Shown here: positions 1-64,000 of the stretch, in pieces
Layout of the letters: each line of letters begins with the position of its first letter
Position numbering within the stretch: position 1 is the first letter of the stretch
NCBI GenBank assembly: GCA_020619395.1
Contig: GCA_020619395.1_4860.1
Length of the DNA: 64,000 bases
Strand: one strand, 5' to 3'
From: a phage
Position numbers and translations under genes: made by a program
Notes under the pieces: generated by a model
What the model was told of the DNA's origin: nothing
The model's input: the letters and a program-made list of their open reading frames with translations, nothing else
Database searches by the model: none

Positions 1-126
1 GCCATTAGCCAGAGTGAGCAGATTGATAGTTTTCATTTTCATATTCCTTAAGTGATGGTCGGTTAAAAGATTACCAATGCAATCTCACCTAGGTAATATA
101 TATCTGAAATCTTTTCTAATCTGAGA

Positions 127-167
127 CAAAAAAAGAAAGGGTAAATCCCCCACCGAAGTGGGGGATT
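127..167 (-). terminator. rho-independent terminator after CDS 179..1438
   Basis: Seen in sequence: hairpin 145-166 (atcccccac / cgaa / gtgggggat) with an A-run on the + strand at 127-136, which is a U-run after the hairpin on the - strand. Confidence 0.6.
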
Positions 168-178
168 CGCCAGTCTAA

Positions 179-1438
179 TTACTTAGACTTTTCATACGCA
201 CCGATACCGGCGCTGATGTAGCCGTTAACGCCGGCGATCAGGTTTTTCTGGCCGGTTGCAACGCAACGTTCGGTCCAGGAGATGTACTGGTTCGCAACGG
301 TGATTGCACGACGTGCAACACGGACGTTGGAAGTCAGTTCAGCGTTGTCGTCGATCTTCACGCCGTCGATACGTTTCAGCAGCGCCTCAATAGCCCGCTC
401 GTACGATTCTTGAGCCTGGTTATTTTTGTGGTACGCTTTCACGTTCTCTTCGACTGCTTTACCCAGCTGGTTGAAGAACGCAACCAGAGAAGACAGCGTC
501 TGAGCAGACGGAGTAGAAACAGATTTTTCTACGCTGCCTTCAGCATCGATAACGGTGAAGGAAGCTTCCAGGTCATCCCCGTTCACTTTCACGTCAGCTT
601 TACCGATCTGGTTACCCAGCAGTTGAACTTCGCCCGCTTTGCCTGCAGTGGCTTTGTTAACCGCTGCTGCGAAGCCGCTGTTCAGTTTGCCGCCTTCAAC
701 TGAGCTGACCATGCGGGTTGCATCTTTGACCACTGCTTCCTGCTCGCCGTAGATGCTGCCGATAGTAGACAGAACACCTTTCAGTGCATTGATGTCGTCA
801 CCAACAAACTTACCACCGGTGGTCAGGTTCTTAATGAACCCACCGCTAATGGTGTCTTTCTTCTGCTTGCCCAGGCCACGCAGAGCCGCGTCATATTTCT
901 TAGCGCGTGCCTGAATGGATTTACCCTGGTTGCTGAACTTGAGCCAGCGATCTTTGATTTTACGGCCTTGTTCTTTCAGCCAGTCGAAGATACGCTGCAG
1001 GAACGCTTTGATGTCGTCCCACAGTGATTCGCGAGCAACCTGACGGCGTTTACGTGCGCCGTAAGATTCCTGCGCAACGCTTACGCGGTGATCGAATGCC
1101 CAACGCTTACGGATAGATTCCTGCGCAACGTCCAGCTGCTCAGCAGCTTCGTCAGGCATATCTTCTTCCACTTCCATTGGCTCTTCGCCATCTTCGCCTT
1201 CGCCGTCAGCGGCGGCTTCAGCAGCATCAACTGCATCCAGCTGTGCATCAGTTTCGTCACCGTCTTCTGCCAGCACGTCTGCTTCTGCGTCCAGCTGGTC
1301 GATCGGTTTGGTGTCATGCTCGATGTCAGCCAGAGTACCTTCCACGGACTCAGCCGGCAGCTCGATGCCATCTGGAACGACAGTGCCTGCGCCTTCGACA
1401 GATTCACGAGCGAGTTTACTTTTTACAAAGTTAGCCAT
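179..1438 (-). CDS. tandem paralog A; acidic N-terminal region then basic/Gly-rich body; candidate virion internal (protease-processed) protein
   Basis: 419-aa ORF; N-terminus MANFVKSKLARESVE, internal VAQESIRKRWA and LGKQKK-x-x-ISGGFI, and C-terminal G-x-NGYI-x-AGIGAYEKSK are shared with 1516..2793; own terminator. Function is inference. Confidence 0.6.
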   Translation of the reverse strand: MANFVKSKLARESVEGAGTVVPDGIELPAESVEGTLADIEHDTKPIDQLDAEADVLAEDGDETDAQLDAVDAAEAAADGEGEDGEEPMEVEEDMPDEAAEQLDVAQESIRKRWAFDHRVSVAQESYGARKRRQVARESLWDDIKAFLQRIFDWLKEQGRKIKDRWLKFSNQGKSIQARAKKYDAALRGLGKQKKDTISGGFIKNLTTGGKFVGDDINALKGVLSTIGSIYGEQEAVVKDATRMVSSVEGGKLNSGFAAAVNKATAGKAGEVQLLGNQIGKADVKVNGDDLEASFTVIDAEGSVEKSVSTPSAQTLSSLVAFFNQLGKAVEENVKAYHKNNQAQESYERAIEALLKRIDGVKIDDNAELTSNVRVARRAITVANQYISWTERCVATGQKNLIAGVNGYISAGIGAYEKSK

Positions 1439-1515
1439 CTTTTTCTATCCTCTAGGCGGTACGCCGTGTACCGCCATTAATGATTTGTCAACTGACGTTC
1501 AGTACGTAAAGCGGA

Positions 1516-2793
1516 TTAAGCTTTAGACTTTTCGTACGCGCCAATACCAGCGCCGATGTAGCCGTTCAGGCCGCTAATAACAGTGTTACCAACGTGAGCC
1601 ACAGCACGGTTCAGAGTCTGGTAGTTACGCACAGCCTGGTCAGCTGCAGTACGTGCATTACGCAGCGCTTCCCACTCACCTTCGTCGTTGGATTTTTTCA
1701 GAGCGGCAGCAGCTTTGGCAGCAGCCTCTTCCAGTTTCTCAACGTCAGCGTCGTAGCTGCGGAAGTCTTGCAGGACTTTCTCGAAACCTTTACCGATAAC
1801 GTCCAGGGCAGACGCAGCAGATGCCAGTGCAGAAATAGCCGGAGTAGCGATTTCTTTCGTTTCAGAAACGTCACCCGTCGACAGGAAGGCCACTGCGGTG
1901 AATTCCTGGCCGCCTGCCAGAGTTTTGCTGCCGGTCTGTACATAGGCGTTGCCTGGCAGTGCCAGAACTTTCTGACCGCCTTCGCCGTCTTCGAATTGCG
2001 GCAGTGCGCGCAGTTTCTTCGCAGCGGTACCAAACAGGGCAACGTCAACAGCGCCTTTAGCAGCGGTTGCGGTACCGTCTGAAGTTTTGGTGATCGCTAC
2101 AGCAGAGTCAGCCGCCTGAGAGGACAGCTTGTTGATGGCATCTTTCGCTTTACCGCCGGTCAGCTCTTTCGCGATAGCGATAGAGTTGGCCACATCGAAT
2201 TCACCTTCGATAGACAGTTTGCTAATAAAGCCACCAGAAATGTTTTCTTTCTTCTGTTTGCCGAGCTTACGCAGCATCTCCTGGTAAGCTTTCGCACGTT
2301 TCTGCGCGGACTTACCAACGTTGATGTACTTCAGTTTCAGCTCTTTCGCTTTCGCGATAACTGCTTTACACAGTTCAACGAAGCGTTCGAACAGATCTTT
2401 CAGGGTTTCTTTCCAGCCTTCCTGAGCTGCTTTGGTCATGCCACGGCCACGGCGATAAGATTCGCGCGCCAGTTTGGTACGATCGATAGCCCAACGTTTA
2501 CGGATAGATTCCTGCGCCACTTCGGTGTGAGCGATGGCTTCTTCAGGCATCTCTTCACCGTTTTCGATTTTTTCGTCAGCAGCGTCGATAGCAGCTTCGG
2601 TACGCTCGGTATCAGCAGCCAGAGTTTCCTGGTCGCCATCGAGCTGTTCCAGCTGACCGTCGATAGACGCAACTTCTGCCAGCTGGACGTCGATGTTCTC
2701 TTCTGCCGGTTCAACGTTGCTCAGACCGTCGATTACGTCGCCGGTAGCTTCAACGGACTCGCGGGCGAGTTTACTTTTTACAAAGTTTGCCAT
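1516..2793 (-). CDS. tandem paralog B of 179..1438; candidate virion internal protein
   Basis: 425-aa ORF with the same conserved N-terminal 15 residues, central blocks and C-terminal GAYEKSK motif as paralog A. Confidence 0.6.
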   Translation of the reverse strand: MANFVKSKLARESVEATGDVIDGLSNVEPAEENIDVQLAEVASIDGQLEQLDGDQETLAADTERTEAAIDAADEKIENGEEMPEEAIAHTEVAQESIRKRWAIDRTKLARESYRRGRGMTKAAQEGWKETLKDLFERFVELCKAVIAKAKELKLKYINVGKSAQKRAKAYQEMLRKLGKQKKENISGGFISKLSIEGEFDVANSIAIAKELTGGKAKDAINKLSSQAADSAVAITKTSDGTATAAKGAVDVALFGTAAKKLRALPQFEDGEGGQKVLALPGNAYVQTGSKTLAGGQEFTAVAFLSTGDVSETKEIATPAISALASAASALDVIGKGFEKVLQDFRSYDADVEKLEEAAAKAAAALKKSNDEGEWEALRNARTAADQAVRNYQTLNRAVAHVGNTVISGLNGYIGAGIGAYEKSKA

Positions 2794-2849
2794 TTGTTTC
2801 GGTTCCTTTGGTTATAACCCAATTACACGCCCCTAGATAAGGGGCCCCC

Positions 2850-3407
2850 TTAGGGACGTGCGATTTTTAAAAACACTGCTAACGACGAGATCATATCGGA
2901 TAACCCGTTCGGACGTGTCAACCAACGTGCCAGCAGTTCGTGGTCTGCATAAGATAATAGACGCCGGTCAGGCGTGTACGTCTGATGCGCAGTTCCCATA
3001 CGGCGAACTTGCCCACTACGACCGTAAGCCGCAGCAAGAAGTCGTGAGCCCAGGGAACCGGTTCGCTCTACTTGCTTAGTAGAGTGGATATCGTTCATGT
3101 ACGATACCAGAAGAACGGACCACTGTCCTGTTGACACTGTACGGCGTTTACCGTCAAGTATGAACGATGCAGATTCGTTATAAAACGTATTAAACGTAAA
3201 ACCGACCTGCGGATATTCGTCATATAATACTTGTTGGACAGAGTCAGCGCCCATCATGCGGAAATACGGCAGCACAACGGCTGCAGCTTCCAGGGTTTCA
3301 TGTATCAGTTCGTCGTCATGAACCAGCACGGGGTTTTGGGTCAGTTTCGCCATGTAGTTTTTAATCAACTTCTCGGCGAGGTTAAAATTCTGGTCATTGT
3401 CAAACAT
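2850..3407 (-). CDS. hypothetical protein
   Basis: 185-aa ORF in the minus-strand gene block; no motif recognised. Confidence 0.55.
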   Translation of the reverse strand: MFDNDQNFNLAEKLIKNYMAKLTQNPVLVHDDELIHETLEAAAVVLPYFRMMGADSVQQVLYDEYPQVGFTFNTFYNESASFILDGKRRTVSTGQWSVLLVSYMNDIHSTKQVERTGSLGSRLLAAAYGRSGQVRRMGTAHQTYTPDRRLLSYADHELLARWLTRPNGLSDMISSLAVFLKIARP

Positions 3408-3430
3408 GAGACTCTCCTGATAATACGGCC

Positions 3431-4363
3431 TTAAACCAGACCGTATTTTTTCTCCAGACGTTCACGTTTGTACTTGAGTTCCATCAAGCGCTTTTCGTGT
3501 GCTTCGATGAGTTTCTCAATGTGCACGTCCCCTTCACCGGCAGCCTGTTGTTTCTTGTACAACAGAATACGCAGCTCAGTCGCTTTCGCGGCTTCCACGC
3601 ACTCGTCATAACGATCCATTTGCCATTCTGCAATATTCAGACGCACGCGGTAGACAATTGACAGCGGGAACGGAACGGAGGACATACCCAGTGGATCAGT
3701 GGTGTTCGAACCGAACTGCTGAACCAATTGGCTATATGTCTCTTCGTCAAACACCGCTTCAGGTATCTCAGCGTAGTCTGCTTTCAGTTTGGTAATGGGG
3801 GTTGCCAGGACGCGCACCGCAATACAGAAAGACGTCTTACGGGTTTGCAGATACTGAAGGTCTTTCGGACCGATTCCCTTCACTGCAATGTTCGAGTCTT
3901 GTACAGCGGCAATCTCTTCGGCCGTGATGTAGTTAATCAGGGTGCTAGCGTAACCGACGAAGAATTCGATCATATCCAGCAACTGCAACACGGTTTGTTT
4001 GTTGAACGTTAGAGATGAAGTCACCAACGTCTTCCCGATGTCGCGGTCGATACACTGCTCCAGGAAAGGTCGCAGCGCCTGTACGTTCTGCATAGACGCG
4101 ATGACGTACTCCAGCATACTTGCGTTACGTAACCCTTTAACTTCCAAACCGGAGCTATGCAGGTACTTAACGATTTCAGTAGAAAGGTCTGCAACAGGCT
4201 TCGCTTTAAATGGCTTACCCTGGACACTTCCCACCAGTTCCTGGAGGTTCTGGAACTGTGGCTCTAACGCAGCAATCGAGTCGCAGTTAGATGACAGTTG
4301 GTTTTTTAAGTTCGTGGCTTCGAAGCTCGGCAGCAACATCGCCAACATATTCGGAATCGGCAT
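3431..4363 (-). CDS. hypothetical protein
   Basis: ORF-track 3431..4408 trimmed to the internal Met (ATG at 4363) that has an upstream AAGGGGA Shine-Dalgarno-like tract and removes the overlap with 4374..5492. Confidence 0.5.
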   Translation of the reverse strand: MPIPNMLAMLLPSFEATNLKNQLSSNCDSIAALEPQFQNLQELVGSVQGKPFKAKPVADLSTEIVKYLHSSGLEVKGLRNASMLEYVIASMQNVQALRPFLEQCIDRDIGKTLVTSSLTFNKQTVLQLLDMIEFFVGYASTLINYITAEEIAAVQDSNIAVKGIGPKDLQYLQTRKTSFCIAVRVLATPITKLKADYAEIPEAVFDEETYSQLVQQFGSNTTDPLGMSSVPFPLSIVYRVRLNIAEWQMDRYDECVEAAKATELRILLYKKQQAAGEGDVHIEKLIEAHEKRLMELKYKRERLEKKYGLV

Positions 4364-4373
4364 TCTTTTCCCC

Positions 4374-5492
4374 TTACAGTACCGGATTCGCGCCGACGCG
4401 ATAGGCATCGATGATTTTGTTTACATCGCCGCTACCGGACTTCGCCTTGCTAAAGTCTGATTTGTCGAGTTCTTGAGACCCGGTCTGACCACGCGTATAA
4501 ATGGTTACACGGTTCCAGGTCTGGTCGACAACCACGTAGTAAACAGTCAGGGTGTCTTTGAACACACGCTGGCGGATATTGTAATCATCGAAGTCACCGC
4601 CCAGCTGAGCAGTCAGATCGTCGATAGTTTCTTGAGAAACCACCATAACCGAAGACGCGTTGTTGATGGATGGGCTCAGCGTCAGCAGGCCAGACAGCCA
4701 GTTGGCGTTTTTCTTTTCCATCATCTTACGGTAATAACCGGACTTATCACGGAAGCGGTTCTTACGGTATTCTTCAATGAGGTCATTACACAGCGCGATA
4801 TCTTTCGCGTAGCTGAGAGAACCGACCTTCGCACGCAGCACACGTTCCCAGAAGGTTTTGGTTTGATCGCTGAACGCAATGAGCGTTTTCATTTCGTCGG
4901 TCGGCAGAGACTTCACATCAAGACGCAGACGCATCGGCAGCTCGACTTTATTACCGTCACGTTCGAAGGTAACAGAGAACACTTTACCGTTGGACAGACC
5001 TTCTTGATCATGCAGGAGCTTCAGCGTGTTGTTCGGCAGCACAGAACCTGCGGACGATTCAGTCGCTACTTTGTTATCGGATTTCTGGCGACGGGATTCA
5101 CCGACCGCAAGCCCGATTTTATCGTATGACGGCAGCGTGTGACGGGAGGACTCGCCGATTGCGAAAGACGCTAAGCGAGAACCCGAACGTGCAGCCGCAT
5201 CGAGGGCATTACGACGGGTGCTAACCTGGTCAAGCGTACCAAGGATATCAACCTCAGGAACACCCACCAGAATTGAGATGGCGGTAAGTTGGTTGCCCGC
5301 GAGCAGGATTTGGATTTTCTCCAGAATACCTGGCAGGTAATCTAAGCCCAACAGACTTTGTTCAACCAGCGTGGTGTGCTCGTTGTACAGCACAGAGTTG
5401 AATTCTTCCGTCGATTCCGCCCGCTGGCGAAGCAGCATGGGAAACTTAGAAAGAAAGGAGACGAGCGATGTCTCAAATGTTTTTTCTGCCAT
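4374..5492 (-). CDS. hypothetical protein
   Basis: 372-aa ORF; divergent from the + strand gene at 5515 with only a 22-bp gap. Confidence 0.6.
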   Translation of the reverse strand: MAEKTFETSLVSFLSKFPMLLRQRAESTEEFNSVLYNEHTTLVEQSLLGLDYLPGILEKIQILLAGNQLTAISILVGVPEVDILGTLDQVSTRRNALDAAARSGSRLASFAIGESSRHTLPSYDKIGLAVGESRRQKSDNKVATESSAGSVLPNNTLKLLHDQEGLSNGKVFSVTFERDGNKVELPMRLRLDVKSLPTDEMKTLIAFSDQTKTFWERVLRAKVGSLSYAKDIALCNDLIEEYRKNRFRDKSGYYRKMMEKKNANWLSGLLTLSPSINNASSVMVVSQETIDDLTAQLGGDFDDYNIRQRVFKDTLTVYYVVVDQTWNRVTIYTRGQTGSQELDKSDFSKAKSGSGDVNKIIDAYRVGANPVL

Positions 5493-5514
5493 TTTTAACT
5501 AAACTCCGGAGTTA

Positions 5515-6777
5515 ATGATGAGTAACGAGACCGATAAGAACGATCCGGGGTATGACCCGAATACCGACTACGACAATTCGTATCAAAACCCGAATAATAT
5601 CGATGCAGTACCATCGGTCGCCGACTACTTTGACCGTCGACTGTCCGATGCGAAACCCACCACGGCGTACAACGTTAATGATGAGTTATCGGGTTGGAAT
5701 GACCGTATCCGTCTTACGTTAGGTTTGGGTCTGGCTGCGCAGCGTGTGACCAACCCCTACATGGGGTTCAACCATATGATGGCGTCGAACCCGACGCCTG
5801 TTAACCGTGAGTACGGTGGCCTAACCTTCATTACCCGCCCTGACTTCAACTTGTGCTTTGACAACATTGCCAACTCGCGCAAGATGTCGAACATGGCTTC
5901 TCAGCCGAAATCGTCACTCGACTATTCCATTCTGGCAGCGTTAGACCCAGATTTTGAATTGGGGTTCTCTGATTCACCGATGGAAGATGGGCGAAGAAAG
6001 AACCGTTTGGGCACGCCATTCATGAAGGACATTATGTTTGACAATCTTCAGGCATTCATACCATTGCTGAGTACGCAGATGCTGAGCCTCTCGGGGATGC
6101 CTGACCAGTCTGTCGATAACTGGATGTCTGAAGAAGGTTTAATGCGCGAACAGTGGGGTATGGTTGACTCCACACATGAAATCAATAACCAGTACAGTAT
6201 GTCGATGTCGCTGAACAACCCATACGGCAACCCTATCATGCGAATGATGGGCGTGTGGCTGGAGTATATGTCCGGCATTAAGATGGGTAAGTTCAAACCG
6301 AAGATGCGTAACTCCATCCAACGCCGCATTGACTACCAGTCGAGGATGTACGGGTTTAAATACGACGCGCTCGGAAACATCACTCGTTTCTGGACAGCGT
6401 GTGTTTGTTGGCCGATGAACGATAACGCCGGTCAAATGGCGAATGTCGATAACACCAAGCCTCAATTAAATGACGACACCACAATTAACCTCAACTGGCA
6501 ATGTATCGGGGCGCGCTTCGATGACCCATTGTACATGGAGATGTTCAACTTGACGGTGTCTATGTTTAACCCGGATATGATGCCGCAACCAGGGAGTGTT
6601 GCAGCGGGTAACTTTATCCCGATTGCTGAAGACCAGCTTGTGCCGATTGCACCACAGCTACTACCGCTGTTCAACTACTACGGCTATCCGCACATCGACT
6701 CCCTGCGTCGTAAACTGACCTGGTATGTTTATCAGGCAGATTACCAATTCATCCTTAAACGAGCGGGCTTACTGTAA
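5515..6777 (+). CDS. hypothetical protein
   Basis: 420-aa ORF; its stop overlaps the start of the next gene (TAATG at 6775-6779). Confidence 0.6.
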   Translation: MMSNETDKNDPGYDPNTDYDNSYQNPNNIDAVPSVADYFDRRLSDAKPTTAYNVNDELSGWNDRIRLTLGLGLAAQRVTNPYMGFNHMMASNPTPVNREYGGLTFITRPDFNLCFDNIANSRKMSNMASQPKSSLDYSILAALDPDFELGFSDSPMEDGRRKNRLGTPFMKDIMFDNLQAFIPLLSTQMLSLSGMPDQSVDNWMSEEGLMREQWGMVDSTHEINNQYSMSMSLNNPYGNPIMRMMGVWLEYMSGIKMGKFKPKMRNSIQRRIDYQSRMYGFKYDALGNITRFWTACVCWPMNDNAGQMANVDNTKPQLNDDTTINLNWQCIGARFDDPLYMEMFNLTVSMFNPDMMPQPGSVAAGNFIPIAEDQLVPIAPQLLPLFNYYGYPHIDSLRRKLTWYVYQADYQFILKRAGLL

Positions 6778-9737
6778 TGACTACGAAAACGTACGACGCA
6801 TTATCGAAAGACTTGCTGCTGATGGCACATAACCCATCGGCAATGCAGTCATTAATGCTGAACCAGCTCCAAGACGTGCAGGACGCCGACGGGCAAATCC
6901 TGCTACGTGACCCGACCGACCCGGTGGTCTACATGACCGAGGTCGGAATTACGATGGGCCACACTATTATCCAGGGCGATCGGGACACCATTCCGAAAAT
7001 GTTCCCCTCTATGGCACAAACTCACGATGATCTGTTCCGCCACATGTCTGACGTGGATTATGTCGATGTTTTTGCCCAGCCATCACAAGCGACCTTACTG
7101 TTGCTTCTAGATGTCGACTCTCTATTAGCGAAGGCGATGCCGTTAAACGTGGCAGGTATTCGTAAAGTCGTGATTCCACGGGATACCGTCTTTACTGTTT
7201 CAGGTTACAACTTTGCCATTCAGTATCCCATCGAAATTCGAGTGCTGCCGTATGGTACCGTTGATAATCCAGCCTTCCAGGTCTTGTGGATTACCGAAAC
7301 CCAGTCACCGATATCGCCCGTAACCACTAACGCGTTGGACTGGGAACTGACAAGTGTTCCTAGCACACCGTCGCAGATACTGGCTATCCGTATTCCGGTG
7401 ATGCAGTACAGTGTAAAGGACGAGAACGATACGTTGTTGGGGCAGAACACGTTTGTGATGACGCGCACGTTCACCAACAAGTTCTTCTACGCACGGGTGT
7501 GGAATAAACCGTCCAATTCAAACACCTGGACAGAAATCCACCACACGCACAGTCGTGACGTTTACGATCCAAACACGCCTACGGCGCTGATTCAAGTCGT
7601 TAACCAGTCCATTCGTTGTACGATACCGTCTATCTACATGGCGAAGAACCTGGTAAGTGGTGAAATCCGCATGGACGTATATACGACCATCGGGCCACTC
7701 GACCTCGACGTTTCTGCATTCCCGGCGGACGAGTACACCTTCTCATTGCGCGACTTGAACGGTGAATACGATGCGGGATACATCAACCCGTTAAAATCAT
7801 TCTCCATCAAAATGCTGGTTGCGGAAGAAGGCAGTTACGCCACCGGGGGCCGTACACAACTTTCGTTTGATGAGTTGCGTGACCGTGTGGTAAACAATGC
7901 AGTGGGGATTCGCAAACTGCCAGTAACAGAGAAGCAGTTAGAAGCCACGGTATCGGATTACGGCCTGACCTTGTCTAAGCCAAACGACTACGTAACTGGG
8001 CGTACTTACTTCCTGACTGCGCCGATGCCGGAGTCCACGTTATCTAAAGTGAGTTCCCCTATCGGGACCATCACCGCCCCGCTGTACTTTAGCTGGGATG
8101 AACTGGTGAAACTGCCGACGGTCCGTATTAACGGCAACCGTTTGACGATTGAGCCAGATACACTGTATCGCTTTACGGATACCAGTCTGCAAATCGATGC
8201 GGAGATGACCATCCTTGCGAAGACCATGCGTAAAGAAGATTTGGTTAACGCGGGTAACACTAACCGTTACCTGTTCACGCCGTTCCATTACGTGGTGGAC
8301 ATTAACAACAAATCTTGCGATGTTCGTATTTACCAACTCGATAAACCGCAGTTGAACTCAAAACGTTTCGTTAGCACCAACGTGACAACGGAGCTGAGTG
8401 TTGTCACTGCAGATTATCAGATTGAGAAAACGGCCGAAGGTTATATCCTGCGCACTGTGACTAAATCAGAACCGCCATACCAGGCGTTAAGTGATGACCA
8501 AGTCTTTGCGCAGATTTCCTTCTCGCCACGCAACGCAGACGGTAAGTTGGCGTACATCAACGGCACCTTAGTGGGTCGTCAAGGTTCGGAGCGTGTATGG
8601 GAATTCTTGTTGAAAACCAATCTCGATGTTGACCGTAACGATGAGTTGATTATCAACAACACCCGAATCACCACCGAAGTGGATGTGGACACACCTGCAC
8701 CGTTGTTAACCGAGTATAACGTGTTCTACGGCTGTACGGGTTACTACCCCGGTAATTACGAACGCGCTGAAATGGATACAATGATTGTACCGCCTGCGCG
8801 CGATGGTATTGGGATTACACATGAGATTTTCAAAATCGAGCTGGGTAAAGCCATGTCCTATTACTGGCGAAAAGCACGTGCAGTAACGGACAGCATCAAC
8901 TACGAATACTACCAGGAGGACGTTCTGGCGTATTGGGAAAAGGATGTTATTAAAACCAAAGACGATGGCGTAACACCTGAGTACACGTACGACCCTGATG
9001 CTGTTCCACCGTTGCAAATCACGTACCTGCATCGTAAAGGCGATCCGAAGATAGACCCGAAGACCGGTGAACAAGAAATCGCTCACCACATTGGGGAACA
9101 AATCTTCGACGGGAACGGTCAGCCTATTATTGCGAAGCCGCGCAGTATTAAGTTCCGTAGTGAAATGGCTGTATTCGATGCCCGTTATAAGTTCGCAACC
9201 TCGAAAGCGGTTAAAGCGTACCTTGATAGCGTGATTGACAATATCATCAACTACGTTACGGTGGTACTACCGAATCTGAAACCGCTGCTGTTGGAGCAAA
9301 CTGAAGGCTTCTTTGTTCCTATCACCACGATGGGTTATATCGATGTACGTACCGAAGACGGAGTTGTGTCACCGTTGCCTGCTGAAAACCAGTTCACTGT
9401 CAAATATTACCTCACGGCAGCGAACCGAGCAAACAGCGAGCTTCTGGCACAAATCCGGAAACGGACTTCGCAAGTCATTAACGACTATCTGTCAACACAT
9501 CTGACCGTTTCAGCAACCGAGATCGGTAATGCGTTACGCAATACGCTTAACGATGCCATTATCGGTGTTGAACTCGACGACATGGGGCCAGATAAAGACC
9601 TGCGACTGTTCACTGTCATTACCGAAGCAGCGCGAGCTACAATTGGTAAGAAACTCGATATTGAAGCCAACGGCGACATCGGTTTGAAAGATGACATCGT
9701 ACTGTCGTACAACCGTCACGATACCGAAAAAGAATAA
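6777..9737 (+). CDS. large hypothetical protein (986 aa), possibly structural
   Basis: Long uninterrupted ORF, translationally coupled to 5515..6777, followed by a strong terminator; no catalytic motif recognised. Confidence 0.65.
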   Translation: MTTKTYDALSKDLLLMAHNPSAMQSLMLNQLQDVQDADGQILLRDPTDPVVYMTEVGITMGHTIIQGDRDTIPKMFPSMAQTHDDLFRHMSDVDYVDVFAQPSQATLLLLLDVDSLLAKAMPLNVAGIRKVVIPRDTVFTVSGYNFAIQYPIEIRVLPYGTVDNPAFQVLWITETQSPISPVTTNALDWELTSVPSTPSQILAIRIPVMQYSVKDENDTLLGQNTFVMTRTFTNKFFYARVWNKPSNSNTWTEIHHTHSRDVYDPNTPTALIQVVNQSIRCTIPSIYMAKNLVSGEIRMDVYTTIGPLDLDVSAFPADEYTFSLRDLNGEYDAGYINPLKSFSIKMLVAEEGSYATGGRTQLSFDELRDRVVNNAVGIRKLPVTEKQLEATVSDYGLTLSKPNDYVTGRTYFLTAPMPESTLSKVSSPIGTITAPLYFSWDELVKLPTVRINGNRLTIEPDTLYRFTDTSLQIDAEMTILAKTMRKEDLVNAGNTNRYLFTPFHYVVDINNKSCDVRIYQLDKPQLNSKRFVSTNVTTELSVVTADYQIEKTAEGYILRTVTKSEPPYQALSDDQVFAQISFSPRNADGKLAYINGTLVGRQGSERVWEFLLKTNLDVDRNDELIINNTRITTEVDVDTPAPLLTEYNVFYGCTGYYPGNYERAEMDTMIVPPARDGIGITHEIFKIELGKAMSYYWRKARAVTDSINYEYYQEDVLAYWEKDVIKTKDDGVTPEYTYDPDAVPPLQITYLHRKGDPKIDPKTGEQEIAHHIGEQIFDGNGQPIIAKPRSIKFRSEMAVFDARYKFATSKAVKAYLDSVIDNIINYVTVVLPNLKPLLLEQTEGFFVPITTMGYIDVRTEDGVVSPLPAENQFTVKYYLTAANRANSELLAQIRKRTSQVINDYLSTHLTVSATEIGNALRNTLNDAIIGVELDDMGPDKDLRLFTVITEAARATIGKKLDIEANGDIGLKDDIVLSYNRHDTEKE

Positions 9738-9782
9738 AAAGCACTACCCTCTCCCGAAGGAGAGGGTAGCCTTTTATTTTAT
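9727..9782. terminator. bidirectional rho-independent terminator
   Basis: Hairpin 9744-9769 (ctaccctctcc / cgaa / ggagagggtag) with A-run 9727-9740 before and T-run 9771-9780 after; sits between convergent genes. Confidence 0.65.
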
Positions 9783-11512
9783 TCGCCGTCAAGCATGTTT
9801 TTGCGATTATTACCTTTCACCAACGGGTTACGTTTGGCCAGGTTCAGTATCGTCTGCAGTGTAGCGGCAGCACCGCAACAACGACGCACCAACGACAGGT
9901 TACGACGCAAGCCGACGAAGAGGTCTTCATCACCGTCTGGGGAGAATAACACCATCGAGAGTTCACGACCGTCGGTGCGCAGACCAGAAGGTTGATTAAG
10001 CTCGTTCATAATGACTTCGCTAATCAGGTTAACGTATTCAGCGTTATCCTTGGTTGCTTTCTGGAACTGCTCCAACACTTTAATCGTGTTATTAACCGCC
10101 TTATCCAGTGCACTGTAACGGTTCAGGTTAGTCGCGGCGGTGTCGTTGGTAAAACCTTGTTTACCTAGCGTTACCACCACGGCCAGCAGCTCACGTTCGT
10201 CACCAACCGATAACGTGCCCGCTTGGCGCATTTGCTCTAAGCACTCGCGTCCCAAGAACGCCGATGCTTGTGCATTAACCAACACTTTACCAGGCACGAA
10301 GTCCACACCATCGTCATGACCCACTAAACCACGAACTTTGTTTTCTGGGATAACGACCAAAGGTGCAGTAGCGTATTCGAATCCTTTGCGGGAAACGTCG
10401 CTGATGATGAAGTTCATCGTGGTGTTCAGCTGCGCTAACGCCTGACCGAAAATAAGCGCGGTGTCGTGTGCTGCTTTGTTAACTTGCTTACCGTTGTGCG
10501 TGGTGGTTGAACCTTGCTGATTCTTAAAACCTTCGGCGACGCTTGGGTCAATCATCGCTTTAAAGGCACTCTGGAGCGAGCCAAAGTAACCGATAAGTTC
10601 GCTGGCAACATTCGACATCTGTTGGAAGTTCAACAGGTTCGGAATACGCACACCGGCTTCACGCGCAGACTTCGGCAATGCCTGCCAGGCTTTCTTACCC
10701 ACCTCAATCGGATAGATACCGTAAGTTACGTTGTGTTGTAACAGGGTATCTAACAGGTCGTGAATAACCTGCTGGCTCGATTGGCGTTTCTTAGTGTAAC
10801 CTTTGAACAATTCAGTGAACGGCGAACGACCCAGCGCGCTGCTCAAGTCATTCAGATACTCTTCCGCGTTCATGTTCGTAAACACTTCGTCGGCCATCGC
10901 GATAGCCAAGTTCAGGTTTTCCAGGTCACGACCTTTCAGACCCTTAGAGGCTTCGATGTATGCATCTTTCACTGCGCTGATTTTCAGCTGACCGATGATA
11001 GTGTTTTCGGTCTGGGAGAAACTCTCTGCTTTTTCGCCGACTTTCTCAGCGTAACCTTCGCCGTCGAATTCGCCATTACCAGCAAACCCGTTACCGTTGC
11101 TGATAATCCAACCGATGATTTTGATAATCGCGGTCATGATTAACACAACCAATCCCACTTTACCTGCATTTGCCCAGGATTCGAGCGCAACAATAGTCTC
11201 TTTCTGGTGCGTGCGGGTATAGTTAGAGGTCAGGATTTTGCGGACAGCTTCGGGAATTGTGCCTGGGCGAGAAGATTCAACAGCGACAGCGACATCTTTC
11301 GATAGGCCAGCGCGTCGCACCTCATCAAGAATCGCGTCGATTTGCAGAATCAGTCGAGAGCCGTAGATTAAGTCGGCTTCGTTGCGTTGCATGTACAGAT
11401 TGAGCTGGTTGACAGAATCAATACGCTCGGCCATACGTGAACGCAGGACTTCACCGATCTCCCCCAAACGCCATTTGGGGTGGGTGGCGTTACCTGTCAT
11501 TTCCATGCTCAT
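9779..11512 (-). CDS. hypothetical protein with one predicted transmembrane segment
   Basis: 577-aa ORF; hydrophobic stretch KVGLVVLIMTAIIKIIGWII; no enzymatic motif seen. Confidence 0.6.
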   Translation of the reverse strand: MSMEMTGNATHPKWRLGEIGEVLRSRMAERIDSVNQLNLYMQRNEADLIYGSRLILQIDAILDEVRRAGLSKDVAVAVESSRPGTIPEAVRKILTSNYTRTHQKETIVALESWANAGKVGLVVLIMTAIIKIIGWIISNGNGFAGNGEFDGEGYAEKVGEKAESFSQTENTIIGQLKISAVKDAYIEASKGLKGRDLENLNLAIAMADEVFTNMNAEEYLNDLSSALGRSPFTELFKGYTKKRQSSQQVIHDLLDTLLQHNVTYGIYPIEVGKKAWQALPKSAREAGVRIPNLLNFQQMSNVASELIGYFGSLQSAFKAMIDPSVAEGFKNQQGSTTTHNGKQVNKAAHDTALIFGQALAQLNTTMNFIISDVSRKGFEYATAPLVVIPENKVRGLVGHDDGVDFVPGKVLVNAQASAFLGRECLEQMRQAGTLSVGDERELLAVVVTLGKQGFTNDTAATNLNRYSALDKAVNNTIKVLEQFQKATKDNAEYVNLISEVIMNELNQPSGLRTDGRELSMVLFSPDGDEDLFVGLRRNLSLVRRCCGAAATLQTILNLAKRNPLVKGNNRKNMLDGE

Positions 11513-11952
11513 GAAATCTGCCCTTTCAGTTCTGCCATGTAGAAACCAACCACTTCCATAAAGCGGCTAATCCACAGACCGACGGTTTCCCAGATATCTT
11601 CCCCGAGTGCCTGGTTGAAAATCTCACGAACTGAGAAACTTTCCAGAGCTTTAGCGCCGCCATACACGTTGCAGTAACGATTGCAGTACAGACCCACGGT
11701 CATGTCCTCAATCACGCCTAAATCAACACAGTACAGCTCGTTAACGTCAGAGACGATGTTACGCATTACCGGACGTAAAAACGTCCCAGCGGCCTCTGCA
11801 GCGCCATATTGGCCATTGTCAGCCAATACCGCGTTATACGCCAGTGAGAAAGCAACCAGACCGGTCAAAGCACGCTGGGCGTGTACACCTTTCCCTTCGT
11901 TGGTACGTTTGAAATCCAGTACCAGGTTATTTAAAGAAACTTTATGCGTCAT
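11509..11952 (-). CDS. hypothetical protein
   Basis: 147-aa ORF with a 4-nt stop/start overlap with the downstream gene. Confidence 0.5.
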   Translation of the reverse strand: MTHKVSLNNLVLDFKRTNEGKGVHAQRALTGLVAFSLAYNAVLADNGQYGAAEAAGTFLRPVMRNIVSDVNELYCVDLGVIEDMTVGLYCNRYCNVYGGAKALESFSVREIFNQALGEDIWETVGLWISRFMEVVGFYMAELKGQIS

Positions 11953-11967
11953 GTTAAGTACCCTTAC

Positions 11968-12405
11968 TTAAGAAACGGTAAGACCGGCTTCTTTGATGTG
12001 GTTGTGAATCGTGTCGAAGTAGACTTCTTCGTAGTCTGTCACGCCACGTGTGTAATATTCGGGGGAACCTTCGTAGGCTTGCTGCCAGGGTTCGGAGCAT
12101 TTACTAGGATCAATCCGATACAGATGCAAGCTGTCCTGCATCGAAATATTGTTCCAGTAACCGTTCGATTTCAACAATAGCTCGTTGCCGCGCTGTTGTA
12201 CGCGTACGGAAGCGATAGGCTGCCCCGGTGCCGATGAACGATTAGTTCGACAGGCATACTCGATGCCCGCTTTAACCGCCTCTGCGCGCGTCGCATACGC
12301 TTCGAGGGTCGGTGTGTCAGTTCCAATACGGTCACCGTATAAGTCACGGTCAATCTGACTGGCTGACAGCACCTTCCAGTGGTACGGCAGCATCACCCAC
12401 AACAC
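11968..12405 (-). CDS. hypothetical protein
   Basis: 145-aa ORF in the same block. Confidence 0.5.
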   Translation of the reverse strand: MLWVMLPYHWKVLSASQIDRDLYGDRIGTDTPTLEAYATRAEAVKAGIEYACRTNRSSAPGQPIASVRVQQRGNELLLKSNGYWNNISMQDSLHLYRIDPSKCSEPWQQAYEGSPEYYTRGVTDYEEVYFDTIHNHIKEAGLTVS

Positions 12406-12431
12406 GCGAGGTGATGTGGACGAAGATTCCC

Positions 12432-13781
12432 CTACGACTTTACCGTGGCGAGCTTCGCAGAAGCCACACGCAGGTCATTAGAAAGATAACGCTCCATCGT
12501 ACGCTGATAATCCACACCAGCGCGCTCACGGCGACCGCCAGGGGTCAGCGTTTTCATGATGAAGCTAAAGACGTTGTCTTTGTCTTTCACGGTTTTCAGT
12601 AATTCGTCGATAGACGCAATGCCCTGCAGAATACGTTTACGATGTTCGTTCGCTTCTTTCGTGGTGCTACCTTTTAAGGTGTTCAGCTCTTCCACTAAGT
12701 TACGACGCATCGTCTCAAAACGTTCCTGCGGCGGATCGTAGATGGTGTTGCGTGGGTCGTTCACAATCAGACCGAACGCCACCGAGATAGTCGTGAAGAA
12801 CAGGCCAACTGGATTAGTCGAAGCCACAATCAGCAGCGAAACGTTAAGCATTTCCAGCATCAGATGCACACCGTAGTTCATGTACGACGCGTTCCGGCAG
12901 AGATAGAATTGGGACGTTTCGATTTTGTACAGGGCTGACGCCAGGTACGGGGCTGCACCAAAACGAGCTGCGAAGTCATCTGCAGCACGTTCCCAGGTAC
13001 GGTTAGCGAACCCTTCCGAACCGGTAACAAACGGACGCTCAAGCAGAATGTCCGTCACCAGATGCATGTAGATGTTCTCTTTAGACATCTCTTTGCAGAT
13101 AGTTTCCGGCTGATTCACTTTGGTGTTCAGCATACGTTCAACGTCTTTTACGACTTTCAAACGCACTGTCGGGTCTTCGGTTTGCATCATGCGGTTCGCT
13201 GCAGCATCCGCAATCAGGTTCGTTACCACCGTACGCATCAAGGTACGGAAATAGTAATAGACGTGGCCGACTTCATGTAGAATAATCGCCGCGACTTCTA
13301 AATCCGTTAAGTCGATACTGGTCAGTAGTTTCGGGGTCAGCCAAAGTGGGGACGGCACCTTGCTGAGTTCGCCTGAAAGCTTCGCATTTTTATCGTCGAA
13401 CTCGCCGTTCAGTTCGTTCTCTTTTAAGAACTTACTGTAGACATCCAGGTCGGTGTTACCCTGCACCATTTTGCGTTGCAGGTCGGCGATAATTGGGTTG
13501 TTCGCGTCGAGCTTCGGTGGCTCCACACCCGCAAACACAACGTCCGCCACACCTAAGTCGGACCCGTTACGAGGCAGGACTGTAATACCGTTGTTGTCAA
13601 AGACCCAGGCAGCAATACCAGAACTCTGATAACCCGCTGGCGAGAAATCGCCCGCATCACGGAACTTACGTACCACTTCCGCCAAAGAGGCGAGTTTCTT
13701 TTTATCTTGGAATCCGATGGACTCCGAGGCCACGGCTTTCGCGTCGGCCAACGAGGTTATGTGCTTTTGCCAGTGTCCCAT
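12432..13781 (-). CDS. M48-type zinc metallopeptidase-like membrane protein
   Basis: 449-aa ORF with HEVGH (HExxH) and downstream ERAADDFAARFG (E-x-x-AD-x-FA, the third zinc ligand pattern of M48/HtpX/Ste24-type peptidases, recalled), plus hydrophobic helices such as VSLLIVASTNPVGLFFTTISVAFGLIV. Confidence 0.5.
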   Translation of the reverse strand: MGHWQKHITSLADAKAVASESIGFQDKKKLASLAEVVRKFRDAGDFSPAGYQSSGIAAWVFDNNGITVLPRNGSDLGVADVVFAGVEPPKLDANNPIIADLQRKMVQGNTDLDVYSKFLKENELNGEFDDKNAKLSGELSKVPSPLWLTPKLLTSIDLTDLEVAAIILHEVGHVYYYFRTLMRTVVTNLIADAAANRMMQTEDPTVRLKVVKDVERMLNTKVNQPETICKEMSKENIYMHLVTDILLERPFVTGSEGFANRTWERAADDFAARFGAAPYLASALYKIETSQFYLCRNASYMNYGVHLMLEMLNVSLLIVASTNPVGLFFTTISVAFGLIVNDPRNTIYDPPQERFETMRRNLVEELNTLKGSTTKEANEHRKRILQGIASIDELLKTVKDKDNVFSFIMKTLTPGGRRERAGVDYQRTMERYLSNDLRVASAKLATVKS

Positions 13782-13851
13782 TTAGACGTTCCTTTTAGAA
13801 AATACGTTACCCACAAATCAGTATAGCAGACACCATATTTGAGAGTAGACC

Positions 13852-15636
13852 ATGGAAATCAATACCTATTACGCACCCGAGGATGTCATCGCTAAAGAGT
13901 GCAAGCACGTCGCTTATGCGACGGACGAAGAAAAAGAAAATGACTTTGTCCTCATCAAAGAGGTCATCCATACTAAGGATGGCAGGCTTATCCCGCGCTT
14001 GGTAATGCGTGAGAATTTAAAGCGTCCGGTGTACGTTACCCGTGAAGAATATCGTAACCACCAGGAGAAAAAAGAGTTCGAAGAAAAAGGAAAATGTCAA
14101 GAACTCTGGACCACCGATGCACAAATGGCGAAGACGTTGCAGATGGGTTTAGGTGCACGTTTCCCTGACCCGAAAAAGAACCTGCGTCGTGTCTGTACTA
14201 GCCCGTACGTTTATTGGGCCGACTTACCGATTACCAGCTGGATTAAACAGAAATACTTAAAGCGCTGGCCGAACAATATCAGTCCTAACCGTCTTTGCGT
14301 ATACGACGTGGAGACTAACGAAATGGACGGCACGAAGGAACCGTGGATCGTGTCATTTATCTTAGACGACGAAATCCATTTCTTTGGTGCTAAGAACTAC
14401 ATGGACCGCATCGGTAAAAACGCGGAAGAAGTCATTCTCAAAAAAGCGCAGGAACTCTTAAGCAAAATCGAATTCGATGAGAAAGACAAAAAGACTGGCG
14501 AAAAGGTGACAAAGACCAAAGACATTATCAGTGGTTATAAAATCTTCACCTATACCTGCGCTACGGCAGGGCAGTGCATCGTCAGGATGTTCGAAGAGAT
14601 TCATCCGCGTCTTCCTGATTTGCTGGTCGCATGGAACCACCAGTTCGATATTTCACGCATGTTGGAAACCTTGCAGAAAGAAGGTATCGATCCACTGGGC
14701 GTCTTTAACCATCCGGATGTGCCGGAGAAATACCGTCGTCTGTGGTTTAAAGAAGACCAGGCGAACAAAAAGACGGAATCCAAGTCACTCACCAAAGCAC
14801 CGTCACAACAGTGGCACGTACTCTACTGTACTGCGTCTTTCTACTGTGTGGATGCCATGGTGTTATTCCGTTCGTTGCGTGTCCACGAAGGGCAACGTCC
14901 TTCGTACAAGTTATCTGCCATACTGTACACCGAACTCGGTTTACACAAACTCGACATTCCTGGACTGCCGTATGAAGATAACCTGCAATGGCACATAAAA
15001 GCACAACGGGACTACCCTGCCGAATATGCCGTATACAACATGATGGATAACTTGTTAATCGTGTTGTTGGATAAGAAGACGAACGACTTGTCTTCGGCAA
15101 TATCCATTCTGGCAGGTTTCTCGATGTACGATATCTTCCCGTCGCTACCAAAACGTATCTGCGTGGCCTTTACCTATTATCTGTATGACAAAGGATACGT
15201 CATCGGTTCCGTAGGGTCTGCAATGCGTAACGATTACGATGAAGAAGTTATCGGTACGGACGGTTGGATTGTTACCCTGACAGCATGTATGAATGCTGAG
15301 AACGGTCTGAACAACATTCTGGAGGAGATTGACGAATATTACTCTGCGTTCCGTGGACAAACTGCGGATGCGGACTTAACCCAGGCCTACCCTTCGGCCA
15401 CAAACATGATGAACCAGTCTCGTGAGACCACACTCATCGAACTACTGTCCATCAATGGGGTTAGTGAAGAGATTCGACGTCGCACGGGCGTCAACTTAAC
15501 TGCTGGGCGAGTTAATGCCATGGAAATAGCGACAGACTTCTTCTGCTTACCGGACAAAGACACTGTCCTGTCCACGTTCTTACGTAAGCAAGGGGAAGTA
15601 GTGACAGAGCCTATGGAGTACATCTGCGGGTTCTAA
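13852..15636 (+). CDS. DEDDy-type 3'-5' exonuclease domain protein; candidate proofreading part of a split family-B DNA polymerase
   Basis: 594-aa ORF with Exo I-like CVYDVETNE (D-x-E), Exo II-like WNHQFDISR (N-x3-F-D) and Exo III-like YNMMDNL (Y-x3-D) in the expected order. Confidence 0.5.
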   Translation: MEINTYYAPEDVIAKECKHVAYATDEEKENDFVLIKEVIHTKDGRLIPRLVMRENLKRPVYVTREEYRNHQEKKEFEEKGKCQELWTTDAQMAKTLQMGLGARFPDPKKNLRRVCTSPYVYWADLPITSWIKQKYLKRWPNNISPNRLCVYDVETNEMDGTKEPWIVSFILDDEIHFFGAKNYMDRIGKNAEEVILKKAQELLSKIEFDEKDKKTGEKVTKTKDIISGYKIFTYTCATAGQCIVRMFEEIHPRLPDLLVAWNHQFDISRMLETLQKEGIDPLGVFNHPDVPEKYRRLWFKEDQANKKTESKSLTKAPSQQWHVLYCTASFYCVDAMVLFRSLRVHEGQRPSYKLSAILYTELGLHKLDIPGLPYEDNLQWHIKAQRDYPAEYAVYNMMDNLLIVLLDKKTNDLSSAISILAGFSMYDIFPSLPKRICVAFTYYLYDKGYVIGSVGSAMRNDYDEEVIGTDGWIVTLTACMNAENGLNNILEEIDEYYSAFRGQTADADLTQAYPSATNMMNQSRETTLIELLSINGVSEEIRRRTGVNLTAGRVNAMEIATDFFCLPDKDTVLSTFLRKQGEVVTEPMEYICGF

Positions 15637-15688
15637 AACAAAAAAAAGAAAGGCCTCTCTACCCTAGGGTAGAGAGGTACTTTTATTT
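15636..15688. terminator. bidirectional rho-independent terminator
   Basis: Hairpin 15654-15677 (cctctctaccc / tagg / gtagagagg) with A-run 15636-15650 and T-run 15681-15687. Confidence 0.65.
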
Positions 15689-16262
15689 AACCGCCAAAGG
15701 CGTGCATAACCAGCGAACGCAGGTCCGGGTCGTTCAGGCGACGAGCCAGACGGTCAACATCGTTGGTATCACGGAAACGGCCTTTATCGGCGCAACGTGC
15801 GTAACGAATCAGCATGTTAATAAAGATAACGAAGACTTCACGCTCGTCACGATTCGGGAAGTTCTCACTGATACGGTTATTAGCAGCCGGTGCGTAGAAA
15901 ATACCGTTACGGTGCTTATTAGCCGCTTCTACAAAGGCGTAGAAACCGTCCAGGAAGGCCTGACCGCGCAGTTTAAACAGCTCACGGAAAGAGTGATGCA
16001 GCTTATTATACGCATCTTTCTCAGCCTGGGTACCAGATGCTTTACGTGGGCCGGCATTGTTACCTGCTTCATCGAGCATCGTGGTGATCAGTTTAACACG
16101 ATATTGGTCGTCGTTGCTGTAAGAAGCGCTATCACGGACCACGCCTTCTGTACGCGGGTCAAGGGTAGTAGTGTCTTTCTTAGTCATGAGGAAACAATCC
16201 TTAGGTGATGTGGAATTTAGGGATGTACTCTTTAACCACGGTTTCGCGACCGTGCATCGCAC
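15687..16262 (-). CDS. hypothetical protein
   Basis: 191-aa ORF; the start is uncertain because the ORF-track start overlaps the upstream gene by 62 nt (alternative Met at 16187). Confidence 0.45.
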   Translation of the reverse strand: MRCTVAKPWLKSTSLNSTSPKDCFLMTKKDTTTLDPRTEGVVRDSASYSNDDQYRVKLITTMLDEAGNNAGPRKASGTQAEKDAYNKLHHSFRELFKLRGQAFLDGFYAFVEAANKHRNGIFYAPAANNRISENFPNRDEREVFVIFINMLIRYARCADKGRFRDTNDVDRLARRLNDPDLRSLVMHAFGG

Positions 16263-17499
16263 CCATTGCAGTGGTCATAACGTTCGAGAAGCCGGAAGAG
16301 ATATCCGCAGCGATTGCCCGTGGCTCTTCTGCTTTGTGTGCAGAGGCGCACGCCGCACAACAGTCTACGTGACCTTGCTGACATAAGATGGGTCGGCGGA
16401 GTCGAACAACTTTACCAAATTGTGTTTTCAAATACTCTTCGGTGAGTTGGGTAACTTTACCGTTAATCATCGCGTTCATGCCAACATAACGCTTGTAGTT
16501 ATACTGGTTAATTACAAGTGCATGTGTCAGTTTTGTCCCGCAATCACCAGGTACGATTTTGTGGTTCTGGAAGATCATCTGGATGATACGTACTTGCTCC
16601 CCGCCCTTGGCAGTTTCTGCACCACGCATGAAGGAACCTTCTCGCGTATCATTGAACTTCTCTACCAGATACTTCATCCCGGTCTGATCAACTTCCATCA
16701 GACTCGTTGGGATTAAGGTAAAATCTGCACCTTCTTTAAAAGCGGTCTGAATACCATACATCAGCATCAGCTTACGGCGACGCATACGCGCTTTAGGAGA
16801 GCTGTAGAACTCAACGGACTGGTCGCCACTCAACCACTCTTTATCAAGTTCGTCGAGAGCTTTTTCAATCATAACGATAACCGCAGGGTTATCCAGTTCG
16901 TCTTTGTGCTTCAACAGCAACGCATCTCGTACCTTATACGCGTCAGGATGCGTTGTAAGGCTTCTAATAGTTCCTGTTGGGGCAATCCCACGACACAACG
17001 GAGCAAGCTCGTGTAGACCCCCTACAAAGCGTCCTATCATGTACGGTCGAATCGCGTCTTCGTTGTCTGGATCGGTGTCATCATATTCCACACAACGCTC
17101 ATACATCTCTTTACGGTAGGCTAGCGGGTCACGAGACTCTGCCAGATACGGGAGACGGGTACCGAAAGCGTAGTAGATAGCAATCCAGTTAAAGACATAG
17201 CGACCCACGGTAGTCGGAATGGGACCAGCTAAACCTGGGTACATCTCAGGACGCAATTCAAACTGCTCTTCCGGCACGAACAGCTCTTCATCTTTTTTGC
17301 ACCCTTCAATCGGCACCCACTTGGTTTCTTCGTTTTCCCAGTAGTGGGGTAAGCCGTCAATATAGTTCAGGTCGTATTGCTCAGGCGGCTCACCTTTTTC
17401 ATTAAAGATAGCCACGTTGAAAACCGCAATACGCCACACCAGTCTACGCCAAGCTTCTGCTTTACACGCAGCAACCAGATAATCAATCTTGTTCATCAT
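16201..17499 (-). CDS. hypothetical protein with a C-terminal Cys cluster
   Basis: 432-aa ORF; CQQGHVDCCAAC cysteine cluster near the C-terminus suggests metal binding; no further assignment. Confidence 0.55.
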   Translation of the reverse strand: MMNKIDYLVAACKAEAWRRLVWRIAVFNVAIFNEKGEPPEQYDLNYIDGLPHYWENEETKWVPIEGCKKDEELFVPEEQFELRPEMYPGLAGPIPTTVGRYVFNWIAIYYAFGTRLPYLAESRDPLAYRKEMYERCVEYDDTDPDNEDAIRPYMIGRFVGGLHELAPLCRGIAPTGTIRSLTTHPDAYKVRDALLLKHKDELDNPAVIVMIEKALDELDKEWLSGDQSVEFYSSPKARMRRRKLMLMYGIQTAFKEGADFTLIPTSLMEVDQTGMKYLVEKFNDTREGSFMRGAETAKGGEQVRIIQMIFQNHKIVPGDCGTKLTHALVINQYNYKRYVGMNAMINGKVTQLTEEYLKTQFGKVVRLRRPILCQQGHVDCCAACASAHKAEEPRAIAADISSGFSNVMTTAMGAMHGRETVVKEYIPKFHIT

Positions 17500-18367
17500 C
17501 TACCTCCGCGTCCCCACTAGCGTATATGACTTTCAACGCTTCCAATCCTTTCCGCAAGATTTCTCCAGGCGGGACGTTGTCGACGTTCAACAAGGCAAGG
17601 TTCTTTTCTAAGTCACCGTAAGCCCCGTCAAACTCCGCATGAGGAATAATCGATAAACCTACCGCATACATCGTCAGCAAATCAATTTCGCTAATGTCTT
17701 CTACGCGAAACTCTAACGACTGCTGCACTACCGTTAAGTCTGGCTCAGCAGGCAGATTCATAAAGACAAACGCTGACGGGTTCTCAGGGAACAACCGCAA
17801 GTAAGTGACGATACGCTCTTGGCGCACATCATCGCTGTTTCGTTTCTGGCTTTCCAACGACTCTGCTGCTAAGAAGTTTTCCATCACGGTAAGCACGCGT
17901 GGGCTGACAACAGTAATCAGGTCTTCAAAGTGCAGGTTTTCGTCACCGTAAACATAACGACACATGTTCTCCAGGATATACTCTGGTGTCTCACCAGAGG
18001 AGACGATCCCGTAAAGAGCGTCGCTGTCTTCGAACTCTTCGAAGGCTTCCAACACACCGTGAAGGATACGTACGGTTTCTTTCGGTTTCTGGAAGACGAT
18101 TTGTGGATTAAGTCCGATACCGAGGCGGTTGCCTAATCCAACCGCTACCTTCACGATAATGGATTCCAGACGAACAGTTTCGTCCGCAGGGTCAGACAAC
18201 GGGTTGCTATAAACATCGGATAACGCCACATCGTAACCGTAATCCATACCGAGCGTCACTAAATCTAGCATCGGTGCTGCACGACCTTCGTGACGGTTGA
18301 CTGTCAATACAGCCGCATAGTCGGTATAAATATCAATCATGGCTCTGTTCCATAGTGAAAAGGGCAT
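17483..18367 (-). CDS. hypothetical protein
   Basis: 294-aa ORF followed by a terminator. Confidence 0.55.
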   Translation of the reverse strand: MPFSLWNRAMIDIYTDYAAVLTVNRHEGRAAPMLDLVTLGMDYGYDVALSDVYSNPLSDPADETVRLESIIVKVAVGLGNRLGIGLNPQIVFQKPKETVRILHGVLEAFEEFEDSDALYGIVSSGETPEYILENMCRYVYGDENLHFEDLITVVSPRVLTVMENFLAAESLESQKRNSDDVRQERIVTYLRLFPENPSAFVFMNLPAEPDLTVVQQSLEFRVEDISEIDLLTMYAVGLSIIPHAEFDGAYGDLEKNLALLNVDNVPPGEILRKGLEALKVIYASGDAEVDDEQD

Positions 18368-18380
18368 TCATACCAAGGCG

Positions 18381-18418
18381 AATAAAAAAAGAAAACGGGG
18401 CCGAAGCCCCGAATTTCT
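18381..18418 (-). terminator. rho-independent terminator after CDS 18420..18791
   Basis: Hairpin 18395-18410 (cggggc / cgaa / gccccg) with + strand A-run 18381-18394. Confidence 0.55.
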
Positions 18419-18419
18419 A

Positions 18420-18791
18420 TTAATGTCCCGTCAGATCTTTCTCCAGCTCTTTTAGCGCACGTTCACCTGCCACCTGTTCGCCGGCTTTGGCGATAATCGC
18501 TTTGCGACGACGGATGTTGTCGAGCATCAGGAGTATCTGCCAGCGGGGGCGGTCGAGGAACTCGTCTATCGACATCCGGTAGTTTTCACCGACCTCTTCA
18601 CGTAAGTAAGTGGCGTACCAGATATCGTAAAGACTACCGTATACCGGGTTTTCAAAATCCGACAACCCTACCTGATGGTCGCCGGTATTAAGAGCCAGTG
18701 TACGGTCATACGCTTCCAGAAGCTCGTTATGGGCTTCCTGATACGTAATAGGACGTGTGCTACGCTGCTTGAAGAGAGAGGTGGTATCCAT
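18420..18791 (-). CDS. hypothetical protein
   Basis: 123-aa ORF with its own terminator. Confidence 0.5.
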   Translation of the reverse strand: MDTTSLFKQRSTRPITYQEAHNELLEAYDRTLALNTGDHQVGLSDFENPVYGSLYDIWYATYLREEVGENYRMSIDEFLDRPRWQILLMLDNIRRRKAIIAKAGEQVAGERALKELEKDLTGH

Positions 18792-18835
18792 CTTGAGCGT
18801 TGTAATGATTTGCTCGGACGGAACGTCTTCCTGGT

Positions 18836-20806
18836 CTAGCCAATATCGGCGTATTGATCCAGCAAGAATTTCTGAATCTCGGACACCACTCGAGAGAGCA
18901 CGAAAAAAACCCTGTCCGGTGAGATGGTAACAATACCACGATACAGACCGTCTTTCTCGCCGTGTGTTTTACCGCACGCCGGGCAGCGTTTACCCATGTA
19001 ACCGAATACCGCTAAACGTGTACGTTCGTTGTATTCAGCAATTGCGTTTTCAAACTGGCCAACGTAGATACGGTCGGAAGACAGCTCTTCTAGCATCTCA
19101 ACGATTTTCGCTGTGTCGGTTTCAGTTTGTGGGATAACCTGCATTTCACCGTTTACTTCACGTTGCTCGTTAACAGTGATAGATTTCACCATGTGAGCAT
19201 AGCGCGTTAAGCGACGGGCTTCCGCAGTTAAACGCATATGGGATTCACGTTCACGCTCGGTAGCAAATTCAGACAGCGCTGCCGTAGTTGACGCGTTAAC
19301 GTCTTCAATCCACTTCTCAGTGGAGTCAAAGAAGCTACCCAGGGTAGAACGGCCAAATTCAACACGCACGTCGTGGTATTCAAATACCGAGGATGGGTCA
19401 ACCTGATGCGCCGCGATATATTCGCGCTGTTCAGCAATAGAAATCACAGGACGCTCAGTACCGCGTTGACGTGCCCACAGTTGTTTCTGCAGGTCGCTAA
19501 ACAGACCGGAACCGAAACGGATACAACGCGCGATATTCAGCTTCACATCTTCCTGCTGAGTACAACCGTCCTCACCGCACATCAGCGTCCATGGAATACC
19601 AGACGGCCATTTCGCTTGCAGCGGACCCAGAATTACCAGCCAGTAGTCAGCCAGATCAATGGTATCCAACAGCACAGTACGCAGATCGTTACCCGCGCAG
19701 TCGATGGTTGCTTCAGTAACAAACTGAAGTGCGAATTCAACCATGTGACGCATGTACACACCAGAAGACGACGACAGCATCAAACCGTAGGTCTGCATAC
19801 CGATGGTCGCAGTTTCCAGTGTGAGGCGCATGTCGAAGTCACAAAGGTCACGTTCATGCGGTGCGCGGAAGCCCACGTAGATACCTGTGGCCGGCAACCA
19901 AACCATATTCGGAATACCCGACTTACGTACACGGCGCAAAGCAGCCAGCGCGCCAGTGTGCATATTGTCACGCGGTGCAATAGCACCAGATGCCTTACCG
20001 TCCGGCAACATCACACGCTGTTCCCAAGCGGTGTCGCCACGGTCCAGTGCACCCGCGAATGCTGGTACGCCGTCCTGTAGACGTGGCGGGGTCATGTTCA
20101 AAGCACGATAGATGTCGTCGTATACCTGTTGCTGTTCAGGGCTTTCGAATAGCAGCCGGCCGTCTTTCGGTGAACGTTTAATATTACCGAGGAACTTTTG
20201 CAGGGAGTCTGCAATGATGTTAGGGTCTTGTTTCAGACCAATCAACATCTTCGACTGTGTCAGAATACGATCAGCTTCGTCTTCACCCATTTCGGCAGTT
20301 TCAGCTAAATGGGTATTACCGAAGTTAATCTCACGCACCTGTTGTTGTTCCGGAACCTTCGGTGCTGCATCTTCCATTTCTTTTACAGCCGGCTGGGCCG
20401 GTGCAACCGCTTCCGGAGCTTTTGGCTGCGGAGCAGGTTCTACCGCAGGCGCTTTCTCTACTACCGGTTCCGGGGCACGATGTAGGTGCTCCTGCACCTG
20501 TTCAGCAAAAGTCTGAGGTGCCGGTGGTACAGGCGCAGCAGGTTCAGGCAACGCCTCTTCTACAAACGTCGGACGCTCAAGCTTAGGCTCAGGACGATGA
20601 TAGTGTTGGTGATAAACTTCTTCTGCACGGGCAAAAGAAAAATCGGGATTGGCTTGTTTAATAGCCATGATGATTGCATCCGAGGTCGCGTCATCAGGCA
20701 CGGTCGGAAGAATCATCTCTTGTTGGGTAGCAGCCGCCACAGGGGCTGGCTGGTCGGGATTAGGGCGACGGGCATTACCCGGACGCTGATCTTGGATCTC
20801 AGACAT
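18836..20806 (-). CDS. hypothetical protein with Pro/Ala-rich linker and C-terminal CxxC pair
   Basis: 656-aa ORF; about 90-aa PEPxxP-rich low-complexity region near the N-terminus; C-terminal CPACGKTHGEKDG. Confidence 0.6.
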   Translation of the reverse strand: MSEIQDQRPGNARRPNPDQPAPVAAATQQEMILPTVPDDATSDAIIMAIKQANPDFSFARAEEVYHQHYHRPEPKLERPTFVEEALPEPAAPVPPAPQTFAEQVQEHLHRAPEPVVEKAPAVEPAPQPKAPEAVAPAQPAVKEMEDAAPKVPEQQQVREINFGNTHLAETAEMGEDEADRILTQSKMLIGLKQDPNIIADSLQKFLGNIKRSPKDGRLLFESPEQQQVYDDIYRALNMTPPRLQDGVPAFAGALDRGDTAWEQRVMLPDGKASGAIAPRDNMHTGALAALRRVRKSGIPNMVWLPATGIYVGFRAPHERDLCDFDMRLTLETATIGMQTYGLMLSSSSGVYMRHMVEFALQFVTEATIDCAGNDLRTVLLDTIDLADYWLVILGPLQAKWPSGIPWTLMCGEDGCTQQEDVKLNIARCIRFGSGLFSDLQKQLWARQRGTERPVISIAEQREYIAAHQVDPSSVFEYHDVRVEFGRSTLGSFFDSTEKWIEDVNASTTAALSEFATERERESHMRLTAEARRLTRYAHMVKSITVNEQREVNGEMQVIPQTETDTAKIVEMLEELSSDRIYVGQFENAIAEYNERTRLAVFGYMGKRCPACGKTHGEKDGLYRGIVTISPDRVFFVLSRVVSEIQKFLLDQYADIG

Positions 20807-21461
20807 TAGCCGCTTCCTCGGTTTCTACTACAACGTCGTTGTGATCGACGATGGCGTTTTTAGGGAGTTCTTTCGAATTATTAGCCAAAGCTTCGGCCAA
20901 CAGAACTTCGGCTTGTTCCACGGTATGACCGTTATTCAGCGCCTGCTTCACGAACTTCACTTTCGCGTTATACGTGGAGAAGATTTCGATACTGGTGCCC
21001 TGAATATCCATCGCAAGCATGTTTGCCCGCTGGTCAATCAGGGACAGTTCGGTGTGGTCGACGTGGAACTGGTCTTTGATTTCTTTCCACGTTTTGCTGT
21101 TATCGTTCAGCATGTCAAACACCGGCACAGCCTTAGCATCTGCCTCAACAATCAGTTTACCGAACAGCTCTTTGCCCTGTTGGCACATGCCAAGGAAAGC
21201 CGCCTGTGCTTCATCCAGCGCTTTCAATGTGAAAGCTTTCAGCTCTTCGTGCGCAATGGCTTCAGTTACTTCACGCTCCCGATCAATTTTGCCTGACAGG
21301 AATTCGGTACTTTCGATAAACACAGCTTGTTTTTTCAACACAGACTGCATCATCGCCTTGACGAAATCGCGTGCGTCTTTACGTGGGTTATAAGCGGGTT
21401 TCTTTTTGCGACGACTCATCGTAATAATCCTTTTGCAATTAGGGGTTGGGTGTATACACAA
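20799..21461 (-). CDS. hypothetical protein
   Basis: 220-aa ORF; the true start may be the Met at 21419 (MSRRKKK...), just downstream of the palindrome at 21446-21472. Confidence 0.5.
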   Translation of the reverse strand: MCIHPTPNCKRIITMSRRKKKPAYNPRKDARDFVKAMMQSVLKKQAVFIESTEFLSGKIDREREVTEAIAHEELKAFTLKALDEAQAAFLGMCQQGKELFGKLIVEADAKAVPVFDMLNDNSKTWKEIKDQFHVDHTELSLIDQRANMLAMDIQGTSIEIFSTYNAKVKFVKQALNNGHTVEQAEVLLAEALANNSKELPKNAIVDHNDVVVETEEAANV

Positions 21462-21479
21462 TATACACCCAAAACGTGA

Positions 21480-21863
21480 TTAACTTGCATCGTGTGGAAC
21501 AGTCACCCAATCGTGCCATTTTTCAGAGTAAAGACGATAAGCCATCTTTGGATTCTGATCGACGCTGCCGGCCGGGTTCTCATTCCACAACACGTACGTA
21601 TATAACTCGTACGACGAAGTGTTACGGATACTTGACGTGCGGGTGACGTAGTACGTCAACCCGCGTTGGTTAAGGAACAGGCCGCTGTAATGTTCAGTGA
21701 CCATGTAGTAGTGAAACGCCTGGTTGATAGTGGCGTCGGTGCAGAGTTTCTTAGCGACGTCTTCTACGCCGGGATACGCCTTTAGAATGTTTTCGAGAAA
21801 ACTTGCTAAAGTCATTCCGATGTAGGGTGGCAGCGGCTCTGCTGGACGCGGCGGAGTGAGCAT
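21480..21863 (-). CDS. small hypothetical ORF overlapping the 3' end of the helicase gene
   Basis: 127-aa ORF in another frame over 21751..21863; could be real or a shadow ORF. Confidence 0.25.
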   Translation of the reverse strand: MLTPPRPAEPLPPYIGMTLASFLENILKAYPGVEDVAKKLCTDATINQAFHYYMVTEHYSGLFLNQRGLTYYVTRTSSIRNTSSYELYTYVLWNENPAGSVDQNPKMAYRLYSEKWHDWVTVPHDAS

Positions 21864-24495
21864 GTGATTTCCTTACAACGTAGGGGGATGTCGCGATACG
21901 GAACGACAATACGACATCCTTGAGTGATTTCTGGCGGGCATTCAGGTAATTGCAATGCTTCGGTACGTTATACGCATGGAATAACCACACCGTTGGGTCT
22001 ATTTCACCCCACTCGTTGTGGAGAATCTTACGTGGACGACCGGCCATCTGTTCGTTCAGTTGCTGGTCTTCTACCGGGGTTGAGATGTACATGTGCACCA
22101 ACCCAGGTTTATCGACCGCAGTCCCCGCTTTCCCCGGTGTGGAGATAGAGAAGTCTGCTTGGATAAAGTCGTCATACGAATCGCCTGCATTATATTTCGC
22201 CACCATGAGTGGATGGAATACAGGGTCACGCGATAACTTATCTTTCACATACTCGGTAAAGAACTCACACATTGCAACCGTAGCAAATAGCAGCAAACAC
22301 TTCTGGCCGGGTTGATACCGTTTAAGGAACGATTTCTCAACCACATCCCAGATCATGTTCGCGTATTCTAAATGCAAGTTCTCTTTAATCAGCTTCCCTT
22401 CGAAGAGTTTGTGGTTATACGGCGTCATCTTCGACGCCCACCACGCGAACTTCTTATCATCCAGTCGATAGTACAACGCTTTCACGTCAACCACCGGAAT
22501 GATTGGAATACTGATTCGGTACTCCATTGGGAAGCGTTCTAAATACCGCTCCGCGATAAAGGCTTTACTGCTACCCGGTTTAAGAGTTGCAGACATCTCT
22601 ATCGATGCCGGCGGGTTCAACATTATACCAGCCATGTAAACGAGGTGAAAATGCTCGTGCACCTCATCCATCGCCACCAGACCCACACCCAGAACATCAT
22701 AAAACGTATCCAGGTCCACAGGGTTAGTCGCAGCAGTGTTAATGTACTCCTTCAGGAAACGCTGTAGAGAGACCGTGGGGAGGATTATTACCTTAATACC
22801 GCGTCTATCTAGCTCTCCCGACTTACCCATCTCCAGCGCGTCGTAAATCGCCTGTACGCCTGTACAAACTAACACCTCGTCACGAAGTATACGAAGTCCT
22901 GTTTCATCATCACAGACGTCAAACAGCCATTTGGGAACGTATGACGGACGGTGAATCAATGCGGTACGGGTTCCCCGTTTAACCATCGACTTCATACAGG
23001 TCTTGGTGTTGTGCGTAACGATCCACTTGTCCACCACAAACAACGCATCGTCGTTCTCGACACGAATACACGTGGCAAGATCACGACCAATGGGTTCGAT
23101 AGACTTAACACGGAGTTTCAGTATATCGGTGTATTGTCCGTTATCACGACACAGTTCTTTCTTCCTTGGAAGATGGAACAGTTTCGATGGTGTTTTGTGG
23201 CGGATGGAGACGTTATAAGCCAAACGACCTTCACGACGTTCGCCGTTGTGTGTGAAGAACGGACGTTTCTCGCGTAGTGTTGCAATCCCTCCTAAAGACC
23301 GCACAAGTTCCTGAACACCTAAAGCCAATTCTTTACTGGTGGAACAGAAAGAAGGCGTACCACCATCCTTATCCACAGTACCGTCAGTATCCATCAAGCC
23401 ACGCAACAACTCCCACCGTTGTTCGATGGACGTTTCGAAGTAATCTCCAGGTATGAACTTTTCCCAAGACCTGCAGCCAATTAACCCTAACCGCTCAAGC
23501 TCTCTGCGGACAAGGTTAACACCGCCGGGACAAGAGATGCACTTCGTTATCCCATCGCTGTACGATGAATCATGGATTGCATGTCCAGCGGGCATGACCT
23601 CAGCAACACGGTCACGAATCTCCACATCGCCTTTGGTGTATAAAACACCAGGCATCGATAGGGAGCCATCACCCAAGAGGATACCGAGTAAATACGGATG
23701 AATGACAAAATCCTTAGCTGGCTTTTCCTCTGGTTCTGGTAATGGGATGTATACCCGTGGATTAGGCATCGAAATTAAACGTTTCATCTCTAGGGTATCA
23801 CGTACACCCCAGCGACGATTCTCGGTGGTATTAACGTAGTAGCTTTGCCACAAGTGCTCGCCACATACGTCAACACTCCTACCATCCCAAAACGTCACCT
23901 GATACAGGTCAACCACACCCTGTGGGAACACTCCAGAGACCATTGCTGGTTTTCCGTCACGCCCCGTAACGTAATCACCTAGCTGTATATCCTCAATGTT
24001 CTTCCAACCACCCGGTACACGCACACGCGTACCATGCGCGAGAGCTTTTCCTCTTCCTGTTTGTATCGCGAAAACCGTTTGTGAGCGCGATGGATCTGTT
24101 GCGGCGGCTACGACTTCATTCTGATAATAGAAACGCGACTCTGGGTCTGTCTCTTCCATCTTGAATCCGTAATTATCAAACGTGCACTTATAAGGTGTTC
24201 CTCGTACAGGACGGTGCTCTGTTAGCTTGTACTGAAAAGCGTATTCAATTGCTGCTCGTTGGAGGATATGTTTAATCTTCTCAGCGAACACTTTATGGAA
24301 AATGAACGTCCTTAAAGACGGAATGTGGGCGTAGTACGCGTCACCGCGTTCCGTGGTTATTCGTCCATGTTGCTTGCCCATCTTTGGGGCGTGCATATTC
24401 TCTTCGGCCCACGCGAGTATGGCCCTTTCAGCCTGGCGGATAGGGACTTCAACCCGTACCCCCATACTCGTGTAAGTCATTTGAATTTCTACCAT
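21751..24495 (-). CDS. SF2 DExH-box helicase, intein-containing precursor
   Basis: Walker A is split as ...AIQTGRGK / TKTC... by the intein; downstream DEVH (motif II), MSATL (motif III) and QMAGRPRK (motif VI-like). Start set at ATG 24495 because the upstream gene's terminator (24512-24538) lies between it and the ORF-track start 24552. Confidence 0.65.
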   Translation of the reverse strand: MVEIQMTYTSMGVRVEVPIRQAERAILAWAEENMHAPKMGKQHGRITTERGDAYYAHIPSLRTFIFHKVFAEKIKHILQRAAIEYAFQYKLTEHRPVRGTPYKCTFDNYGFKMEETDPESRFYYQNEVVAAATDPSRSQTVFAIQTGRGKALAHGTRVRVPGGWKNIEDIQLGDYVTGRDGKPAMVSGVFPQGVVDLYQVTFWDGRSVDVCGEHLWQSYYVNTTENRRWGVRDTLEMKRLISMPNPRVYIPLPEPEEKPAKDFVIHPYLLGILLGDGSLSMPGVLYTKGDVEIRDRVAEVMPAGHAIHDSSYSDGITKCISCPGGVNLVRRELERLGLIGCRSWEKFIPGDYFETSIEQRWELLRGLMDTDGTVDKDGGTPSFCSTSKELALGVQELVRSLGGIATLREKRPFFTHNGERREGRLAYNVSIRHKTPSKLFHLPRKKELCRDNGQYTDILKLRVKSIEPIGRDLATCIRVENDDALFVVDKWIVTHNTKTCMKSMVKRGTRTALIHRPSYVPKWLFDVCDDETGLRILRDEVLVCTGVQAIYDALEMGKSGELDRRGIKVIILPTVSLQRFLKEYINTAATNPVDLDTFYDVLGVGLVAMDEVHEHFHLVYMAGIMLNPPASIEMSATLKPGSSKAFIAERYLERFPMEYRISIPIIPVVDVKALYYRLDDKKFAWWASKMTPYNHKLFEGKLIKENLHLEYANMIWDVVEKSFLKRYQPGQKCLLLFATVAMCEFFTEYVKDKLSRDPVFHPLMVAKYNAGDSYDDFIQADFSISTPGKAGTAVDKPGLVHMYISTPVEDQQLNEQMAGRPRKILHNEWGEIDPTVWLFHAYNVPKHCNYLNARQKSLKDVVLSFRIATSPYVVRKSHAHSAASSRAAATLHRNDFSKFSRKHSKGVSRRRRRR
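23008..24045 (-). mobile_element. intein (346 aa, class-3-like, with LAGLIDADG homing-endonuclease domain) in the helicase P-loop
   Basis: Block A ALAHGTRVRV starting with Ala (codon gct, - strand, 24043-24045); block B ...GEHLW; LAGLIDADG-like LLGILLGDGS and LLRGLMDTDGTV; block F DLATCIRV; block G WIVTHN followed by +1 Thr; excision restores TGRGKT. Confidence 0.7.
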
Positions 24496-24511
24496 GCTGC
24501 CCCTCTTCGCA

Positions 24512-24538
24512 CAAAAAAAGAGGGGCGCAAGGCCCCTC
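24512..24538 (-). terminator. rho-independent terminator after CDS 24542..26647
   Basis: Hairpin 24520-24538 (gaggggc / gcaa / ggcccctc) with + strand A-run 24512-24519. Confidence 0.55.
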
Positions 24539-24541
24539 GGT

Positions 24542-26647
24542 TTACAACTCAATTACCACAGCGGCTCCTAGGTCATCGTACAACGATGCCGGGATTTTGT
24601 ACTCGGTATAAAAACCAACGCGATCGATATTCCCCTGCTGTCCTTCAAACAACAACATCGGAATTGCCGAGCGCAAACTAATGAGCGTGTTGTGATCGAC
24701 AAACCGTTTCCCGGTGGCATTAGTAGAATCCTCACTGTCAAATCCTACTGCCGGGAACGGATTGGTTGGTGACTCTACACGAGATATCGCCAACATAATC
24801 GCAATGTGCGTCATCGGTATACCGCTCAGCTTACGCTGGATGTACTTAAACGTATCCATCAACGCATAAGTACACTGTTTCTCTGTAGCACCACCCATTT
24901 CAACCAACGTTACCGGTTTCACACGACCTTGTTTCTTGTTCAACTTCACAGTCGAGGCTGTGTTGATGATTTCCACAATGTCTTCGTTCTTATCGGCTGC
25001 GATTGAACGTAGCTTGGTTTCTAACCCTGCCACGAATTCTGCCATCGATTCAGAACGGTTGGTGTAGACCAGTACCGGGTGTTTCGGGTTCCATCCTTTC
25101 AAAGGAATCTGAACCGTCTTCTTCTCGATACGAATGTTCGCACGTTGTTTCAAGAAGTAATGCAAGAACGGTTTAGAGAAGTTCCCACAAACACCCATTC
25201 GCACATCGATAGAATCTGCAGCGATGATTTGCCCATCTTCTAAACGACGCTGGAATGTCAAGTCGGTGATTTCCGGCAATGCTGTTTCATCGATTGCATC
25301 GAGATCTTCATGATACGCAATCTGGCTCAGCTCCGAATAAACTTTGTCGGTAACGACCAACTCGTATTCTGACCAATTACCACGCTGTGGTTTTGGTAGC
25401 AAGCACAACCCTTTCAGAGAGTTATGTTTGTATTCGGTCATGTACTCACGCATTCTCGGCGTGAGTACCAGGTTGAGCAGATAACGCAAGAAGTCAAGGT
25501 GCTTGGTAGAGAGAATTCCCTGTGTACCCTTTTCCGAGATGGACGTGGACGCCAGGTGACCTGGTGACGTACCTTCAGAGAGGTTATAAATCAAATCCCC
25601 CATACAGGTCGCACAGATGGACTGATTCGCCATCTCTTTACAGGTCATGGCACTACGGAAGACCAGCGGTTTGCCAACCAGGTCTGCGTATCCGCCTTTC
25701 TCAAATCTCAACCACGGACCATTATCACCTTCTAAACGATAACGCATCCCCACCATCGCTTTATAGGCACGCTCATCCAGCTGCGTATCCTTAAACGTGT
25801 AGCGGTGTGCGTGAGTTGTACCGCAGTCGTCGTACGTGAAATACATCAGTACGTTTGCTGCCAACTGCAGTTTACGTGAGGCGTATTCTGCTTCGGCAAT
25901 CTTGTCAGTGTTGTACAAGTGGGAACGTGAAGTTGCACCGGATTCTTTCAAACGCGAAATAACCGAGTGCATTCCGGTAAAGAAGCCTTCCCACACCTGA
26001 TTGGTGTATACACGTGAGTCAATTTCTGACGTTTTACCACGCACGAAGGCTTGCAGTACCTGGTTCATCTTCACAGTACCGTCCAGTACCGACATCACGA
26101 CCGGGTTATACCGTAGCGCAGGGTCTTTGAAGATTTTCTCGATAAGCTTGTACGCTTCTTCAACCATATCCCGACCATCTTCATCGTAGCCAGTAGGATA
26201 TTGCACTTCCCACTGACGGATGAGTTCGAAGTTCGGATGGTCGTAGATCTCCATCATCGTATCAAAGTCGATTGTCGTACAATAGGACAGCAAGTTCTTC
26301 ACTGTCATGTTGAACGCATCGGCGTAGACATGTTGACTCAGGATATAACGCGTTTCAGCAAGGTCGACGCCTGCTTTACGGGCCAGTACCGCTGCTTCCG
26401 ACATAAAGTCCAGATGCAGGTCATCTGTTGCTACCTGACCTGGACGATACGCCATGGTCGATGGAGTGGGCACCTGCGGATACAGACGCGACACACCCCA
26501 ATACGGCCAGCTGAGTTTGATGTGGCGACTAGACATTTCCAACGACTTACCATCGTCGAATGTCACGTAATAACGCCCGCGTAGTTTCCACACCTGATCA
26601 GAGTTAAGCATACGCAAATCACGTACGTGTACAGAACGACCCGCCAT
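24542..26647 (-). CDS. multisubunit RNA polymerase beta-prime-like, C-terminal part (candidate)
   Basis: 701-aa ORF directly downstream of the beta-like gene; SEKGTQGILSTKH resembles the beta-prime trigger-loop motif E-P-GTQ-L-T-M-R-T-F-H (recalled); the rest is unassigned. Confidence 0.45.
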   Translation of the reverse strand: MAGRSVHVRDLRMLNSDQVWKLRGRYYVTFDDGKSLEMSSRHIKLSWPYWGVSRLYPQVPTPSTMAYRPGQVATDDLHLDFMSEAAVLARKAGVDLAETRYILSQHVYADAFNMTVKNLLSYCTTIDFDTMMEIYDHPNFELIRQWEVQYPTGYDEDGRDMVEEAYKLIEKIFKDPALRYNPVVMSVLDGTVKMNQVLQAFVRGKTSEIDSRVYTNQVWEGFFTGMHSVISRLKESGATSRSHLYNTDKIAEAEYASRKLQLAANVLMYFTYDDCGTTHAHRYTFKDTQLDERAYKAMVGMRYRLEGDNGPWLRFEKGGYADLVGKPLVFRSAMTCKEMANQSICATCMGDLIYNLSEGTSPGHLASTSISEKGTQGILSTKHLDFLRYLLNLVLTPRMREYMTEYKHNSLKGLCLLPKPQRGNWSEYELVVTDKVYSELSQIAYHEDLDAIDETALPEITDLTFQRRLEDGQIIAADSIDVRMGVCGNFSKPFLHYFLKQRANIRIEKKTVQIPLKGWNPKHPVLVYTNRSESMAEFVAGLETKLRSIAADKNEDIVEIINTASTVKLNKKQGRVKPVTLVEMGGATEKQCTYALMDTFKYIQRKLSGIPMTHIAIMLAISRVESPTNPFPAVGFDSEDSTNATGKRFVDHNTLISLRSAIPMLLFEGQQGNIDRVGFYTEYKIPASLYDDLGAAVVIEL

Positions 26648-28884
26648 TATTTATCCTCCCGAATTGGACGCACTAATTCAAAACCTTCACAGCGATGGAT
26701 GTTACGTATCATCCTGTCAATCTGCGAATCTCCCATTGGCAGTTTCTTACGATCGACCAGCACCCCCGGATTGGTTGGTGTTGGCGAGTTATACAGCCCC
26801 GTTACGATCGCACGGTGTACCGCAGGGTTATTAGCGCGGTCATGAGTTTCGGGGAAGTTGCCCGGACCAAAGCCGTCGGTAAGACGCTGCTCGGAAGGAC
26901 CACCCCACTTCAACCCTTTCAGGTTAATCGGATATGAACCACGTCCTTGGTTGGATGCATCAATACAACCCAAATAGTTCGTGTACATCGACGAGATACT
27001 GGAGAACTCACGACCGGTTTTATCCAGGCGCAGAGTCTCTACCATGCCGACGTAGAACTGGTTCTTCGTCCACTCTTTCTCACCCTGATAGTTAGTAATC
27101 AGTAGCTTAGACTTGCGTGGTGCATACTCGCCTAGAGCACGGCAGATTTCTACCTGGGTGGCATTCAATTCGTGGGGAAGCCAGATACGAATCGTGAAGT
27201 CGTAAATCTCTTTAAAGAGTTCCAGACGTGACTCAGTATCTGGGTGACTGGCATTGAGATAGAATGTCCAGCGTGGGTTATAGCGATCGATATAGTCCAT
27301 CAGGATTTCCCAGGCTTCATCAACCTGGTTGGCAGCAAGTAATGGTTTCAACCGCATCTTCAACTGCTCGGATGCAGCAGACCAATACATGTGGAACAGC
27401 GCAGCATAAGTCGAACGACGAATTACGGCGTTCATGGAACGAATGACATGCACACGTTCTCCGAACTCGTTAATCGGCATTTCTTCATCAGGCCGCACTG
27501 CACCCACGATACCTTTTGTACCTGAACGGTCGGTGATTTTCGATGAGACGGTAACTGGGATTGGATAACGTACCACGATGCGTATCGTGTAACTACCAAT
27601 TGGGTCCCAGAGACCACGCTGAACCGGCTGCGCCAGTTTGTTTAACACGTTCTTATCAGCAGAACGGTTATACTCGCCTTTGCGCATGGCTTCATCGTAT
27701 TCACGACCAATCTCTTCACGGAAGTCGTTATAGACTTCATACGTCTCAGAACAGAACGCCTTGTCAAGAATCTCAAACGCTTTCGGTGACCAGACAATAT
27801 TCTTGTCCTTGGACATCGCAAAATAGAACCGCACGATATCATTGTAAAAACGTTTCAAAGCGTTCGCGTAGTGATCTAACTCGCGTTTGTTCTCTTCGGT
27901 ACATGCGATATTGTTAACACCACGATCGCATTTGGTTTCGTCCCGCCATACCTGAATATCAACGACACGAGAACCAGTACGTTCCATCTTTTCAAAGTCG
28001 CCAGCCTGACGCGCTTTGTAATGCTCAGGGTCAGCATCAACATACTCACAACGGTCGAAGTGCGGAGAGATATGTTGTGTTTCACCTACGTGCGAGTCAA
28101 TGGCTGCCCATAGCTTATCGAAACGGCGCGCGGCAATAACCAACCCATCATCACGAATTGCCTGTCCTTTATTGGGCAGGTACTGTGGTCGACGAACGCC
28201 ATCAATACCCGTTGTCCCATACGTATCAAGCAGGTACTCGTCGTCGCGCAAGGTAAAGTCGATTGCACGCAAACCATAAGCGTGCATCGCTTTCGCTGCA
28301 GTTTCGGAGATGGTGTACGAGTCCTCGATAATGTCCGGGTGCGACATTGTCACAGTGTGCAGGTTGACCCCATCGACAAACTCACCGTCTTTCTGTGCCG
28401 GCAGTACGGTAAGCATTTCATCTTTTTCCAGGTGCTGCGTCTGCCCGCGCAGCAACGCCTGAAGTTTCCCAGTAGCCTCTTTCTTAGACGAGAAAATGTT
28501 ATCGTGGTTGGTGTAATACTTAATATCGATTACATCAATCATCACTTTGCGCTGGTTGGTTAAATCTGCGCGCGTGAAGAAGATAACATGCTGGAGCGGT
28601 TCGTGATCCCCTTCACGACCATAGCGTGCAAAAACAGCTGCACGAGTAACACCTTCTTTGGTTGTGTAACTGCACACGGTACCACTGTCTTCCACGATAT
28701 CGTTAAAACAATAATCGTGGTAGTTCACATCAGCGCCGGTAAAATGGATAGTCGGATCTGGATTGTCCAGTGGTACCGCCGACTTCATATGTCCACCCAC
28801 CATTGAGGCACGTGCCCCAGATACGCCAGTGATATTCACCTCACGGTCAGCAACGCTTGACATGAGTTCGACTGGTGTTTTCAT
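26647..28884 (-). CDS. multisubunit RNA polymerase beta-like subunit (C-terminal catalytic part)
   Basis: 745-aa ORF; ITDRSGTKGIVGAVRPDEEMPINEFGERVHVIRSMNAV lines up with the bacterial beta motif GDK-x-AGRHGNKGV-x(5-6)-EDMP-x(3-5)-G-x-x-VD-I-V-LNPLGV (recalled from E. coli RpoB). Confidence 0.7.
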   Translation of the reverse strand: MKTPVELMSSVADREVNITGVSGARASMVGGHMKSAVPLDNPDPTIHFTGADVNYHDYCFNDIVEDSGTVCSYTTKEGVTRAAVFARYGREGDHEPLQHVIFFTRADLTNQRKVMIDVIDIKYYTNHDNIFSSKKEATGKLQALLRGQTQHLEKDEMLTVLPAQKDGEFVDGVNLHTVTMSHPDIIEDSYTISETAAKAMHAYGLRAIDFTLRDDEYLLDTYGTTGIDGVRRPQYLPNKGQAIRDDGLVIAARRFDKLWAAIDSHVGETQHISPHFDRCEYVDADPEHYKARQAGDFEKMERTGSRVVDIQVWRDETKCDRGVNNIACTEENKRELDHYANALKRFYNDIVRFYFAMSKDKNIVWSPKAFEILDKAFCSETYEVYNDFREEIGREYDEAMRKGEYNRSADKNVLNKLAQPVQRGLWDPIGSYTIRIVVRYPIPVTVSSKITDRSGTKGIVGAVRPDEEMPINEFGERVHVIRSMNAVIRRSTYAALFHMYWSAASEQLKMRLKPLLAANQVDEAWEILMDYIDRYNPRWTFYLNASHPDTESRLELFKEIYDFTIRIWLPHELNATQVEICRALGEYAPRKSKLLITNYQGEKEWTKNQFYVGMVETLRLDKTGREFSSISSMYTNYLGCIDASNQGRGSYPINLKGLKWGGPSEQRLTDGFGPGNFPETHDRANNPAVHRAIVTGLYNSPTPTNPGVLVDRKKLPMGDSQIDRMIRNIHRCEGFELVRPIREDK

Positions 28885-28913
28885 TCGTAAATGCTCCTTT
28901 TGGTTACCTCGGT

Positions 28914-28930
28914 AAGATAATATCTATCTG
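28914..28930. promoter_or_regulatory. recurrent AGATAATATCTATCT-type promoter-like motif
   Basis: aagataatatctatctg between divergent starts 28884 (-) and 28951 (+); same motif family as 32657, 34073, 42181, 42274, 50184, 53150. Confidence 0.3.
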
Positions 28931-28950
28931 TTTTATTTTAAGGAGAGACG

Positions 28951-29274
28951 ATGCTAGATAAATTTGCTACCTTATCCGAAATAATACCTTCGCCTGATTC
29001 GACCAAGTATAAGGTGTTGCATGACTATACAGACTTCCTTCGCAAACACCCAGATACTACAGAAGAAGTTGTTGACCCAAAATATGCCTACCCAGAGGTA
29101 CACAGTTTCTACGCGTACTGTCGTCTCAAACAGTACGATAATAGTATTATTTATCCGATGATGTTAATGAACGGAATTTCTACTCCGTTTGATTTCACGC
29201 CAGAGATAAGAACCTTATTGGTTCCTAGTGTCGGCGTGGTAAGTAACATCTTATCGACTATCGTAGAATCTTGA
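28951..29274 (+). CDS. small hypothetical protein
   Basis: 107-aa ORF with AAGGAGAG Shine-Dalgarno 7 nt upstream, followed by a terminator. Confidence 0.55.
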   Translation: MLDKFATLSEIIPSPDSTKYKVLHDYTDFLRKHPDTTEEVVDPKYAYPEVHSFYAYCRLKQYDNSIIYPMMLMNGISTPFDFTPEIRTLLVPSVGVVSNILSTIVES

Positions 29275-29306
29275 AAAAAAGAAGGGACGCCCAGTCCCTT
29301 CTTTCT
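29274..29306. terminator. bidirectional rho-independent terminator
   Basis: Hairpin 29281-29301 (gaagggac / gccca / gtcccttc) with A-run 29274-29280 and T-rich 29302-29305. Confidence 0.6.
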
Positions 29307-29311
29307 AACGC

Positions 29312-30679
29312 TTAACGTAAATTAGCTGATGAGAATGGTAGGTTGCCTAAACTGCTGCTACTTCCGCCACCTAAACCACCCAGACCACCTAACACGTCAC
29401 TACTCCCTCCTAAGAGGTTGGTGCTACCGCCGCCCAACTGCGTGCTACCCCCCAAGAGATTATTACTACTTCCCAGCAAACCAGAACCCAGACCACTTTC
29501 TTTCGTCACCGCATTACCACGCAGCGCCTCACCGAGAGACAGTTCTTTAATTGTCCCTTTCGGTAAATGGCCGTTGTTCTCACGCAGCGCTTCCTGAATC
29601 TTCGGTGCTAACGCATTGAAGCTATTAGCTGAAGACGCCTGTTGCGCTTTCTTCGCACGGAAATAGTTTACCGGATCGTTGAGATCAAGATTTTCCTGCG
29701 GAGCTTGTTGAGAAGCTAAAGCAACGACCGGCTTTGTGCCGGCAGGTGTACGCCCGATACGGAAATCCGTTGCGGTGGTGTCTGTTGCCTGATCGGTGCG
29801 TGGGCCGGTATTATACGGCAGAGTTTGGATAACGTTATCATAAACGCTCATGTTATCCAGTTGGCCAATCCATTCTTCTTCTAACGGACGCAGTGGAGTG
29901 TGGTCACGCAGACCACGAACCACTTGATTGTAGTTGGTCACGTATTGTGCCCAACCGCGTGCCAAAGAACCGAAGTACGGACGCGGATCGTTAGAACCAG
30001 TAACCGAAGGATACCAACCAAACACTGCAGTTAGCAGGTTAAAGATAATGACCTTATCCTGCTTACGCTGGAGCTTGGCACCGAAGAATGTTGCCGTACC
30101 ATCCAGTGACTCTTCTTCAAACATGTGTTTGTAGTTCGCCACACGGATATATTTGATACCTTCAATGGTCATATCGCTGGAGATGAAGATACTGGTGATC
30201 TTTGTCTTTTTATCTTCTTCCAGCAACCCGTAAACGTAGTTCTTCACTGCGTGCCAGCTCTGAACCAGTTTCTTATCCATCGTTGGATCTTTCAGGTCAG
30301 CACAAACCACATCGCTTAAAAACTTCTTGTACGCTGCCAGACGGATATTTTTTCCTTCGGCTGCTGTTTCCAAAATCGCATCGATTAGCTCGAAGCTTTT
30401 CAGGAAGAGGTTCGCGTTGATGGCTTTCTTCAGGAAACGAATCGTTCCAGATTCGCCAGCCAGCACCGATTCACACAGCGGGTGGAACGCATGACATTCA
30501 CTACCTTCGTCATCTTCCAACCCACGCTTAATCATCGCTGCAGTTGGAAGCACCAAGCGGCGCTTCACTTTGTTGTAGGTGAACATTGCCGGATGACCAT
30601 CATCGATAGTCAGCATGTCACCTTCGAATCCGTATCCGAGCGAGGTCAGAAACGAACGGTAGAATTCAATCAATTTCAT
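29312..30679 (-). CDS. hypothetical protein with Gly/Leu/Ser-rich C-terminal tail
   Basis: 455-aa ORF; last ~60 aa are LGSGLLGSSNNLLGGSTQLGGGSTNLLGGSSDVLGGLGGLGGG... low-complexity repeats. Confidence 0.6.
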   Translation of the reverse strand: MKLIEFYRSFLTSLGYGFEGDMLTIDDGHPAMFTYNKVKRRLVLPTAAMIKRGLEDDEGSECHAFHPLCESVLAGESGTIRFLKKAINANLFLKSFELIDAILETAAEGKNIRLAAYKKFLSDVVCADLKDPTMDKKLVQSWHAVKNYVYGLLEEDKKTKITSIFISSDMTIEGIKYIRVANYKHMFEEESLDGTATFFGAKLQRKQDKVIIFNLLTAVFGWYPSVTGSNDPRPYFGSLARGWAQYVTNYNQVVRGLRDHTPLRPLEEEWIGQLDNMSVYDNVIQTLPYNTGPRTDQATDTTATDFRIGRTPAGTKPVVALASQQAPQENLDLNDPVNYFRAKKAQQASSANSFNALAPKIQEALRENNGHLPKGTIKELSLGEALRGNAVTKESGLGSGLLGSSNNLLGGSTQLGGGSTNLLGGSSDVLGGLGGLGGGSSSSLGNLPFSSANLR

Positions 30680-30691
30680 GGTTAATAATCC

Positions 30692-32392
30692 TTAATCAAT
30701 GAGACCGTTGCCGAGTCCGTTTCCGCCTATACCGCCTAAGCCACCACCCAGGTCAAGACCTCCAAGAGGATCTAAGCCACCTGTGTTAGTTGGAATGTTA
30801 GATAGCATTCGACCCCGGCCTTGGCCTTTCTCGAATTCTGTATAACCTTCTTCCACGGCTTTCAACAGCGTTGCGGTGTTCTGTGCCAGCTCACCAACGT
30901 ATTTGAGATCGGTGGTGTTGCCGGTATGGAGACGGAATTGCATAAACGACGCGTAGGTGTAATATTCCAGCGGTTCGTCGTCGACACGGATTTCAATACG
31001 AGTAACGGTCCCCAACAATGCGGTGACCAGCATGTGGCAGCGAATATGGTTATGTTTAGTAACCTGAACCATCGCTTCTTTCATGTTCTGCAAGAAACGA
31101 CGACCTAACGCAGCAGGTAACTGATGGTGCGTGATGCTGCTGACTGAGTTAGGAATAACTTCCAGCGTAGGCTCTATCATGATATCTGTGTTGCGGTTAT
31201 CAAAGACAAAGCTCACTTCACCAATCAGGTTACGTGACATAATCGGCCCGATAGACATAGCCAGATCATACGCAACTAGACTACCCTGCGTGGAGAAGCC
31301 ATTACGTCCAATCCAGTGGTCGGTTTGGTTAACCAGCCCTGCACCCAACCCACGGCGACTTGCCAGCGCCAGCGATTCACGGATACATTCATCCAACCGC
31401 ATTGGGTTGACAATCGCATTACGCAAATCAGCCAAACGGAACGTCGCCTTACTGGTTGCTTTCCAGCCGCCAGATACATCAGACATCCCGTTCTGGAGTG
31501 CTTGACGCATCGCAGCAATCAGTTCGTGGTTGCTGTAGTTACGGATAACACCACGTTGCTTCAATTCAGATTCAACGCCGATGGAGTTATTACCTGCAAA
31601 GAAGCTTTCCACGCTACCGAGTTCGGTATCTACCCCAGAGCTTGCCAGATACGCATTACTGATGGCAGATACGTAGTTTTCTGGACGCTGGAGTTGGGAT
31701 ACCATCAACTGTGGTGCAGAGCTACTGGTTGCGGATAGCACAGAGTCGCTCGTTGGGACGAACTTCTCACCGCTATTCATTTCAATACGTTTTACCATAT
31801 CCGCCGCTTTCGCGATCGAAATGATATCTACCGTACTTTCCGTTTGACCTTCAACAGACAGCGCTTTCGATAAAACGTAGTTATCCAGTAGACGGAATGA
31901 GTCTGGGTTCAATGTTTTGCCGCCCAGGGCATCGTGTGTATACGTTGCCTGTAAGCCGTAGATGTCGTTAATGTACAACACCATATCGTCAGGCAGCAAG
32001 CTACCCAGGCTGGTTTCTGCCTGACTGGTATAACCGGATACGATGTATTGCGTTTCCTGAGTGCGTGTTGCATTCAGAGGTTTAGCAATAAACACCGCCA
32101 CGAAGTTAAAGATACCGGTATCACGTGATTCCCATTGGAACTGTACAGGACGATTGTCATCATCGGACACGTTGATGAATGGACGCTCAAAACCATTCTG
32201 GGTGCCATCGAAGCCCACGATGGCAGATAATGCTTCTTGATACTGCTGTGTTCCCACAGCTTTTTCCCCGCCCAGTTCAACCGCTGCTGCTAAGTCATCC
32301 AGTGCACCCGTCGATGCGTTAAAGCCGATGCGGCGACGAACTTGCTCTGGAACATCGTAGACCGGATACATCAGTAGATTTACAAGCTGCAT
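30692..32392 (-). CDS. hypothetical protein with Gly-rich C-terminal tail
   Basis: 566-aa ORF ending ...TGGLDPLGGLDLGGGLGGIGGNGLGNGLID, similar in style to the tail of 29312..30679. Confidence 0.6.
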   Translation of the reverse strand: MQLVNLLMYPVYDVPEQVRRRIGFNASTGALDDLAAAVELGGEKAVGTQQYQEALSAIVGFDGTQNGFERPFINVSDDDNRPVQFQWESRDTGIFNFVAVFIAKPLNATRTQETQYIVSGYTSQAETSLGSLLPDDMVLYINDIYGLQATYTHDALGGKTLNPDSFRLLDNYVLSKALSVEGQTESTVDIISIAKAADMVKRIEMNSGEKFVPTSDSVLSATSSSAPQLMVSQLQRPENYVSAISNAYLASSGVDTELGSVESFFAGNNSIGVESELKQRGVIRNYSNHELIAAMRQALQNGMSDVSGGWKATSKATFRLADLRNAIVNPMRLDECIRESLALASRRGLGAGLVNQTDHWIGRNGFSTQGSLVAYDLAMSIGPIMSRNLIGEVSFVFDNRNTDIMIEPTLEVIPNSVSSITHHQLPAALGRRFLQNMKEAMVQVTKHNHIRCHMLVTALLGTVTRIEIRVDDEPLEYYTYASFMQFRLHTGNTTDLKYVGELAQNTATLLKAVEEGYTEFEKGQGRGRMLSNIPTNTGGLDPLGGLDLGGGLGGIGGNGLGNGLID

Positions 32393-32404
32393 TTTAAATA
32401 CTCC

Positions 32405-34039
32405 TTAAGAATTAAACCATTCAACTTCTTCTAACTTGCGACGTGCATTCAACACCATAAACTCCGCCAGGCTATTGTGCAGTGACAAGTGAGGTATATA
32501 GTTTGGCTGATCCGTCTCACACTTCAGCAGCGCAGCTGCTTCTGGTGTAGCCCTGAGATGGAACAGATACGGGTTGATGTGATCCTTGTGTAACAAGGTC
32601 AATGATTCCCGTGGTGTAGATTGCGGTTCGAGATTACGCGGGTTGCGATACTCCTGAAGATAATATCTATCTAAATCTGCTTTGAGTTCAGATCGAATTG
32701 GGTCGGCTGCATAACCGGCAGACATCTCAGAACGCACCATATTGCAACTTAACAGTTGCGCAACGTCATACATTCCATAATTGAGATAAGTTGCCTGTGC
32801 CAACGCCATACCGTAGCGAAACGCTTCTGGTCCACATTCAGTATACGTCTTATAATGCGCGCTACGATGGAGTGCTAATGCGACTAACCATTCGTGCAAC
32901 GTATAGACAGGACCGTCATGTGTTGCCAGTTGCGAATCAATCAATAACTTAACATCTGCTGGAGCGGCATTATCCAGACGCATTGTTTTCAAGAAAGAGC
33001 GGTATTCTTTAAATACGTACTCGGTACGGACGTATTCTTTCATCTGTGCAGGAGAACGTGCCTGCACCAAATCCATGGCGTTTATCTTACCCTTTTCGCC
33101 ATTGAATACCACACTTTCCGGATGCGCTTTTAACAGCACCGGCTGGTTAGAGATTTTGTTTGCAAAACCTGTTTCAATCTCTTGTTTAACCAGAAAATAC
33201 ATGCCGGTGACGATATTGTTGTTAACCATGATTTCAACCGGTAATTCACCACCGACTTCACGGACAGCCAACAATTTAATAATAGCATACGCCAGGATAT
33301 AATCTTCCATCATATCCGTGCCATAGCCCCGCACCGTAGCCAGTACCGACAAACTGGTGCTGTTCGTACCTTTGTTTGCCAGTTCTTTTTCTACCTTTTC
33401 CATCACTGTCTGTAGGAACCCACGCAGTTTCGGAATAGCAGGTAAAGACATGACTTCCGTGTCTTGAAGCATCTCCAGACAGTATGTCAGATTGTACACC
33501 ATTTTCCGGTGTGTTTCGATTGGCAAGTTCTTACCTATCGGGAACGTCCCCATGGTGAGGAACACCGGAATATACGGTTTAATCATCAGGACCAGTATCA
33601 ACAACTCGTAATAGTCCGGACGAATGTACGTCATCGCTTCCGGATAATTACTGTTCATTTCATCGTGCGTATCTTCCATGTTCTGCGGAATCCACAGCTT
33701 ATCGATGGGATACAGCTTACGATACACTTCGGCCTTGTGGAACTTCGCAATCGTCTGCACAATCTTCGGCATGTGCTTACGCTGCGTTTCCGTCGATTCG
33801 TTTGCCAGCTCGTCCAGCATCAGATACGCCATGAACAGTTCATCTTGTTCGTCTGGCGTTAAATAATCCCACACGCGTTGTAATTCCATGAAGAGAATGT
33901 TGTCGCGTGCAATCTGTTTACCTTTAACAGTGATGTAGTCGGGTGCGTTGTTATCCTTCCGATAACGTAAGCCAATAAATGTGACCTCTTGACCATGATG
34001 CTCGATTGTCATCCGGTCTTTAATCTTCATAATTTTCAT
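32405..34039 (-). CDS. hypothetical protein
   Basis: 544-aa ORF; promoter-like motif 26-40 bp upstream (34073-34089). Confidence 0.6.
   Translation of the reverse strand: MKIMKIKDRMTIEHHGQEVTFIGLRYRKDNNAPDYITVKGKQIARDNILFMELQRVWDYLTPDEQDELFMAYLMLDELANESTETQRKHMPKIVQTIAKFHKAEVYRKLYPIDKLWIPQNMEDTHDEMNSNYPEAMTYIRPDYYELLILVLMIKPYIPVFLTMGTFPIGKNLPIETHRKMVYNLTYCLEMLQDTEVMSLPAIPKLRGFLQTVMEKVEKELANKGTNSTSLSVLATVRGYGTDMMEDYILAYAIIKLLAVREVGGELPVEIMVNNNIVTGMYFLVKQEIETGFANKISNQPVLLKAHPESVVFNGEKGKINAMDLVQARSPAQMKEYVRTEYVFKEYRSFLKTMRLDNAAPADVKLLIDSQLATHDGPVYTLHEWLVALALHRSAHYKTYTECGPEAFRYGMALAQATYLNYGMYDVAQLLSCNMVRSEMSAGYAADPIRSELKADLDRYYLQEYRNPRNLEPQSTPRESLTLLHKDHINPYLFHLRATPEAAALLKCETDQPNYIPHLSLHNSLAEFMVLNARRKLEEVEWFNS
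32657..32673. promoter_or_regulatory. intragenic copy of the AGATAATATCTATCT-type motif
   Basis: gaagataatatctatct inside the 3' end of CDS 32405..34039, about 265 bp upstream of the start of 30692..32392. Confidence 0.25.
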
Positions 34040-34072
34040 TATAGTTGAACTCCGCGAATAGTCGATTGCACT

Positions 34073-34089
34073 GAGATAATATCTATCTC
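34073..34089. promoter_or_regulatory. AGATAATATCTATCT-type promoter-like motif
   Basis: gagataatatctatctc in the intergenic region upstream of minus-strand start 34039. Confidence 0.3.
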
Positions 34090-34174
34090 AATCTTCTTAC
34101 AGTGTGTGTTGCAGGACCACGCATAAGCGTTAATAGCCCAAGGTTTCCCTTGGGCGTATTTTTTATTTTGTTTC

Positions 34175-34873
34175 TTAGAGGAATTCGTCGTAAGAATCAG
34201 TGGTTGCTGGAGGTGCAGATTGTTGCTGCTGTTGATAACCGCCGCCGCTACGCTGACCACCACCCTGGCCACCACCGTATCCACCACGACCGAAGCTACC
34301 ACCACCTTGCTGGAATTCACGCGGCTTATATTTCTCTTCCAGGTTCTGTAAGAACTTCTCGAAGTTAGTGATAAACGCACGTGCGCAGCGCTCGGCAAGT
34401 TCTAAATCAGAAACCTGCTGGCCGTCGCGGAAAATACGGAAACCTTTCGGGTAGGAGAAGTAGAACTTCTTCTGGCGGGCACCAACGCCCTGGATTTCAC
34501 CGGCAATAGCGATGAACGGTAACAGGTTGTCTTCACGGCCAACAATCAGACTAACGGGCGGTTTGTTGCCGTTTTCGTTAGTAAACTTCAGCATACTCTT
34601 TTCGCTCTTACGCAGACAATCCTGCAGAGCTTCGATAATGGTACGGCAAACCGTAATCGGCGCAGAGAAATAGAGACCTTCGCCCTTACCAAAGGAGTAG
34701 CTAAACTTCATAGTTTCAACATCACCGTTGAAATCATTCGGTTCGATGTTGAGTTTACGCGTACGGTTTTGCTGATCCGGTTCGGTCTGCGGGTAAAGCC
34801 ATTTGTCTTTGAAAATTTCTTGGTTAATCATCATTTCATCCTTTTCGGAAAAGCAGTCTAGTGGTTCACACAT
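34175..34873 (-). CDS. SSB-like protein (candidate single-stranded DNA-binding protein)
   Basis: 232-aa ORF; C-terminal Gly/Gln-rich linker GGGSFGRGGYGGGQGGGQRSGGGYQQQQQ ending in an acidic/hydrophobic tip DSYDEFL, like SSB C-terminal tails; OB-fold not verifiable by eye. Confidence 0.35.
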   Translation of the reverse strand: MCEPLDCFSEKDEMMINQEIFKDKWLYPQTEPDQQNRTRKLNIEPNDFNGDVETMKFSYSFGKGEGLYFSAPITVCRTIIEALQDCLRKSEKSMLKFTNENGNKPPVSLIVGREDNLLPFIAIAGEIQGVGARQKKFYFSYPKGFRIFRDGQQVSDLELAERCARAFITNFEKFLQNLEEKYKPREFQQGGGSFGRGGYGGGQGGGQRSGGGYQQQQQSAPPATTDSYDEFL

Positions 34874-34899
34874 GATGTCCCACTAACGTAAATTTTAAC

Positions 34900-35736
34900 T
34901 TACTTCATAAGCCTGCGGAGCAGTTCAATTACAAATGGCTCATTCACCAGTTTTAGACAGTTATAAATACGGTCCATTGTGGTATCCTGTTTCCAGCTGT
35001 ACTTCTCTGCGGTTTTTAACACCACCCCACGCGTTTTGCGATCGAGGGGTGAAAACATTATCCCGTCGCCAAACAACGTCAGGAACGCTTTGTTAAACGG
35101 AATATGTTGGGGTTTCCCGTTAAGTTTGGTGTACCACTCCAGTTGTGTTTTCACTTTACCGGTGTGCGATTCCAACAAACCCAGTTTAGGGAAATCTTTA
35201 CGTGCCAGGAGATCAGCTGGCATGTGGGTCAGTAACAGTGTGTCGCGGCTACCCTCTGGGAAAACATCGAATTGACGGAAGTCATTTTCGTGTTTCTCAC
35301 CGTACATTTTTAAGGTGTCGTGTTCCAGTGCATTATAGTGCAGCTGGTTTGGCGTCATCTTATCCTGACCGCCTGCAATGTTTTTGAACGAGGCTTCGGG
35401 AAACACTTTGTTAGCGCTACGATAGCTACAAAGGTACGGAACGCATAACACCGAAGGGGCTACCGCTCTCGCGGTAGCCGTAAGATTATTAATATCTTCT
35501 TCAATCGATGTTAGCATCACGTCGGGTGTTAACCGTTCTCTATTCTCTTCAAACGCATAGAAGGCGTTACGGAACAATGTCCGGAGATTCAGGTATATTT
35601 CCTGATAGGAATGGATAGGCAATTCGCCTTTCCAGTCGGCGTATTCGCCGGTATGCAGCAGACCTTCAAACGCCAGCGAACTGGCGATTGACACTGAATA
35701 GAACCCGAAAGTGCGATCAACACTGATTGGATTCAT
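34900..35736 (-). CDS. hypothetical protein
   Basis: 278-aa ORF with a 4-nt overlap with the upstream phosphoesterase gene. Confidence 0.55.
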   Translation of the reverse strand: MNPISVDRTFGFYSVSIASSLAFEGLLHTGEYADWKGELPIHSYQEIYLNLRTLFRNAFYAFEENRERLTPDVMLTSIEEDINNLTATARAVAPSVLCVPYLCSYRSANKVFPEASFKNIAGGQDKMTPNQLHYNALEHDTLKMYGEKHENDFRQFDVFPEGSRDTLLLTHMPADLLARKDFPKLGLLESHTGKVKTQLEWYTKLNGKPQHIPFNKAFLTLFGDGIMFSPLDRKTRGVVLKTAEKYSWKQDTTMDRIYNCLKLVNEPFVIELLRRLMK

Positions 35737-36884
35737 TCTATTTTCCTAATGATTGCAGTAACAACATCAGGGTCGTACTTCACTGATGTTAGCTCTTCGA
35801 GAACCAACCGTTCGAAGTTCTCAGGAGTAGGTTTTTCGTACACTGGGGCTTCGTTCGAAAAACTCTTTACTAACAACTCCTCTTCTTCAGAGGAGCGCAC
35901 ACGTTCTCCAGATATGTGGAACGTGTATTCTTTTTTCCACCGACTGACGTATTCGGCCATCGGTGAACCTGCGTAATACTCGACTTCAAATCGTCCAATA
36001 GCGGACGAAGGATGATTGTCGATGTATTCTAATGCAGAAAGACAAGCTGCTAACTGCGCATCAAAGTCTTCCTGTGCCCGAATCTTTTTCTGCGGGCACG
36101 CGCGTGGGTTAACCAGGAAATAATCCCTGGCAACCGTATCGGTGAAATCGACAAGAGCTACGCCTTTGTCCTCCTCTTCACCTTGAGATAGCCGCTCAGG
36201 ACTACCTACAACTCTTATCTTGTCTAATTCTTTAGGTCGATGGTCGTGCCCGATAAATATCAGGTGCTTGACTCTCGGCAACCAGAACTCCTCGTGGAAA
36301 GAACGAGGGGACTCGACAGGGAGTTGAAACTGGAAGCAGCCGTGCATGAAGATAAAGTCTAACTTCTCCAAGCCTCGTGTCGCCATCAGTTCTGCCATTT
36401 CTGCCTCAGTGGCAGCAGCATTAATTTCATCGACGCCAGCAGCTTTATATTCGTCCTGCACCCAACCTACCATCGCATCGAGAGCCGGATCGTAAAATAT
36501 CCCGATCCCTGCCAAATACAAACAGTCTGCGCCTATACTGATGTTCAGCGACTCAACTATTTTGGACTGGCCATGGTCATGGGACGGTGTTCCCTCAACG
36601 ATGCGAACTGCGGTATTAGTGGCCTTAGACCACTGGAGCAACCACGTCAAGAAGCCCACAGCTTCTTGAGAATCTTCCTGGCGAAGATGTCGGGAATCAT
36701 CAAATAAATCCCCTGCTATATAAAAGGCATCAAGCGTATTTTCGCAGCTAATGAGTACCTCACGTATCACATCCACGATGTGCCAAGTAGGCACACGTTT
36801 ATGCAACAAATGGATATCGTTAGTGTTCAAAAGGCGCTTAACGCCTTCTGGTTTCTTAGGAGGTTTAGTAATCTTCTCCATCAC
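35733..36884 (-). CDS. calcineurin-like metallophosphoesterase, SbcD/Mre11-like nuclease
   Basis: 383-aa ORF with the ordered phosphoesterase motifs NTNDIH (D-x-H), AGDLFDD (GD-x-x-D), GTPSHDHG (GNHD-like), FMHG and IGHDHR (GH-x-H). Confidence 0.6.
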   Translation of the reverse strand: MMEKITKPPKKPEGVKRLLNTNDIHLLHKRVPTWHIVDVIREVLISCENTLDAFYIAGDLFDDSRHLRQEDSQEAVGFLTWLLQWSKATNTAVRIVEGTPSHDHGQSKIVESLNISIGADCLYLAGIGIFYDPALDAMVGWVQDEYKAAGVDEINAAATEAEMAELMATRGLEKLDFIFMHGCFQFQLPVESPRSFHEEFWLPRVKHLIFIGHDHRPKELDKIRVVGSPERLSQGEEEDKGVALVDFTDTVARDYFLVNPRACPQKKIRAQEDFDAQLAACLSALEYIDNHPSSAIGRFEVEYYAGSPMAEYVSRWKKEYTFHISGERVRSSEEEELLVKSFSNEAPVYEKPTPENFERLVLEELTSVKYDPDVVTAIIRKIE

Positions 36885-37539
36885 CGATCCCTACGATTGG
36901 CTGCGTTTGAGCTGGGGCTTGCACCGAGGTCTCTGCAGCTGTCGCCGTGTTTTTACCGCCGGTAATTTTATCGACGTATTCAACCAACCCTTCCGGATAT
37001 GGCAATTGACCACCCACACCGTAGCGTCGGAAAATCCAGTTCAGCAAGTCAATAATGTACTTCGCACGAACTGAATTTTCAGCCAGTGACATATTTTCGA
37101 TCCCGGTTAGGGTGTAATCGATCATCTTGTACATCTGGGTTTCACCGACGGTTGCAATCACATCAACCTGACGACGGATGTACTCAGTCTCATCGGAGAG
37201 TGAAGGTTCGCCGTCAACGGTGATTAATGAGCGGCCGGTGTTCAACAGAGCAGGGATGGTAAATAGCAGTTTGCTGTTATCAGCATCGTCCACAATCTGC
37301 AGGGGTACAAATGGACTTCCTACGTAAGCCGTCCAGGTCTCTTCGTTAAAAGTACCATCAAGCATACCGGACAACAGTGGTAAGCCCTGGCGACGGAACT
37401 GTGCTTCGGTGAACACACTGCAAACGTTCTGGCTTTCCGCCAAATCGTTTTCAATCTCTTTGAGTTTGTTATACTCAAAGCGCATCTGCTCATTCATCTG
37501 ACTTAACGGTACACCGTTAAATGTAGGTTCCTGGCTCAT
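36865..37539 (-). CDS. hypothetical protein
   Basis: 224-aa ORF. Confidence 0.55.
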   Translation of the reverse strand: MSQEPTFNGVPLSQMNEQMRFEYNKLKEIENDLAESQNVCSVFTEAQFRRQGLPLLSGMLDGTFNEETWTAYVGSPFVPLQIVDDADNSKLLFTIPALLNTGRSLITVDGEPSLSDETEYIRRQVDVIATVGETQMYKMIDYTLTGIENMSLAENSVRAKYIIDLLNWIFRRYGVGGQLPYPEGLVEYVDKITGGKNTATAAETSVQAPAQTQPIVGIGDGEDY

Positions 37540-37925
37540 TACATATCCTCAATCGCACTCGACTCGGTATCCACGTACCGCTCAACATCGTACCATTCAC
37601 CGTCTACAACTTCTTGCACACGGACACTAATGAAGATGCGGTAGCGCACATCTGAATCTTTTAAAAACTCCCAGCTGGTTTCAACTTCAACGCCAGCAGG
37701 AAATACGTTCCCGTAGAGGTTCTCCAAATCCATTTTAATCTGGGCAACCATCCCGTCGGGATCTTGTGCAAACACAGCTTGCGTATACGCAAGTGATTTA
37801 ATGTTCCCACGATAAACCACCGATTGGCTATAGCCAGACTCGGTGTAATGGTTCATCAGCTCACGCGCCTTTTCCTGGGGTGTACGTGCCCAGCCACGTG
37901 TGGATAAGGTTCCTACCGCAATCAT
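37539..37925 (-). CDS. hypothetical protein
   Basis: ORF-track 37539..38045 trimmed to Met at 37925 because the upstream gene's terminator hairpin (37987-38000) lies inside the longer ORF. Confidence 0.45.
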   Translation of the reverse strand: MIAVGTLSTRGWARTPQEKARELMNHYTESGYSQSVVYRGNIKSLAYTQAVFAQDPDGMVAQIKMDLENLYGNVFPAGVEVETSWEFLKDSDVRYRIFISVRVQEVVDGEWYDVERYVDTESSAIEDM

Positions 37926-37975
37926 GTTAGCTCCTGTCAAATTCAAGGTAGGATGCTGCATACAGCCCCCAGTGA

Positions 37976-38008
37976 AGAAAAAAAGAGGGGCCGAAGCCCC
38001 ATCTTTTT
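37976..38008. terminator. bidirectional rho-independent terminator
   Basis: Hairpin 37987-38000 (ggggc / cgaa / gcccc) with A-run 37976-37985 and T-run 38001-38007. Confidence 0.6.
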
Positions 38009-38589
38009 TAACACGTCGCGCCAAGTTCCGAACAGGGATCACCATCTTCCCAGTCGAAAGCTGACATGCGTGCCCAGTTAAGTTGAATATCCACTTTATC
38101 GATTCGACTCAGTCGTACTGCACGATCTTCATTGGTAGCCCATTGCCAAATCTTATCTTCGTCGTACTTCGTCGAAATGCCCGATGTTGCTTCGCGGAAG
38201 TGGTCATCGGTACGCATATACGCATTGCCTTTGAACACATCCAACCGCGAAAAGCCGTTCTCATAACCAGTCGCCATACCGTCATTATACAACTTACGAT
38301 ATTCCGGCATGGCAACGAGGAATGGCTGTAAAGCAGCATTGGCGAACTGGAATTCACCCAACTCTTCGATCTGTCTTACCATCTCTACCGCATCGCTATA
38401 ACGTAATTTACGTGCGGTACTGAATGTTTCACGGAAACGCTCCAGTGAGATTAAGTCCTGACAATGTTCTTTTACACGGTCAACGAGATCGGGTGCCAGG
38501 CTAGACAGCGAAAACGATTCTTTGAATACGCTGAGTGCCCCGCTACCTTCGGTCTGTTTCGTCCACACCGTGCTACCTTGTAGCCACAT
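38008..38589 (-). CDS. hypothetical protein
   Basis: 193-aa ORF between the beta-prime-like gene and the terminator. Confidence 0.55.
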   Translation of the reverse strand: MWLQGSTVWTKQTEGSGALSVFKESFSLSSLAPDLVDRVKEHCQDLISLERFRETFSTARKLRYSDAVEMVRQIEELGEFQFANAALQPFLVAMPEYRKLYNDGMATGYENGFSRLDVFKGNAYMRTDDHFREATSGISTKYDEDKIWQWATNEDRAVRLSRIDKVDIQLNWARMSAFDWEDGDPCSELGATC

Positions 38590-38602
38590 TACAATACTCC
38601 TA

Positions 38603-40198
38603 TTAGCCCATCACCGCTTCCAACGGAATGCCTTCTTCATCATCCTCATCTGCTTCAATAAGGAACTGGTTCTGCATACTGATTAGCTCGTTATGTAAAA
38701 CCATGCCGTGTTCTACGCGGTCCACATCAGTAGAAGACATAAAGCCGTTATCTGGACGGAATTGGAGTGCCAACTTCATCTCAGTTTCATCGACTGGCAA
38801 ACGTACCTGGAACTGGTCGCCATCGAAATCTCCATTTGCCATCTTGATCACACGGTCAGAGATACGCAGCGAACACTGGTTAACATCGGTAACAACTTCA
38901 TCGATGTACAGCGTTTGAATAGACAACTGTACCAGCGTTGGGTTACGTAACGGTATGACCATGATCCCAAGACCGCCTGGGGATTCACGAATCAGTTCTT
39001 TAAAGATTTCATCTACAAGCGGGTCATACTGCATTGCCGCTTTCGCAACGATACGTTCACACTGCCGTGACGAATAACCGCGTCGTAGCAGTTTGTTCTC
39101 GATGTGGGTCGACATCAACCCAACCATCCAACGCCATGGTGCTTTTAACTTCCAGGCATCATGTGGTTCTGAGATAGGTGAGATGGTTGCACGACCACCG
39201 AACGGGATATGGGTAGAACCCAATTTCGCACGATAGTCACCCGGTTTACCTTCCATAGACTCACGACGGAAGTCCATGTGGAAGTACGTTAACTGACGGT
39301 TCGCCTTCAAAGCGCGACTAATCAGAAAACGTGGTTCGATCGCTTTACGCCGCGTATAGAGCAACGCGATATTTTTCACCGCATCAATAGCACCCGTGAA
39401 CACTGGGTCTACCATGACACCACGACGACCTTCCTCAGTAACGATAAGTTTAGAGGAGATTAGCGGTAAGTGTCTTGGGAAGAATGCGTGACGTTGCGTT
39501 TCGAATAGCTCCTTCCATTGTAAACGTAAGCGTTCACCTTCAGCGGCGTTATGCCGATTAGGTGCGAAGATTTCCTTCCAGGCTTCTGGCGTGGTAAGGA
39601 TGTTAAAGATACTAACGTGGTTATCAACCAGATTGCGCAAGCCACGAACGAAACCGTGTTCTTCCAATACACGTTTCACAGCATGTGCGCGTTTACCGTC
39701 TGGTTCTTCTATACGGTAATACGGGTCAATCATCCACATCATCAAGTCATTACCGCGTTCGATAGTGACCTTGTTACGTTCAAACTTCTTCAACTTGCTA
39801 TTAAAGAAAGCATTGAACATTGCCCAGAATCGTGGGTTGACGAAGTTACCCATTTCATCAGGTGCACGTAACCAGACATCGGATTCAATTCGATGTTCAG
39901 TTACAACATAGCCACACGTCGGACACTTACAACCGAGATTGTAACGATGCGCGATCGGTGCCGGACAATCCAAACTACAAATCGGTGCAGAGTTCAGTTC
40001 TTCGTCAACGATTCTGTTCTGTACCATGCGATCGATAAGTTCAGCAACTTCGATCGCATCCCCGTTAACGGCGACATCGTTAATAATAGTGGGTGGTTTA
40101 ATACCTTTGGCTGCAGCTTCTATTTGCAAATCGGACAAATAGTTATCCTGACTAACCAACCGGCCGGATATTCCGTAGAATTTTGGTACCTTTCTCAC
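38603..40198 (-). CDS. multisubunit RNA polymerase beta-prime-like subunit, N-terminal part
   Basis: 531-aa ORF with N-terminal zinc ribbon (CSLDC ... LGCKCPTCGY), LRNPTLVQLS (resembles conserved beta-prime NRQPTLHRLG) and catalytic MANGDFDGDQ (NADFDGD-type Asp triad). Confidence 0.75.
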   Translation of the reverse strand: MRKVPKFYGISGRLVSQDNYLSDLQIEAAAKGIKPPTIINDVAVNGDAIEVAELIDRMVQNRIVDEELNSAPICSLDCPAPIAHRYNLGCKCPTCGYVVTEHRIESDVWLRAPDEMGNFVNPRFWAMFNAFFNSKLKKFERNKVTIERGNDLMMWMIDPYYRIEEPDGKRAHAVKRVLEEHGFVRGLRNLVDNHVSIFNILTTPEAWKEIFAPNRHNAAEGERLRLQWKELFETQRHAFFPRHLPLISSKLIVTEEGRRGVMVDPVFTGAIDAVKNIALLYTRRKAIEPRFLISRALKANRQLTYFHMDFRRESMEGKPGDYRAKLGSTHIPFGGRATISPISEPHDAWKLKAPWRWMVGLMSTHIENKLLRRGYSSRQCERIVAKAAMQYDPLVDEIFKELIRESPGGLGIMVIPLRNPTLVQLSIQTLYIDEVVTDVNQCSLRISDRVIKMANGDFDGDQFQVRLPVDETEMKLALQFRPDNGFMSSTDVDRVEHGMVLHNELISMQNQFLIEADEDDEEGIPLEAVMG

Positions 40199-40212
40199 TC
40201 TGTCAACCTCAA

Positions 40213-40255
40213 CAAAAAAAGAGGGAAGGACGGAGGCGTTAGCCCCCGTCCGTTT
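40213..40255 (-). terminator. rho-independent terminator after CDS 40281..42134
   Basis: Imperfect hairpin 40228-40251 (ggacgg ... ccgtcc) with + strand A-run 40213-40220. Confidence 0.5.
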
Positions 40256-40280
40256 CCTAACTACTCAGTAACCGATTCGA

Positions 40281-42134
40281 TTACAGTTTGAAGTTGCTCA
40301 GAGACACGCCCAGACCGAAATCGGAACCGCTTGCAGACAGGCCGTTGCCAGACAGCGTGAAGTCTTCCCCACCGTTGTTGAAGAACAGAGAGGTCGCCAT
40401 CGTGTTGTAGGCATTTACACCAGTCATAGACCAGGTGCAGTTGTTACGGACGAAGTCCAGCAGGCATTTACCGAAGATCGGGTTGATAGCCATATCCAGA
40501 GATTCACCGGTAGCTTGCGGTGCTTTGGATGCGAACAGAGAAGCGGCCAGTTTCAGCATGTAGATACGCTGTTGACGCTCGTTCAGTTCACGGTGGCTGT
40601 AGGACTGTGCGTTCAGGTAGCTATAGACGTCGTTCGCGTTATCACCCAGTTTGGTAACAACGGAAATCAGGTCCATATCCTGGAAGCTACGTTTCTGTGC
40701 AGTACCGGTGTAAACACCGGAAACAGTCGGTACGGCTGCTTTCACGATGTGGCTGCAATGGATGGTACCATTGAAGGCATCGCCCAGCTGTGCTTTCAGT
40801 GCAGAAGCAAATACTGCAGTGAAGCTGGTCGCTGCAACAACTTCGCCGTTCTGATCACGCGGGGACATGGAATTCAGAATAGCGAGCAGCTGTTTCAGAG
40901 AGTTGTCGTAACCGACCGCAATTTCAGACAGCATAGTAGACAGACCACCCAGACCGTTACCGGCACGATGGCTAACTACCAGTGCTGCTTCACGCGGTGC
41001 GAACATATCCAGGCAACCTTCGATAGCTTCACGGCTACCGTCGATTTTGGATACATCAGGACGAGCGTCAGCACCCCAGGACAGGTATTCTGCCACACGG
41101 GAGAACTTGCGATCTTGTTTGTTCAGACGTTTCACAAACAGGTCACGCCAGCCACCGATTGCCGCGATTTCTGCAAATGCAGCCAGCAGCAGCAGTTGAC
41201 GTTCATACGGTGCCATTGCACCTTCAGTTTGAGAATCGACCAGACTTACTACGATTTCAGCCTGCAGCTGTTTCAGGTCGTAGACGCCGTTAACGACAGG
41301 CTTCTGACCGGTGAAACGCATGTTGACGAAACCAGTACCGGATACACGCGGATACACCTGTACCTGATTGGTGTCCAGCAGAGTCGGAGTGGCGTCGGAT
41401 ACGTTGCTTGGGCTGTGCTCAACGGTGATTGCGAAATCAGCACGTTGTGCGTGGCCGTTAGCATCCACAACCGCACCATCTTCCAGCGGCATTACTGCAG
41501 CCTGATAACGGTCATGCTTACGCAGGTTCAGCGTACCCAGGTAGCCTGCGATACGACCGAAGATGCCCATCATCATCTGACCCATCAGAGTACGTGCCCA
41601 CTCAGCATCCAGAACTTTACCCAGGTCTGGTACGGAGTTGATGATCATGAAGTTCGCATTGGTCAGACCATGCGCTTCCATGATGTTTTTCTGTACTACT
41701 GCCAGCACGTCTTTGTTGAACAGTTCAGTGATGGTGTAGTAGTCTTCCTGGCCGTTGTTGGTAGTTTCTTTCAGACGCAGAGACTGACCGCGTTCAAAGA
41801 AGATAATACCGTACAGCCAGTGGCCCTGCCATTGGCCTGCGACATACGCCGCGGAACCCATTTCGTTACCCACGCCGGCGATGGTGCCCCAGCGGAACGC
41901 GTTGAGGTATTCGTTGCTTTTCTTCAGCTCGTCCAGGAGGTTGACGAAGTGCATTGCATAGGTGCTGATGTTGCGGATGCCAAATGCGTTATCGAATTGG
42001 CTGACAGTAGAAGTACCCGGCACAGCAGTTTGCACTTTTACAGTCTCGTTGCCCAGACCGCCCAGTGGTGCGGTGTCTTGAGTCTGAGTGTTGTTCTGCT
42101 GAGCGTTGTTGTTAGAGTCAACGATTTTTACCAT
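40281..42134 (-). CDS. abundant-protein candidate: phage nucleus shell protein (chimallin-like); alternatively a major virion protein
   Basis: 617-aa ORF with no enzymatic motifs, own promoter-like motif and terminator; sits immediately upstream of the beta-prime N gene, the arrangement recalled for phiKZ shell protein gp54 next to nvRNAP gp55. Size fits chimallin (about 600-700 aa). Inference only. Confidence 0.4.
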   Translation of the reverse strand: MVKIVDSNNNAQQNNTQTQDTAPLGGLGNETVKVQTAVPGTSTVSQFDNAFGIRNISTYAMHFVNLLDELKKSNEYLNAFRWGTIAGVGNEMGSAAYVAGQWQGHWLYGIIFFERGQSLRLKETTNNGQEDYYTITELFNKDVLAVVQKNIMEAHGLTNANFMIINSVPDLGKVLDAEWARTLMGQMMMGIFGRIAGYLGTLNLRKHDRYQAAVMPLEDGAVVDANGHAQRADFAITVEHSPSNVSDATPTLLDTNQVQVYPRVSGTGFVNMRFTGQKPVVNGVYDLKQLQAEIVVSLVDSQTEGAMAPYERQLLLLAAFAEIAAIGGWRDLFVKRLNKQDRKFSRVAEYLSWGADARPDVSKIDGSREAIEGCLDMFAPREAALVVSHRAGNGLGGLSTMLSEIAVGYDNSLKQLLAILNSMSPRDQNGEVVAATSFTAVFASALKAQLGDAFNGTIHCSHIVKAAVPTVSGVYTGTAQKRSFQDMDLISVVTKLGDNANDVYSYLNAQSYSHRELNERQQRIYMLKLAASLFASKAPQATGESLDMAINPIFGKCLLDFVRNNCTWSMTGVNAYNTMATSLFFNNGGEDFTLSGNGLSASGSDFGLGVSLSNFKL

Positions 42135-42180
42135 TTTAAATATTCCTTAATAGTGATTGCAATCATAGTTCGGTTCGCAG

Positions 42181-42194
42181 AGATAATATCTGCC
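42181..42194. promoter_or_regulatory. AGATAATATCT promoter-like motif upstream of the chimallin-candidate gene
   Basis: agataatatctgcc, 47-60 bp upstream of minus-strand start 42134. Confidence 0.3.
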
Positions 42195-42273
42195 TGTAAT
42201 TTCATGGAATGCAAGTACGCCGTCGCTTACTTACAAGGCACATAGTCCAGACATTTCTCAGGAACTGTCACAT

Positions 42274-42288
42274 AGATAATATCAATCT
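42274..42288. promoter_or_regulatory. AGATAATATC promoter-like motif upstream of + gene 42320
   Basis: agataatatcaatct, about 32-46 bp upstream of ATG 42320. Confidence 0.3.
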
Positions 42289-42319
42289 GAGATATTTTTG
42301 ACTGTGACTGACTTCCTAT

Positions 42320-43408
42320 GTGGAATCTAAGGAGTCTGCCATGTTCAGCCAAGCCGAGTTAAACCAAGTGGCCATAAAGGGTCACAGCACGGACCCCTCC
42401 GCTATAACATTAGCGGCTCACGTAAAAAACAACAGCCAGCGTATACGCAACTACTACGAACAGCTTAATCGCAGTGCTGGTAATGGCCATTTGTTGCAAC
42501 AGGTGTTGTCTGCCATCGGCTATGCCGGTGAACCAGAGTACGAAGACATCGAATGGGCTTGCCGTCGCAAGCTTGTTCAGATTGGTAACGCCTTACGCTT
42601 GACGTCTGTTGGTGAGTACGGTCAAATCTTTAATAGCAAGTTTATCCAGGGCCAAGATGAGGTAATCTCTCTCGTAGCCCGCCCAGTAAATCCAGACCTT
42701 TCGTTCCGCGACTACACCCCCGCCCGTTACCTCTACCATGAGTATACCAACCTCAATTGGAAGTTCGGTGACGGACGGCCCCGAGGTGTTACGGTGATCG
42801 AAATCAACCTGGTTGCTTTGCTTTGGCAATATGTCAAAGGTCAGCAACACTACAGTCGCGGTACCGAACCTATTGCCACACCTGTGTATCTCCAACGACA
42901 TGTGATCTCTCGCATGTTGCCGAGCTACATGGATATCGCCTTTGTAAATATACATCGTGCGATAGCCTTCGGGAAAGAGATTGAACCGGATGAAACATTA
43001 CGTGTCATTCCTGTTCCACCGCTTCAAGCTTTAGCTGTGAAGCACGCAAAAGGCATCCGTAGTAAACTACTGGCTGCCAACCCGTTACCGGGACAAGTCT
43101 TAAACAACATCCCATTGTTCTTCCAACACCCTGATGAAGAAGGCCACACAGCACTGGAACTGATTGTCTTTCGAGAACCAGGTCAAACACTGCAGAACAC
43201 CTGGCACCAGAACATGGTGAACTGGTACTGGGCACTGTTTTGTCTTCAATACAACCAGGGGAATATGGAAAAGCATAAACGTACGATGTTGGTTGATTTG
43301 GCGCGTTATGTGGACTCTAAAGTCCTCACACGTCTGACCAAATCCTTCTATAACTTTATCCAACGGGATTTGATTATCCCGTTGACGACAGAGCTAGAAG
43401 AAAAATAA
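42320..43408 (+). CDS. hypothetical protein
   Basis: 362-aa ORF with AAGGAG Shine-Dalgarno upstream; terminator downstream. Confidence 0.6.
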   Translation: MESKESAMFSQAELNQVAIKGHSTDPSAITLAAHVKNNSQRIRNYYEQLNRSAGNGHLLQQVLSAIGYAGEPEYEDIEWACRRKLVQIGNALRLTSVGEYGQIFNSKFIQGQDEVISLVARPVNPDLSFRDYTPARYLYHEYTNLNWKFGDGRPRGVTVIEINLVALLWQYVKGQQHYSRGTEPIATPVYLQRHVISRMLPSYMDIAFVNIHRAIAFGKEIEPDETLRVIPVPPLQALAVKHAKGIRSKLLAANPLPGQVLNNIPLFFQHPDEEGHTALELIVFREPGQTLQNTWHQNMVNWYWALFCLQYNQGNMEKHKRTMLVDLARYVDSKVLTRLTKSFYNFIQRDLIIPLTTELEEK

Positions 43409-43455
43409 GACTTACTCTCTCCTCGCGAACACTCTTTCGAGTATTCATACTATAT

Positions 43456-43500
43456 ACAAAAACTACACACTTCGGTGTGTAGTTCTTTTTTTTATTTTTT
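43456..43500. terminator. rho-independent terminator (strong on +, possibly bidirectional)
   Basis: Hairpin 43462-43483 (actacacac / ttcg / gtgtgtagt) followed by a 17-nt T-run 43484-43500. Confidence 0.65.
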
Positions 43501-43506
43501 GTCTGT

Positions 43507-43707
43507 CTAGTATTTTATCGTCTCCGTGAAGTCACTTGCGTATGGTTTACCCCACACAGTGATACTACGTTTCCGTTTGGCATCCAATGCCGTGATATGC
43601 ACCGTTTCGCCTGCCTGATGTAACTCAATATCCACGCAACCCCGTTCTTCGAGGTCGCGACGGATTGCGGTTATCATCTCTGTGGACTTCCCACTATTTC
43701 GATACAT
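43507..43707 (-). CDS. small hypothetical protein
   Basis: 66-aa ORF; weak evidence. Confidence 0.35.
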   Translation of the reverse strand: MYRNSGKSTEMITAIRRDLEERGCVDIELHQAGETVHITALDAKRKRSITVWGKPYASDFTETIKY

Positions 43708-43763
43708 ACCCTTCCACCCCCGTAACGGTTATTGTTTGTGGTACACACGATCGTGACTTATTC

Positions 43764-46043
43764 TTACTCCTCCGCTTCTTCCCCATCCTCTTCCTCTCCA
43801 TCACGTTCAGATTTCTTAACGTACTCGCCGCTACCTAATTCTTCCTTGACCGAGTCTACGGACTCGCCGTAGTAATCCGAAAGCAGACGAGTTCTGTTCT
43901 TGTCCATCATGAAGACACCCAGACATTCCAGGATGTGATAGTAAGGTTCTACTGTGGAGAATGCGCTTCGACGTGTGTCTGCAGCATCAATCAGCTCCGG
44001 AGGAATACCGAAGTTTTCCACCAAGAACTCTGGCAGTATCAGAGTACGATAGGTGCGATAGTTGTTCTCTTCGAACCACCGTGTTGCAGTGGTCTTAATC
44101 ATCGGGTCTTTAATGTTTTCCAGCCACTCTTTAACGGCTGTTTTGTTCTCCAGGTTTACCGGAAGTTTCACGGCGTCATAAGGCGGTTCGTCCAGGTAGC
44201 CGTACTTCGGTCCAAAGATGGCGTTGTACATGCGGTGATAGTGGTAGCTCTTTTCATCATCTTCAGAGTACGCACTACGGTCTTTGACGTTGGTTGTTTT
44301 CAGGTAGCCTGCTTTACCAGCGCGAATAGAATCCACCACAACGTGCTCAATTGCAGCAACCTTTTCCAGCAGAGGCAGAATCTTAATCTTGTCACCACGT
44401 GCCACGATCTCACAGAGTTCTTTAATCGTGCGTTTGAACTCTTTCATGACCACCGGAGGAATGTTCGACGTACGTAAAGACACGCCCTTAACTTCTAACT
44501 CAGGGTCAGACTTCAACTGCCCTTCCTGGCCAGTGATGATGGAGAAATAGTGTTTTGCTTTCGTGGTTAACGCAAAGGAGTCGAACTTAAATTCGTTCTT
44601 CATTGCGTACAAAAACAGACGCTCTTTCGCCACACCGATATTCGCCGACATACTCGCCATCAGATGACGTAAGTGCTGGGTTGCGATATAAATCATCGCA
44701 TCCGATACGCGCGTAGCTTCACGACCGTAATGTTGGCCGGTATACCACTGCGCCCACCACTGTGCAGTCATCATCGTGGAGTCGGTATCAGACACCACGC
44801 CGACACGACGAACCACGTCGGGCATCCTGGCAATGTTGATTGGCAGGTTTTTGGTGGTCAGGATATTACGAATCAAGCACGCGTACTTACCGATGGTTTT
44901 CTGCAGATACACAGCTGAGCGAATCAGCTCTTTGTATTTTTCCTGCTTATCCCACGGTTCCGCTTTGTTCGTGTTTTCGTCTTTGAGTTTAACGTCAGAG
45001 AACGACTTACCTAACGGCACGATATCAGTACGGAACTGCGAGATAATGATCTGCATGTCACCGTCGATAGAGCGCTCAGCGGCATCCCAATCAGTGATCT
45101 CGTCTTCCATCTCCTCGGCAATCAGCGCGCCGATAAATCCGCGCATGAATTCATCGTTGTATTTCGCCAGGTGGTAGAAGTCACCCATGTAGACAAACGC
45201 TGCACGTACCAGCGGGCTACAATTACCGACGTAGTGACGAATGAACTCCAGCCCTTCGTCGTTACGGAAGTAAAACTCTGCAGAGTACATAACCACTTCC
45301 ATAACCTCGTCCACTGTTGGGTAGTGGAGGTTATAGAGTTCCATACACTTCTTGAACTCCGCAAAGTTAGTCAGTGTACCGATAGAAAGTAGGTGGTCGA
45401 TAACACGGGACGGCGTGTCGTAGTGACGATTACCGCCCAGTAGACGTTCGTTGCCCGCGTTACCGAACGATGTAGCCGTACGGCAGGTTGACGTCAATAC
45501 AGAGTGCGAGGACTGGTTAAAGATTACCGTGTACGGTGATGAGAATGCACCCGACATTCCGTTGTTCAACGTCTTAACAGCGTTCTGTTCGTTCTTTTTG
45601 TTAATACGCAGAACTTCATTACCCGCAGCACCTGCTGCGTACATCTCTTTCTTAACGACCGCACGCTTACGCACGTTCTCTGCGGTAAATTCAGCAAGCT
45701 TAGAGCGCTTGACGTGCTCAGGCAGATAAAAGGTCAGCGACGGTGCAGAAATAATCTGCTTATCAATCACTGTACGGAACAGTTTATCTACCGTGGTGTA
45801 TTTTTCTTCGCGATCGCCGGTCTTTTGATTGCGCACCCACATCTTACACACGGGGAATTCGTGTACTAACTCACCACCAGGTTGGAACATTTCTTCGACC
45901 TGCTGTCGACAGAACTCCAAAGAATATTTCCCGTTGGTGACGGTATGAATGTAGAGCGCCAGTTGTTCGTAGTACGCATCGATAACGTCAATGTCGCGAT
46001 GATACTCGTCTTGACTAAGACGAAATGGTGAATTGTAGTCCAC
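43764..46043 (-). CDS. family-B DNA polymerase, polymerase-domain part (candidate)
   Basis: 759-aa ORF with motif A-like SAPSLTFYLP (cf. D-x-x-SLYPS), motif B-like KTLNNGMSGAF (K-x3-N-S-x-Y-G) and motif C VVSDTDS (YGDTDS); no exonuclease motifs in this ORF. Confidence 0.55.
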   Translation of the reverse strand: MDYNSPFRLSQDEYHRDIDVIDAYYEQLALYIHTVTNGKYSLEFCRQQVEEMFQPGGELVHEFPVCKMWVRNQKTGDREEKYTTVDKLFRTVIDKQIISAPSLTFYLPEHVKRSKLAEFTAENVRKRAVVKKEMYAAGAAGNEVLRINKKNEQNAVKTLNNGMSGAFSSPYTVIFNQSSHSVLTSTCRTATSFGNAGNERLLGGNRHYDTPSRVIDHLLSIGTLTNFAEFKKCMELYNLHYPTVDEVMEVVMYSAEFYFRNDEGLEFIRHYVGNCSPLVRAAFVYMGDFYHLAKYNDEFMRGFIGALIAEEMEDEITDWDAAERSIDGDMQIIISQFRTDIVPLGKSFSDVKLKDENTNKAEPWDKQEKYKELIRSAVYLQKTIGKYACLIRNILTTKNLPINIARMPDVVRRVGVVSDTDSTMMTAQWWAQWYTGQHYGREATRVSDAMIYIATQHLRHLMASMSANIGVAKERLFLYAMKNEFKFDSFALTTKAKHYFSIITGQEGQLKSDPELEVKGVSLRTSNIPPVVMKEFKRTIKELCEIVARGDKIKILPLLEKVAAIEHVVVDSIRAGKAGYLKTTNVKDRSAYSEDDEKSYHYHRMYNAIFGPKYGYLDEPPYDAVKLPVNLENKTAVKEWLENIKDPMIKTTATRWFEENNYRTYRTLILPEFLVENFGIPPELIDAADTRRSAFSTVEPYYHILECLGVFMMDKNRTRLLSDYYGESVDSVKEELGSGEYVKKSERDGEEEDGEEAEE

Positions 46044-46083
46044 GTCTGGCCCCTTGGTTTTTTACTCAGCTATAAGACTTGCG

Positions 46084-46120
46084 GGATACGTGAAAAAAGA
46101 AAAAAAATAACCCACTCCGA
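46084..46120 (-). terminator. rho-independent terminator after CDS 46135..46545
   Basis: Hairpin 46102-46119 (cccact / ccgaag / agtggg) with + strand A-run 46084-46100. Confidence 0.6.
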
Positions 46121-46134
46121 AGAGTGGGCTTACT

Positions 46135-46545
46135 TTAACCGGCAATACTCTCAACGATTTCAAAATCGACGTCATTGAAACCATTGGCAGCCAGGGCACG
46201 TTTAAGGTCGTCAATCTCCTGTTTGTTATCCAGGGTGACGGTGAAGCGCACCTTCGTGTTTTCGATAATCTGAACATCACGAATCCAGGCATCGGCAGCG
46301 ACTTTTGGTTTGCCGTCAACACCTTTGAAAATCAGATACGTGTATTTGTTCACATTATCTTCTGGCTGGGAAACAATGGAAGAGTAGATATTCTTCTGCT
46401 CCGCCATCACATCCATATAACTTTTGGCCATCTCGTAGCCAACGCCGGTTGCCAGAATAATTACACGCGTCTCTTGCCCTTTCAAAGGGGTGTCGTAAAC
46501 AATGTTAACTTTTTGCCCAGCGACCAGTGTGCGTAAATCGAACAT
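46135..46545 (-). CDS. small hypothetical protein (last gene of a 9-gene small-protein operon)
   Basis: 136-aa ORF; start overlaps the stop of 46545..47144. Confidence 0.55.
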   Translation of the reverse strand: MFDLRTLVAGQKVNIVYDTPLKGQETRVIILATGVGYEMAKSYMDVMAEQKNIYSSIVSQPEDNVNKYTYLIFKGVDGKPKVAADAWIRDVQIIENTKVRFTVTLDNKQEIDDLKRALAANGFNDVDFEIVESIAG

Positions 46546-47144
46546 TATTCCTCCTCAGGAACATCAATAAGCAGCCTCATATCCAAAGCATTGGTCACTG
46601 GTGTTTTCGGGAAGTCCACCTTGAGAACCAACGTACGGATAGCGCCATTATGCGCCTCTAAGAACATCTTCACCGGCTCAACATAATGCGCCATAACTGC
46701 CTCCGTTACGGCGGTCGCCATTAGATCCAACGTGTAGTGCTTGAGCGTGGCCCAGTGTGAGCTGTCTTGCTCTTTGTACATCAACGCTAAATCTAACAAT
46801 GGTGTCAGCCCGTTAAAATGTGACTCGGTGCTGGCTTCCATTGCAACATTAAACTTCCACCGACGGTACTCGTCAGTCAGTAACGTAAAGAAGTCGTGCA
46901 AGAACGTAAGGTCGGTGCGAGGCAACATGCAACGAAACTCGTACGTATAGCTAGTCAGTGTTTCACGTATAAGTTCGTGTATCTCGTCCTGGTCCAATTC
47001 TTTTACGGGTATCTCCACGGTGATACGCGGCAGGCGGACTACGGTGTCAACCACCAAATCCAAAAACCGCATACCGTCCGGAAGATACCCCACGACCCCC
47101 AAGTCCACATTAATCAAGTGGTTGGCGATCACCTTGTAGATCAT
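46545..47144 (-). CDS. hypothetical protein
   Basis: 199-aa ORF in the operon. Confidence 0.55.
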   Translation of the reverse strand: MIYKVIANHLINVDLGVVGYLPDGMRFLDLVVDTVVRLPRITVEIPVKELDQDEIHELIRETLTSYTYEFRCMLPRTDLTFLHDFFTLLTDEYRRWKFNVAMEASTESHFNGLTPLLDLALMYKEQDSSHWATLKHYTLDLMATAVTEAVMAHYVEPVKMFLEAHNGAIRTLVLKVDFPKTPVTNALDMRLLIDVPEEE

Positions 47145-47153
47145 TCGTACTCC

Positions 47154-47585
47154 TTAACATTCAACACAGATGAGTGCGTTGCCAATTTCATTCATAAGGA
47201 GTGAAACCTTTGTCTTTTTTGCTCCGTCTTCTGGAGTCAAGCCAGCCATGCCCCACACACGTTCTATCACGGAAAGGATTTCATAGAACCGAACATCATC
47301 CTTAATCCCACTGCTCATGCTGTAGCAGTTTAGAGGCAGCACCTTTTCAGTACCCCACATCCCGCGCAACTGTTCCAGTATCAACGCAGGGTCTGGGGGA
47401 ATAAAAGTAAGAAAGTTCTTACCCTTACCTAGCCCATTAACAATAGAACGAACCGTTAATTCGGCGTAACTGGCCAGAAACAAATAAGCGACAGCGGGCT
47501 CGATCTCGCTAGTATCAGCAATCTCGGCCCGTGCCAACAACGACTCATATTTGAAGACTTCGCCTATGGTCATGTACAGTTTCAT
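47154..47585 (-). CDS. hypothetical protein
   Basis: 143-aa ORF with 4-nt overlap with the upstream gene. Confidence 0.55.
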   Translation of the reverse strand: MKLYMTIGEVFKYESLLARAEIADTSEIEPAVAYLFLASYAELTVRSIVNGLGKGKNFLTFIPPDPALILEQLRGMWGTEKVLPLNCYSMSSGIKDDVRFYEILSVIERVWGMAGLTPEDGAKKTKVSLLMNEIGNALICVEC

Positions 47586-48070
47586 TCGCAGATTAACACC
47601 ACATCGTTAAAACTATCACCTACATACGTTTGATATCGACCCGGATACAGCGACTCTATCAATCCAGCGAAACCAGTTAAGTTTGTTAACTCTTCGACCA
47701 ACAAACTTACCGCAGCGCCGAAGGCAGCTTGATGTTGTTCGGGCGAACCTTGTGCTGCCAGAAACGTCGTATCGACAGACATTTCTTTAGCGAACTGGTC
47801 AACGGACAGACCATCGGTCACCAACTCCCAATTGCCCAGAGGTTCAAGCGTGTCTTCCTGTAACAAATCAACCATTGTCGATGGGTCACGAGTTTTCACA
47901 CCGATGATATACGCAAACGCAAAACGTTGATAAAAATCACGTATCTGCGTTTCATCAATCTCCAGGTTACTGGCTTCCAATACACGCAATGCTGCTTCGC
48001 GAACGTGCTCGTAAAACCGAGTCGCGCTATATTGGTTCGCAATATCCGCCACATCAAACAGAACGCTCAT
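47582..48070 (-). CDS. hypothetical protein
   Basis: 162-aa ORF with 4-nt overlap. Confidence 0.55.
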   Translation of the reverse strand: MSVLFDVADIANQYSATRFYEHVREAALRVLEASNLEIDETQIRDFYQRFAFAYIIGVKTRDPSTMVDLLQEDTLEPLGNWELVTDGLSVDQFAKEMSVDTTFLAAQGSPEQHQAAFGAAVSLLVEELTNLTGFAGLIESLYPGRYQTYVGDSFNDVVLICE

Positions 48071-48576
48071 ACACGACCTCCGAGATTACCGATAAGCAAA
48101 TCGATAACAGGCAGAAGTTGTGGGGTGATTCGCTCGTACGCTTCCTGGCTGGCAAACTGTGGGAATTTATCACCACCGTTATAGTCTAATAAGAATTCGA
48201 CATCCGCCGGATTGCGCGTTGTGTATTGTGCACCGACCCAACGACCGTAGTGAGTAAACCAATAAGGAGACTGCGATACGGCGGTCATATACGCACGACC
48301 GATGTTTTGAATTGCGGTGCCGTAAGTGATTACTTGCTCATTTTCCAACACAACGCCGTGCGCATTCAGTGTACGAGAAACAAACCCAAAGGTATTGTTC
48401 ATCATAAACTTTAACTCACTACCAATGGTTCCACGTTCCACGAAGCTCATGGCGGTATTGATTATCGAGTTCAAATCGTCATTCACTTCGCGGAGCACAT
48501 CGTTTGGCGAAAACTCCGTTAACGGCCCAGCCAATAACTGATAGCCGGGGATATAAAAATGAGATCGCTCAATCAT
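48067..48576 (-). CDS. hypothetical protein
   Basis: 169-aa ORF with 8-nt overlap. Confidence 0.55.
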   Translation of the reverse strand: MIERSHFYIPGYQLLAGPLTEFSPNDVLREVNDDLNSIINTAMSFVERGTIGSELKFMMNNTFGFVSRTLNAHGVVLENEQVITYGTAIQNIGRAYMTAVSQSPYWFTHYGRWVGAQYTTRNPADVEFLLDYNGGDKFPQFASQEAYERITPQLLPVIDLLIGNLGGRV

Positions 48577-48976
48577 TGTAAGTAACCCCTGTAGTTAACA
48601 TTTTCCAGACACCGTCTCCTACATGCCAGAGGAGAAAGTCGGATTGTGGTAAATAAGTCATGTCCTCGTCGATTGCTTGCCAGATGCAATCGGTGTCCCG
48701 TATCAACAACTCAAATCGACAAAGAGCCCAGTATTTTGCCGACGTGGTTGGAGTAATGATTGGGTTATCGTGAACATACTCCATAAAGAACTGGCGTATC
48801 ATGCTATCGATAACGCCATATTTTTTCCGCAGAACATGCAACCGAACAATTTGCTCGATATAGTCGTCAAGCTCTACCGCAGCATCCTGGTAATCGATGC
48901 CGAGATTCTCTTTGACGAGTGCGGTGAGTCGGCAAGTCAATCGCACGAACTCAGTATAAACCGTCATCATAGACAT
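48569..48976 (-). CDS. hypothetical protein
   Basis: 135-aa ORF. Confidence 0.5.
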   Translation of the reverse strand: MSMMTVYTEFVRLTCRLTALVKENLGIDYQDAAVELDDYIEQIVRLHVLRKKYGVIDSMIRQFFMEYVHDNPIITPTTSAKYWALCRFELLIRDTDCIWQAIDEDMTYLPQSDFLLWHVGDGVWKMLTTGVTYND

Positions 48977-49259
48977 CTGTTACCTTACGTGGAATGAAAC
49001 GGAGAATTCTGTCTGCTTGATTATAATGATACCGATACCCTTTCGGAGGAATGCCCATTTCCTCACAGATAGCACGATGAACGTGTGACGCGATGGTGTG
49101 GATTTCCCGCGAATGACTTCTGGGACGATAACACCTAACAATCAGTGAGACTGTTTCTGTGTCCCACGCACCGTGTTCTGTAAATGTCGGAATCATGTAT
49201 TCGAGCATACAGAGAATGATATGCTTCAACCCCGTGTTAACATCATACATGCTGAACAT
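48951..49259 (-). CDS. hypothetical protein
   Basis: ORF-track 48951..49418 trimmed to Met at 49259, which removes a 146-nt overlap with 49273..49923; start uncertain. Confidence 0.4.
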   Translation of the reverse strand: MFSMYDVNTGLKHIILCMLEYMIPTFTEHGAWDTETVSLIVRCYRPRSHSREIHTIASHVHRAICEEMGIPPKGYRYHYNQADRILRFIPRKVTDVYDDGLY

Positions 49260-49272
49260 GATGTCGCTGGGG

Positions 49273-49923
49273 TCATTCAATATCCTGACGTATGCCGTCG
49301 AGGCAATGTGATCGATCAGTACCAGACGGACGATATCGTTTGTTTGGGAAGCATTGGCGGTAGTGGATGAATCTGATGTCTTCTCCAATTTGTAACTCCA
49401 GAGATTGCACCTGCCCACGACGGGTTATGTGTGGTTCCAGTTTAATCGTCGCATAACGATTAAACGGGTGTTTGGCGGCTTTCACAGCATTCTCCACAAG
49501 CGCATGGATACTGTCCAGGAAACTGTTGTAACAGTCTTCGAATGCTAATCCGATAAGATATTCGGTAGAACGTAAAATCGCTACGGTCTCTTTCGTCTTA
49601 TTAACCGGAGTACCCAAACCGCCACTGGAAACGTGTGTACGTTCCACAGGAACTGTTTTCGGTGGAAGTATGATCTGGTCAGCCACCAACATCATCGTGA
49701 GATTAAAAGCGTCAGTATAAGGTTCCAGCAAAGGTTCCATACGTGCATTAGGCATTTCCGGAACGGAGTAAAAGATATCTTCGAGCGCAGTGTGTAACAG
49801 TTGTACAGTTAACATCTCGCGTTCTTTTTGGCTCATCCGCAGAGCGGTAGCGTACTGGGAAGCATCGACAGGCCCCCAGAAGCTAGAATGAACCGCAGCT
49901 GGTTCGAGGTATATTCTGACCAC
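49273..49923 (-). CDS. hypothetical protein
   Basis: 216-aa ORF. Confidence 0.5.
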   Translation of the reverse strand: MVRIYLEPAAVHSSFWGPVDASQYATALRMSQKEREMLTVQLLHTALEDIFYSVPEMPNARMEPLLEPYTDAFNLTMMLVADQIILPPKTVPVERTHVSSGGLGTPVNKTKETVAILRSTEYLIGLAFEDCYNSFLDSIHALVENAVKAAKHPFNRYATIKLEPHITRRGQVQSLELQIGEDIRFIHYRQCFPNKRYRPSGTDRSHCLDGIRQDIE

Positions 49924-50153
49924 GTTTGCACAACTCCATTTTTGTAATGAAAGGGATAGCTATGGTTTCGGCCCAACGCCGAAATAACAAACCACGCTTC
50001 CGTGCCAAAATAACTTTCGGCAATGCGTGTCCACTCGCGTGGAAACTCATGCGTGCCGGGATAAATGACTTCTTGTATCGCGCACAGTAACATGTCCGCA
50101 GGCACAATCTGTTCATTTGTCCCTGGAGAGAAATTAAAGAACATGCGCGTCAT
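49833..50153 (-). CDS. hypothetical protein (first gene of the operon)
   Basis: 106-aa ORF; promoter-like motif 31-45 bp upstream; overlaps 49273..49923 by 91 nt so one of the two starts is probably wrong. Confidence 0.4.
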   Translation of the reverse strand: MTRMFFNFSPGTNEQIVPADMLLCAIQEVIYPGTHEFPREWTRIAESYFGTEAWFVISALGRNHSYPFHYKNGVVQTWSEYTSNQLRFILASGGLSMLPSTLPLCG

Positions 50154-50183
50154 CGAGAAATGCTCCTTAAGGATAATTCACGA

Positions 50184-50198
50184 AGATAATATCTATGC
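50184..50198. promoter_or_regulatory. AGATAATATCTAT promoter-like motif
   Basis: agataatatctatgc in the divergent region between minus start 50153 and plus start 50317. Confidence 0.3.
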
Positions 50199-50316
50199 AA
50201 AATTTCTTCGAGTATGGTGCGCACATAAAGGTCGTAAAACGTATTTTAATGTCAGGCAATGGGATAGCATTACCCGATGGTATGAGTTGTCCTACGAGCT
50301 TCATAGGAGCCTTAGA

Positions 50317-51129
50317 ATGAATGTTATCGACTACTGTCTGCGTAAAATCAGACAGCATATTCCTGCCCCGATTCTACAGGCGGCTTTTGTTCCAGAAAAC
50401 CTCAAGTTACTGGGAATTGCAAGCTCTGTAGATAACGAAATCCAACAACGTGTTATTCGTGAGATTCTGGTCCCTGAAATCTCCAGAATGGGGCAGTATC
50501 AAGAAGTAGATTTGCAAGGTGTCCCTTGGGATAACGACACGCAAGATTATTTCAGTCGCGTGTATTATCTCGACGACATCAAAACAGGCGGTCGTCCTAT
50601 TCTGGATGCCCACATTTCTGTAACACCCGTTGCCGGACAGGCGTACACCATGCCTCCCGCAGGTTCATATCTGGACGGTGCCACCTCTGGCGTATTAGCA
50701 TCCACCCAGCAAGTGGTTGATAGTCAGTCGGCGATGCCACGTATCGCCTCACCAGAGGTCGAGGTACTCGGCCCGAATACCATCCGTATCAAAGACCCAG
50801 GCATGTTCGTTTACTCTACCAAACTCGTGGTGAAGTACGAACTATCCCAGGAGATGAACGAAATCAAACCAGCATTCTATCCGGTTGTAGGTGAGCTGGC
50901 AGTCATGGCTGTTAAGCAATATATTTACAACACCATGATCTTCGACATGGATTCCGGTAAACTGGAAAATGGTATGGAGTTCGGTGCCTTCAGAAACGTT
51001 ATTGAAGGTTACTCGGACGCGGGTCAAATGTTCGAAGACACCTTACCGAAAATGCAACGTTGTCTGGTCCACAACGACAACATCGGAAACCGTTGGAACT
51101 ACATGAACGGTGGACGCTTCAAGTCGTAA
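50317..51129 (+). CDS. hypothetical protein
   Basis: ORF-track 50065..51129 trimmed to ATG 50317 (MNVIDY...), which has AGGAG 8 nt upstream and leaves room for the divergent promoter region. Confidence 0.5.
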   Translation: MNVIDYCLRKIRQHIPAPILQAAFVPENLKLLGIASSVDNEIQQRVIREILVPEISRMGQYQEVDLQGVPWDNDTQDYFSRVYYLDDIKTGGRPILDAHISVTPVAGQAYTMPPAGSYLDGATSGVLASTQQVVDSQSAMPRIASPEVEVLGPNTIRIKDPGMFVYSTKLVVKYELSQEMNEIKPAFYPVVGELAVMAVKQYIYNTMIFDMDSGKLENGMEFGAFRNVIEGYSDAGQMFEDTLPKMQRCLVHNDNIGNRWNYMNGGRFKS

Positions 51130-51184
51130 CAAAAAAAGAAAGATTCCGTACCTCTACGCGAGTAGAGGTACTTCTTCTTTTTTA
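51129..51184. terminator. bidirectional rho-independent terminator
   Basis: Hairpin 51148-51171 (gtacctctac / gcga / gtagaggtac) with A-run 51129-51140 and T-run 51172-51183. Confidence 0.65.
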
Positions 51185-51571
51185 ACCGGCAACACCCAAC
51201 ACATCCTTAAGATGGTGGGTAATGCCTGACGTCCACGCCTCACCTTCACGCACGATTTCTGGTTGAGCGTTAACCAGTCGGCGGAGAGAAATTGTGTGTT
51301 CCGCTAAACCCGCTACTGGGAACACAGGCGGAACGGTGGCTTGTTTAACATAATCGACGACATCATCAAAGCCTTCGTTAGAAGACCAATCGATTTCTAC
51401 GCCGTCGCAGACATCTAATTGACGCGTGTTGTTCTCTTCATCGGGGTGGAAAGTAAAACCCCATTGAATAGTATCCAGGAGACCACGGTCAAGTTCGTTG
51501 ACCACTTTAATTTTCTTGAGGGTATCCGGATGCGCCATAATCACGTCCAGCGGACGCAGTTTGTTTTTCAT
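51182..51571 (-). CDS. hypothetical protein
   Basis: 129-aa ORF. Confidence 0.5.
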   Translation of the reverse strand: MKNKLRPLDVIMAHPDTLKKIKVVNELDRGLLDTIQWGFTFHPDEENNTRQLDVCDGVEIDWSSNEGFDDVVDYVKQATVPPVFPVAGLAEHTISLRRLVNAQPEIVREGEAWTSGITHHLKDVLGVAG

Positions 51572-51638
51572 CGAGCATCTCCTTTGGAATCTATTACAGC
51601 ACAGACTCCCTACAAGATAGGTGCCTGCCGTAAAAAAG

Positions 51639-52055
51639 TCAGTGTAAGGTTCCGAGGGTTTTATAGTGTTTATAATTCATTGCGTGGATGCTGTCTAACA
51701 CAATGGCGAATACTTCCTCATAAGGTAGTCGTTTCTGCATAACTGCAGCGCACATCGAATCGAATAAAGAAGGCATTAGCTGCGGCATTTCATTTATCGC
51801 CGACGATTCGCTACGGGATAAACACTCGCTTGTATTTATTGTTGGTGTGTCTGACCCAGTGTAGATAGCCACAACATCTACCACATCTAGCGAGTCGAGC
51901 CACGGTTGGAATTGAGGCAACTGCATTAGCACCGGAAAGACCTCACTTGCAAGCATTCTTGAATAACTGCACTGCGGTCTTAAAGTCGTGGGTAGCTTAT
52001 TTTCTTCCAATGCTTTAAATAAATCTTGCGTCTGGTAATAGCACTGCGTAATCAT
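51639..52055 (-). CDS. hypothetical protein
   Basis: 138-aa ORF. Confidence 0.5.
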   Translation of the reverse strand: MITQCYYQTQDLFKALEENKLPTTLRPQCSYSRMLASEVFPVLMQLPQFQPWLDSLDVVDVVAIYTGSDTPTINTSECLSRSESSAINEMPQLMPSLFDSMCAAVMQKRLPYEEVFAIVLDSIHAMNYKHYKTLGTLH

Positions 52056-52091
52056 GGTAACTTCCTCCTATAAGATTCTGAGGCAGTCGTG

Positions 52092-52128
52092 AAAAAAGAA
52101 AAAAAAAAGAGGGAACCGAAGTTCCCTC
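52092..52128 (-). terminator. rho-independent terminator after CDS 52143..53090
   Basis: Hairpin 52109-52128 (gagggaac / cgaa / gttccctc) with a 17-nt + strand A-run 52092-52108. Confidence 0.6.
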
Positions 52129-52142
52129 AAAAGCATCGACTA

Positions 52143-53090
52143 CTAACCAAACTGATTTTCATACGCACGGAGCCATTGCTCATGCGGGAATAAATTATAG
52201 ACCTCTTCGGGAACGTGTAACATCAGCCACCTCACGCCAATACTGCTCGCGTACCACGAAGCGTATGGATAGATTGAATCCTTCGGTGGTGCTAACGGTG
52301 ATGGTAACTGTTGAACATCGGTGACAGGGTTACCGATAACTTCACCGCCGGGTAGTACAGCCGCTAGCATCCAGGTCGTTGGGTAGTAATTACCGCTATC
52401 TGTTTTAGCCAGATAACGTAAGTCTAAGTTTTCTGGCTCGAGCTGTTTGCGTAACGTTAAGAACAGGCACAACTCAAACGGTGCGATGTTCAATCTGGTG
52501 TTCGGGAGACTGTGTCCTTTATACCAGTTTGCATAGCCTGCCTGGAGAGCGTGGATTGCCAGAATCGGTCTATCCACATCCACAGGTAACTGGAGCGGTG
52601 TAATGTTCAAATCAGCTACAGTTGGAAACATTACCGGTTCAGGATTGATAAGCTGGTTATACGCTTCCCGTAAACGATTCATCTTGATGCGCAATGCACC
52701 GTTCGTTAACATCAGCCTACGTCCGTGGTTTTCATCTGTAGCCCGTTCCGTAAAGAGTGCATCGCCGAAATGGCGAACGAATTCGATACTTAAGAACCTG
52801 GTGTGGTACGTAGGTGAGGTATACTCAATAAACTCGTTCTGTTGGAATCCGAAGTAGTGGAGCAATTCGCCGTTACCCCATTTGAACACAAATCGGAATT
52901 CGAAGTTCTTGTACTGTAGTGCATCTTTTACAGCACGTATCGCTTCCCAAGCGTCGAAATTCGTTCTGTATAACGAACCGAAAGGGAAGAATCTGCGAGG
53001 TAAGAAAGGTCGAATGCGGGTTGCTTCTGCGAGGCTGAAGCCATCCTGGTTTAATCCTTCAATAGCACTAGGATTACTTGGTCTGTACAT
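52143..53090 (-). CDS. hypothetical protein
   Basis: 315-aa ORF with promoter-like motif upstream (53150-53164). Confidence 0.55.
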   Translation of the reverse strand: MYRPSNPSAIEGLNQDGFSLAEATRIRPFLPRRFFPFGSLYRTNFDAWEAIRAVKDALQYKNFEFRFVFKWGNGELLHYFGFQQNEFIEYTSPTYHTRFLSIEFVRHFGDALFTERATDENHGRRLMLTNGALRIKMNRLREAYNQLINPEPVMFPTVADLNITPLQLPVDVDRPILAIHALQAGYANWYKGHSLPNTRLNIAPFELCLFLTLRKQLEPENLDLRYLAKTDSGNYYPTTWMLAAVLPGGEVIGNPVTDVQQLPSPLAPPKDSIYPYASWYASSIGVRWLMLHVPEEVYNLFPHEQWLRAYENQFG

Positions 53091-53149
53091 GATGCTTACC
53101 TTTTATAGTCGAGTTGGGGGAATTCAGATGAGGCTTTCTCATCTCACTT

Positions 53150-53164
53150 AGGTAATATCTATCT
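53150..53164. promoter_or_regulatory. GTAATATCTATCT promoter-like motif
   Basis: ggtaatatctatctg, 60-75 bp upstream of minus start 53090. Confidence 0.3.
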
Positions 53165-53180
53165 GTGAATATTTGGAATA

Positions 53181-53224
53181 CAAAAAAAAAATAAAAGAGT
53201 TGTCCTCACTCCGAAGAGTGAGGA
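53181..53224 (-). terminator. rho-independent terminator after CDS 53316..54137
   Basis: Hairpin 53201-53224 (gtcctcactc / cgaag / agtgaggac) with + strand A-run 53181-53196. Confidence 0.6.
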
Positions 53225-53315
53225 CTTCCCTGGTGTTGGCATGTAAATCTACAAGGTCTTACAAGGTCAGACGAGGGCTAATCGTCAGGAACATAGCTAC
53301 TGGGCGTTAGCTAAT

Positions 53316-54137
53316 TCAGCGAAGGACGTCGGTAGTCTTACCGTGAGAGTTAACCACGTAGACTTCGTCGCCTTTATAAAACAGTTCGTACAACGCACCG
53401 GTACTGATCTGGTTATCAGGATCGTATCCAGATTCTTCTTCGATGCACATTGCGCCAATCAGTTCATCGACTGACCGGTCGCCAGGGCGAGCGCCTTTTA
53501 AAACAGTAACAACAGACTCACCGTTAATCCACTGCGACTGCTCCTGGACACCAGTGAACTCGATAGATGGACCAGGCTCTAATTCGACTTGTTGCAGTTC
53601 TTCCTGAGTGTAGACAATGATCGCCATGTCGCTATCAGGAGATGGTTTGTACCAGCCTAATTTCTCTGGGGGAGTACCGAAACCAACGAGTTCGCCGCAG
53701 ATACTATCCATGGCTTCTGGTTCACATAAATTTGTCGCCAGTACCAAGATAGCATTGCCCTTATTATCTAGCACGTAGCTAATAAACTCGCGTGCGTTGC
53801 AGTTAAACACCTCGACCGTTTCCAAATCGGGGATAATAAGGTTGGGGAAAAGCTGCCGCAAATACGTGTGTGCATAAACCTGACTTTTATATAATCTGTG
53901 CGACCAGCTGCAGTAGTCAGACAAATGCATGGTGTTCGGATCAGGCACATCAGGGGCAACGCGTTTTAACCCCGGATTAAGGGCTAACTTTTCATCATCG
54001 ACAACAATGTCGAAGCGCTCGTTCTCGAGCATCTTTAACGCCTCGCGGAATACACGAGACTTACGGTCACCGATACGAACTTTTTCATGTTCGGTAATAA
54101 TGCGGTCACCATCAATTACACGTTTAACTGTAAACAT
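53316..54137 (-). CDS. hypothetical protein
   Basis: 273-aa ORF; last phage-type gene before the island. Confidence 0.55.
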   Translation of the reverse strand: MFTVKRVIDGDRIITEHEKVRIGDRKSRVFREALKMLENERFDIVVDDEKLALNPGLKRVAPDVPDPNTMHLSDYCSWSHRLYKSQVYAHTYLRQLFPNLIIPDLETVEVFNCNAREFISYVLDNKGNAILVLATNLCEPEAMDSICGELVGFGTPPEKLGWYKPSPDSDMAIIVYTQEELQQVELEPGPSIEFTGVQEQSQWINGESVVTVLKGARPGDRSVDELIGAMCIEEESGYDPDNQISTGALYELFYKGDEVYVVNSHGKTTDVLR

Positions 54138-54517
54138 GTTGCTTCCTTCTTACTACTATTGCTGCTTCTATTGGTAGTCCACGACATATCCCTCGTGGGT
54201 GGGTTCGGTGTGTAACCGAATAAGTTTTTCTGTTCCCAGGGCAACGCACCAGGCTTAATTGATTTAGTTGGCAAACCAGGAACAGAAAAGGGGTATACAG
54301 ACTAGGGCGCGAGGTGGCTCTGGATGGATGCGTAAGAAAAACCCAAACGGCCCTGGCCTGTAAGTTGGCCCGAAGTCACCGTGTCGGAGGACAGCCCATG
54401 CAGGTAGGCGGCAATGGACACGGTGACCGCGGAAGTGGTTCGTGTTACCCTTGACCCGTGTGTGGATACGCGTCTTAATTCGAATGCCTTCGGGATAAGG
54501 GTAACACAAATGGGGCG

Positions 54518-54661
54518 AGCAAACGGACGGATTCGAACCGTCGAAATATCCGATTATGAGTCGGGTGTTAATTCCTCTAACTTCGCTGCTCTTGCTTTGA
54601 CCGGACTCGAACCGGCGACCTTCCTCGAAGAGGTTGCTCTACCTACCTGAGCTACAAAGCC
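54518..54661 (-). ncRNA. two tandem degenerate tRNA-like elements
   Basis: Element 1 (about 54518-54595): D-arm GTTA/TAAC, anticodon-like arm CCCGA-CTCATAA-TCGGA (CAU loop), T-arm GACGG-TTCGAAT-CCGTC, acceptor pairing imperfect. Element 2 (54593-54661): acceptor GGCTTTG/CAAAGC, D-arm GCTC/GAGC, T-arm GCCGG-TTCGAGT-CCGGT, but anticodon arm and variable region too short. Confidence 0.3.
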
Positions 54662-55706
54662 ATTGTTCATGGCATCATGATAGTTACACTCAACGTACCA
54701 CACCCCTACTGGTTTCCGTTTCGGGGGACTTAACCAGACACCATACGTCCAAGGTCGACGCTTAGGTGTGTTATCAGTTGCCTGACTGGAAATCTCTTAC
54801 GAGACGTCTACGTTGAACCGGCAAGCCGGCCATGATGTGAAGATGGGGGAACGCCCAGGCTTCCGCCCAGTCGAGTGAGGTACGAATCCTTCACTCCTGT
54901 CATCACTGATGGTGACAGCGCTCCCATTGTAAGGTGCCGGTGCATCCCGGCGTGTGTTAGTGCACTCAGCTCCCTCGGGCTTATCTGCGGCAACACGTTG
55001 CCCGGAGCACCGACATATACCACAGTAACCTCGTAAAGTCACTCTGGTATTGTTCGTTGCATACTACTAAGTTATCACGTAAACGATTTCATCACTTCCA
55101 TAAATAATAATTAACCTAAATTCATTTCTGAATGCGGGTGATGGACTTCTTCTTCTGAGCCTGGCCGCAAGGTCAGGTCTTAGCGCCTCCAAGCACCACC
55201 CGCTATCACGTACATTCGTGGCGTACCGGCCGTATGAGGTACCGCGCCTACGGTGACACACAGTCACCCTAACACTGGGAACTCAATCCCATTCGGTTAT
55301 CAGATTGTGGATTTACAGGCGTAGCGTAGCGGCTTAATGGGCCGGTGCTTGCCTGTCCCCTAGGGACGGTTGTCGTGGAGACGCCAGTCTGTAAGTGGGG
55401 CCCTTGCGGGAAAACCCATCGCCTGTAAACCAAACATGATTGAATACCCAGAACCGGACGTTGGAAATCAACATCCTGATGTACTGGAGTATTTCATGCA
55501 TAAACGTGTCTCGTATCGAATGAGGTTATGACCGGTCAGATACCCAGCATCCTGTACAAGCGACCTGGTGCTTTGTGTACCTGGCTGCTACGGATTTATT
55601 GGTCTACCGTAGGTCTGAGCTGCTACCGGCTCATGCGGGACATCAACCCGCACAATCTGAGTAAGTATCATGGCTCGAATAGGGTTAGTGGGCCGAAGCC
55701 CACTGT

Positions 55707-55961
55707 TTAGCCAGCATTGAACGATTCATGAACGACGGTCCCAGCAGGATAGTGCGTAGTGCCGATAAGAGTAACGGTCAGGGTAAGCCCTTCATCCCAG
55801 CGCTCTTTCGGTAACCAGCGGCAGTCCATCCAATGACCACAGTCGGGAGGAATTGCACACGCAGCTTGCTCCGTAGGAGCCGCCACGATTATGGAATCAA
55901 ATTCATCATACCCGATATCGTCAGTTCGTTCTAGCAAGTACAAATTCATGTTGTTCTCCAA
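55707..55961 (-). CDS. small hypothetical protein carrying one copy of the repeated NLY...VVAA..EQAA module
   Basis: 84-aa ORF with GGAG Shine-Dalgarno upstream; N-terminus MNLYLLERTDDIGYDEFDSIIVAAPTEQAA resembles two segments of 56671..57246. Confidence 0.45.
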   Translation of the reverse strand: MENNMNLYLLERTDDIGYDEFDSIIVAAPTEQAACAIPPDCGHWMDCRWLPKERWDEGLTLTVTLIGTTHYPAGTVVHESFNAG

Positions 55962-56013
55962 CAGTTGACAAATCTGTGTCTTCTGTGTTGAACCTGAATT
56001 CGTTGGCTAAATG

Positions 56014-56089
56014 TGGCGGGGGCACGAGGTTTCGAACCTCGAACCTTCGGTTTTGGAGACCGGTGCGCTACCAATTGCGCCATACCCCC
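56014..56089 (-). tRNA. tRNA-Trp (anticodon CCA)
   Basis: Hand-folded 76-nt cloverleaf: acceptor GGGGGTA/TGCCCCC, U8, D-arm GCGC-AATTGGTA-GCGC, anticodon arm CCGGT-CTCCAAA-ACCGA (U33, CCA, A37), variable AGGTT, T-arm CGAGG-TTCGAAA-CCTCG, discriminator G, encoded CCA. Confidence 0.85.
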
Positions 56090-56182
56090 AGAATTCTTTA
56101 AACGTGTTTATACGGATGCGCTACCCCGTTATCGCAGGCGATTGATGGGGTCAAGCTTGCGTGCTTCTGACTCCCGCATGAT

Positions 56183-56674
56183 TCACCTCCGTAATTCGTA
56201 AGTGCTAATCTCACCACCGGTGTAGATATCGCATTCAGACGCAATCTCAATAGCACGAACCGCACTCGCGCCCATCTTCATCGCACCCAACGCATACTCG
56301 TAACCGCTTCCGGTTGCCAGAGGTGGTGTGGCTTCACTCCACCACAACGTCACGTCGTCTTCACGTTTTCCGCCGACTATCGCTTTTCCTGAGGCCAAAA
56401 GCATCAGGAAAGTAAAATCCATCTTCGCAGGTAACTGCGAGCTTTGTGTTAACCCCTTGTAGCCGGGTCTCAAGCGGACCGTTTCCAGCAGGGCCAACTG
56501 TCCTGTGATGTCACCGCTTACTCCGAACGCCACAATCCGTTCACCAGTAATCCACCACTCCTCGTCAGGAGGACAGACGAATAACTTCTGGGTATTCAGG
56601 TTGCAGATATTCGACCCACGGGTTAACTGGCCGTCAGCAGCTAAGACTTTTCCATCGAACGCTATCGTCGTCAT
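56183..56674 (-). CDS. HslV-like N-terminal-threonine peptidase (proteasome beta-type fold)
   Basis: Start at ATG 56674 (GAGGAAGG Shine-Dalgarno; ATGA overlap with the upstream stop) gives MTTIAFDGKVLAADGQLT... (cf. E. coli HslV [24 protein letters not shown]), plus GSGYEYALGAM (cf. GSGGPYAQAAA) and DIYTGGEISTYEL (cf. DICIYTNHFHTIEEL); recalled from the E. coli sequence. Confidence 0.65.
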   Translation of the reverse strand: MTTIAFDGKVLAADGQLTRGSNICNLNTQKLFVCPPDEEWWITGERIVAFGVSGDITGQLALLETVRLRPGYKGLTQSSQLPAKMDFTFLMLLASGKAIVGGKREDDVTLWWSEATPPLATGSGYEYALGAMKMGASAVRAIEIASECDIYTGGEISTYELRR

Positions 56675-57246
56675 TGGGCCACCTTCCTCGGTGTGTACTC
56701 GAATGTCGTTTCCGTCAGGTAATCCTGGCGCATCCAAGTCAGCTCCTGGCCTTGCTCACACTTGATGTTCGTAACCAAACCGGCTTCAAGTGGTAGCTCA
56801 CAGACCGAAACGATTCCGGGTTTATCACCGTCCCAATGTGCGAATGCCGCCTCGGGGGTTGTTGCCCCGACGATGATTCCGGCGTCGACATAGTCTTCGG
56901 TAGCGACGTCGCTGTAAACCAGGTACAGCTTGATGATCGACGGTTGCTTGGCTTGGTAGCCGAAGTACACTCTGGTTTTACCCGTGGTAAGATTCCAGGT
57001 GTGTCTGGCGGATTCGGAAACAAATTCCAAACCGGGATGGGAATAATCATCCCAACGGCCTTGCTTCAGAACCACCCCAGGCGTAACCATCGGGGTAGAC
57101 ACAGCGCCGTCGTAGCAGCACGCAACCGCTGGACGCTCTGCGCTAACCGGCCAGAAGGATTTGGCCTGCTCCTCGTTTTCGGCTAAGACAACCAAAACCG
57201 ATTCAGGCATCTCGTTTCGGTAAAACCCGACGCGATACAAGTTCAT
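56671..57246 (-). CDS. hypothetical protein with internally duplicated NLY/KLY...VV-A..EEQA/PEAA..W module
   Basis: 191-aa ORF with GGAG Shine-Dalgarno upstream; segments MNLYRVGFYRNEMPESVLVVLAENEEQAKSFW and KLYLVYSDVATEDYVDAGIIVGATTPEAAFAHW are similar to each other and to 55707..55961. Confidence 0.5.
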   Translation of the reverse strand: MNLYRVGFYRNEMPESVLVVLAENEEQAKSFWPVSAERPAVACCYDGAVSTPMVTPGVVLKQGRWDDYSHPGLEFVSESARHTWNLTTGKTRVYFGYQAKQPSIIKLYLVYSDVATEDYVDAGIIVGATTPEAAFAHWDGDKPGIVSVCELPLEAGLVTNIKCEQGQELTWMRQDYLTETTFEYTPRKVAQ

Positions 57247-58164
57247 GGTTTAATTCTCCGTTTGGTTTATCATACCTCACGCAGAATCTGTAAATTTTAA
57301 TCAGCCAGGTACCGTCGTTTCTCAACGGGAGTACCCACCCCTCTCGTCTATTCCGAGCCGTCAAGATCCGATCACCCCACTTTGGAGTTATCCCCCAAGT
57401 CTGCGGTTCTACACGCAGACCCCTTTTCGACGCAACGCCGAATTCGAATCAGTTTTGGCCCGACGCCAGAGCGGAATCAGCGATAACTATCGGAGGTAAG
57501 TTCAACGACGTCTCTCCGCTGCCCAGTCCTCTGGCGCTGCCACGGTCAACTCGGATTTTGTCATGGGTGCGCAGTCGACTTTCTCGACACTCTCGCAAAC
57601 CGAACTACGCCCGACGTAGCACCGTCGGCAGGTCGGTTATTTACCGAGTACCTGAATGGGTGGTGATTGTCGGAATCCCCGCCGACGCTCACCGGTTCTG
57701 TTCCACGGCGAAAGTTTTCCAGAACATAATAAATCACGCAGTGTTAGATTGCGCTTTGTCGAAGACACCACGGTAGGTATTTTCGAAAAAGCGTCCTGGG
57801 TATCAGTCCCAGGACTTGGAGCCCTAGCGTGCAGGGTTTAAAAGTGATTGGACCATTGGCGCGGTCAATCGCTATTCGCATATAACAACAAACTCACGTA
57901 ATCAAAAAATTACCGGCTCGAGGCGTAGGCGTCCAGGAGCCGGTGAGTCACACAGCAGTGAGTCCCTCTGCGGGGATTTTCGTGGAGCTTGTCGTTGGAA
58001 TAAAAATCCGTCCCCGGACGGGTTGGTGTTGTGGGTCGACTTGTCAGAGTCTACCGACCAGGGAGGCGACCACCGAAGCTATGGGTTTTGGACATCGAGT
58101 GGTGGTCTGAACACACGATAGGGAAACCACGTAAAAAATACACAGGGTACCCAAACTAGGACTT

Positions 58165-58600
58165 CCGTCCGATCACGATCTCTTAATAAGGATCACGCGC
58201 GCGCCTGCACGCGTTTTAAGATCTTAATATATTAATATATTTATTTATATAAATAATTATAATAATTAAATATAATACCTAAAGGTATTATTATATTTAA
58301 TATTATTATATATCTTTTAAAAGATCCTGGAGGATACGGGTGTGCGCACGCGCACGCGTATAAGGAAAGGGTCTTCGACCCGATCCACAGGATCAATCTA
58401 AAAAACAATCTAAGTGATTGTTTTAAAAAGAAATTTTGAGAATTAGATTAAATTATCCCCTAAGGGGGATTTTAGAGCGAGTTAAACAACCCAAAGAACT
58501 CGTAAGTAACCGACAGTGTGTGTCGGTTACAGAACGATCCAGTTTTCACCCAGACATGGCACGAAGTGCTACCCAACGTGTGATCGTCGTCGCCGGCCGC
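58165..58600. other. origin/unwinding-element-like region: AT-rich core flanked by alternating CG tracts, GATC cluster, direct repeats and palindromes
   Basis: About 110-bp core with over 90% A+T (58213-58320) between cacgcgcgcgcctgcacgcg and gtgtgcgcacgcgcacgcg; 9 GATC at 58171, 58177, 58191, 58220, 58323, 58382, 58391, 58536, 58582; caatcta direct repeats 58393 and 58406; palindromes 58454-58470 and 58506-58530. Confidence 0.3.
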
Positions 58601-58958
58601 GACCGTCGTCCCGGAACCGAAACGGGAATGGCACTCTCGCGCTCTCAGCGGCCCGCTGGCGCGATTTTCCGGTATGGGGAACCCAAGTGTACTGGGTCTG
58701 AGTTAAATCTCGTTCTAGCGCTTTCTAGAGCGTTTTTAATAACTGGTTAAAAAACATACAATCCTGAATCCCCATTCCCTGAATTTCCTCGCCCCGACAA
58801 AAATAAATTCTCTGTCTCGATACATAACCCCCTCTAAAACGCACGTAACCGACCCTAGAAAACGATAAACTGCCAAAAACGAGCTACCCTACGTCGATAC
58901 CACCTAATCGTTTTCTGATGCTTCCCAGACCCCTTTAACCGGTTGGTTAAAAAGTAAC

Positions 58959-59009
58959 CAAAAAAATAAAAAAAAATAAGATTGGCGTACTCCCCGAAGA
59001 GAGTACGCC
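58959..59009 (-). terminator. rho-independent terminator after CDS 59017..59571
   Basis: Hairpin 58984-59009 (ggcgtactc / cccgaaga / gagtacgcc) with a long + strand A-run 58959-58980. Confidence 0.6.
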
Positions 59010-59016
59010 TAGTGAC

Positions 59017-59571
59017 TTAACACTTGATGGTGTAGCCATCAAGGCCAAGGTGTACTGGTTTTATCCATAACCCTGGCTCCCCGAAAATATTCAGGTCGTA
59101 AGTTTGGTAATGCATGATCTTTGCAGGAACATGCACACCCATGCGTTGCAGAAATTCCCAGACGGCGACGTAGCGTTCACGAGTGATGAACATTAGCCCG
59201 GAGTCGAACCCGGAACCGATGTCTAGGAAATTACCAAGAGAACTGTCAAAACTTGACACCCCATCTTGAGTAAGTGCGACCAACCCTTTAGTTAAATCTC
59301 TGTGGTTGTCAATGAAGTTACAGAGATCTACGATGGTTATTTGACCGTAAATACGACGGAGGACGGCAGCAACAGCCAAAATCTCGCTGGTATTTCCGTA
59401 GTCACCTAAAGGGTTATGGTCCATCATCGCAGTAATTATGCTTGTGTCGCAGAGGTCGATTAACCGCTGGTCATGTACCACCAGGTTAAGACCTTGCCCC
59501 ACCTGCACGGTTGGCGCAGTAAACATAGGAGGCTCCTTACGTTTTGACTGACTGTGAAGGTACTCTGGCAT
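59017..59571 (-). CDS. hypothetical protein
   Basis: 184-aa ORF with terminator immediately downstream. Confidence 0.55.
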   Translation of the reverse strand: MPEYLHSQSKRKEPPMFTAPTVQVGQGLNLVVHDQRLIDLCDTSIITAMMDHNPLGDYGNTSEILAVAAVLRRIYGQITIVDLCNFIDNHRDLTKGLVALTQDGVSSFDSSLGNFLDIGSGFDSGLMFITRERYVAVWEFLQRMGVHVPAKIMHYQTYDLNIFGEPGLWIKPVHLGLDGYTIKC

Positions 59572-60670
59572 CGTACATTAAAAAGATTTCCAGCAGGCTC
59601 ATACCCGTCGCGTAAAAGATTTGGTCTGTGATGACACTCACTAACGCATCTGGGTCAATCGCATCTACTGCAAAATCGCTGTCGAACTGCCAGAACTCGA
59701 CATCATCCCCCTTTTCAAACGTCGCGGCATACAATCCAGGTTTCACACCACGCCGGAACGAAAAGAGTTTTGCGTCAGACTCAGTGTCCTTACCATAAAT
59801 TTCCCCGTCGGTCCGTGTGATCGCTGCGCGTTTACACCGAGTTACCGTAAGGAGCGCACGGTTTGCAGATGCTTGCGATTTAAACGGATAGGGGCCATCG
59901 TATGTCGGGACATTCTGGTCGCCTAAGGCATCAAGTGCCTTACTCCGATAGACTACCGGAGACTTAAAATTACACAGTCGATTCCCTTCGGTAAACATTG
60001 TGTATTCGACCTTAACGTCGGTACCGACGAGGTCAGCAGGGGACACTTTGTAGTGTGCTAACTGTCCCTGCACGCGGCGAGAGAGCATCGATGCCAGGAA
60101 GGTATGGTTGCCCTGTGTACGCAAGACATAACCGAACTCTGTGCAGTCGACGATACGAGCGTCCATACGTCGTACAGGCTCTAGCCGGTAAGTCACATCA
60201 TTCGCTTCGATAAGAAACTGACTGATGCTAACATCGCGAGATCGATGTTTGATTGCTTCAAACACTTCACCCGCTTCCAGAATAGCTGGTTCAATTACAT
60301 TGACCTGGAATGGGAGGGGTTTCGTCGGCCGTTGACCCATTGTTGTCACTGTCATCGAACGTAGCCACGGATCGTCCTCGCTAGGGTCATTGGAAAGCCA
60401 ATGTGTTAACCAGCGAGAAAGGTTCTGAGGAATCGTTGCGGTTGAATATAAAATCACGGTACCCATTATACCTGCATCAGCTAGCAAGCGCGCGAGTACC
60501 GTGTTCATCGAATCGTATTTGCCATTTCGAAGAATAGGTAATCCCCCGACCTGGACCATTTCGCAGATGACGCCGTGCGGCAGCACCCACATCTTCACTT
60601 GTTGAGCAGAATGTATCTGCCCAGTGCGCAGCTTTTCTTGCCACGCGTGCTTACGTTCATAGTTCATCAT
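59537..60670 (-). CDS. hypothetical protein
   Basis: 377-aa ORF. Confidence 0.55.
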   Translation of the reverse strand: MMNYERKHAWQEKLRTGQIHSAQQVKMWVLPHGVICEMVQVGGLPILRNGKYDSMNTVLARLLADAGIMGTVILYSTATIPQNLSRWLTHWLSNDPSEDDPWLRSMTVTTMGQRPTKPLPFQVNVIEPAILEAGEVFEAIKHRSRDVSISQFLIEANDVTYRLEPVRRMDARIVDCTEFGYVLRTQGNHTFLASMLSRRVQGQLAHYKVSPADLVGTDVKVEYTMFTEGNRLCNFKSPVVYRSKALDALGDQNVPTYDGPYPFKSQASANRALLTVTRCKRAAITRTDGEIYGKDTESDAKLFSFRRGVKPGLYAATFEKGDDVEFWQFDSDFAVDAIDPDALVSVITDQIFYATGMSLLEIFLMYDARVPSQSVKT

Positions 60671-60742
60671 TGGGTAAAATCTCCTTCAGGTATACTCTCA
60701 GTATGATAACATATATCCGTAAATTTTTAGAGGTTTAGTGCC

Positions 60743-62119
60743 ATGTCTGAACTGGTTTATGATTTCAGTACCGGTTGTTATCGCGATACCGGAGTGAAGG
60801 TTGCCGTCGAATCATTCGGACGTGACCCATTCTTCGACGATGACACGTATTCTACGGGCTTGTATTACGACTATGGTTTTGGCGGCTACGTCCCGATGGG
60901 TTTGGTGGTTGCTGCAGAAGCCATGAAGAATGACCGATTACGTAAAGTGTTTGACGAATGTTTTAAACATGTCGTCATCGATCGTCGTTTTGCAAAGCAA
61001 ATTCAGCTTCACGTGGATAACATTCTTAAACGTGAAGGCAATGTGGAGTGGTTAGGGTCTAATCTATTAGGCGTCCACACCATTCGTTTCTACGATTCTG
61101 ACCGTAACCGCTTTTTTGAAGATGTCTTGAAAGTCGACGAAGACTATCTGTTCGAGATGATTAAAGAATCGGGCACGATTAACACCGACTGGGCAGTGGC
61201 GGGCGATCCGTATAACCTTTCCACGGTCTATACGCTACATCGGATGATGTCGAAGTTCGCCGATCGTGAAATTCATGCCGCGGCAGTGTCGTTGGTAACG
61301 TTGCTGCAATTCAAATTCTACTCCAGTATATATTACCACTTCTTCCCCAAGCCGGTCGACATGGCCGCCGCCGACGCCGCATACTCGATGTTGTCGTTAA
61401 AGTTCGATATCCGTCGTTTAGGCAACTGGGGCCTGCACATGCAGGAGCGTTCAGAATACTTCTGTTCTCCGGAGTACCCAAACTACGACGCGGTTAAACG
61501 TTTTGATACGCCAGACCTGGTATTGCGTTTTATCACCGACCTGAACACCCGTACCAAACAAACTGTGAAGGACTATTACGCGGTATTGGACAAAGTGCGT
61601 CGTGATAACAGTCGTGTAATTACGCAGTCAACCCGAATTGAGTTAGACGGTGAATCGATTATCCGTGACAAAGTGGGTGCGCTGGATATCGCTAAGCAGA
61701 ATTTGTTCGATGCGTCTTACGACATCAACAATCTCTACAAAGAGCAATTGGCAAAAGTGGTATTGGAGCTAGTACCCAAAGCATCTCCCGCGGCACTGAA
61801 AACTTTGCTGGCGTATATTGCAAGTCTACCGCTTGGCAAAAAGCGTGATGAGATTAACGCTATCATGGAGGACACGCTATCGCACGCGTTCGATGAGATT
61901 GTTACCTCTCGTCTGAACTTTAACGATGCGAGTACGGTTCTACTGCGTATGCGTTCGTTGTACCAGGCTTCGAAGTCCCCTAACCCATACGTGTTATCGT
62001 TGCGTGAACGGATTGAGAAACTGGCCGCACGGGAAACACACATCCGTCATGAAGCCGCTCTGGCTGCCTTACGTAATGCGTTACTGTTGTACTTCTTGAT
62101 CCGCTCTTTGCAGAAATGA
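60743..62119 (+). CDS. hypothetical protein
   Basis: 458-aa ORF followed by a strong terminator. Confidence 0.6.
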   Translation: MSELVYDFSTGCYRDTGVKVAVESFGRDPFFDDDTYSTGLYYDYGFGGYVPMGLVVAAEAMKNDRLRKVFDECFKHVVIDRRFAKQIQLHVDNILKREGNVEWLGSNLLGVHTIRFYDSDRNRFFEDVLKVDEDYLFEMIKESGTINTDWAVAGDPYNLSTVYTLHRMMSKFADREIHAAAVSLVTLLQFKFYSSIYYHFFPKPVDMAAADAAYSMLSLKFDIRRLGNWGLHMQERSEYFCSPEYPNYDAVKRFDTPDLVLRFITDLNTRTKQTVKDYYAVLDKVRRDNSRVITQSTRIELDGESIIRDKVGALDIAKQNLFDASYDINNLYKEQLAKVVLELVPKASPAALKTLLAYIASLPLGKKRDEINAIMEDTLSHAFDEIVTSRLNFNDASTVLLRMRSLYQASKSPNPYVLSLRERIEKLAARETHIRHEAALAALRNALLLYFLIRSLQK

Positions 62120-62120
62120 A

Positions 62121-62170
62121 ATAAAATGCCACCTCTCCAGTTTCGGAGAGGTGGCTACGTCGTATTTTTT
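62121..62170. terminator. rho-independent terminator after CDS 60743..62119
   Basis: Hairpin 62128-62155 (gccacctctcc / agtttc / ggagaggtggc) followed by tacgtcgtatttttt. Confidence 0.65.
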
Positions 62171-62185
62171 CGAGTTAAAGTTGAT

Positions 62186-62428
62186 TCAGGCGAGTGCTCC
62201 CGATACGGCAACTTGATGTAGGGTATACACAACGTGTAGCCCCGCGGTCGATAGTCCACCGATAAGCAATACGCCAAAGCTACAGATAATCTGACCGAGC
62301 CGCATTGTGCGTGTGCAGACATCGTGGCTTTGTGCGTGTATGCGTATTACTTCGATGGTGTGGCGTAAGCCAAAGTATAGGCAAATCCACATTACCAGCA
62401 CGATTGCGTAGTAGAGTTGAGTCATCAC
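62186..62428 (-). CDS. small predicted membrane protein
   Basis: 80-aa ORF with two hydrophobic helices (YYAIVLVMWICLYFGL and ICSFGVLLIGGLSTAGL); directly downstream of the terminase gene with a 4-nt overlap. Confidence 0.5.
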   Translation of the reverse strand: MMTQLYYAIVLVMWICLYFGLRHTIEVIRIHAQSHDVCTRTMRLGQIICSFGVLLIGGLSTAGLHVVYTLHQVAVSGALA

Positions 62429-64000
62429 TTCATCCTCTGTCGTTGGATTAGCTCTTTCAAGCTTTCCATCGATGCGACGTTACGAACGTCAGTGTTGAGT
62501 TGAGAGACGAGCGCTTGAATACGATTCTTGTACATGAGCTGTTGTACCGGGTCGGCTACAACTTGACTCTGCCTAATCATCGTTTCAATTTGCCCCATCA
62601 GTTGTTGTTGCTTTTCTTCTTCCTCGACTGCAGCCTCTTCATCGAATTCACCTGCCATGCCCCCGAGCATATTGCGGTTGCGCATCATCAGTCGGCTGTT
62701 ACTTATACCGTAGTGGCCTAAGTTGTTGCCGAACAGAAGTAACCACATTGCCAGGAGCCAGGATATTACCAGGTCATCGTGACCGGATGCACGGTGGTCT
62801 ATGCGCCCGTTTCGTTCGACGAGACCGAGGATTTGGTCGATCAATTCGCCTGACCGCAGTAAGTCCGCAGAAAGACGCAACGCCGTGGTAAATACTTCAC
62901 CATACAACTTACGGCGTTTATCCTGGTCGGTTGAGAAACCGATGTATTTACGGAATTTGTCCCAGAAGCGCTCTGGACTGCCCACAGGGCCACGATGGAA
63001 CTCTTTGTAAAGTTCATCGTTCCTTGAGTAATCCTGGGTCACTTTCACGTACAAACGACGATGCAAATCGCGAACCTTAGATTGCAGCTGCAGTATGATG
63101 GCATCTGCTACCGAGGAGCCGGTAGACCGTCGTTCCAGAATGAGTACCGTGTTCGGATATTCGATCATGAAGTCTGCTAAGTGAATCGCAAACCCGATGA
63201 CGTTTGTTTCGTTCACGGTGAGCTTGCCGGCATATTCGGCAGTGACAGAGTTGACGATTGACATGGCAATGGCGTCCCGCCCCACGGCTTCGGAAGTATC
63301 CAAACCGATGATGTGGCGGTCTTGCATTTTAACCAGCATCTGTTCTTCGGTGTAATACCAATCCGTTACGTAGTTGGAAGCAGAGATAATTTTCTGTGCT
63401 GCCCGAATACGCGAGGCGTTCATACGTCTTGCATCATCGCCTGAGAACGGTTTGTTGTAACCACCGGTTGTCCATTCACCACCGAAGTCACGGCGGATTT
63501 GGTCTGGTGTACCTGGGGCGTTCGCAATCATATCTGCGAGTTCTTCGTCCGTGGTACCGAGTTGGCGGTGGTTGTATTTCACGTAGAACATGATACGTGG
63601 AATCTTCGCAGTAGAGCCTTTGCGAATCATGTCAATCAGTTGTGCACGAGTCGGAATGTCGATATACCGTTCATCCCACGAAATCCCCGACGTCATCAGG
63701 CTGTACATGTACTCGCCTTCTTCTGTCGCCAAATCCCCAGGCGTTGTTGCGAAGACGTTGCCGTATGGAACACCTTCGGCTTCGTTAATACGACGCGCCG
63801 CGGTACCCGATGCTAGTGCAGCAGGGAGGATATGGTGGATGTTGTTGGTAAACGGTCCTTCATCCGAGAACAGGCGTCCGGCTGTGAGTCCACGGCCTAC
63901 CCCGTTCGCAGCTTCCTTATCGTTTTGACCGATGCCGGTGATAAGTTTGTTACCCTGCGCTAGACATGCAAATGTCTCACGGTTATCAGGATCGTCCGGG
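62425..64000 (-). CDS. terminase large subunit, C-terminal nuclease part (5' end of gene lies beyond the window)
   Basis: The reading frame stays open from 63732 to the window end; IIGLDTSEAVGRDAIAMSIV and GHDDLVISWLLAM match the acidic-residue motifs of terminase large-subunit RNase-H-like nuclease domains (recalled). Confidence 0.55.
   Translation of the reverse strand, partial: PDDPDNRETFACLAQGNKLITGIGQNDKEAANGVGRGLTAGRLFSDEGPFTNNIHHILPAALASGTAARRINEAEGVPYGNVFATTPGDLATEEGEYMYSLMTSGISWDERYIDIPTRAQLIDMIRKGSTAKIPRIMFYVKYNHRQLGTTDEELADMIANAPGTPDQIRRDFGGEWTTGGYNKPFSGDDARRMNASRIRAAQKIISASNYVTDWYYTEEQMLVKMQDRHIIGLDTSEAVGRDAIAMSIVNSVTAEYAGKLTVNETNVIGFAIHLADFMIEYPNTVLILERRSTGSSVADAIILQLQSKVRDLHRRLYVKVTQDYSRNDELYKEFHRGPVGSPERFWDKFRKYIGFSTDQDKRRKLYGEVFTTALRLSADLLRSGELIDQILGLVERNGRIDHRASGHDDLVISWLLAMWLLLFGNNLGHYGISNSRLMMRNRNMLGGMAGEFDEEAAVEEEEKQQQLMGQIETMIRQSQVVADPVQQLMYKNRIQALVSQLNTDVRNVASMESLKELIQRQRMK

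Follow-up and report, generated by a model that had tools for sequence, protein, structure and literature searches.

Organization of the locus

The window analyzed here is the whole stretch of 64,000 nucleotides examined in assembly GCA_020619395.1, whose source is an SPN3US-like jumbo phage (Seoulvirus). On the minus strand of the window lies a single-frame gene for a helicase precursor, made of the following parts:

21751 to 24495, minus strand: helicase precursor gene, 914 aa, comprising N-extein, intein and C-extein in a single frame (from the list of open reading frames).
24046 to 24495, minus strand: N-extein, 150 aa, terminating in the Walker A motif (...IQTGRGK) and colinear with the first 150 residues of the SPFM19 helicase, which has no intein.
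23008 to 24045, minus strand: 346-aa intein (ALAHG...VTHN), in which a LAGLIDADG endonuclease domain interrupts the Hint splicing domain (from translation, presence or absence of 1038 bp, the AF2 model and Foldseek).
21751 to 23007, minus strand: C-extein, 418 aa plus stop, containing the remaining SF2 core (DEVH, SAT, QMAGRPR) and a disordered Arg-rich tail (from motif positions, PHROG 16 and the AF2 model).

The start codon (ATG at 24495) and the stop codon (21751-21753) are those of the coding sequence annotated for phages SPLA3, Lh1B, JN03 and EC001. Translation of the minus strand from 24045 to 23008 yields 346 stop-free codons (ALAHGTRV...DKWIVTHN) placed between the Lys and the Thr of Walker A, with ...FAIQTGRGK on the N-terminal side and TKTCMKS... 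on the C-terminal side. The original prediction of a 346-aa insert splitting the Walker A motif was correct, and only the strand was absent from it.

Virtual removal of the insert re-forms the P-loop GRGKT, as anticipated, in a product of 568 aa. Four SF2 motifs are recognized in this spliced helicase: I (GRGKT147), II (DEVH264), III (SAT289) and VI (QMAGRPR470). The extein matches PHROG 16, ‘DNA helicase’ (1.5e-57), and the AF2 model of the helicase (pLDDT 85) has XPB/Ssl2, HsdR, Rad54 and RecQ as its best fold matches. Motifs, PHROG 16 and AF2 fold together indicate the two RecA-like lobes that characterize SF2 helicases and translocases. The SF2 assignment rests on these three lines because the Pfam matches of the spliced helicase (ResIII, DEAD) were sub-threshold only and a PDB sequence search with the extein returned nothing meaningful. 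Altogether, these observations support the view that the host protein is an SF2, XPB-like helicase, and the host proposed in the original prediction stands. The SF2 motifs are invariant in the helicase of all relatives, and we assume from this conservation that the helicase is essential.

In SPLA3 and SPLA5c the same gene is labeled ‘terminase large subunit’. This label was rejected: terminase PHROGs (phrog_19299, 2e-36) are matched by the intein alone, while the extein leads only to ‘DNA helicase’. The label is explained by the fact that the intein matches profiles of intein-containing terminases.

Architecture of the insert

The splicing blocks and the endonuclease motifs were located as follows:

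24007 to 24045, minus strand: block A (ALAHGTRVRVPGG), with Ala1, a non-nucleophile, encoded by GCT at 24043-24045.
23848 to 23883, minus strand: block B (GRSVDVCGEHLW), with His64 (B:10) and Trp66 (B:12, the ‘W’ of the WCT triad).
23146 to 23730, minus strand: LAGLIDADG (DOD) homing endonuclease domain, approximately residues 106-300 (from Pfam and from PI-SceI and I-DmoI matches; the limits are approximate and come from AF2 secondary structure).
23665 to 23691, minus strand: LAGLIDADG motif 1, LLGILLGDG, with catalytic Asp126, invariant among 50 relatives.
23380 to 23406, minus strand: LAGLIDADG motif 2, LRGLMDTDG, with catalytic Asp221 (from conservation among 50 relatives).
23038 to 23082, minus strand: block F (DLATCIRVENDDALF), with Cys326 (F:4) at 23068-23070, within DLATCIRV; predicted initiating nucleophile and branch point.
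23005 to 23028, minus strand: block G (KWIVTHN) and Thr+1, with Thr344 (G:5), His345 and Asn346 at 23008-23016, and Thr+1, which belongs to the C-extein, at 23005-23007.

The GEHLW segment that contains His64 and Trp66 lies at 23848-23856 (minus strand). Every residue named in the original prediction was found: the initial Ala, the Trp of EHLW, the Cys of DLATCIRV, the C-terminal Thr-His-Asn and Thr+1. Besides the four splicing blocks, the insert shows His64, the His345-Asn346 pair, Thr+1 and a Hint fold, as expected of an intein.

The AF2 model of the intein has a pLDDT of 94.1 and a pTM of 0.92. When the model was searched with Foldseek, the best whole-chain match was PI-SceI (E 8.7e-17, TM 0.73), with PI-SceI/VMA inteins at E 1e-15 to 1e-17. 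The best matches restricted to the Hint domain were the class 3 inteins MchDnaB-1 and Msm DnaB-1; matches to the Hint fold also include the gp41-1 and Prp8 inteins. Pfam Hint models remained under threshold (Hom_end_hint, 29.3 bits vs 32.1).

An endonuclease domain had been proposed from two LAGLIDADG-like motifs, and further evidence agrees with it. Pfam detects LAGLIDADG_3 in the insert at 1.3e-10, above the cut-off, and Hom_end at 1.4e-4. The domain matches PI-SceI in sequence, and both PI-SceI and I-DmoI in fold. An acidic residue is found at position 8 of both motifs within an alpha-beta-beta-alpha-beta-beta-alpha pseudo-dimer fold, as in monomeric two-motif LAGLIDADG enzymes. Neither catalytic Asp has been lost from the window allele, which also has the conserved Lys295. 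A tblastn match of the endonuclease region elsewhere in the window (476-838, E 0.1) was considered as a possible second intein and discarded as a chance match; the open reading frame concerned encodes a phiKZ-type internal head protein.

Distribution and conservation of the intein

Exactly 1038 bp are missing at the insertion point in about 30 near-identical phage genomes (97-99% identical); SPN3US and SEGD1 are examples of intein-minus phages. Virtual splicing gives a protein as long as that of SPFM19. The two proteins differ at 14 residues, 12 of which fall in the stretch that runs from 56 residues before the junction to 2 residues after it. Lengths of orthologous helicases are bimodal: about three-quarters measure 565-569 aa and lack the insert, and the rest measure 907-942 aa and carry one at the same site, preceded by QTGRGK, ending in HN and followed by TK. 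Comparison with intein-less homologues had been suggested as a means to tell an intein from a conserved helicase domain, and its outcome supports an intein.

An intein of the window type is carried by five independently isolated, plaque-forming phages (SPLA3, SPLA5c, JN03, Lh1B and EC001). SPLA3, SPLA5c and JN03 have Ala1; in Lh1B and EC001, an otherwise identical intein starts with Cys1-Cys2 instead of Ala-Leu. The public records of these five phages nowhere call the insert an intein, and when the literature was searched for inteins of SPN3US/Seoulvirus or of phiKZ-like helicases, the present element was not found described. It is a new, unannotated intein of a known type, genuine and fairly ordinary.

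A set of 100 homologues of the intein was detected, with E values down to 1e-72 outside the phage genus, and a tblastn search with the intein matched 694 phage records. The match of the insert is far beyond chance. Essentially all homologues carry the WCT triad. When 50 relatives were aligned, His64, Trp66 and Cys326 were present in all 50, and the Thr, His and Asn of block G were invariant, as were D126, D219, T220 and G222; D221 was conserved in at least 90%.

The helicase site itself is occupied by at least three intein lineages, and another intein of 346 aa, whose DNA has diverged by about 40%, is found within identical flanks. Among 33 allelic inteins of this site, residue 1 is Ala in 11, Cys in nine, Val in six, Ser in six and Met in one; H64, W66, C326, H345 and N346 are present in 33/33, and T344 in 31/33. 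In the endonuclease domain of the same 33 alleles, position 126 is Asp in 21 and Asn in ten, with a gap in two, and D221 is present in 30.

Class assignment and predicted splicing pathway

Class 3 inteins are defined by the lack of a nucleophile at A:1 together with Trp B:12, Cys F:4, Thr G:5 and Ser/Thr+1 (PMC5050341, PMC5222942). The window intein has Ala1, Trp66, Cys326, Thr344 and Thr+1. The Cys, Ser or Thr that occupies position 1 in class 1 is replaced by Ala in the window allele, and the features of class 2 (KlbA type) do not apply either, as the intein has Thr+1 and His G:6 and resides in a helicase rather than in KlbA.

The nearest natural Hint structures and sequences are those of class 3 inteins. 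The class 3 Msm DnaB-1 intein (6bs8, which starts with ALALDT) is the natural intein of the PDB that aligns by sequence over all signature residues: Ala1, H-x-W, Cys F:4 and THN. The intein of mycobacteriophage Bethlehem aligns end to end (E 1e-26), with its F:4 Cys opposite Cys326. The top PDB sequence match, 6riz, was not accepted as a natural class 3 relative because its WCT triad is engineered (gp41-1 C1A/F65W/D107C). The W-C-T signature on which class 3 had originally been proposed is therefore complete in the insert, conserved in its relatives and alignable with known class 3 inteins. On the basis of sequences and models, we conclude that the segment at 23008-24045 (minus strand) is very probably a mobile class 3 intein with a homing endonuclease, which would splice and move as proposed below.

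Translation would give a 914-aa precursor with a broken P-loop. As residue 1 is Ala, splicing would not start at the N-terminus; Cys326, positioned by His64, Trp66 and Thr344, would attack the Lys(-1)-Ala1 bond and receive the N-extein onto its thiol, forming the block F branched thioester. Transfer of the N-extein to the Thr+1 side chain would then create the block G branched ester, and cyclization of Asn346, assisted by His345, would release the intein. An O-to-N acyl shift would finally produce ...QTGRGKTKT... in an active 568-aa helicase. An invariant WCT triad next to a drifting residue 1 is what one would expect if the nucleophile is Cys F:4 rather than residue 1. Close alleles that begin with Cys or Ser may splice by a class 1 route, and the intein family may thus not be mechanistically uniform.

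A more speculative proposal, which we consider doubtful, is that these inteins use a class 1 or a class 3 route depending on residue 1 and would be a living bridge between both classes, and that the endonuclease would in addition be an interference weapon between co-infecting jumbo phages, reaching its target DNA inside the helicase precursor. The bridge proposal starts from the Ala1-Leu2/Cys1-Cys2 dimorphism of an otherwise identical WCT intein and from the recurrent changes of residue 1 in the allelic family. WCT inteins that possess an N-terminal nucleophile have reportedly been described. The evolutionary link between class 1 and class 3 inteins is disputed, and Beyer et al. 2020 reportedly argued against a simple divergence of the two.

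Probable mobility and co-conversion tracts

Substitutions linked to the intein are found on both sides of the insertion point:

24046 to 24190, minus strand: N-extein co-conversion tract, with intein-linked substitutions that amount to about 30% DNA divergence; elsewhere the gene is about 99% identical to intein-less alleles.
22999 to 23007, minus strand: intein-linked substitutions on the C-extein side (22999, 23001, 23002 and 23005), common to all six intein-plus genomes.

The N-extein tract ends at approximately 24190 in the window and at approximately 24202 in SPLA3, SPLA5c and JN03; in Lh1B and EC001 it spans about 10 bp at most. Tract endpoints are of at least three kinds. The diverged tracts start precisely at the insertion point and fade outward with differing endpoints, a pattern that is the classic footprint of double-strand-break repair. 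The intein-plus genomes belong to at least three flank backgrounds, each of which is nearest to an intein-less genome. Furthermore, intein and extein identities are uncoupled: cluster P0141 has an extein identity of 99% and an intein identity of 62%, and for cluster P0182 the corresponding values are 58% and 69%. Occupancy of the site is sporadic across helicases whose identity ranges from 99% down to 40%. The dN/dS ratio of the intein (about 0.09 overall, 0.07 in the endonuclease domain) shows that its coding sequence is under purifying selection. From these comparisons, the intein appears to have homed recently, and its spread among related phages of Salmonella and E. coli seems to be ongoing.

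No intein-less helicase with the long N-extein tract, and thus no candidate donor of it, was detected among 120 helicase clusters. Because the same N-extein tract adjoins two very different inteins (about 40% diverged), some of the pattern could stem from allelic recombination and not from homing driven by the endonuclease.

A tentative scheme is that the excised intein acts as a monomeric two-motif LAGLIDADG endonuclease. In a co-infected cell it would cut the uninterrupted allele at approximately ...CAGACAGGTCGTGGGAAG^ACGAAATCG... (the site is also given as ...GGTCGTGGGAAG^ACGAAATCG...), and repair off the intein-plus genome would copy the intein together with variable lengths of flank. Activity and target site are deduced from sequence and comparisons, and the intein may plausibly have a role in inter-phage competition.

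Alternative explanations

A dead or decaying intein that no longer splices, and that leaves a helicase either non-functional or dispensable, might be envisaged since Ala1 would kill a class 1 intein and since inactive class 3-like pseudo-inteins exist, Arsp-FB24 Arth_1007 being an example (PMC3196547). This explanation seems, however, extremely improbable: Arth_1007 is devoid of Cys F:4 and His B:10, whereas all catalytic positions of the window intein (H64, W66, C326, T344, H345, N346 and T+1) are intact. The low dN/dS extends over both the Hint and the endonuclease parts, the helicase is conserved down to its invariant SF2 motifs, and the insert is found in five phages that were isolated independently and form plaques. 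We also consider very improbable that splicing follows a class 1 route or a class 2 route, in which Thr+1 attacks the N-terminal junction directly, or that the Cys1 alleles are the functional ones and the Ala1 alleles are recent defective mutants. Such views may find encouragement in the Cys1 and Ser1 alleles (9/33 and 6/33, respectively), in the Cys1-Cys2 start of the Lh1B and EC001 inteins, and in the occurrence of an initial Ala also in class 2 inteins (PMC4031507). Nevertheless, Ala1 makes a class 1 route impossible for the window allele, and the known class 2 inteins are all KlbA orthologues with Cys+1 and Ser G:6 (PMC4031507), neither of which is present here. Besides, the non-nucleophiles Ala1, Val1 and Met1 account for 18 of the 33 alleles, including those of isolated viable phages and that of cluster P0137 (162 sequences), and the triad is preserved while residue 1 drifts.

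A third possibility, in our opinion unlikely, is that splicing works and the endonuclease is inactive or domesticated; presence or absence of the intein and mosaicism of its flanks would then result from ordinary homologous recombination among co-infecting Seoulvirus. The N-extein tract shared by two divergent inteins fits this idea, as do the mosaic nature of the flanking regions themselves in these phages and the Asn that substitutes for the first catalytic Asp in about one-third of the allelic inteins. On the other hand, the window allele retains both catalytic Asp and Lys295, the dN/dS of the endonuclease domain is 0.07, and the one site is occupied sporadically in helicases that range from 99% down to 40% identity; the tracts, moreover, begin at the insertion point, decay outward and end at different places. 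A class 3 intein that remains mobile is the explanation that we favor.

Comparison with known inteins

A close parallel is provided by the class 3 inteins of mycobacteriophages (Bethlehem ‘MP-Be DnaB’ and the TerL1-a P-loop inteins; Tori et al. 2010, Kelley et al. 2016), in which a two-motif LAGLIDADG domain likewise interrupts the Hint domain; they, too, measure about 340-350 aa, possess the WCT triad and Thr+1 and lack an N-terminal nucleophile. The ‘classic’ point of insertion is the one that separates the invariant Lys of the P-loop from its Ser/Thr (PMC5050341), and the window intein occupies this very position. However, identity is only 28%; the mycobacteriophage inteins reside in actinophage terminase or helicase, while the window intein resides in an XPB-like SF2 helicase of a jumbo phage of Gram-negative bacteria. 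Unlike theirs, its allelic family is polymorphic at residue 1 (Ala, Cys, Val, Ser or Met).

The Deinococcus radiodurans Snf2 intein, also of class 3, likewise interrupts an SF2-superfamily ATPase, and its block F branched intermediate is stated to have been demonstrated experimentally (Brace et al. 2010, as cited in PMC3196547). It is, however, bacterial and resides in another SF2 subfamily. The SNF2 helicase gp233 of phage PhiPA3 contains a P-loop relative that is 41% identical to the window intein. The M. smegmatis and M. chimaera DnaB-1 class 3 inteins (6bs8, 6rix, 6riy) are the best natural Hint matches in both sequence and fold, but they are mini-inteins without an endonuclease domain and interrupt the bacterial replicative (SF4) helicase DnaB. 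PI-SceI, the yeast VMA1 intein, shares the two-domain layout of Hint plus LAGLIDADG; in contrast, it is a class 1 intein (Cys1, Cys+1), is only 16% identical and is larger, with an additional region for DNA recognition. Finally, gp48 of Erwinia phage Kwan and about 29 metagenomic clusters share with the window the orthologous helicase, the insertion site (QTGRGK before, TK after) and WCT. Their inteins are 42-69% identical to that of the window, and none is annotated as such; the Kwan intein has Val1.

Significance

Recognition of the intein corrects the ‘terminase large subunit’ label given to the helicase in two of the five carrier phages. The locus is also a compact natural system for the study of intein population dynamics in cultivable jumbo phages of Salmonella and E. 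coli, as nearly identical genomes either have or lack the element, one site hosts at least three lineages of intein, and the co-conversion tracts differ in length. The natural pair of Ala1 and Cys1 alleles raises the question of what an N-terminal nucleophile means to a WCT intein, which might ignore it, tolerate it or exploit it; the answer bears on the origin of class 3. Interference between phiKZ-like phages by an intron endonuclease has reportedly been described in recent times; if the endonuclease described here is active, it would add an intein example to this kind of interference.

An in-frame insert in the P-loop of a helicase gene

The minus-strand reading frame that carries the insert, and the neighboring genes, are laid out as follows:

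23008-24045, minus strand: intein, 346 codons without a stop, translated as ALAHGTRVRVPGGW...DKWIVTHN
21751..24552, minus strand: enclosing long ORF, TTG start
24542-26647 and 26647-28884, minus strand: two RNA polymerase beta/beta'-like subunit genes, with the helicase gene immediately downstream

The plus strand of 23008-24045 contains many stops. An ATG at 24495 is the start annotated in related phages and gives a 914-aa product, in which the junctions read ...VFAIQTGRGK / intein / TKTCMKSMVK.... Translation placed every signature residue where the original prediction had located it: Ala1, His64 and Trp66 (GEHLW), Cys326 (DLATCIRV), Thr344-His345-Asn346 and, as the first residue of the C-extein, Thr+1. 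The two LAGLIDADG motifs it claimed were also found (LLGILLGDG, residues 119-127; LRGLMDTDG, residues 214-222).

Two side observations concern the ends of the gene. A 127-aa ORF (21480-21863, minus strand) shares 113 nt with the 3' end of the helicase gene; the records of phages Lh1B, JN03 and EC001 list it as a hypothetical protein, and those of SPLA3 and SPFM19 do not annotate it. Just upstream of the helicase ATG, between the helicase start and the upstream RNA polymerase gene, lies an inverted repeat, CCCCTCTT-TTTTTGTGCG-AAGAGGGG (24496-24525, minus strand), which could be a stem-loop or a terminator overlapping the ribosome-binding site.

When the gene was compared with phage genomes by megablast, 40 records matched, mostly Seoulvirus (SPN3US-like jumbo phages) of Salmonella or E. 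coli. The whole gene was found in five of them (SPLA3, the best match with 99.3%, SPLA5c, Lh1B, JN03 and EC001), while the remaining listed records gave a two-piece match spanning 1764 bp, that is, 2802 minus exactly 1038. The orthologous CDS of SPFM19 encodes 568 aa; the window protein without its 346 residues is also 568 aa long and colinear with it, and QTGRGKTK reads across the junction, so that removal of the insert restores the P-loop as had been proposed. The virtual spliced product differs from the SPFM19 protein at 14 residues, and 12 of these fall in a stretch that runs from 56 residues upstream to 2 residues downstream of the junction. The possibility that the segment is a conserved helicase domain, which would have spoken against an intein, was thus examined directly: because intein-less genomes lack exactly 1038 bp and the SPFM19 protein is colinear, the segment is not such a domain, and the outcome favors an intein.

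The host protein

The SF2 assignment of the host held as well, with motifs I, II (DEVH), III (SAT) and VI (QMAGRPR) present, and the intein-less protein matches PHROG 16, 'DNA helicase' (1.5e-57). The AlphaFold2 model of the helicase (pLDDT 85) has its closest structural match in XPB/Ssl2 of TFIIH, followed by HsdR, Rad54/SNF2, RecQ and DEAD-box proteins; disorder is predicted for the last ~35 residues of the helicase (..SRRRRRR; pLDDT <50). XPB/Ssl2 is the promoter-opening translocase of TFIIH, and the fold, together with the RNA polymerase gene neighbors, may hint at a transcription-linked role.

In public annotation the gene is called 'terminase large subunit' in SPLA3 and SPLA5c (comparison loci L001 and L004, CDS at locus positions 3001-5745). 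We rejected this label, as the extein matches only PHROG 16 'DNA helicase'; it is an artefact, because the intein matches intein-containing terminase PHROGs.

Other features of the window are:

179-1438 and 1516-2793, minus strand: a pair of neighboring paralogous genes for phiKZ-type internal head proteins (Pfam phiKZ_IP, 4.5e-57 and 3.3e-75)
54518-54589 and 54592-54661, minus strand: two tandem tRNA-like genes (Rfam)
56017-56089, minus strand: tRNA-Trp (Rfam; also reported by ARAGORN)

Rfam thus reports three tRNA-like genes in 54518-54661 and 56014-56089, and ARAGORN the tRNA-Trp alone.

Fold and class 3 signature of the intein

Pfam detected LAGLIDADG_3 above the cut-off (1.3e-10) and Hom_end in the insert, while models of Hint, the splicing domain, scored below threshold. 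NCBIfam matches were confined to the intein segments of models for DnaB, RecA, GyrA and RNR proteins that contain inteins. Sequence searches of the PDB related the N-terminal Hint half to gp41-1 and to the class 3 DnaB-1 inteins of M. smegmatis (6bs8) and M. chimaera, and the center of the insert to PI-SceI. Aligned with 6bs8, the insert has Ala1, H-x-W, the block F Cys and THN in matching positions. The first-ranked PDB match, 6riz, was rejected as a natural relative and left uncounted, since its W-C-T motif was grafted onto gp41-1 by engineering. The AlphaFold2 model of the insert, built with 50 homologues as input, is confident (pLDDT 94.1, pTM 0.92). In Foldseek its whole chain is closest to PI-SceI and archaeal VMA inteins (E 1e-15 to 1e-17, TM ~0.7), the Hint part by itself to class 3 DnaB-1 inteins (target TM 0.78), and the endonuclease half is matched by I-DmoI.

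Class 3 inteins are defined by the absence of a nucleophile at A:1 and by Trp B:12, Cys F:4 and Thr G:5, usually with Ser or Thr at +1 (PMC5050341; PMC5222942). Every one of these features is present here, as the proposed W-C-T signature implied. The founding example, the intein of mycobacteriophage Bethlehem (PMC3196547), aligns end to end (28% identity, E 1e-26) with H-x-W, Cys and THN/T in register. Essentially every complete sequence among 100 database relatives, whose hosts include PhoH, DnaB, terminase, primase and other P-loop proteins, shows GK/A..., HLW, C-I-x-V and THN/T or S, and H64, W66, C326, T344, H345 and N346 are invariant in a 50-sequence alignment. Taken together, the element is almost certainly an intein of class 3 signature that carries a LAGLIDADG domain and interrupts the P-loop of the helicase.

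A search with the spliced helicase found an intein at exactly QTGRGK/...HN/TK in 29-30 of 120 helicase clusters, with extein identities from 99% down to 40%. Residue 1 varies among 33 allelic inteins (Ala 11, Cys 9, Val 6, Ser 6, Met 1), often between nearest neighbors; H64, W66, C326, I327, H345 and N346 are found in 33/33, and T344 in 31/33. The inteins of Lh1B and EC001 differ from that of the window at only three residues, Cys-Cys for Ala-Leu at the start and K108M:

24040-24045: intein codons 1-2, Ala-Leu (GCT CTC) in the window, SPLA3, SPLA5c and JN03
5290-5295 of loci L002 (Lh1B) and L006 (EC001): intein codons 1-2, Cys-Cys (TGC TGT)

Each type occurs in isolated, viable phages. A drifting residue 1 beside an essentially invariant W-C-T triad offers comparative support, short of proof, for the prediction that Cys F:4 is the initiating nucleophile.

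Relatives also occur in other jumbo phages. The SNF2 helicase gp233 of PhiPA3 (L011) carries one in its P-loop (AGTGK/AQPL..THN/TY), and ORF039 of phage EL (L012), annotated as a helicase, another; both are 41-42% identical to the window intein. The C-terminal part of ORF039 is similar to the window's RNA polymerase beta'-like protein, and phage EL has four places that match the intein.

Probable footprints of mobility

Outside the intein, the window is ~99% identical to intein-less SPFM19. Immediately at the insertion, mismatches on the N-extein side jump to 21-28 per 100 bp, and the excess drops back within ~150-350 bp. When six genomes with the intein and four without it were compared position by position, all six intein-plus genomes shared a core of linked substitutions lying no more than 9 bp from the insertion on either side. 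The long N-extein tract ends at ~24190 in the window and at ~24202 in SPLA3, SPLA5c and JN03, and is <=10 bp in Lh1B and EC001. Its variant (..FKMEETDPESRFYYQNEVVAAATDPSRSQTV..; 24046-24190) was found only beside inteins, of two different lineages, and never in intein-less helicase clusters. Over wider flanking regions, the genomes with the intein form no single group: the closest genomes are SPFM19 and 1252 for SPLA3, 1252 for Lh1B, and SEGD1 for both EC001 and JN03.

Two further intein lineages occupy the Seoulvirus helicase site. A mosaic allele (L013; Salmonella Derby assembly GCA_011094165.1, contig AAPGIT010000170.1) has Hint parts nearly identical to those of the window and an endonuclease part strongly diverged in DNA, with 0-8 mismatches per 60 nt in most of the former and 16-36 in the latter. 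The 346-aa Kwan-like 'VCRWD' intein (L015 3001-5745; ENA ERZ27235510) diverges ~40% in DNA, yet has identical flanks. Erwinia phage Kwan gp48 harbors a Val1 intein, 57% identical, at the same site. Intein identity does not track extein identity.

The combined pattern is what homing or gene conversion, acting repeatedly, would be expected to leave behind. Some of it could stem from ordinary homologous recombination between co-infecting phages, which is the main alternative as far as mobility is concerned. We consider it likely that the intein is mobile now, or was recently.

Between the window and JN03 the intein shows 22 synonymous and 7 non-synonymous differences (dN/dS 0.09; endonuclease domain 0.07, N-terminal Hint part 0.11). 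Catalytic Asp126 and Asp221 and conserved Lys295 are all present in the window intein. In the 33-intein alignment, ~1/3 of the allelic relatives have Asn instead of the first catalytic Asp (residue 126; 23668-23670), so endonuclease activity is probably not universal in the family; two alleles are shortened to ~260 aa. These variants suggest endonuclease decay, or nickases, in parts of the family.

Proposed mechanism and significance

By homology with experimentally studied class 3 inteins (PMC5222942; PMC3196547; PMC4031507), Cys326 would attack the Lys(-1)-Ala1 bond to form the block F branched thioester, the N-extein would pass to Thr+1, cyclization of Asn346 would free the intein, and an O-to-N shift would restore GRGKT. 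Splicing via Cys326 is, in our opinion, very likely. The freed intein might then cut empty alleles in co-infection as a LAGLIDADG endonuclease.

Class 3 inteins with LAGLIDADG domains, their phage origin, insertion between Lys and Thr of the P-loop and helicase hosts, including Deinococcus Snf2, are established (PMC5050341; PMC5222942; PMC3196547; PMC4031507). A literature search for a description of the Seoulvirus helicase intein found no paper, and none of the five phage records (SPLA3, SPLA5c, Lh1B, JN03, EC001) annotates it as such. Three features have some interest of their own: the naturally occurring Ala1/Cys1 dimorphism, the freely varying residue 1, and homing footprints that are well resolved in jumbo phages that can be cultivated.

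Follow-up and report, generated by a model that had tools for sequence, protein, structure and literature searches.

The two genes that occupy positions 24542..28884 of the window (the whole 64,000-nucleotide stretch of phage DNA analyzed here) very probably specify two subunit halves of a phage non-virion RNA polymerase (nvRNAP), the C-terminal half of beta and that of beta-prime. Judged from sequence comparisons, the probability of this assignment is about 95%. The same confidence applies to the reading of the region as part of an SPN3US-like Salmonella jumbo phage of the nucleus-forming kind, in which the two genes would form an operon. By homology, the active form of the enzyme would consist of five polypeptides:

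Outside the 64-kb window: beta N-terminal half, SPN3US gp77 (phiKZ gp123)
26647..28884, minus strand: beta-like C-terminal half, 745 aa, transcribed first; orthologue of SPN3US gp34 and phiKZ gp71-73
38603..40198, minus strand: beta-prime-like N-terminal half, 531 aa, carrying the Mg-binding DFDGD; orthologue of SPN3US gp23 and phiKZ gp55
24542..26647, minus strand: beta-prime-like C-terminal half, 701 aa, carrying bridge helix, zinc site and trigger loop; orthologue of SPN3US gp35 and phiKZ gp74
32405..34039, minus strand: sigma-like fifth subunit (gp68-like), 544 aa; orthologue of SPN3US gp30, phiKZ gp68 family

Chains C, D, A and B of the phiKZ nvRNAP structure 7OGP were matched at E-values of 2e-29, 9e-39, 1e-38 and 1e-18, respectively. 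The first-pass annotation had proposed a fragmented RNA polymerase of the phiKZ type and had named gp71-73, gp74 and gp55 as comparators; the matches of three window proteins to chains C, D and A agree with that proposal. No counter-evidence to the nvRNAP explanation was met in the analysis.

The two C-terminal halves

Two head-to-tail open reading frames, both on the minus strand, fill 24542..28884 exactly. The 745-aa product of the first gene matched the PHROG family phrog_3295, labeled 'RNA polymerase beta subunit', with an E-value of 1.6e-268, and Pfam RNA_pol_Rpb2_6 (PF00562) with 24.4 bits, which is above the gathering cutoff of 23.4. It further matched phiKZ gp71-73 (PDB 7ogp_C, E 2.2e-29) and the AR9 nvRNAP chain 7s00_C (E 1.6e-8), and 744 of its 745 residues are identical to SPN3US gp34. 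Profile alignment with hhalign placed it on E. coli RpoB 657-1291 with a probability of 98.9% (E 4e-17), the identity to cellular RpoB being 20%. The earlier label 'beta-like' is thus right as to the subunit, on the RpoB profile and the 7ogp_C match, but the gene covers the C-terminal half only.

The 701-aa product of the second gene matched phrog_3015 (E 1.1e-240) and, over residues 8-548, phiKZ gp74 (PDB 7ogp_D, E 8.9e-39). It is identical to SPN3US gp35, the protein that PMC5105663 calls beta-prime of the nvRNAP, at 700 of 701 residues. No match to AR9 nvRNAP chains was found at E <= 0.01. The hhalign alignment with E. coli RpoC 732-938 had a probability of 92.8% (E 3.9e-7) and covered only residues 192-385 of 701; the identity was 27% across this short stretch, which spans regions F-G. 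This alignment and the 7ogp_D match bear out the earlier description of the gene as the C-terminal part of beta-prime. The following functional elements were located in the two proteins:

27475..27546, minus strand: beta active-site block SSK449-ITDRSGTK457G ... DEEMP470 (S447 to G458, D466 to P470)
25850..25963, minus strand: bridge-helix region of the beta-prime half, about residues 229-266, aligning with phiKZ gp74 L242-Y279
25604..25831, minus strand: zinc-binding cysteines C275, C336, C345 and C348 of the beta-prime half
25493..25570, minus strand: trigger helix and loop of the beta-prime half, residues 360-385, ...SEKGTQGILSTKHLD

The E. coli counterparts of the beta active-site block are GDKMAGRHGNKG and EDMP (GDK-MAGRHGNKG ... 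EDMP). The GDK...HG-x-KG / EDMP block that had been attributed to this gene is indeed present, but in the degenerate form SSK...SGTKG / DEEMP. Residues K449, K457, G458 and M469 are invariant among 25 homologues. K449 and K457 align with K386 and K394 of phiKZ gp71-73, the pair of conserved lysines pointed out in PMC8287921.

In the beta-prime half, the bridge-helix region (phiKZ gp74 limits taken from PMC8287921) also aligned with a segment of E. coli beta-prime in hhalign. The four zinc-binding cysteines are all invariant in 27 homologues and align with C288/C341/C350/C353 of phiKZ gp74 and with C814/C888/C895/C898 of E. coli beta-prime (numbers counted along the hhalign alignment). The trigger helix and loop align with T365-V383...H388 of phiKZ gp74 and with GEPGTQLTMRTFHIG of E. 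coli. A trigger-loop-like GTQ...T-x-H segment had been noticed here, and the segment G374-TQGILSTKH383 at 25499..25528 does align with the E. coli beta-prime trigger-loop sequence GTQLTMRTFH ending at H936. Residues Q376, L379, S380, K382, H383, L384 and D385 of the trigger region are invariant among the 27 homologues.

Both proteins thus aligned with the expected regions of their cellular counterparts, RpoB and RpoC (E 4e-17 and 4e-7), and the catalytic residues of both genes are invariant across 25-27 homologues with 20-89% identity. The profile similarity and the presence of the catalytic residues place the enzyme, as far as homology can tell, in the two-barrel multisubunit RNA polymerase superfamily (RpoB/RpoC). 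Since the catalytic residues are conserved, the enzyme is predicted to use the ordinary two-barrel nucleotide-addition cycle.

Further subunits of the polymerase

The N-terminal half of beta-prime had already been assigned to 38603..40198, and the comparisons uphold this. The protein matched phrog_2987 (E 1e-179), PDB 7ogp_A (E 1.4e-38) and AR9 nvRNAP (E 2.3e-8), and also numerous bacterial beta-prime chains with E-values near 1e-4; cyanobacterial gamma chains were matched as well. Identity to SPN3US gp23 extends to 530 of 531 residues. Its catalytic motif is located as follows:

38813..38836, minus strand: NGDFDGDQ of the beta-prime N-terminal half, residues 455-462, aligned to NADFDGDQ

The Pfam matches of the two beta-prime halves stayed below threshold (17.0 versus 28.5 bits and 21.1 versus 25.3 bits).

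The sigma-like subunit at 32405..34039 was missed by the first-pass annotation. As a single sequence it matched 7ogp_B ('PHIKZ068') with an E-value of 2.8e-6; with a 17-sequence profile the E-value was 1.4e-18, the alignment joining profile positions 39-464 to chain positions 32-448 of 521, about 80% of both. A tblastn comparison with phiKZ gp68 gave E 5e-12 at a syntenic position, and the identity to SPN3US gp30 is 98%.

The N-terminal part of beta had not been identified in the window, and its absence is upheld: a tblastn search of the window with SPN3US gp77, the nvRNAP beta N-fragment according to PMC5105663, gave only E > 0.8. SPN3US gp77 itself matches 7ogp_E (PHIKZ123) with E 3e-20. By analogy, the gene is expected some 17 kb past the low end of the window (position 1). 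Among the remaining window ORFs of at least 150 aa there were no matches to RNA polymerase families. The enzyme is more exactly the non-virion polymerase; a virion-polymerase paralogue is encoded separately at 16201..17499.

Neighborhood and operon signals

The window belongs to an SPN3US-like Salmonella jumbo phage (Seoulvirus), with 98-99% nucleotide identity to SPN3US and its relatives; Salmonella phage 1252 and Escherichia phage vB_EcoM_Lh1B are marginally nearer to it (99.1-99.2%). Protein identity to SPN3US gp34, gp35 and gp23 is 99.8-99.9%. Gene order, the stop/start overlap and the flanking genes are all as in SPN3US, and gp34 and gp35 differ from the window proteins by a few silent or single-residue changes only. 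The neighboring helicase gene, however, carries a 346-aa intein in the window and none in SPN3US. The SPN3US GenBank record already labels gp34 and gp35 as RNA polymerase beta and beta-prime subunits, and the genes were discussed as nvRNAP in PMC5105663.

The window between about 12.4 and 38 kb shows tblastn collinearity with phiKZ gp62-gp84, the block including SbcD-like gp65, gp66, gp68, gp70, gp71/73, gp74, helicase gp75, gp77, gp80, DNA polymerase gp82 and gp84. The gp55 orthologue at 38603..40198 comes after this block. The phiKZ nvRNAP (gp55, gp68, gp71-73, gp74 and gp123; PDB 7OGP/7OGR/8QUE/9RJS) has the same five-polypeptide architecture with the same split points, and its genes for the beta and beta-prime C-terminal halves likewise lie side by side and are followed by the helicase. 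Catalytic lysines, bridge helix, zinc site, trigger loop and DFDGD are shared with the window proteins, although the identity is only about 20-27%. In phiKZ the gene for the beta C-terminal half is split by gp72 (gp71 and gp73 are annotated separately) and gp55 is interrupted by the HNH endonuclease gp56, whereas both window genes are continuous. Unlike phiKZ, the window has a small divergent gene (28951..29274) between the upstream genes and the beta gene. The order beta C-terminal half, beta-prime C-terminal half, SF2 helicase is also found in two Erwinia phages, phiEaH2 and RAY, in the latter as gp248-gp250 (PMC10299810). With the beta C-terminal half, both beta-prime halves, the gp68-family subunit and this neighborhood all found, the set corresponds by homology to a phiKZ-type nvRNAP.

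Far more distant is the nvRNAP of AR9 (PDB 7S00/7S01/7UM0), in which beta and beta-prime are also split and a fifth subunit provides promoter specificity. This Bacillus phage is not nucleus-forming, and its enzyme recognizes uracil-containing promoters in the template strand (PMC7598289). With E. coli RpoB and RpoC the phage halves share the double-psi beta-barrel catalytic core and conserved regions; in contrast to the cellular enzyme, both large subunits are split in the phage. Splitting of large subunits is known from cyanobacteria (gamma/beta-prime) and from archaeal subunits. The phage enzyme also differs from cellular polymerases in having no alpha or omega, and it has its sigma-like factor built in as a subunit (PMC8287921).

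Several signals flank the genes:

28912..28929, minus strand: conserved AT-rich motif AGATAGATATTATCTTAC, whose end lies some 27 nt before the beta-gene ATG
26645..26649, minus strand: TAATG stop/start overlap of the beta and beta-prime genes, preceded by GGGAGGA
24510..24538, minus strand: intrinsic-terminator-like hairpin (GAGGGGC-CTTGC-GCCCCTC, then TTTTTTT) that begins 3 nt past the beta-prime stop codon
34074..34085: the same AT-rich motif, upstream of the sigma-like subunit gene

The TAATG overlap and the GGGAGGA before it suggest translational coupling of the two halves; an identical junction occurs in phiEaH2, in which the AT-rich motif is kept at the same place as well. With up to 2 mismatches, TAGATATTATCT was matched 21 times versus 3.4 expected, a count that no shuffle out of 100 attained. 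All eight minus-strand sites with the shared flank (the seven with at most 1 mismatch and the site at 102) are situated 5' of minus-strand genes, in seven cases immediately before a start codon. The motif at 28912..28929 is a candidate phage early promoter for the virion RNA polymerase, a role drawn by analogy from the jumbo-phage early promoters described in PMC7598289. Directly upstream of the beta-prime N-terminal half gene (38603..40198) no such motif was found; this gene sits just after a terminator-like hairpin. CCCTCTTTTTTT recurs 3' of other minus-strand genes. Together, the upstream AT-rich motif and the downstream terminator suggest a two-gene early operon.

Alternative assignments and proposed role

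The pair could instead encode part of an RNA polymerase that is packaged in the virion (vRNAP) and injected along with the DNA for early-gene transcription. The virion and non-virion enzymes are paralogous, PHROG labels both 'RNA polymerase beta subunit', and the beta-prime C-terminal half has weak similarity with phrog_2962, a virion family (E 1.7e-6). We nevertheless consider this very improbable, as both genes find their best and full-length matches in the purified phiKZ nvRNAP. By tblastn the beta-prime half gave E 3e-40 with phiKZ gp74 as compared to E 3e-4 with the virion protein gp80, whose true orthologue is the separate ORF at 16201..17499 (E 3e-35). Virion proteomics of SPN3US assigned gp241, gp218, gp240, gp42 and gp244 to the vRNAP and gp35 to the nvRNAP as beta-prime; the virion beta-prime occurs in three pieces without the attached C-terminal a17-a20 region that gp35 possesses (PMC5105663).

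Slightly less probable still is that the ORFs are decayed, non-catalytic remnants serving as pseudo-enzymes or structural proteins. The low identity to RpoB (20%) and to RpoC (27%, over the short aligning stretch) would fit such decay, as would two of three Pfam matches below threshold and the altered textbook motifs (SSK for GDK, SGTKG for HGNKG, EEMP for EDMP and NGDFDGD for NADFDGD). However, both ORFs are undamaged and of full length, many phages conserve homologues of 689-757 aa, and the two lysines, the DFDGD aspartates, the four zinc cysteines and the trigger-loop histidine are invariant. Moreover, the phiKZ and AR9 orthologues, which have the same degenerate motifs, are biochemically active (PMC8287921, PMC7598289). 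Assignment to the nvRNAP is thus retained. Since the already annotated SPN3US genes 34 and 35 are 99.9% identical, the finding is correct but ordinary; nothing in it is new, the whole enzyme having been annotated and published for SPN3US.

The role proposed for the enzyme is transferred from related phages (PMC8287921, PMC7598289, PMC13282480, PMC10299810); activity, stoichiometry, expression timing, nuclear localization and rifampicin resistance are all carried over from phiKZ, AR9, RAY and SPN3US. The nvRNAP of phiKZ and AR9 is reported to be unpackaged, made after infection and rifampicin-resistant and to transcribe middle and late genes (PMC7598289, PMC8287921); for SPN3US, the absence of the nvRNAP from the virion is reported from proteomics (PMC5105663). 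In RAY, nvRNAP beta-2, beta-prime-2 and the adjacent SF2 helicase localize to the phage nucleus (PMC10299810). By analogy, the injected virion polymerase would transcribe both genes early from the promoter-like motif at about 28912-28929, transcription would stop at the hairpin 24510-24538, and the two C-terminal halves would be made by coupled translation via the TAATG overlap. The subunits would be imported into the phage nucleus and assemble without alpha or omega, the gp68-like protein probably acting as assembly and promoter-recognition factor. The nvRNAP would then transcribe the middle and late phage genes without need of the host polymerase and in a rifampicin-resistant manner.

The two polymerase genes and their source phage

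Two ORFs on the minus strand together span 24542..28884 from end to end:

26647..28884 (read 28884→26647), minus strand, beta C-half gene, ORF of 745 aa, first of the pair
24542..26647 (read 26647→24542), minus strand, beta-prime C-half gene, ORF of 701 aa, second of the pair

The stop codon of the first ORF and the start codon of the second share one base (TAATG), with GGGAGGA ahead of this junction. Between the beta C-half gene and a short ORF in divergent orientation (28951..29274) lie 66 bp of intergenic sequence. Both genes are already known, being annotated in the published model phage SPN3US. The 745-aa ORF is SPN3US_0034, recorded as 'putative DNA-directed RNA polymerase beta subunit 2', and the 701-aa ORF is SPN3US_0035, recorded as 'beta' subunit'; each protein is one residue apart from its SPN3US counterpart (744/745 and 700/701 identical). 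By megablast the interval matched 51 phage-genome records, with a single match spanning at least 80% of it in 31 records and an identity of at least 95% in 34. The best relatives were Salmonella phage 1252 (99.2%) and Escherichia phage vB_EcoM_Lh1B (99.1%), followed by the SPFM phages (98.8%) and SPN3US (97.9%).

The window and SPN3US are collinear, though in opposite orientations, and three indels interrupt the match. About 460 extra bases are present in the window at 11975..12450, and about 310 extra bases in SPN3US at window position 43716. By the same collinearity, a region of ca. 1.75 kb without an ORF of at least 150 aa (57250..59010) lies ca. 0.7 kb past the start/end point of the SPN3US GenBank record. 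Its quasi-palindromic core (58220..58330, ca. 110 bp) is almost pure A+T with GC-rich flanks CGCGCGCGCC and GCGCACGCGCACGCG, and the region may be origin- or terminus-related. A single tRNA-Trp (CCA) gene occurs at 56014..56089 on the minus strand. In the SPFM records LR535901, LR535903-LR535908, LR535911-LR535913 and LR535917 the match to the window was broken up into 17-27 short pieces, and the 'hypothetical proteins' of these records combined high HMM scores with 3-24% BLAST coverage, which looks like a problem of sequence or annotation quality and not biology.

Profile searches and sequence searches of the PDB related both ORFs, and the beta-prime N-half ORF at 38603..40198, to RNA polymerase subunits.

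Matches of the three polymerase fragments to PHROG RNA polymerase families, Pfam (score/gathering cutoff) and solved chains of the phiKZ non-virion RNA polymerase (nvRNAP)
beta C-half: PHROG E 1.6e-268; Pfam Rpb2_6, 24.4/23.4 bits; chain 7ogp_C, E 2.2e-29
beta-prime C-half: PHROG E 1.1e-240; Pfam 17.0/28.5 bits; chain 7ogp_D, E 8.9e-39
beta-prime N-half: PHROG E 9.8e-180; Pfam 21.1/25.3 bits; chain 7ogp_A, E 1.4e-38

The Pfam matches of both beta-prime halves fell below the gathering cutoff. Among PDB entries, the AR9 nvRNAP and beta, beta-prime and gamma chains from bacteria and cyanobacteria were matched more weakly. Comparison of homologue profiles bore out the relation to RpoB and RpoC: residues 4-681 of the beta C-half aligned with E. 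coli RpoB 657-1291 (probability 98.9%, E 4e-17) and residues 192-385 of the beta-prime C-half with RpoC 732-938 (92.8%, E 3.9e-7). The gene that the first-pass annotation called beta-like is thus homologous to beta, but since it aligns to RpoB 657-1291 it holds only the C-terminal half. Its start falls at the conserved ...DANRALMGANMQRQAVP segment (VSGARASMVGGHMKSAVP in the window).

The catalytic motifs that had been noted in both genes are all present, but in degenerate form (SSK, SGTKG and DEEMP; GTQGILSTKH). In the beta C-half the block SSK449-ITDRSGTK457G, followed by DEEMP470, matched E. coli GDKMAGRHGNKG...EDMP column for column in the profile alignment. The K449/K457 block aligned with K386/K394 of phiKZ gp71-73, the pair of lysines to which the phiKZ structure paper draws attention (PMC8287921), and K449, K457, G458 and M469 were invariant among 25 homologues down to 22% identity. 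In the beta-prime C-half, SEKGTQGILSTKH383 aligned with the E. coli beta-prime trigger loop GEPGTQLTMRTFH and with the trigger helix of phiKZ gp74, and residues 229-266 form the bridge-helix segment. Its cysteines C275, C336, C345 and C348 were all invariant among 27 homologues and match phiKZ C288/C341/C350/C353 as well as four cysteines in the aligned E. coli beta-prime segment. The proposed beta-prime N-half at 38603..40198 was likewise confirmed by its 7ogp_A match and by the sequence NGDFDGDQ.

Assignment to the non-virion enzyme and its other subunits

Jumbo phages of the SPN3US group encode two split polymerases, of which only one is packaged in the virion (PMC7598289). For SPN3US, Thomas et al. 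described the virion enzyme as gp241, gp218, gp240, gp42 and gp244, and identified gp35 as the nvRNAP beta-prime subunit and gp77 as its beta N-fragment (PMC5105663). A tblastn search of phiKZ 50-100 kb with the beta-prime C-half gave E 3e-40 over residues 9-680 for the non-virion subunit gp74, but only E 3e-4 over 78 residues for the virion subunit gp80. Moreover, the window holds a separate gp80 orthologue, the minus-strand ORF 16201..17499 (SPN3US gp42; tblastn E 3e-35, phrog_2962 E 1e-175). Because of this separate orthologue, the much stronger match to gp74, and best matches that are chains of the purified phiKZ nvRNAP, we assign the two genes to the non-virion polymerase. The ORF at 16201..17499 represents a middle piece of the virion beta-prime and is a paralogue of the beta-prime C-half; phiKZ gp80 is a structural head protein.

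Gene order was compared by tblastn, in which window 12.4-38 kb was collinear with phiKZ gp62-gp84. The common order runs from an SbcD-like nuclease (gp65) through gp66, gp68, gp70, the beta C-half, the beta-prime C-half, a helicase (gp75), gp77, the virion beta-prime fragment (gp80) and a DNA polymerase (gp82) to gp84, and the beta-prime N-half (gp55 orthologue, 38603..40198) lies just past the collinear block. In phiKZ, gp72 interrupts the beta C-half gene and the HNH endonuclease gene gp56 interrupts gp55, whereas both counterparts are continuous in the window. The order beta C-half, beta-prime C-half, helicase is also found in the Erwinia phages phiEaH2 and RAY (gp248-gp250); in RAY the phage nucleus is where all three products localise (PMC10299810). 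The phiEaH2 record annotates the beta-prime C-half (region 13750..15870) as hypothetical, with a downstream start (13750..15642). Since a conserved TAATG junction ends the upstream gene at about 15855, the comparison suggests that the true start is ca. 70 codons further upstream.

The SF2 helicase gene directly downstream of the beta-prime C-half (21751..24495, minus strand) carries a LAGLIDADG intein of 346 aa at 23008..24045, inserted in the P-loop (TGRGK|T). The intein starts with Ala and ends THN|T, and the positions of its Trp (CGEHLW), Cys (TCIRVE) and Thr (VTHN) presumably resemble those of class-3 inteins. The extein of 568 aa has the length of the intein-less SPN3US gp36, and the insert occurred in only 5 of 40 related phage records (SPLA3, SPLA5c, Lh1B, JN03 and EC001). 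The DNA polymerase is also split, with distant pieces on opposite strands (13852..15636, plus; 43764..46043, minus) that match phrog_3011, phrog_2927 and Pfam PF20286 'Divergent Family B DNA polymerase' (E 4e-284); the piece at 13852..15636 matches phiKZ gp82.

The sigma-like fifth subunit, which the first-pass annotation did not list, is encoded in the window:

32405..34039, minus strand, sigma-like nvRNAP subunit of the phiKZ gp68 family (SPN3US gp30, annotated as hypothetical)

This ORF matched phiKZ gp68 (7OGP chain B) with E 2.8e-6 as a single sequence and with E 1.4e-18 as a 17-sequence profile that covered ca. 80% of both proteins. The phiKZ protein gp68 is sigma-like, forms an integral part of the enzyme and is required for active-centre assembly and promoter binding (PMC8287921). 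The other two large genes between the gp68-like and beta C-half genes, 29312..30679 and 30692..32392, were dropped as candidates for the fifth subunit because they had no PDB or Pfam match. The SPN3US gp22 gene (40281..42134), which lies beside the beta-prime N-half gene in the place expected for phiKZ gp54, was examined as a candidate for the phage-nucleus shell protein chimallin; by sequence it matched nothing in PDB at E ≤ 0.01 and nothing meaningful in Pfam.

The beta N-half is SPN3US gp77, which matched 7ogp_E (PHIKZ123) with E 3e-20. As had been noted, the window lacks a counterpart of it (tblastn E > 0.8, no blastn match); by collinearity with SPN3US its gene would sit ca. 17 kb beyond window position 1, which would explain why it was missed. 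PHROG scans of the remaining window ORFs of at least 150 aa gave no further RNAP fragment except 16201..17499. The available part of the supplementary tables of PMC5105663 has no entries for gp30, gp34, gp68 or an nvRNAP, and the literature examined held nothing on SPN3US gp34 or gp35 beyond that paper. With the solved phiKZ chains 7ogp_C, 7ogp_D and 7ogp_A all matched, the original observation is confirmed and its interpretation as a split, phiKZ-like polymerase is supported with the refinements described.

A candidate early promoter

A quasi-palindromic AT-rich motif, AGATAGATATTATCT, precedes both the beta/beta-prime operon and the sigma-like gene, and occurs once inside the latter:

28915..28926, minus strand, AT-rich motif site 5' of the beta C-half gene
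32658..32669, minus strand, AT-rich motif site within the gp68-like coding sequence
34074..34085, minus strand, AT-rich motif site 5' of the gp68-like gene
42181..42192, minus strand, AT-rich motif site 5' of gp22

Across the window the 12-mer TAGATATTATCT had 21 matches with at most two mismatches against 3.4 expected, a count reached in none of 100 shuffles; strong sites were counted on both strands because the motif is quasi-palindromic. Seven distinct minus-strand sites had at most one mismatch, and an eighth, at 102, had two but shared the common flank; the extended form of the eight is AGA-TAGATATTATCT-nnGTGA. These sites, which end at 28915, 32658, 34074, 42181, 42274, 50184, 53150 and about 91, all lie 5' of minus-strand genes, seven of them directly upstream of a start codon. 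The motif is kept at the three corresponding positions in phiEaH2, a phage of a different genus.

Early promoters of jumbo phages have a conserved AT-rich motif of ca. 10 nt, centred near -10 and used by the virion RNAP (PMC7598289), and nvRNAP subunits are reported as early genes (PMC13282480); the AT-rich motif fits both. We give about even odds (ca. 0.5) to the reading that in Seoulvirus and Erskinevirus it is the early promoter from which the injected virion polymerase transcribes. With 5 sites where 7.6 were expected, a sigma-70 scan of the operon's surroundings lends host-type promoters no support. Three nucleotides past the beta-prime C-half stop codon a strong hairpin begins (GAGGGGC-CTTGC-GCCCCTC, followed by T7). 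Since the beta-prime N-half gene has no AT-rich motif directly upstream and is preceded by a terminator-like hairpin, it may have to be transcribed by read-through from the putative gp22 promoter.

Proposed function and significance

The composition of the enzyme and its conserved catalytic apparatus are established by sequence homology; the later steps of the mechanism are inferred from phiKZ, AR9, RAY and SPN3US. The nvRNAP genes would be transcribed early by the injected virion RNAP, and the beta and beta-prime C-halves would be made by coupled translation. The proteins would be imported into the phage nucleus, which SPN3US is reported to form (PMC13282480), and would come together around the gp68-like subunit, with no alpha or omega, as a rifampicin-insensitive polymerase that transcribes middle and late genes.

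For the homologous enzyme both purification and a cryo-EM structure have been published, and the value of the finding lies in correct annotation only. General interest in such enzymes stems from their being minimal RNA polymerases without alpha and omega and with an integrated sigma-like subunit; this interest is already attached to the published work on phiKZ, AR9 and SPN3US, and the window adds no new variant. The sole reading that goes past the SPN3US GenBank annotation and the literature examined concerns regulation and not the enzyme, and it is a small addition at most because early-promoter motifs of a similar general kind have already been predicted bioinformatically in RNAP-encoding jumbo phages (PMC7598289). 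[quoted passage not shown] If the promoter reading is true, the nvRNAP genes would form an early regulon with an internal promoter.

Follow-up and report, generated by a model that had tools for sequence, protein, structure and literature searches.

Paired low-complexity tails on the Imp1 and gp70 homologues of an SPN3US-type jumbo phage

In the nucleus-forming jumbo phages, the protein called Imp1 or PicA (phiKZ gp69, PhiPA3 gp63 and 201phi2-1 gp125) acts as an essential importer and gathers in puncta on the shell; these puncta and its part in selective import are known only for the Pseudomonas phages phiKZ, PhiPA3 and 201phi2-1 (PMC11087766; 10.1101/2024.03.27.586873). PhiPA3 gp61, gp63 and gp64 all localise to the nuclear shell (PMC10643120), and phiKZ gp70, of the same family as gp64, is given as a nuclear protein (10.1101/2024.03.27.586873). 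The same locus offers a precedent for a working tail, since ChmC or Imp6 (gp61 in PhiPA3), a Whirly-fold RNA-binding shell protein, has a disordered tail that is required for condensate formation with RNA (PMC11077065). Chimallin, in turn, builds the shell by means of terminal segments on flexible linkers (NTS at the N-terminus, CTS1 and CTS2 at the C-terminus), which dock on neighbouring protomers (PMC9365700). Further afield are the FG nucleoporins (for example, Nup98 with its GLFG and SLFG motifs), disordered and depleted of charge, which, like engineered GLLG//L repeats, set hydrophobic motifs between spacers of G, S, N, T and Q about 8-12 residues long. Here we describe two neighbouring phage proteins whose C-terminal tails invite comparison with each of these systems.

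Two adjacent genes in a conserved block

The DNA that we analysed (the window) is a stretch of 64,000 nucleotides from contig GCA_020619395.1_4860.1 of assembly GCA_020619395.1, and its 99.7% DNA identity to SPN3US-like phages marks it as coming from an SPN3US-type, nucleus-forming jumbo phage; SPN3US itself has been listed with the phages whose nucleus-like compartment is experimentally demonstrated (PMC13282480). Two open reading frames on the minus strand, 29312..30679 and 30692..32392, lie 12 nt apart, and the original prediction was right that both encode proteins with Gly/Leu-rich C-terminal tails. Both genes sit inside a replication-transcription block (SbcD, gp66, ChmC, gp68, Imp1, gp70 and RNA polymerase beta) whose gene order is the same in phiKZ, PhiPA3, 201phi2-1, Goslar and 12 further chimalliviruses, and full-length PHROG families are held in common with phiKZ gp66 to gp70.

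The upstream gene (30692..32392, minus strand) encodes the 566-aa SPN3US gp31, which matches phrog_3141 end to end (E 6.6e-157), the same family that phiKZ gp69 matches at 2.7e-179. Its gene stands between that of a gp68-like RNA polymerase subunit and a gp70-like gene, in a phage that also encodes a putative chimallin. A direct BLASTP of gp31 against phiKZ gp69 gave no significant alignment, so that homology rests on the shared PHROG profile and on synteny, which together make gp31 orthologous to phiKZ gp69, the phage-nucleus import factor Imp1/PicA. The two proteins are similar in size (566 and 557 aa) and each has a disordered C-terminal end, but that of phiKZ gp69 is Gln/Pro/Asn-rich and finishes in FSFQVL, whereas gp31 has a folded core of residues 1-535 (30788..32392, minus strand), with a conserved SNIPT motif at its end, and then a Gly/Leu repeat (residues 536-566; 30695..30787, minus strand) that ends in GLID.

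The downstream gene (29312..30679, minus strand) encodes the 455-aa SPN3US gp32. BLASTP aligns gp32 with phiKZ gp70 at E 6e-13 and 27% identity, both match phrog_3520, and the gene position is the same as that of phiKZ gp70 and PhiPA3 gp64, which together identify gp32 as the orthologue of these two shell-associated proteins. In all of these, a folded domain of about 280 aa gives way to a long C-terminal region that is disordered and of low complexity, although the tail chemistry differs, being Met/Gln/Pro in phiKZ gp70 and PhiPA3 gp64 and Gly/Leu/Ser in gp32. The folded N-terminal domain of gp32 (residues 1-283; 29831..30679, minus strand) is the sole part conserved across Chimalliviridae, and in nearly all of the 332 relatives found by phmmer the alignment runs from residue 1 to about residue 280. 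Beyond it lie a disordered linker (residues 284-394; 29498..29830, minus strand) in which three short helices or motifs (about 335-347, 358-366 and 381-385) are conserved, and the tail proper (residues 395-455; 29315..29497, minus strand), with conserved alignment columns at F339, S380, L381 and G397. Low-complexity tails of this family also give rise to mis-annotations, such as 'Med15'.

Both genes share one operon with the gp68-like RNA polymerase subunit gene, with ChmC/Imp6 just upstream. The former is SPN3US gp30 (32405..34039, minus strand; 544 aa), recognised as a homologue of the non-virion RNA polymerase subunit phiKZ gp68 by BLASTP (1e-13) and phrog_3209; its C-terminus has no low-complexity tail, and it therefore served as our internal control for tail comparisons. 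The ChmC/Imp6 homologue is gp29 (34175..34873, minus strand), which shares phrog_3284 with phiKZ gp67; its 232 aa represent the longest open reading frame, where the SPN3US annotation has a 654-nt version. It carries a G/Q/Y/R-rich tail (34178-34318, minus strand) ending in DSYDEFL, an architecture as described for ChmC (PMC11077065), and in SPN3US it is an essential, non-virion protein (PMC5105663). On the other side, the block is limited downstream by the gene for the non-virion RNA polymerase beta subunit (26647..28884, minus strand), a homologue of phiKZ gp71-73 that matches Pfam RNA_pol_Rpb2_6 and phrog_3295 (1.6e-268). Before this comes a small gene on the plus strand (28951..29274; 107 aa, phrog_3455), which has the same place after the gp70 homologue in almost every chimallivirus examined. 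Between this gene and the convergent gp32 gene, a hairpin followed by a T-run can be read directly from the sequence at 29278..29304 (AAAGAAGGGAC-TGGGC-GTCCCTTCTTT; strand not assigned), and has the look of a bidirectional intrinsic terminator at the end of the operon, although it was absent from the output of a terminator consensus scan; neither that scan nor one for Sigma-70-type promoters gave anything informative.

It had been suggested that tails of this sort might belong to fibre or tape-measure proteins, and some fibre proteins do have glycine-rich ends. That part of the suggestion fails here: the genes lie in a non-virion block, the proteins belong to the phiKZ gp69 and gp70 families and no structural Pfam or PHROG category applies to them. 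Indeed, a Pfam search of both proteins at E <= 0.01 returned no family, whether RTX, collagen-like or structural, and in the gp31 tail, as read from the sequence, G and D are not spaced as in the RTX nonapeptide GGxGxDxUx. In addition, the PhiPA3 homologues gp63 and gp64, while localised to the shell, were not detected by virion mass spectrometry (PMC10643120). We conclude that gp31 and gp32 are neither fibre nor tape-measure proteins.

A frameshift or read-through origin, which had been named in advance as the finding that would overturn the prediction, fares no better. The same genes occur at no less than 95% identity in 34 phage records, their homologues carry tails too, the tails are identical in dozens of independent genomes and the tail of gp32 differs among three strains by five substitutions, all of them synonymous, and one in-frame codon deletion, which excludes such an artefact. 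Slippage of a DNA tandem repeat is excluded as well, since the tails use a mixture of codons for Gly, Leu and Ser and TRF finds only a 9-nt, 2.6-copy trace. Selection thus acts on the frame and composition of the tails, and we regard a virion-structural or artefactual explanation as extremely improbable.

Disorder, composition and co-variation of the tails

The tails had been described as 30-60 residues of LGG/GGS-type repeats, and the lengths hold up well, at 31 and 61 residues; the GGS label is limited to the 455-aa protein because the tail of the 566-aa protein has no Ser at all. The gp32 tail, SGLGSGLLGSSNNLLGGSTQLGGGSTNLLGGSSDVLGGLGGLGGGSSSSLGNLPFSSANLR, is 31% G, 25% L/I/M/V and 3% charged, with nine L(L)G motifs set 3-8 residues apart in a spacer of G, S, N and T. 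The gp31 tail, NTGGLDPLGGLDLGGGLGGIGGNGLGNGLID, is 45% G, 29% L/I and 10% charged, and fits about five such sticker motifs into its shorter length. Leu is the sticker in both, with Phe numbering 0 and 1 in the two tails. When the 56 open reading frames of 100 aa or more in the window are ranked by their lowest-entropy 30-mer, the three lowest values are those of the tails of gp32 (2.13 bits), gp31 (2.18 bits) and the neighbouring gp29 (1.95 bits), compared with a median per-ORF minimum of 3.23 bits. Disorder prediction, which had been proposed as a check, bears the claim out: AlphaFold2 gives pLDDT of about 35 over gp31 residues 531-565 and gp32 residues 385-454 (31-37 in the gp32 tail), as against 80-97 in the cores. 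In gp32, residues 285-454 are mostly below 50, with short helices (DSSP) in between at 60-70. By these models the tails are real disordered segments.

A comparison across relatives shows that the tail is retained while its chemistry is not. Nearly all gp70-family homologues have one, and a 30-mer of less than 3.0 bits follows the N-terminal domain in 136 of the 144 cluster representatives, while only 5 of the 144 have one within that domain. The lineages differ in what these tails are made of: Leu-Gly, Phe-Gly repeats that recall nucleoporin motifs, NPF, Met/Gln or Arg/Asp. The Imp1 tail takes on the chemistry of the gp70 tail from the same genome, sometimes down to the exact motif, with NPFG/NPFG, LFG/[SM]MFG and GNSLLD/GNSLLD pairs each found on one contig. 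Over 20 lineages, the compositions of the two tails correlate at 0.46 within genomes and 0.26 in permuted pairs (p≈5e-5), in a permutation test that takes lineages as exchangeable, with no phylogenetic correction. Within the SPN3US clade (11 lineages), and under the same assumption, same-genome tails have more 3-mers and 4-mers in common than permuted pairs (p≈0.018 and 0.008). The gp68 C-terminus and the ChmC tail, used as controls in the 20 lineages, gave no significant same-genome excess, with a faint trend for gp68 (p=0.08-0.12). Phe-type tails appear in both proteins together, in lineages that have Leu-type lineages between them on the tree; even so, the independent concerted switches may number only about 3-6. 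In the literature that we could search, we found no report of lineage-specific low-complexity tails across the gp70 family or of Imp1 tails matched to them and, apart from ChmC, nothing that ties proteins of the phage nucleus to FG or low-complexity repeats.

Could all of this be tolerated low-complexity drift, in which the tails have a generic role at most (as solubility aids or entropic spacers) and co-variation reflects a genome-wide mutational or compositional bias? Composition does vary wildly between clades, as weak constraint would give, and the faint gp68 trend points the same way, as does the absence of phiKZ gp70 from the published essential hits (PMC12571901). Drift is harder to square with a tail so widely kept in the family, with strain changes that are synonymous only and with the lack of a DNA-level repeat. 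Moreover, base composition does not explain exact motifs common to two proteins of one genome, and the ChmC tail of those same genomes does not follow the trend. We think it quite improbable that drift is the answer.

What the tails may do at the nuclear shell

Chemistry that changes in step between two proteins hints that their tails work together at the nuclear shell. In the explanation that we favour, each protein consists of a folded body and a disordered, almost uncharged C-terminal tail, in which hydrophobic stickers (Leu, as LG or LLG) recur every 3-8 residues with Gly, Ser and Asn as spacer. The two tails would form a matched pair making weak, multivalent contacts of like with like, whether between the tails themselves or with a single partner that recognises the motif common to both, and these contacts would gather and hold gp31 and gp32 at a few transport sites (the puncta) on the chimallin shell. 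Our data show the identity of the proteins, the disorder of the tails, their retention as a feature and the co-variation of their chemistry; the cohesive, multivalent nature of the contacts and their action at the shell we infer, and we hold the proposal as a whole with about equal measures of belief and doubt. The earlier suggestion of a condensate or shared-interaction role thus survives where its fibre and tape-measure counterpart did not, with indirect backing from the tail of the neighbouring ChmC homologue and from the co-variation of the two tails. The likeness to ChmC is one of gene block and of a disordered, low-complexity C-terminus on a shell-associated protein, but the ChmC tail stays similar in all lineages, being rich in Asn, Gly, Gln, Tyr and Arg with an acidic tip, whereas those of gp31 and gp32 are aliphatic with hardly any charge; the ChmC-type Asn/Gly stretch with an acidic Ser/Asp/Glu tip is not in either of them, and is present in the 232-aa gp29.

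Several observations temper the proposal. When co-expressed in E. coli, phiKZ gp70 did not co-purify with Imp1 (10.1101/2024.03.27.586873), although weak multivalent contacts might be lost in a pull-down. The phiKZ knock-down phenotypes run from 065 to 069 and then resume at 075 (PMC12571901), so gp70, which is not among them, may be dispensable. The tails are short, which means low valency per chain, and no chemistry is universal, since Imp1 has no low-complexity tail in the Goslar, Ea35-70 and PCH45 clades and the gp70 tail is Arg/Asp- or Met/Gln-rich in others.

One alternative is that the glycine stretch is only a flexible leash, and that the last residues (hydrophobic-x-hydrophobic-COOH) dock in a pocket of the chimallin lattice, imitating chimallin's own tethered C-terminal segments and so anchoring Imp1 and gp70 in the shell. 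The candidate docking partner is the putative major shell protein ChmA of this phage (SPN3US gp22; 40281..42134, minus strand), assigned by synteny, its gene being immediately upstream of a gp55-like RNA polymerase gene as in phiKZ, and by a transitive link: its orthologues by position in L062 and L063 are Pfam PF25677 (Chimallin) proteins, with which it aligns at the C-terminus. Searches of 40281-42134 by phmmer against PDB, against Pfam Chimallin and with a clade HMM against phiKZ gp54 gave no match. Besides the way in which chimallin assembles, the docking idea draws on the end of this protein, ...SDFGLGVSLSNFKL, and on a general resemblance between ChmA C-termini of the SPN3US clade (…SDFGLG…NFKL) and the tails, for example in the Imp1 tips of relatives (...SSDFDNFKL, ...TGFKL, ...GGLKF and ...NNFKF). 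Imp1 and gp70 tips also match within genomes (LGLL/LGLL in PhiPA3, and FNF/FSF, FSF/FTF and TFNY/SFNY), and local-alignment scores against ChmA C-termini are about 23-25 for both tails and about 12 for the gp68 control. However, the ChmA C-terminus shows no same-genome excess similarity to either tail (p=0.43 and 0.33), the signal between the ChmA N-terminus and Imp1 is weak (p=0.04, uncorrected) and the tips in the window differ (NFKL in ChmA, GLID in gp31 and ANLR in gp32). Furthermore, the chimallin segments are single ordered peptides and these tails are repeats; a leash alone needs no repeated motifs, yet gp70 tails repeat one motif up to about nine times. We hold a docking peptide to be rather unlikely.

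A bolder idea is that many tails condense to fill or line a transport opening in the shell, adding selectivity as FG domains do. Our tails share with FG nucleoporins their disorder, charge depletion, spaced sticker layout and position at the boundary of a DNA-containing compartment, and relatives of gp32 carry SLFG/GLFG, SMFG, MFGAPQQ and NPFG repeats 8-11 residues apart. In addition, selective FG-like phases have been obtained from engineered GLLG//L repeats with Leu alone (PMC9918544), both PhiPA3 homologues are shell-associated (PMC10643120) and Imp1 is an import-licensing factor. Against this, there is no homology, the sticker is Leu here and Phe in the nucleoporins, and Nup FG domains are 10 times as long as the tails. 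The window tails lack the repeated Phe-Gly motifs seen in relatives and do not approach the tens of motifs and hundreds of residues of the FG type. With no hydrophobicity added, a GLLG repeat failed to phase separate at 10 uM (PMC9918544), the tails of many clades are Arg/Asp, Met/Gln or Gln/Asn instead, the selectivity of Imp1 has been mapped to surfaces of its folded body (10.1101/2024.03.27.586873; PMC11087766) and Imp1 puncta have shown no pore. We therefore judge such a barrier unlikely. Nor do we know of any transport receptors in phages, and the corresponding analogy, in which the Imp1 and gp70 tails, based on Leu here and on Phe-Gly, NPF or Met in sister lineages, would be the phage-nucleus counterpart of FG-nucleoporin domains, clustering at transport sites into a small cohesive phase with a part in selective passage and with one sticker code co-evolved per lineage for both proteins, strikes us as a long shot; were it true, a bacterial virus would have convergently invented the barrier principle of the nuclear pore.

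How proteins pass through the closed chimallin shell is the main question of the phage nucleus, with a pore, a flippase and an unfoldase among the routes considered. If the tails prove irrelevant, import models would narrow to the folded surfaces of Imp1. Matched, lineage-specific tails, with literal FG-type repeats in some lineages, are a concrete handle on the import route, and they give gp70/gp64 a testable role.

Two neighbouring genes and their tails

gp31 (566 aa, 30692-32392, minus strand) and gp32 (455 aa, 29312-30679, minus strand) are adjacent open reading frames separated by 12 nt, and each runs out into a C-terminal end of very simple composition, namely NTGGLDPLGGLDLGGGLGGIGGNGLGNGLID in gp31 (31 residues; Gly 45%, Leu/Ile 29%, charged 10%) and SGLGSGLLGSSNNLLGGSTQLGGGSTNLLGGSSDVLGGLGGLGGGSSSSLGNLPFSSANLR in gp32 (61 residues; Gly 31%, aliphatic 25%, charged 3%). 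An entropy scan of 30-residue segments covered the window's 56 non-overlapping ORFs of 100 aa or more. The lowest value per ORF has a median of 3.23 bits, and the three lowest of all fell in the tails of the gene at 34175-34873 (1.95 bits), gp32 (2.13 bits) and gp31 (2.18 bits). The first of these is gp29, the ChmC/Imp6 homologue (minus strand, tail at nt 34178-34318), two genes upstream; its tail reads SFGRGGYGGGQGGGQRSGGGYQQQQ… and ends in an acidic-hydrophobic tip, DSYDEFL, reminiscent of SSB C-terminal tips. The original prediction of low-complexity tails on both adjacent genes was thus correct, far from chance and even understated, with three of four consecutive genes carrying one. The window holds only two other low-complexity segments, one rich in Pro, Ala, Glu and Lys, APEPVVEKAPAVEPAPQPKAPEAVAPAQPA, inside a 656-aa protein of unknown function (18836-20806, minus strand) and an acidic stretch in an internal head protein (179-1438, minus strand).

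AlphaFold2, run on family alignments, confidently models the cores of gp31 (residues 1-530) and gp32 (residues 1-283) and gives both tails, which are thus predicted to be disordered, a pLDDT of about 35. Between the gp32 core and its tail lies a disordered linker (residues 284-394; 29498-29830, minus strand) with three short helical motifs, around DPVNYFRAKKAQQ, APKIQEALRENNG and SLGEALRG, that the clade conserves and that could themselves serve as binding motifs. Just past the gp32 stop codon, between the convergent gp32 and gp33, an 11-bp hairpin stem followed by a T-run (29278-29304) was missed by a consensus terminator scan and looks like a bidirectional terminator that closes the operon.

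The worry attached to the original prediction, that such tails might be out-of-frame read-through artefacts, has not been borne out, since the gp32 tail stays in frame across three genomes. Between the window, SPN3US and MET_P1_082_240 it differs by five substitutions, all five of them synonymous, and by one Ser codon lost in frame; with the same region present in 41 phage records, a frameshift or read-through origin is ruled out. Identity over the region is 99.7% with Escherichia phage vB_EcoM_Lh1B and with the SPFM Salmonella phages, against 98.7% with SPN3US. Tandem Repeats Finder recovers only a 9-nt, 2.6-copy trace from the tails, which use three to five different codons each for Gly, Leu and Ser, so that recent DNA slippage is ruled out as their origin and their simplicity is kept at the protein level. 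Several SPFM records (LR5359xx; SPFM1, 5-10, 12, 14, 15 and 20) carry both genes as shuffled mosaics of short segments, visible as multi-piece tblastn matches and chimeric proteins (P0029, P0030, P0033, P0034, P0063-65, P0075 and P0076), which points to assembly errors in those deposits.

A conserved gene block shared with phiKZ

The SPN3US block runs gp27 (SbcD), gp28, gp29, gp30, gp31, gp32, the small opposite-strand gp33 and then gp34/gp35, the RNA polymerase beta and beta' subunits. The order in phiKZ is identical (gp65 (SbcD), gp66, gp67, gp68, gp69, gp70, gp71-73, gp74), and it recurs in 201phi2-1, PhiPA3, Goslar, Ea35-70, PCH45, RSL2, Xoo-sp14 and eight more. Full-length PHROG profiles pair the proteins across the two phages: phrog_3141 for the 566-aa protein (6.6e-157) and phiKZ gp69 (2.7e-179), phrog_3520 for the 455-aa protein and gp70, phrog_3209 for the 544-aa protein and gp68, phrog_3284 for the 232-aa protein and gp67, and phrog_3229 for the 278-aa protein and gp66. 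BLASTP adds support for the phiKZ gp70 (6e-13) and gp68 (1e-13) pairs; as it did not confirm gp31 against gp69 directly, that link rests on the PHROG profile and synteny. Both genes therefore belong to known families, one with a known function (Imp1/PicA) and one without (gp70).

Imp1/PicA (phiKZ gp69), the protein import factor of the phage nucleus, localises at the shell as one or two puncta (PMC11087766; 10.1101/2024.03.27.586873), phiKZ gp67, known as ChmC/Imp6, is a shell protein with a Whirly fold that binds RNA and also Imp1 (PMC11077065; 10.1101/2024.03.27.586873), and phiKZ gp68 is described in the literature as a non-virion RNA polymerase subunit. In PhiPA3 the counterparts of ChmC (gp61), Imp1 (gp63) and gp70 (gp64) are all found at the nuclear shell and were not detected in virion proteomes (PMC10643120). 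SPN3US itself is listed among the phages with an experimentally demonstrated nucleus-like compartment (PMC13282480), and its gp29 is essential and non-virion (PMC5105663). The 107-aa gp33 (phrog_3455; 28951-29274, plus strand) comes next after the gp70 homologue in almost every chimallivirus compared; in one record it is called a 'putative baseplate wedge protein', which looks wrong in view of its context. In L063, a related metagenomic phage, a 910-aa gene with a weak LAGLIDADG match follows the RNA polymerase pair (16195-18927), which suggests that the helicase region has acquired an insertion of the homing-endonuclease or intein type.

Tail chemistry and its co-variation

We compared the four genes of the block in 35 more genomes and contigs, and searched the gp32 N-domain against 1.84 billion cluster representatives, which returned 332 relatives. 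After residue 285, a 30-mer below 3.0 bits occurs in 136 of 144 full-length gp70-family representatives and one below 2.6 bits in 88, as against five and none, respectively, within the N-domain. The chemistry of these tails is strikingly varied: Gly/Leu/Ser in SPN3US-like phages; Phe-Gly repeats (GFG, SFGG, QFG) in a metagenomic sister group; NNPF or NPFG repeats in the CR5/Derbicus group and relatives; SLFG/GLFG, SMFG or a near-perfect MFGAPQQAS decamer in other relatives; Met/Gln/Pro in phiKZ, PhiPA3, Ea35-70 and AH04; Arg/Asp dipeptides in PCH45, RSL2, Xoo-sp14, 2050HW and PhiEaH1; and Gly/Trp/Arg in LucasX. Ten of the 144 representatives hold four or more FG dipeptides, for the most part 8-11 residues apart. 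In the SPN3US supergroup Imp1 carries a low-complexity tail downstream of a conserved SNIPT motif, and in the phiKZ group its tail is Gln/Pro; the Imp1 of Goslar, Ea35-70 and PCH45 lacks one, as does gp68 in every block compared. The gp70 homologue of Pseudomonas phage Churi (OM718002.1, H88) is annotated as a 'Med15 subunit of mediator complex protein'; its Gln/Met-rich low-complexity tail has almost certainly produced a false match here.

Our main new result is that the two tails co-vary. Throughout the SPN3US supergroup a Phe-type gp70 tail goes with a Phe-type Imp1 tail and Leu-type with Leu-type, as in SFGSFGSFG…GVFGAFGE (Imp1) with GFG/SFGG repeats (gp70), or GFSFG…GFKL with NNPF repeats, and we found no discordant lineage there. 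Sharing extends to particular motifs, with GNSLLD in both tails of ChrisDB-like phages, NPFG in both tails of contig L061, and LFG paired with [SM]MFG in contigs L060 and L059. A neighbour-joining tree of gp68 spreads the Phe-type lineages over more than one clade: Phe-type tails mark the basal lineages and the CR5 group, Leu-type tails the crown, and Phe-type tails return in the VALL22-like group, nested beside phiEaH2, which implies at least two or three concerted switches.

With kinship ignored and one representative for each of 11 lineages, same-genome tails share more 3-mers (p≈0.018) and 4-mers (p≈0.008) than permuted pairs. For composition profiles, taken over the final 35 residues of Imp1 and the final 60 of gp70, the correlation is 0.46 within genomes and 0.26 for permuted pairs (p≈5e-5; 20 lineages, kinship ignored), and neither the gp68 C-terminus (p=0.08, 0.12) nor the ChmC tail (p=0.94, 0.62) shows such an excess in the same 20 lineages; ChmC tail chemistry is near-constant across lineages, unlike that of gp31 and gp32. 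Spearman coefficients between the two tails' counts across 31 genomes, kinship again ignored, are 0.52 for Phe, 0.61 for Leu and 0.78 for charged residues. The independent events behind all this are few, with an effective number of probably three to six, and on these sequence comparisons we regard the Imp1-gp70 tail coupling as well supported but not proven.

Possible roles at the shell

Homologues of both proteins are shell-located, their genes lie side by side in one operon, and both tails, disordered and nearly uncharged, use the same type of sticker, by which we mean the hydrophobic Leu or Phe of each motif, set in a Gly/Ser/Asn spacer. What we say of function for the two tails we infer from sequence. 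The tails could bind weakly and multivalently, to one another or to a shared partner that reads the motif, and this binding would enrich or tether the import machinery at particular sites of the shell. That matched tails gather or hold Imp1 and gp70 at shell transport sites in this way is a proposal to which we give an even chance, and it has a precedent within the same locus, where the disordered tail of ChmC is needed for condensates with RNA (PMC11077065).

It is tempting to go further and picture a cohesive phase like that of the nucleoporins, since relatives carry literal FG-type repeats and Leu-only GLLG//L repeats make selective phases (PMC9918544). We think this improbable, however: the tails are short, plain GLLG repeats did not condense at 10 uM (PMC9918544), and other clades have charged or Met/Gln tails. 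Moreover, the selectivity of Imp1 maps to folded surfaces, phiKZ gp70 did not co-purify with Imp1 (10.1101/2024.03.27.586873) and phiKZ gene 070 is missing from the reported knock-down phenotypes (PMC12571901).

Somewhat less doubtful, though still unlikely, is that each tail is a leash whose terminal docking peptide mimics chimallin's own C-terminal segment, which is tethered (PMC9365700). The putative ChmA (SPN3US gp22; 40281-42134, minus strand) has no direct Pfam or PDB sequence match; its place in the gene order is that of phiKZ gp54, and Pfam Chimallin is present in its orthologues from the related contigs L062 and L063. Its C-terminus, …SDFGLGVSLSNFKL, recalls the Imp1 tips of relatives (…DNFKL, …GFKL, …GLKF), and both tails are about twice as similar to ChmA C-termini as the gp68 control is, but the ChmA C-terminus shows no same-genome co-variation with the tails (p=0.43, 0.33). 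The N-terminal motif, PLGGLG, is replaced by PSFGG in Phe-type lineages, and the ChmA N-terminus gives a weak same-genome signal with Imp1 (p=0.04, uncorrected).

Within this locus, condensate-type disordered tails are known for ChmC only. In the literature searched (the Imp1 study as a preprint), no paper connects phage-nucleus proteins with repeats of FG type, or of other low complexity, on Imp1 or gp70, nor are the tails discussed in the papers on Imp1 and PicA. The tails lend themselves to simple experiments on how proteins cross the chimallin shell.
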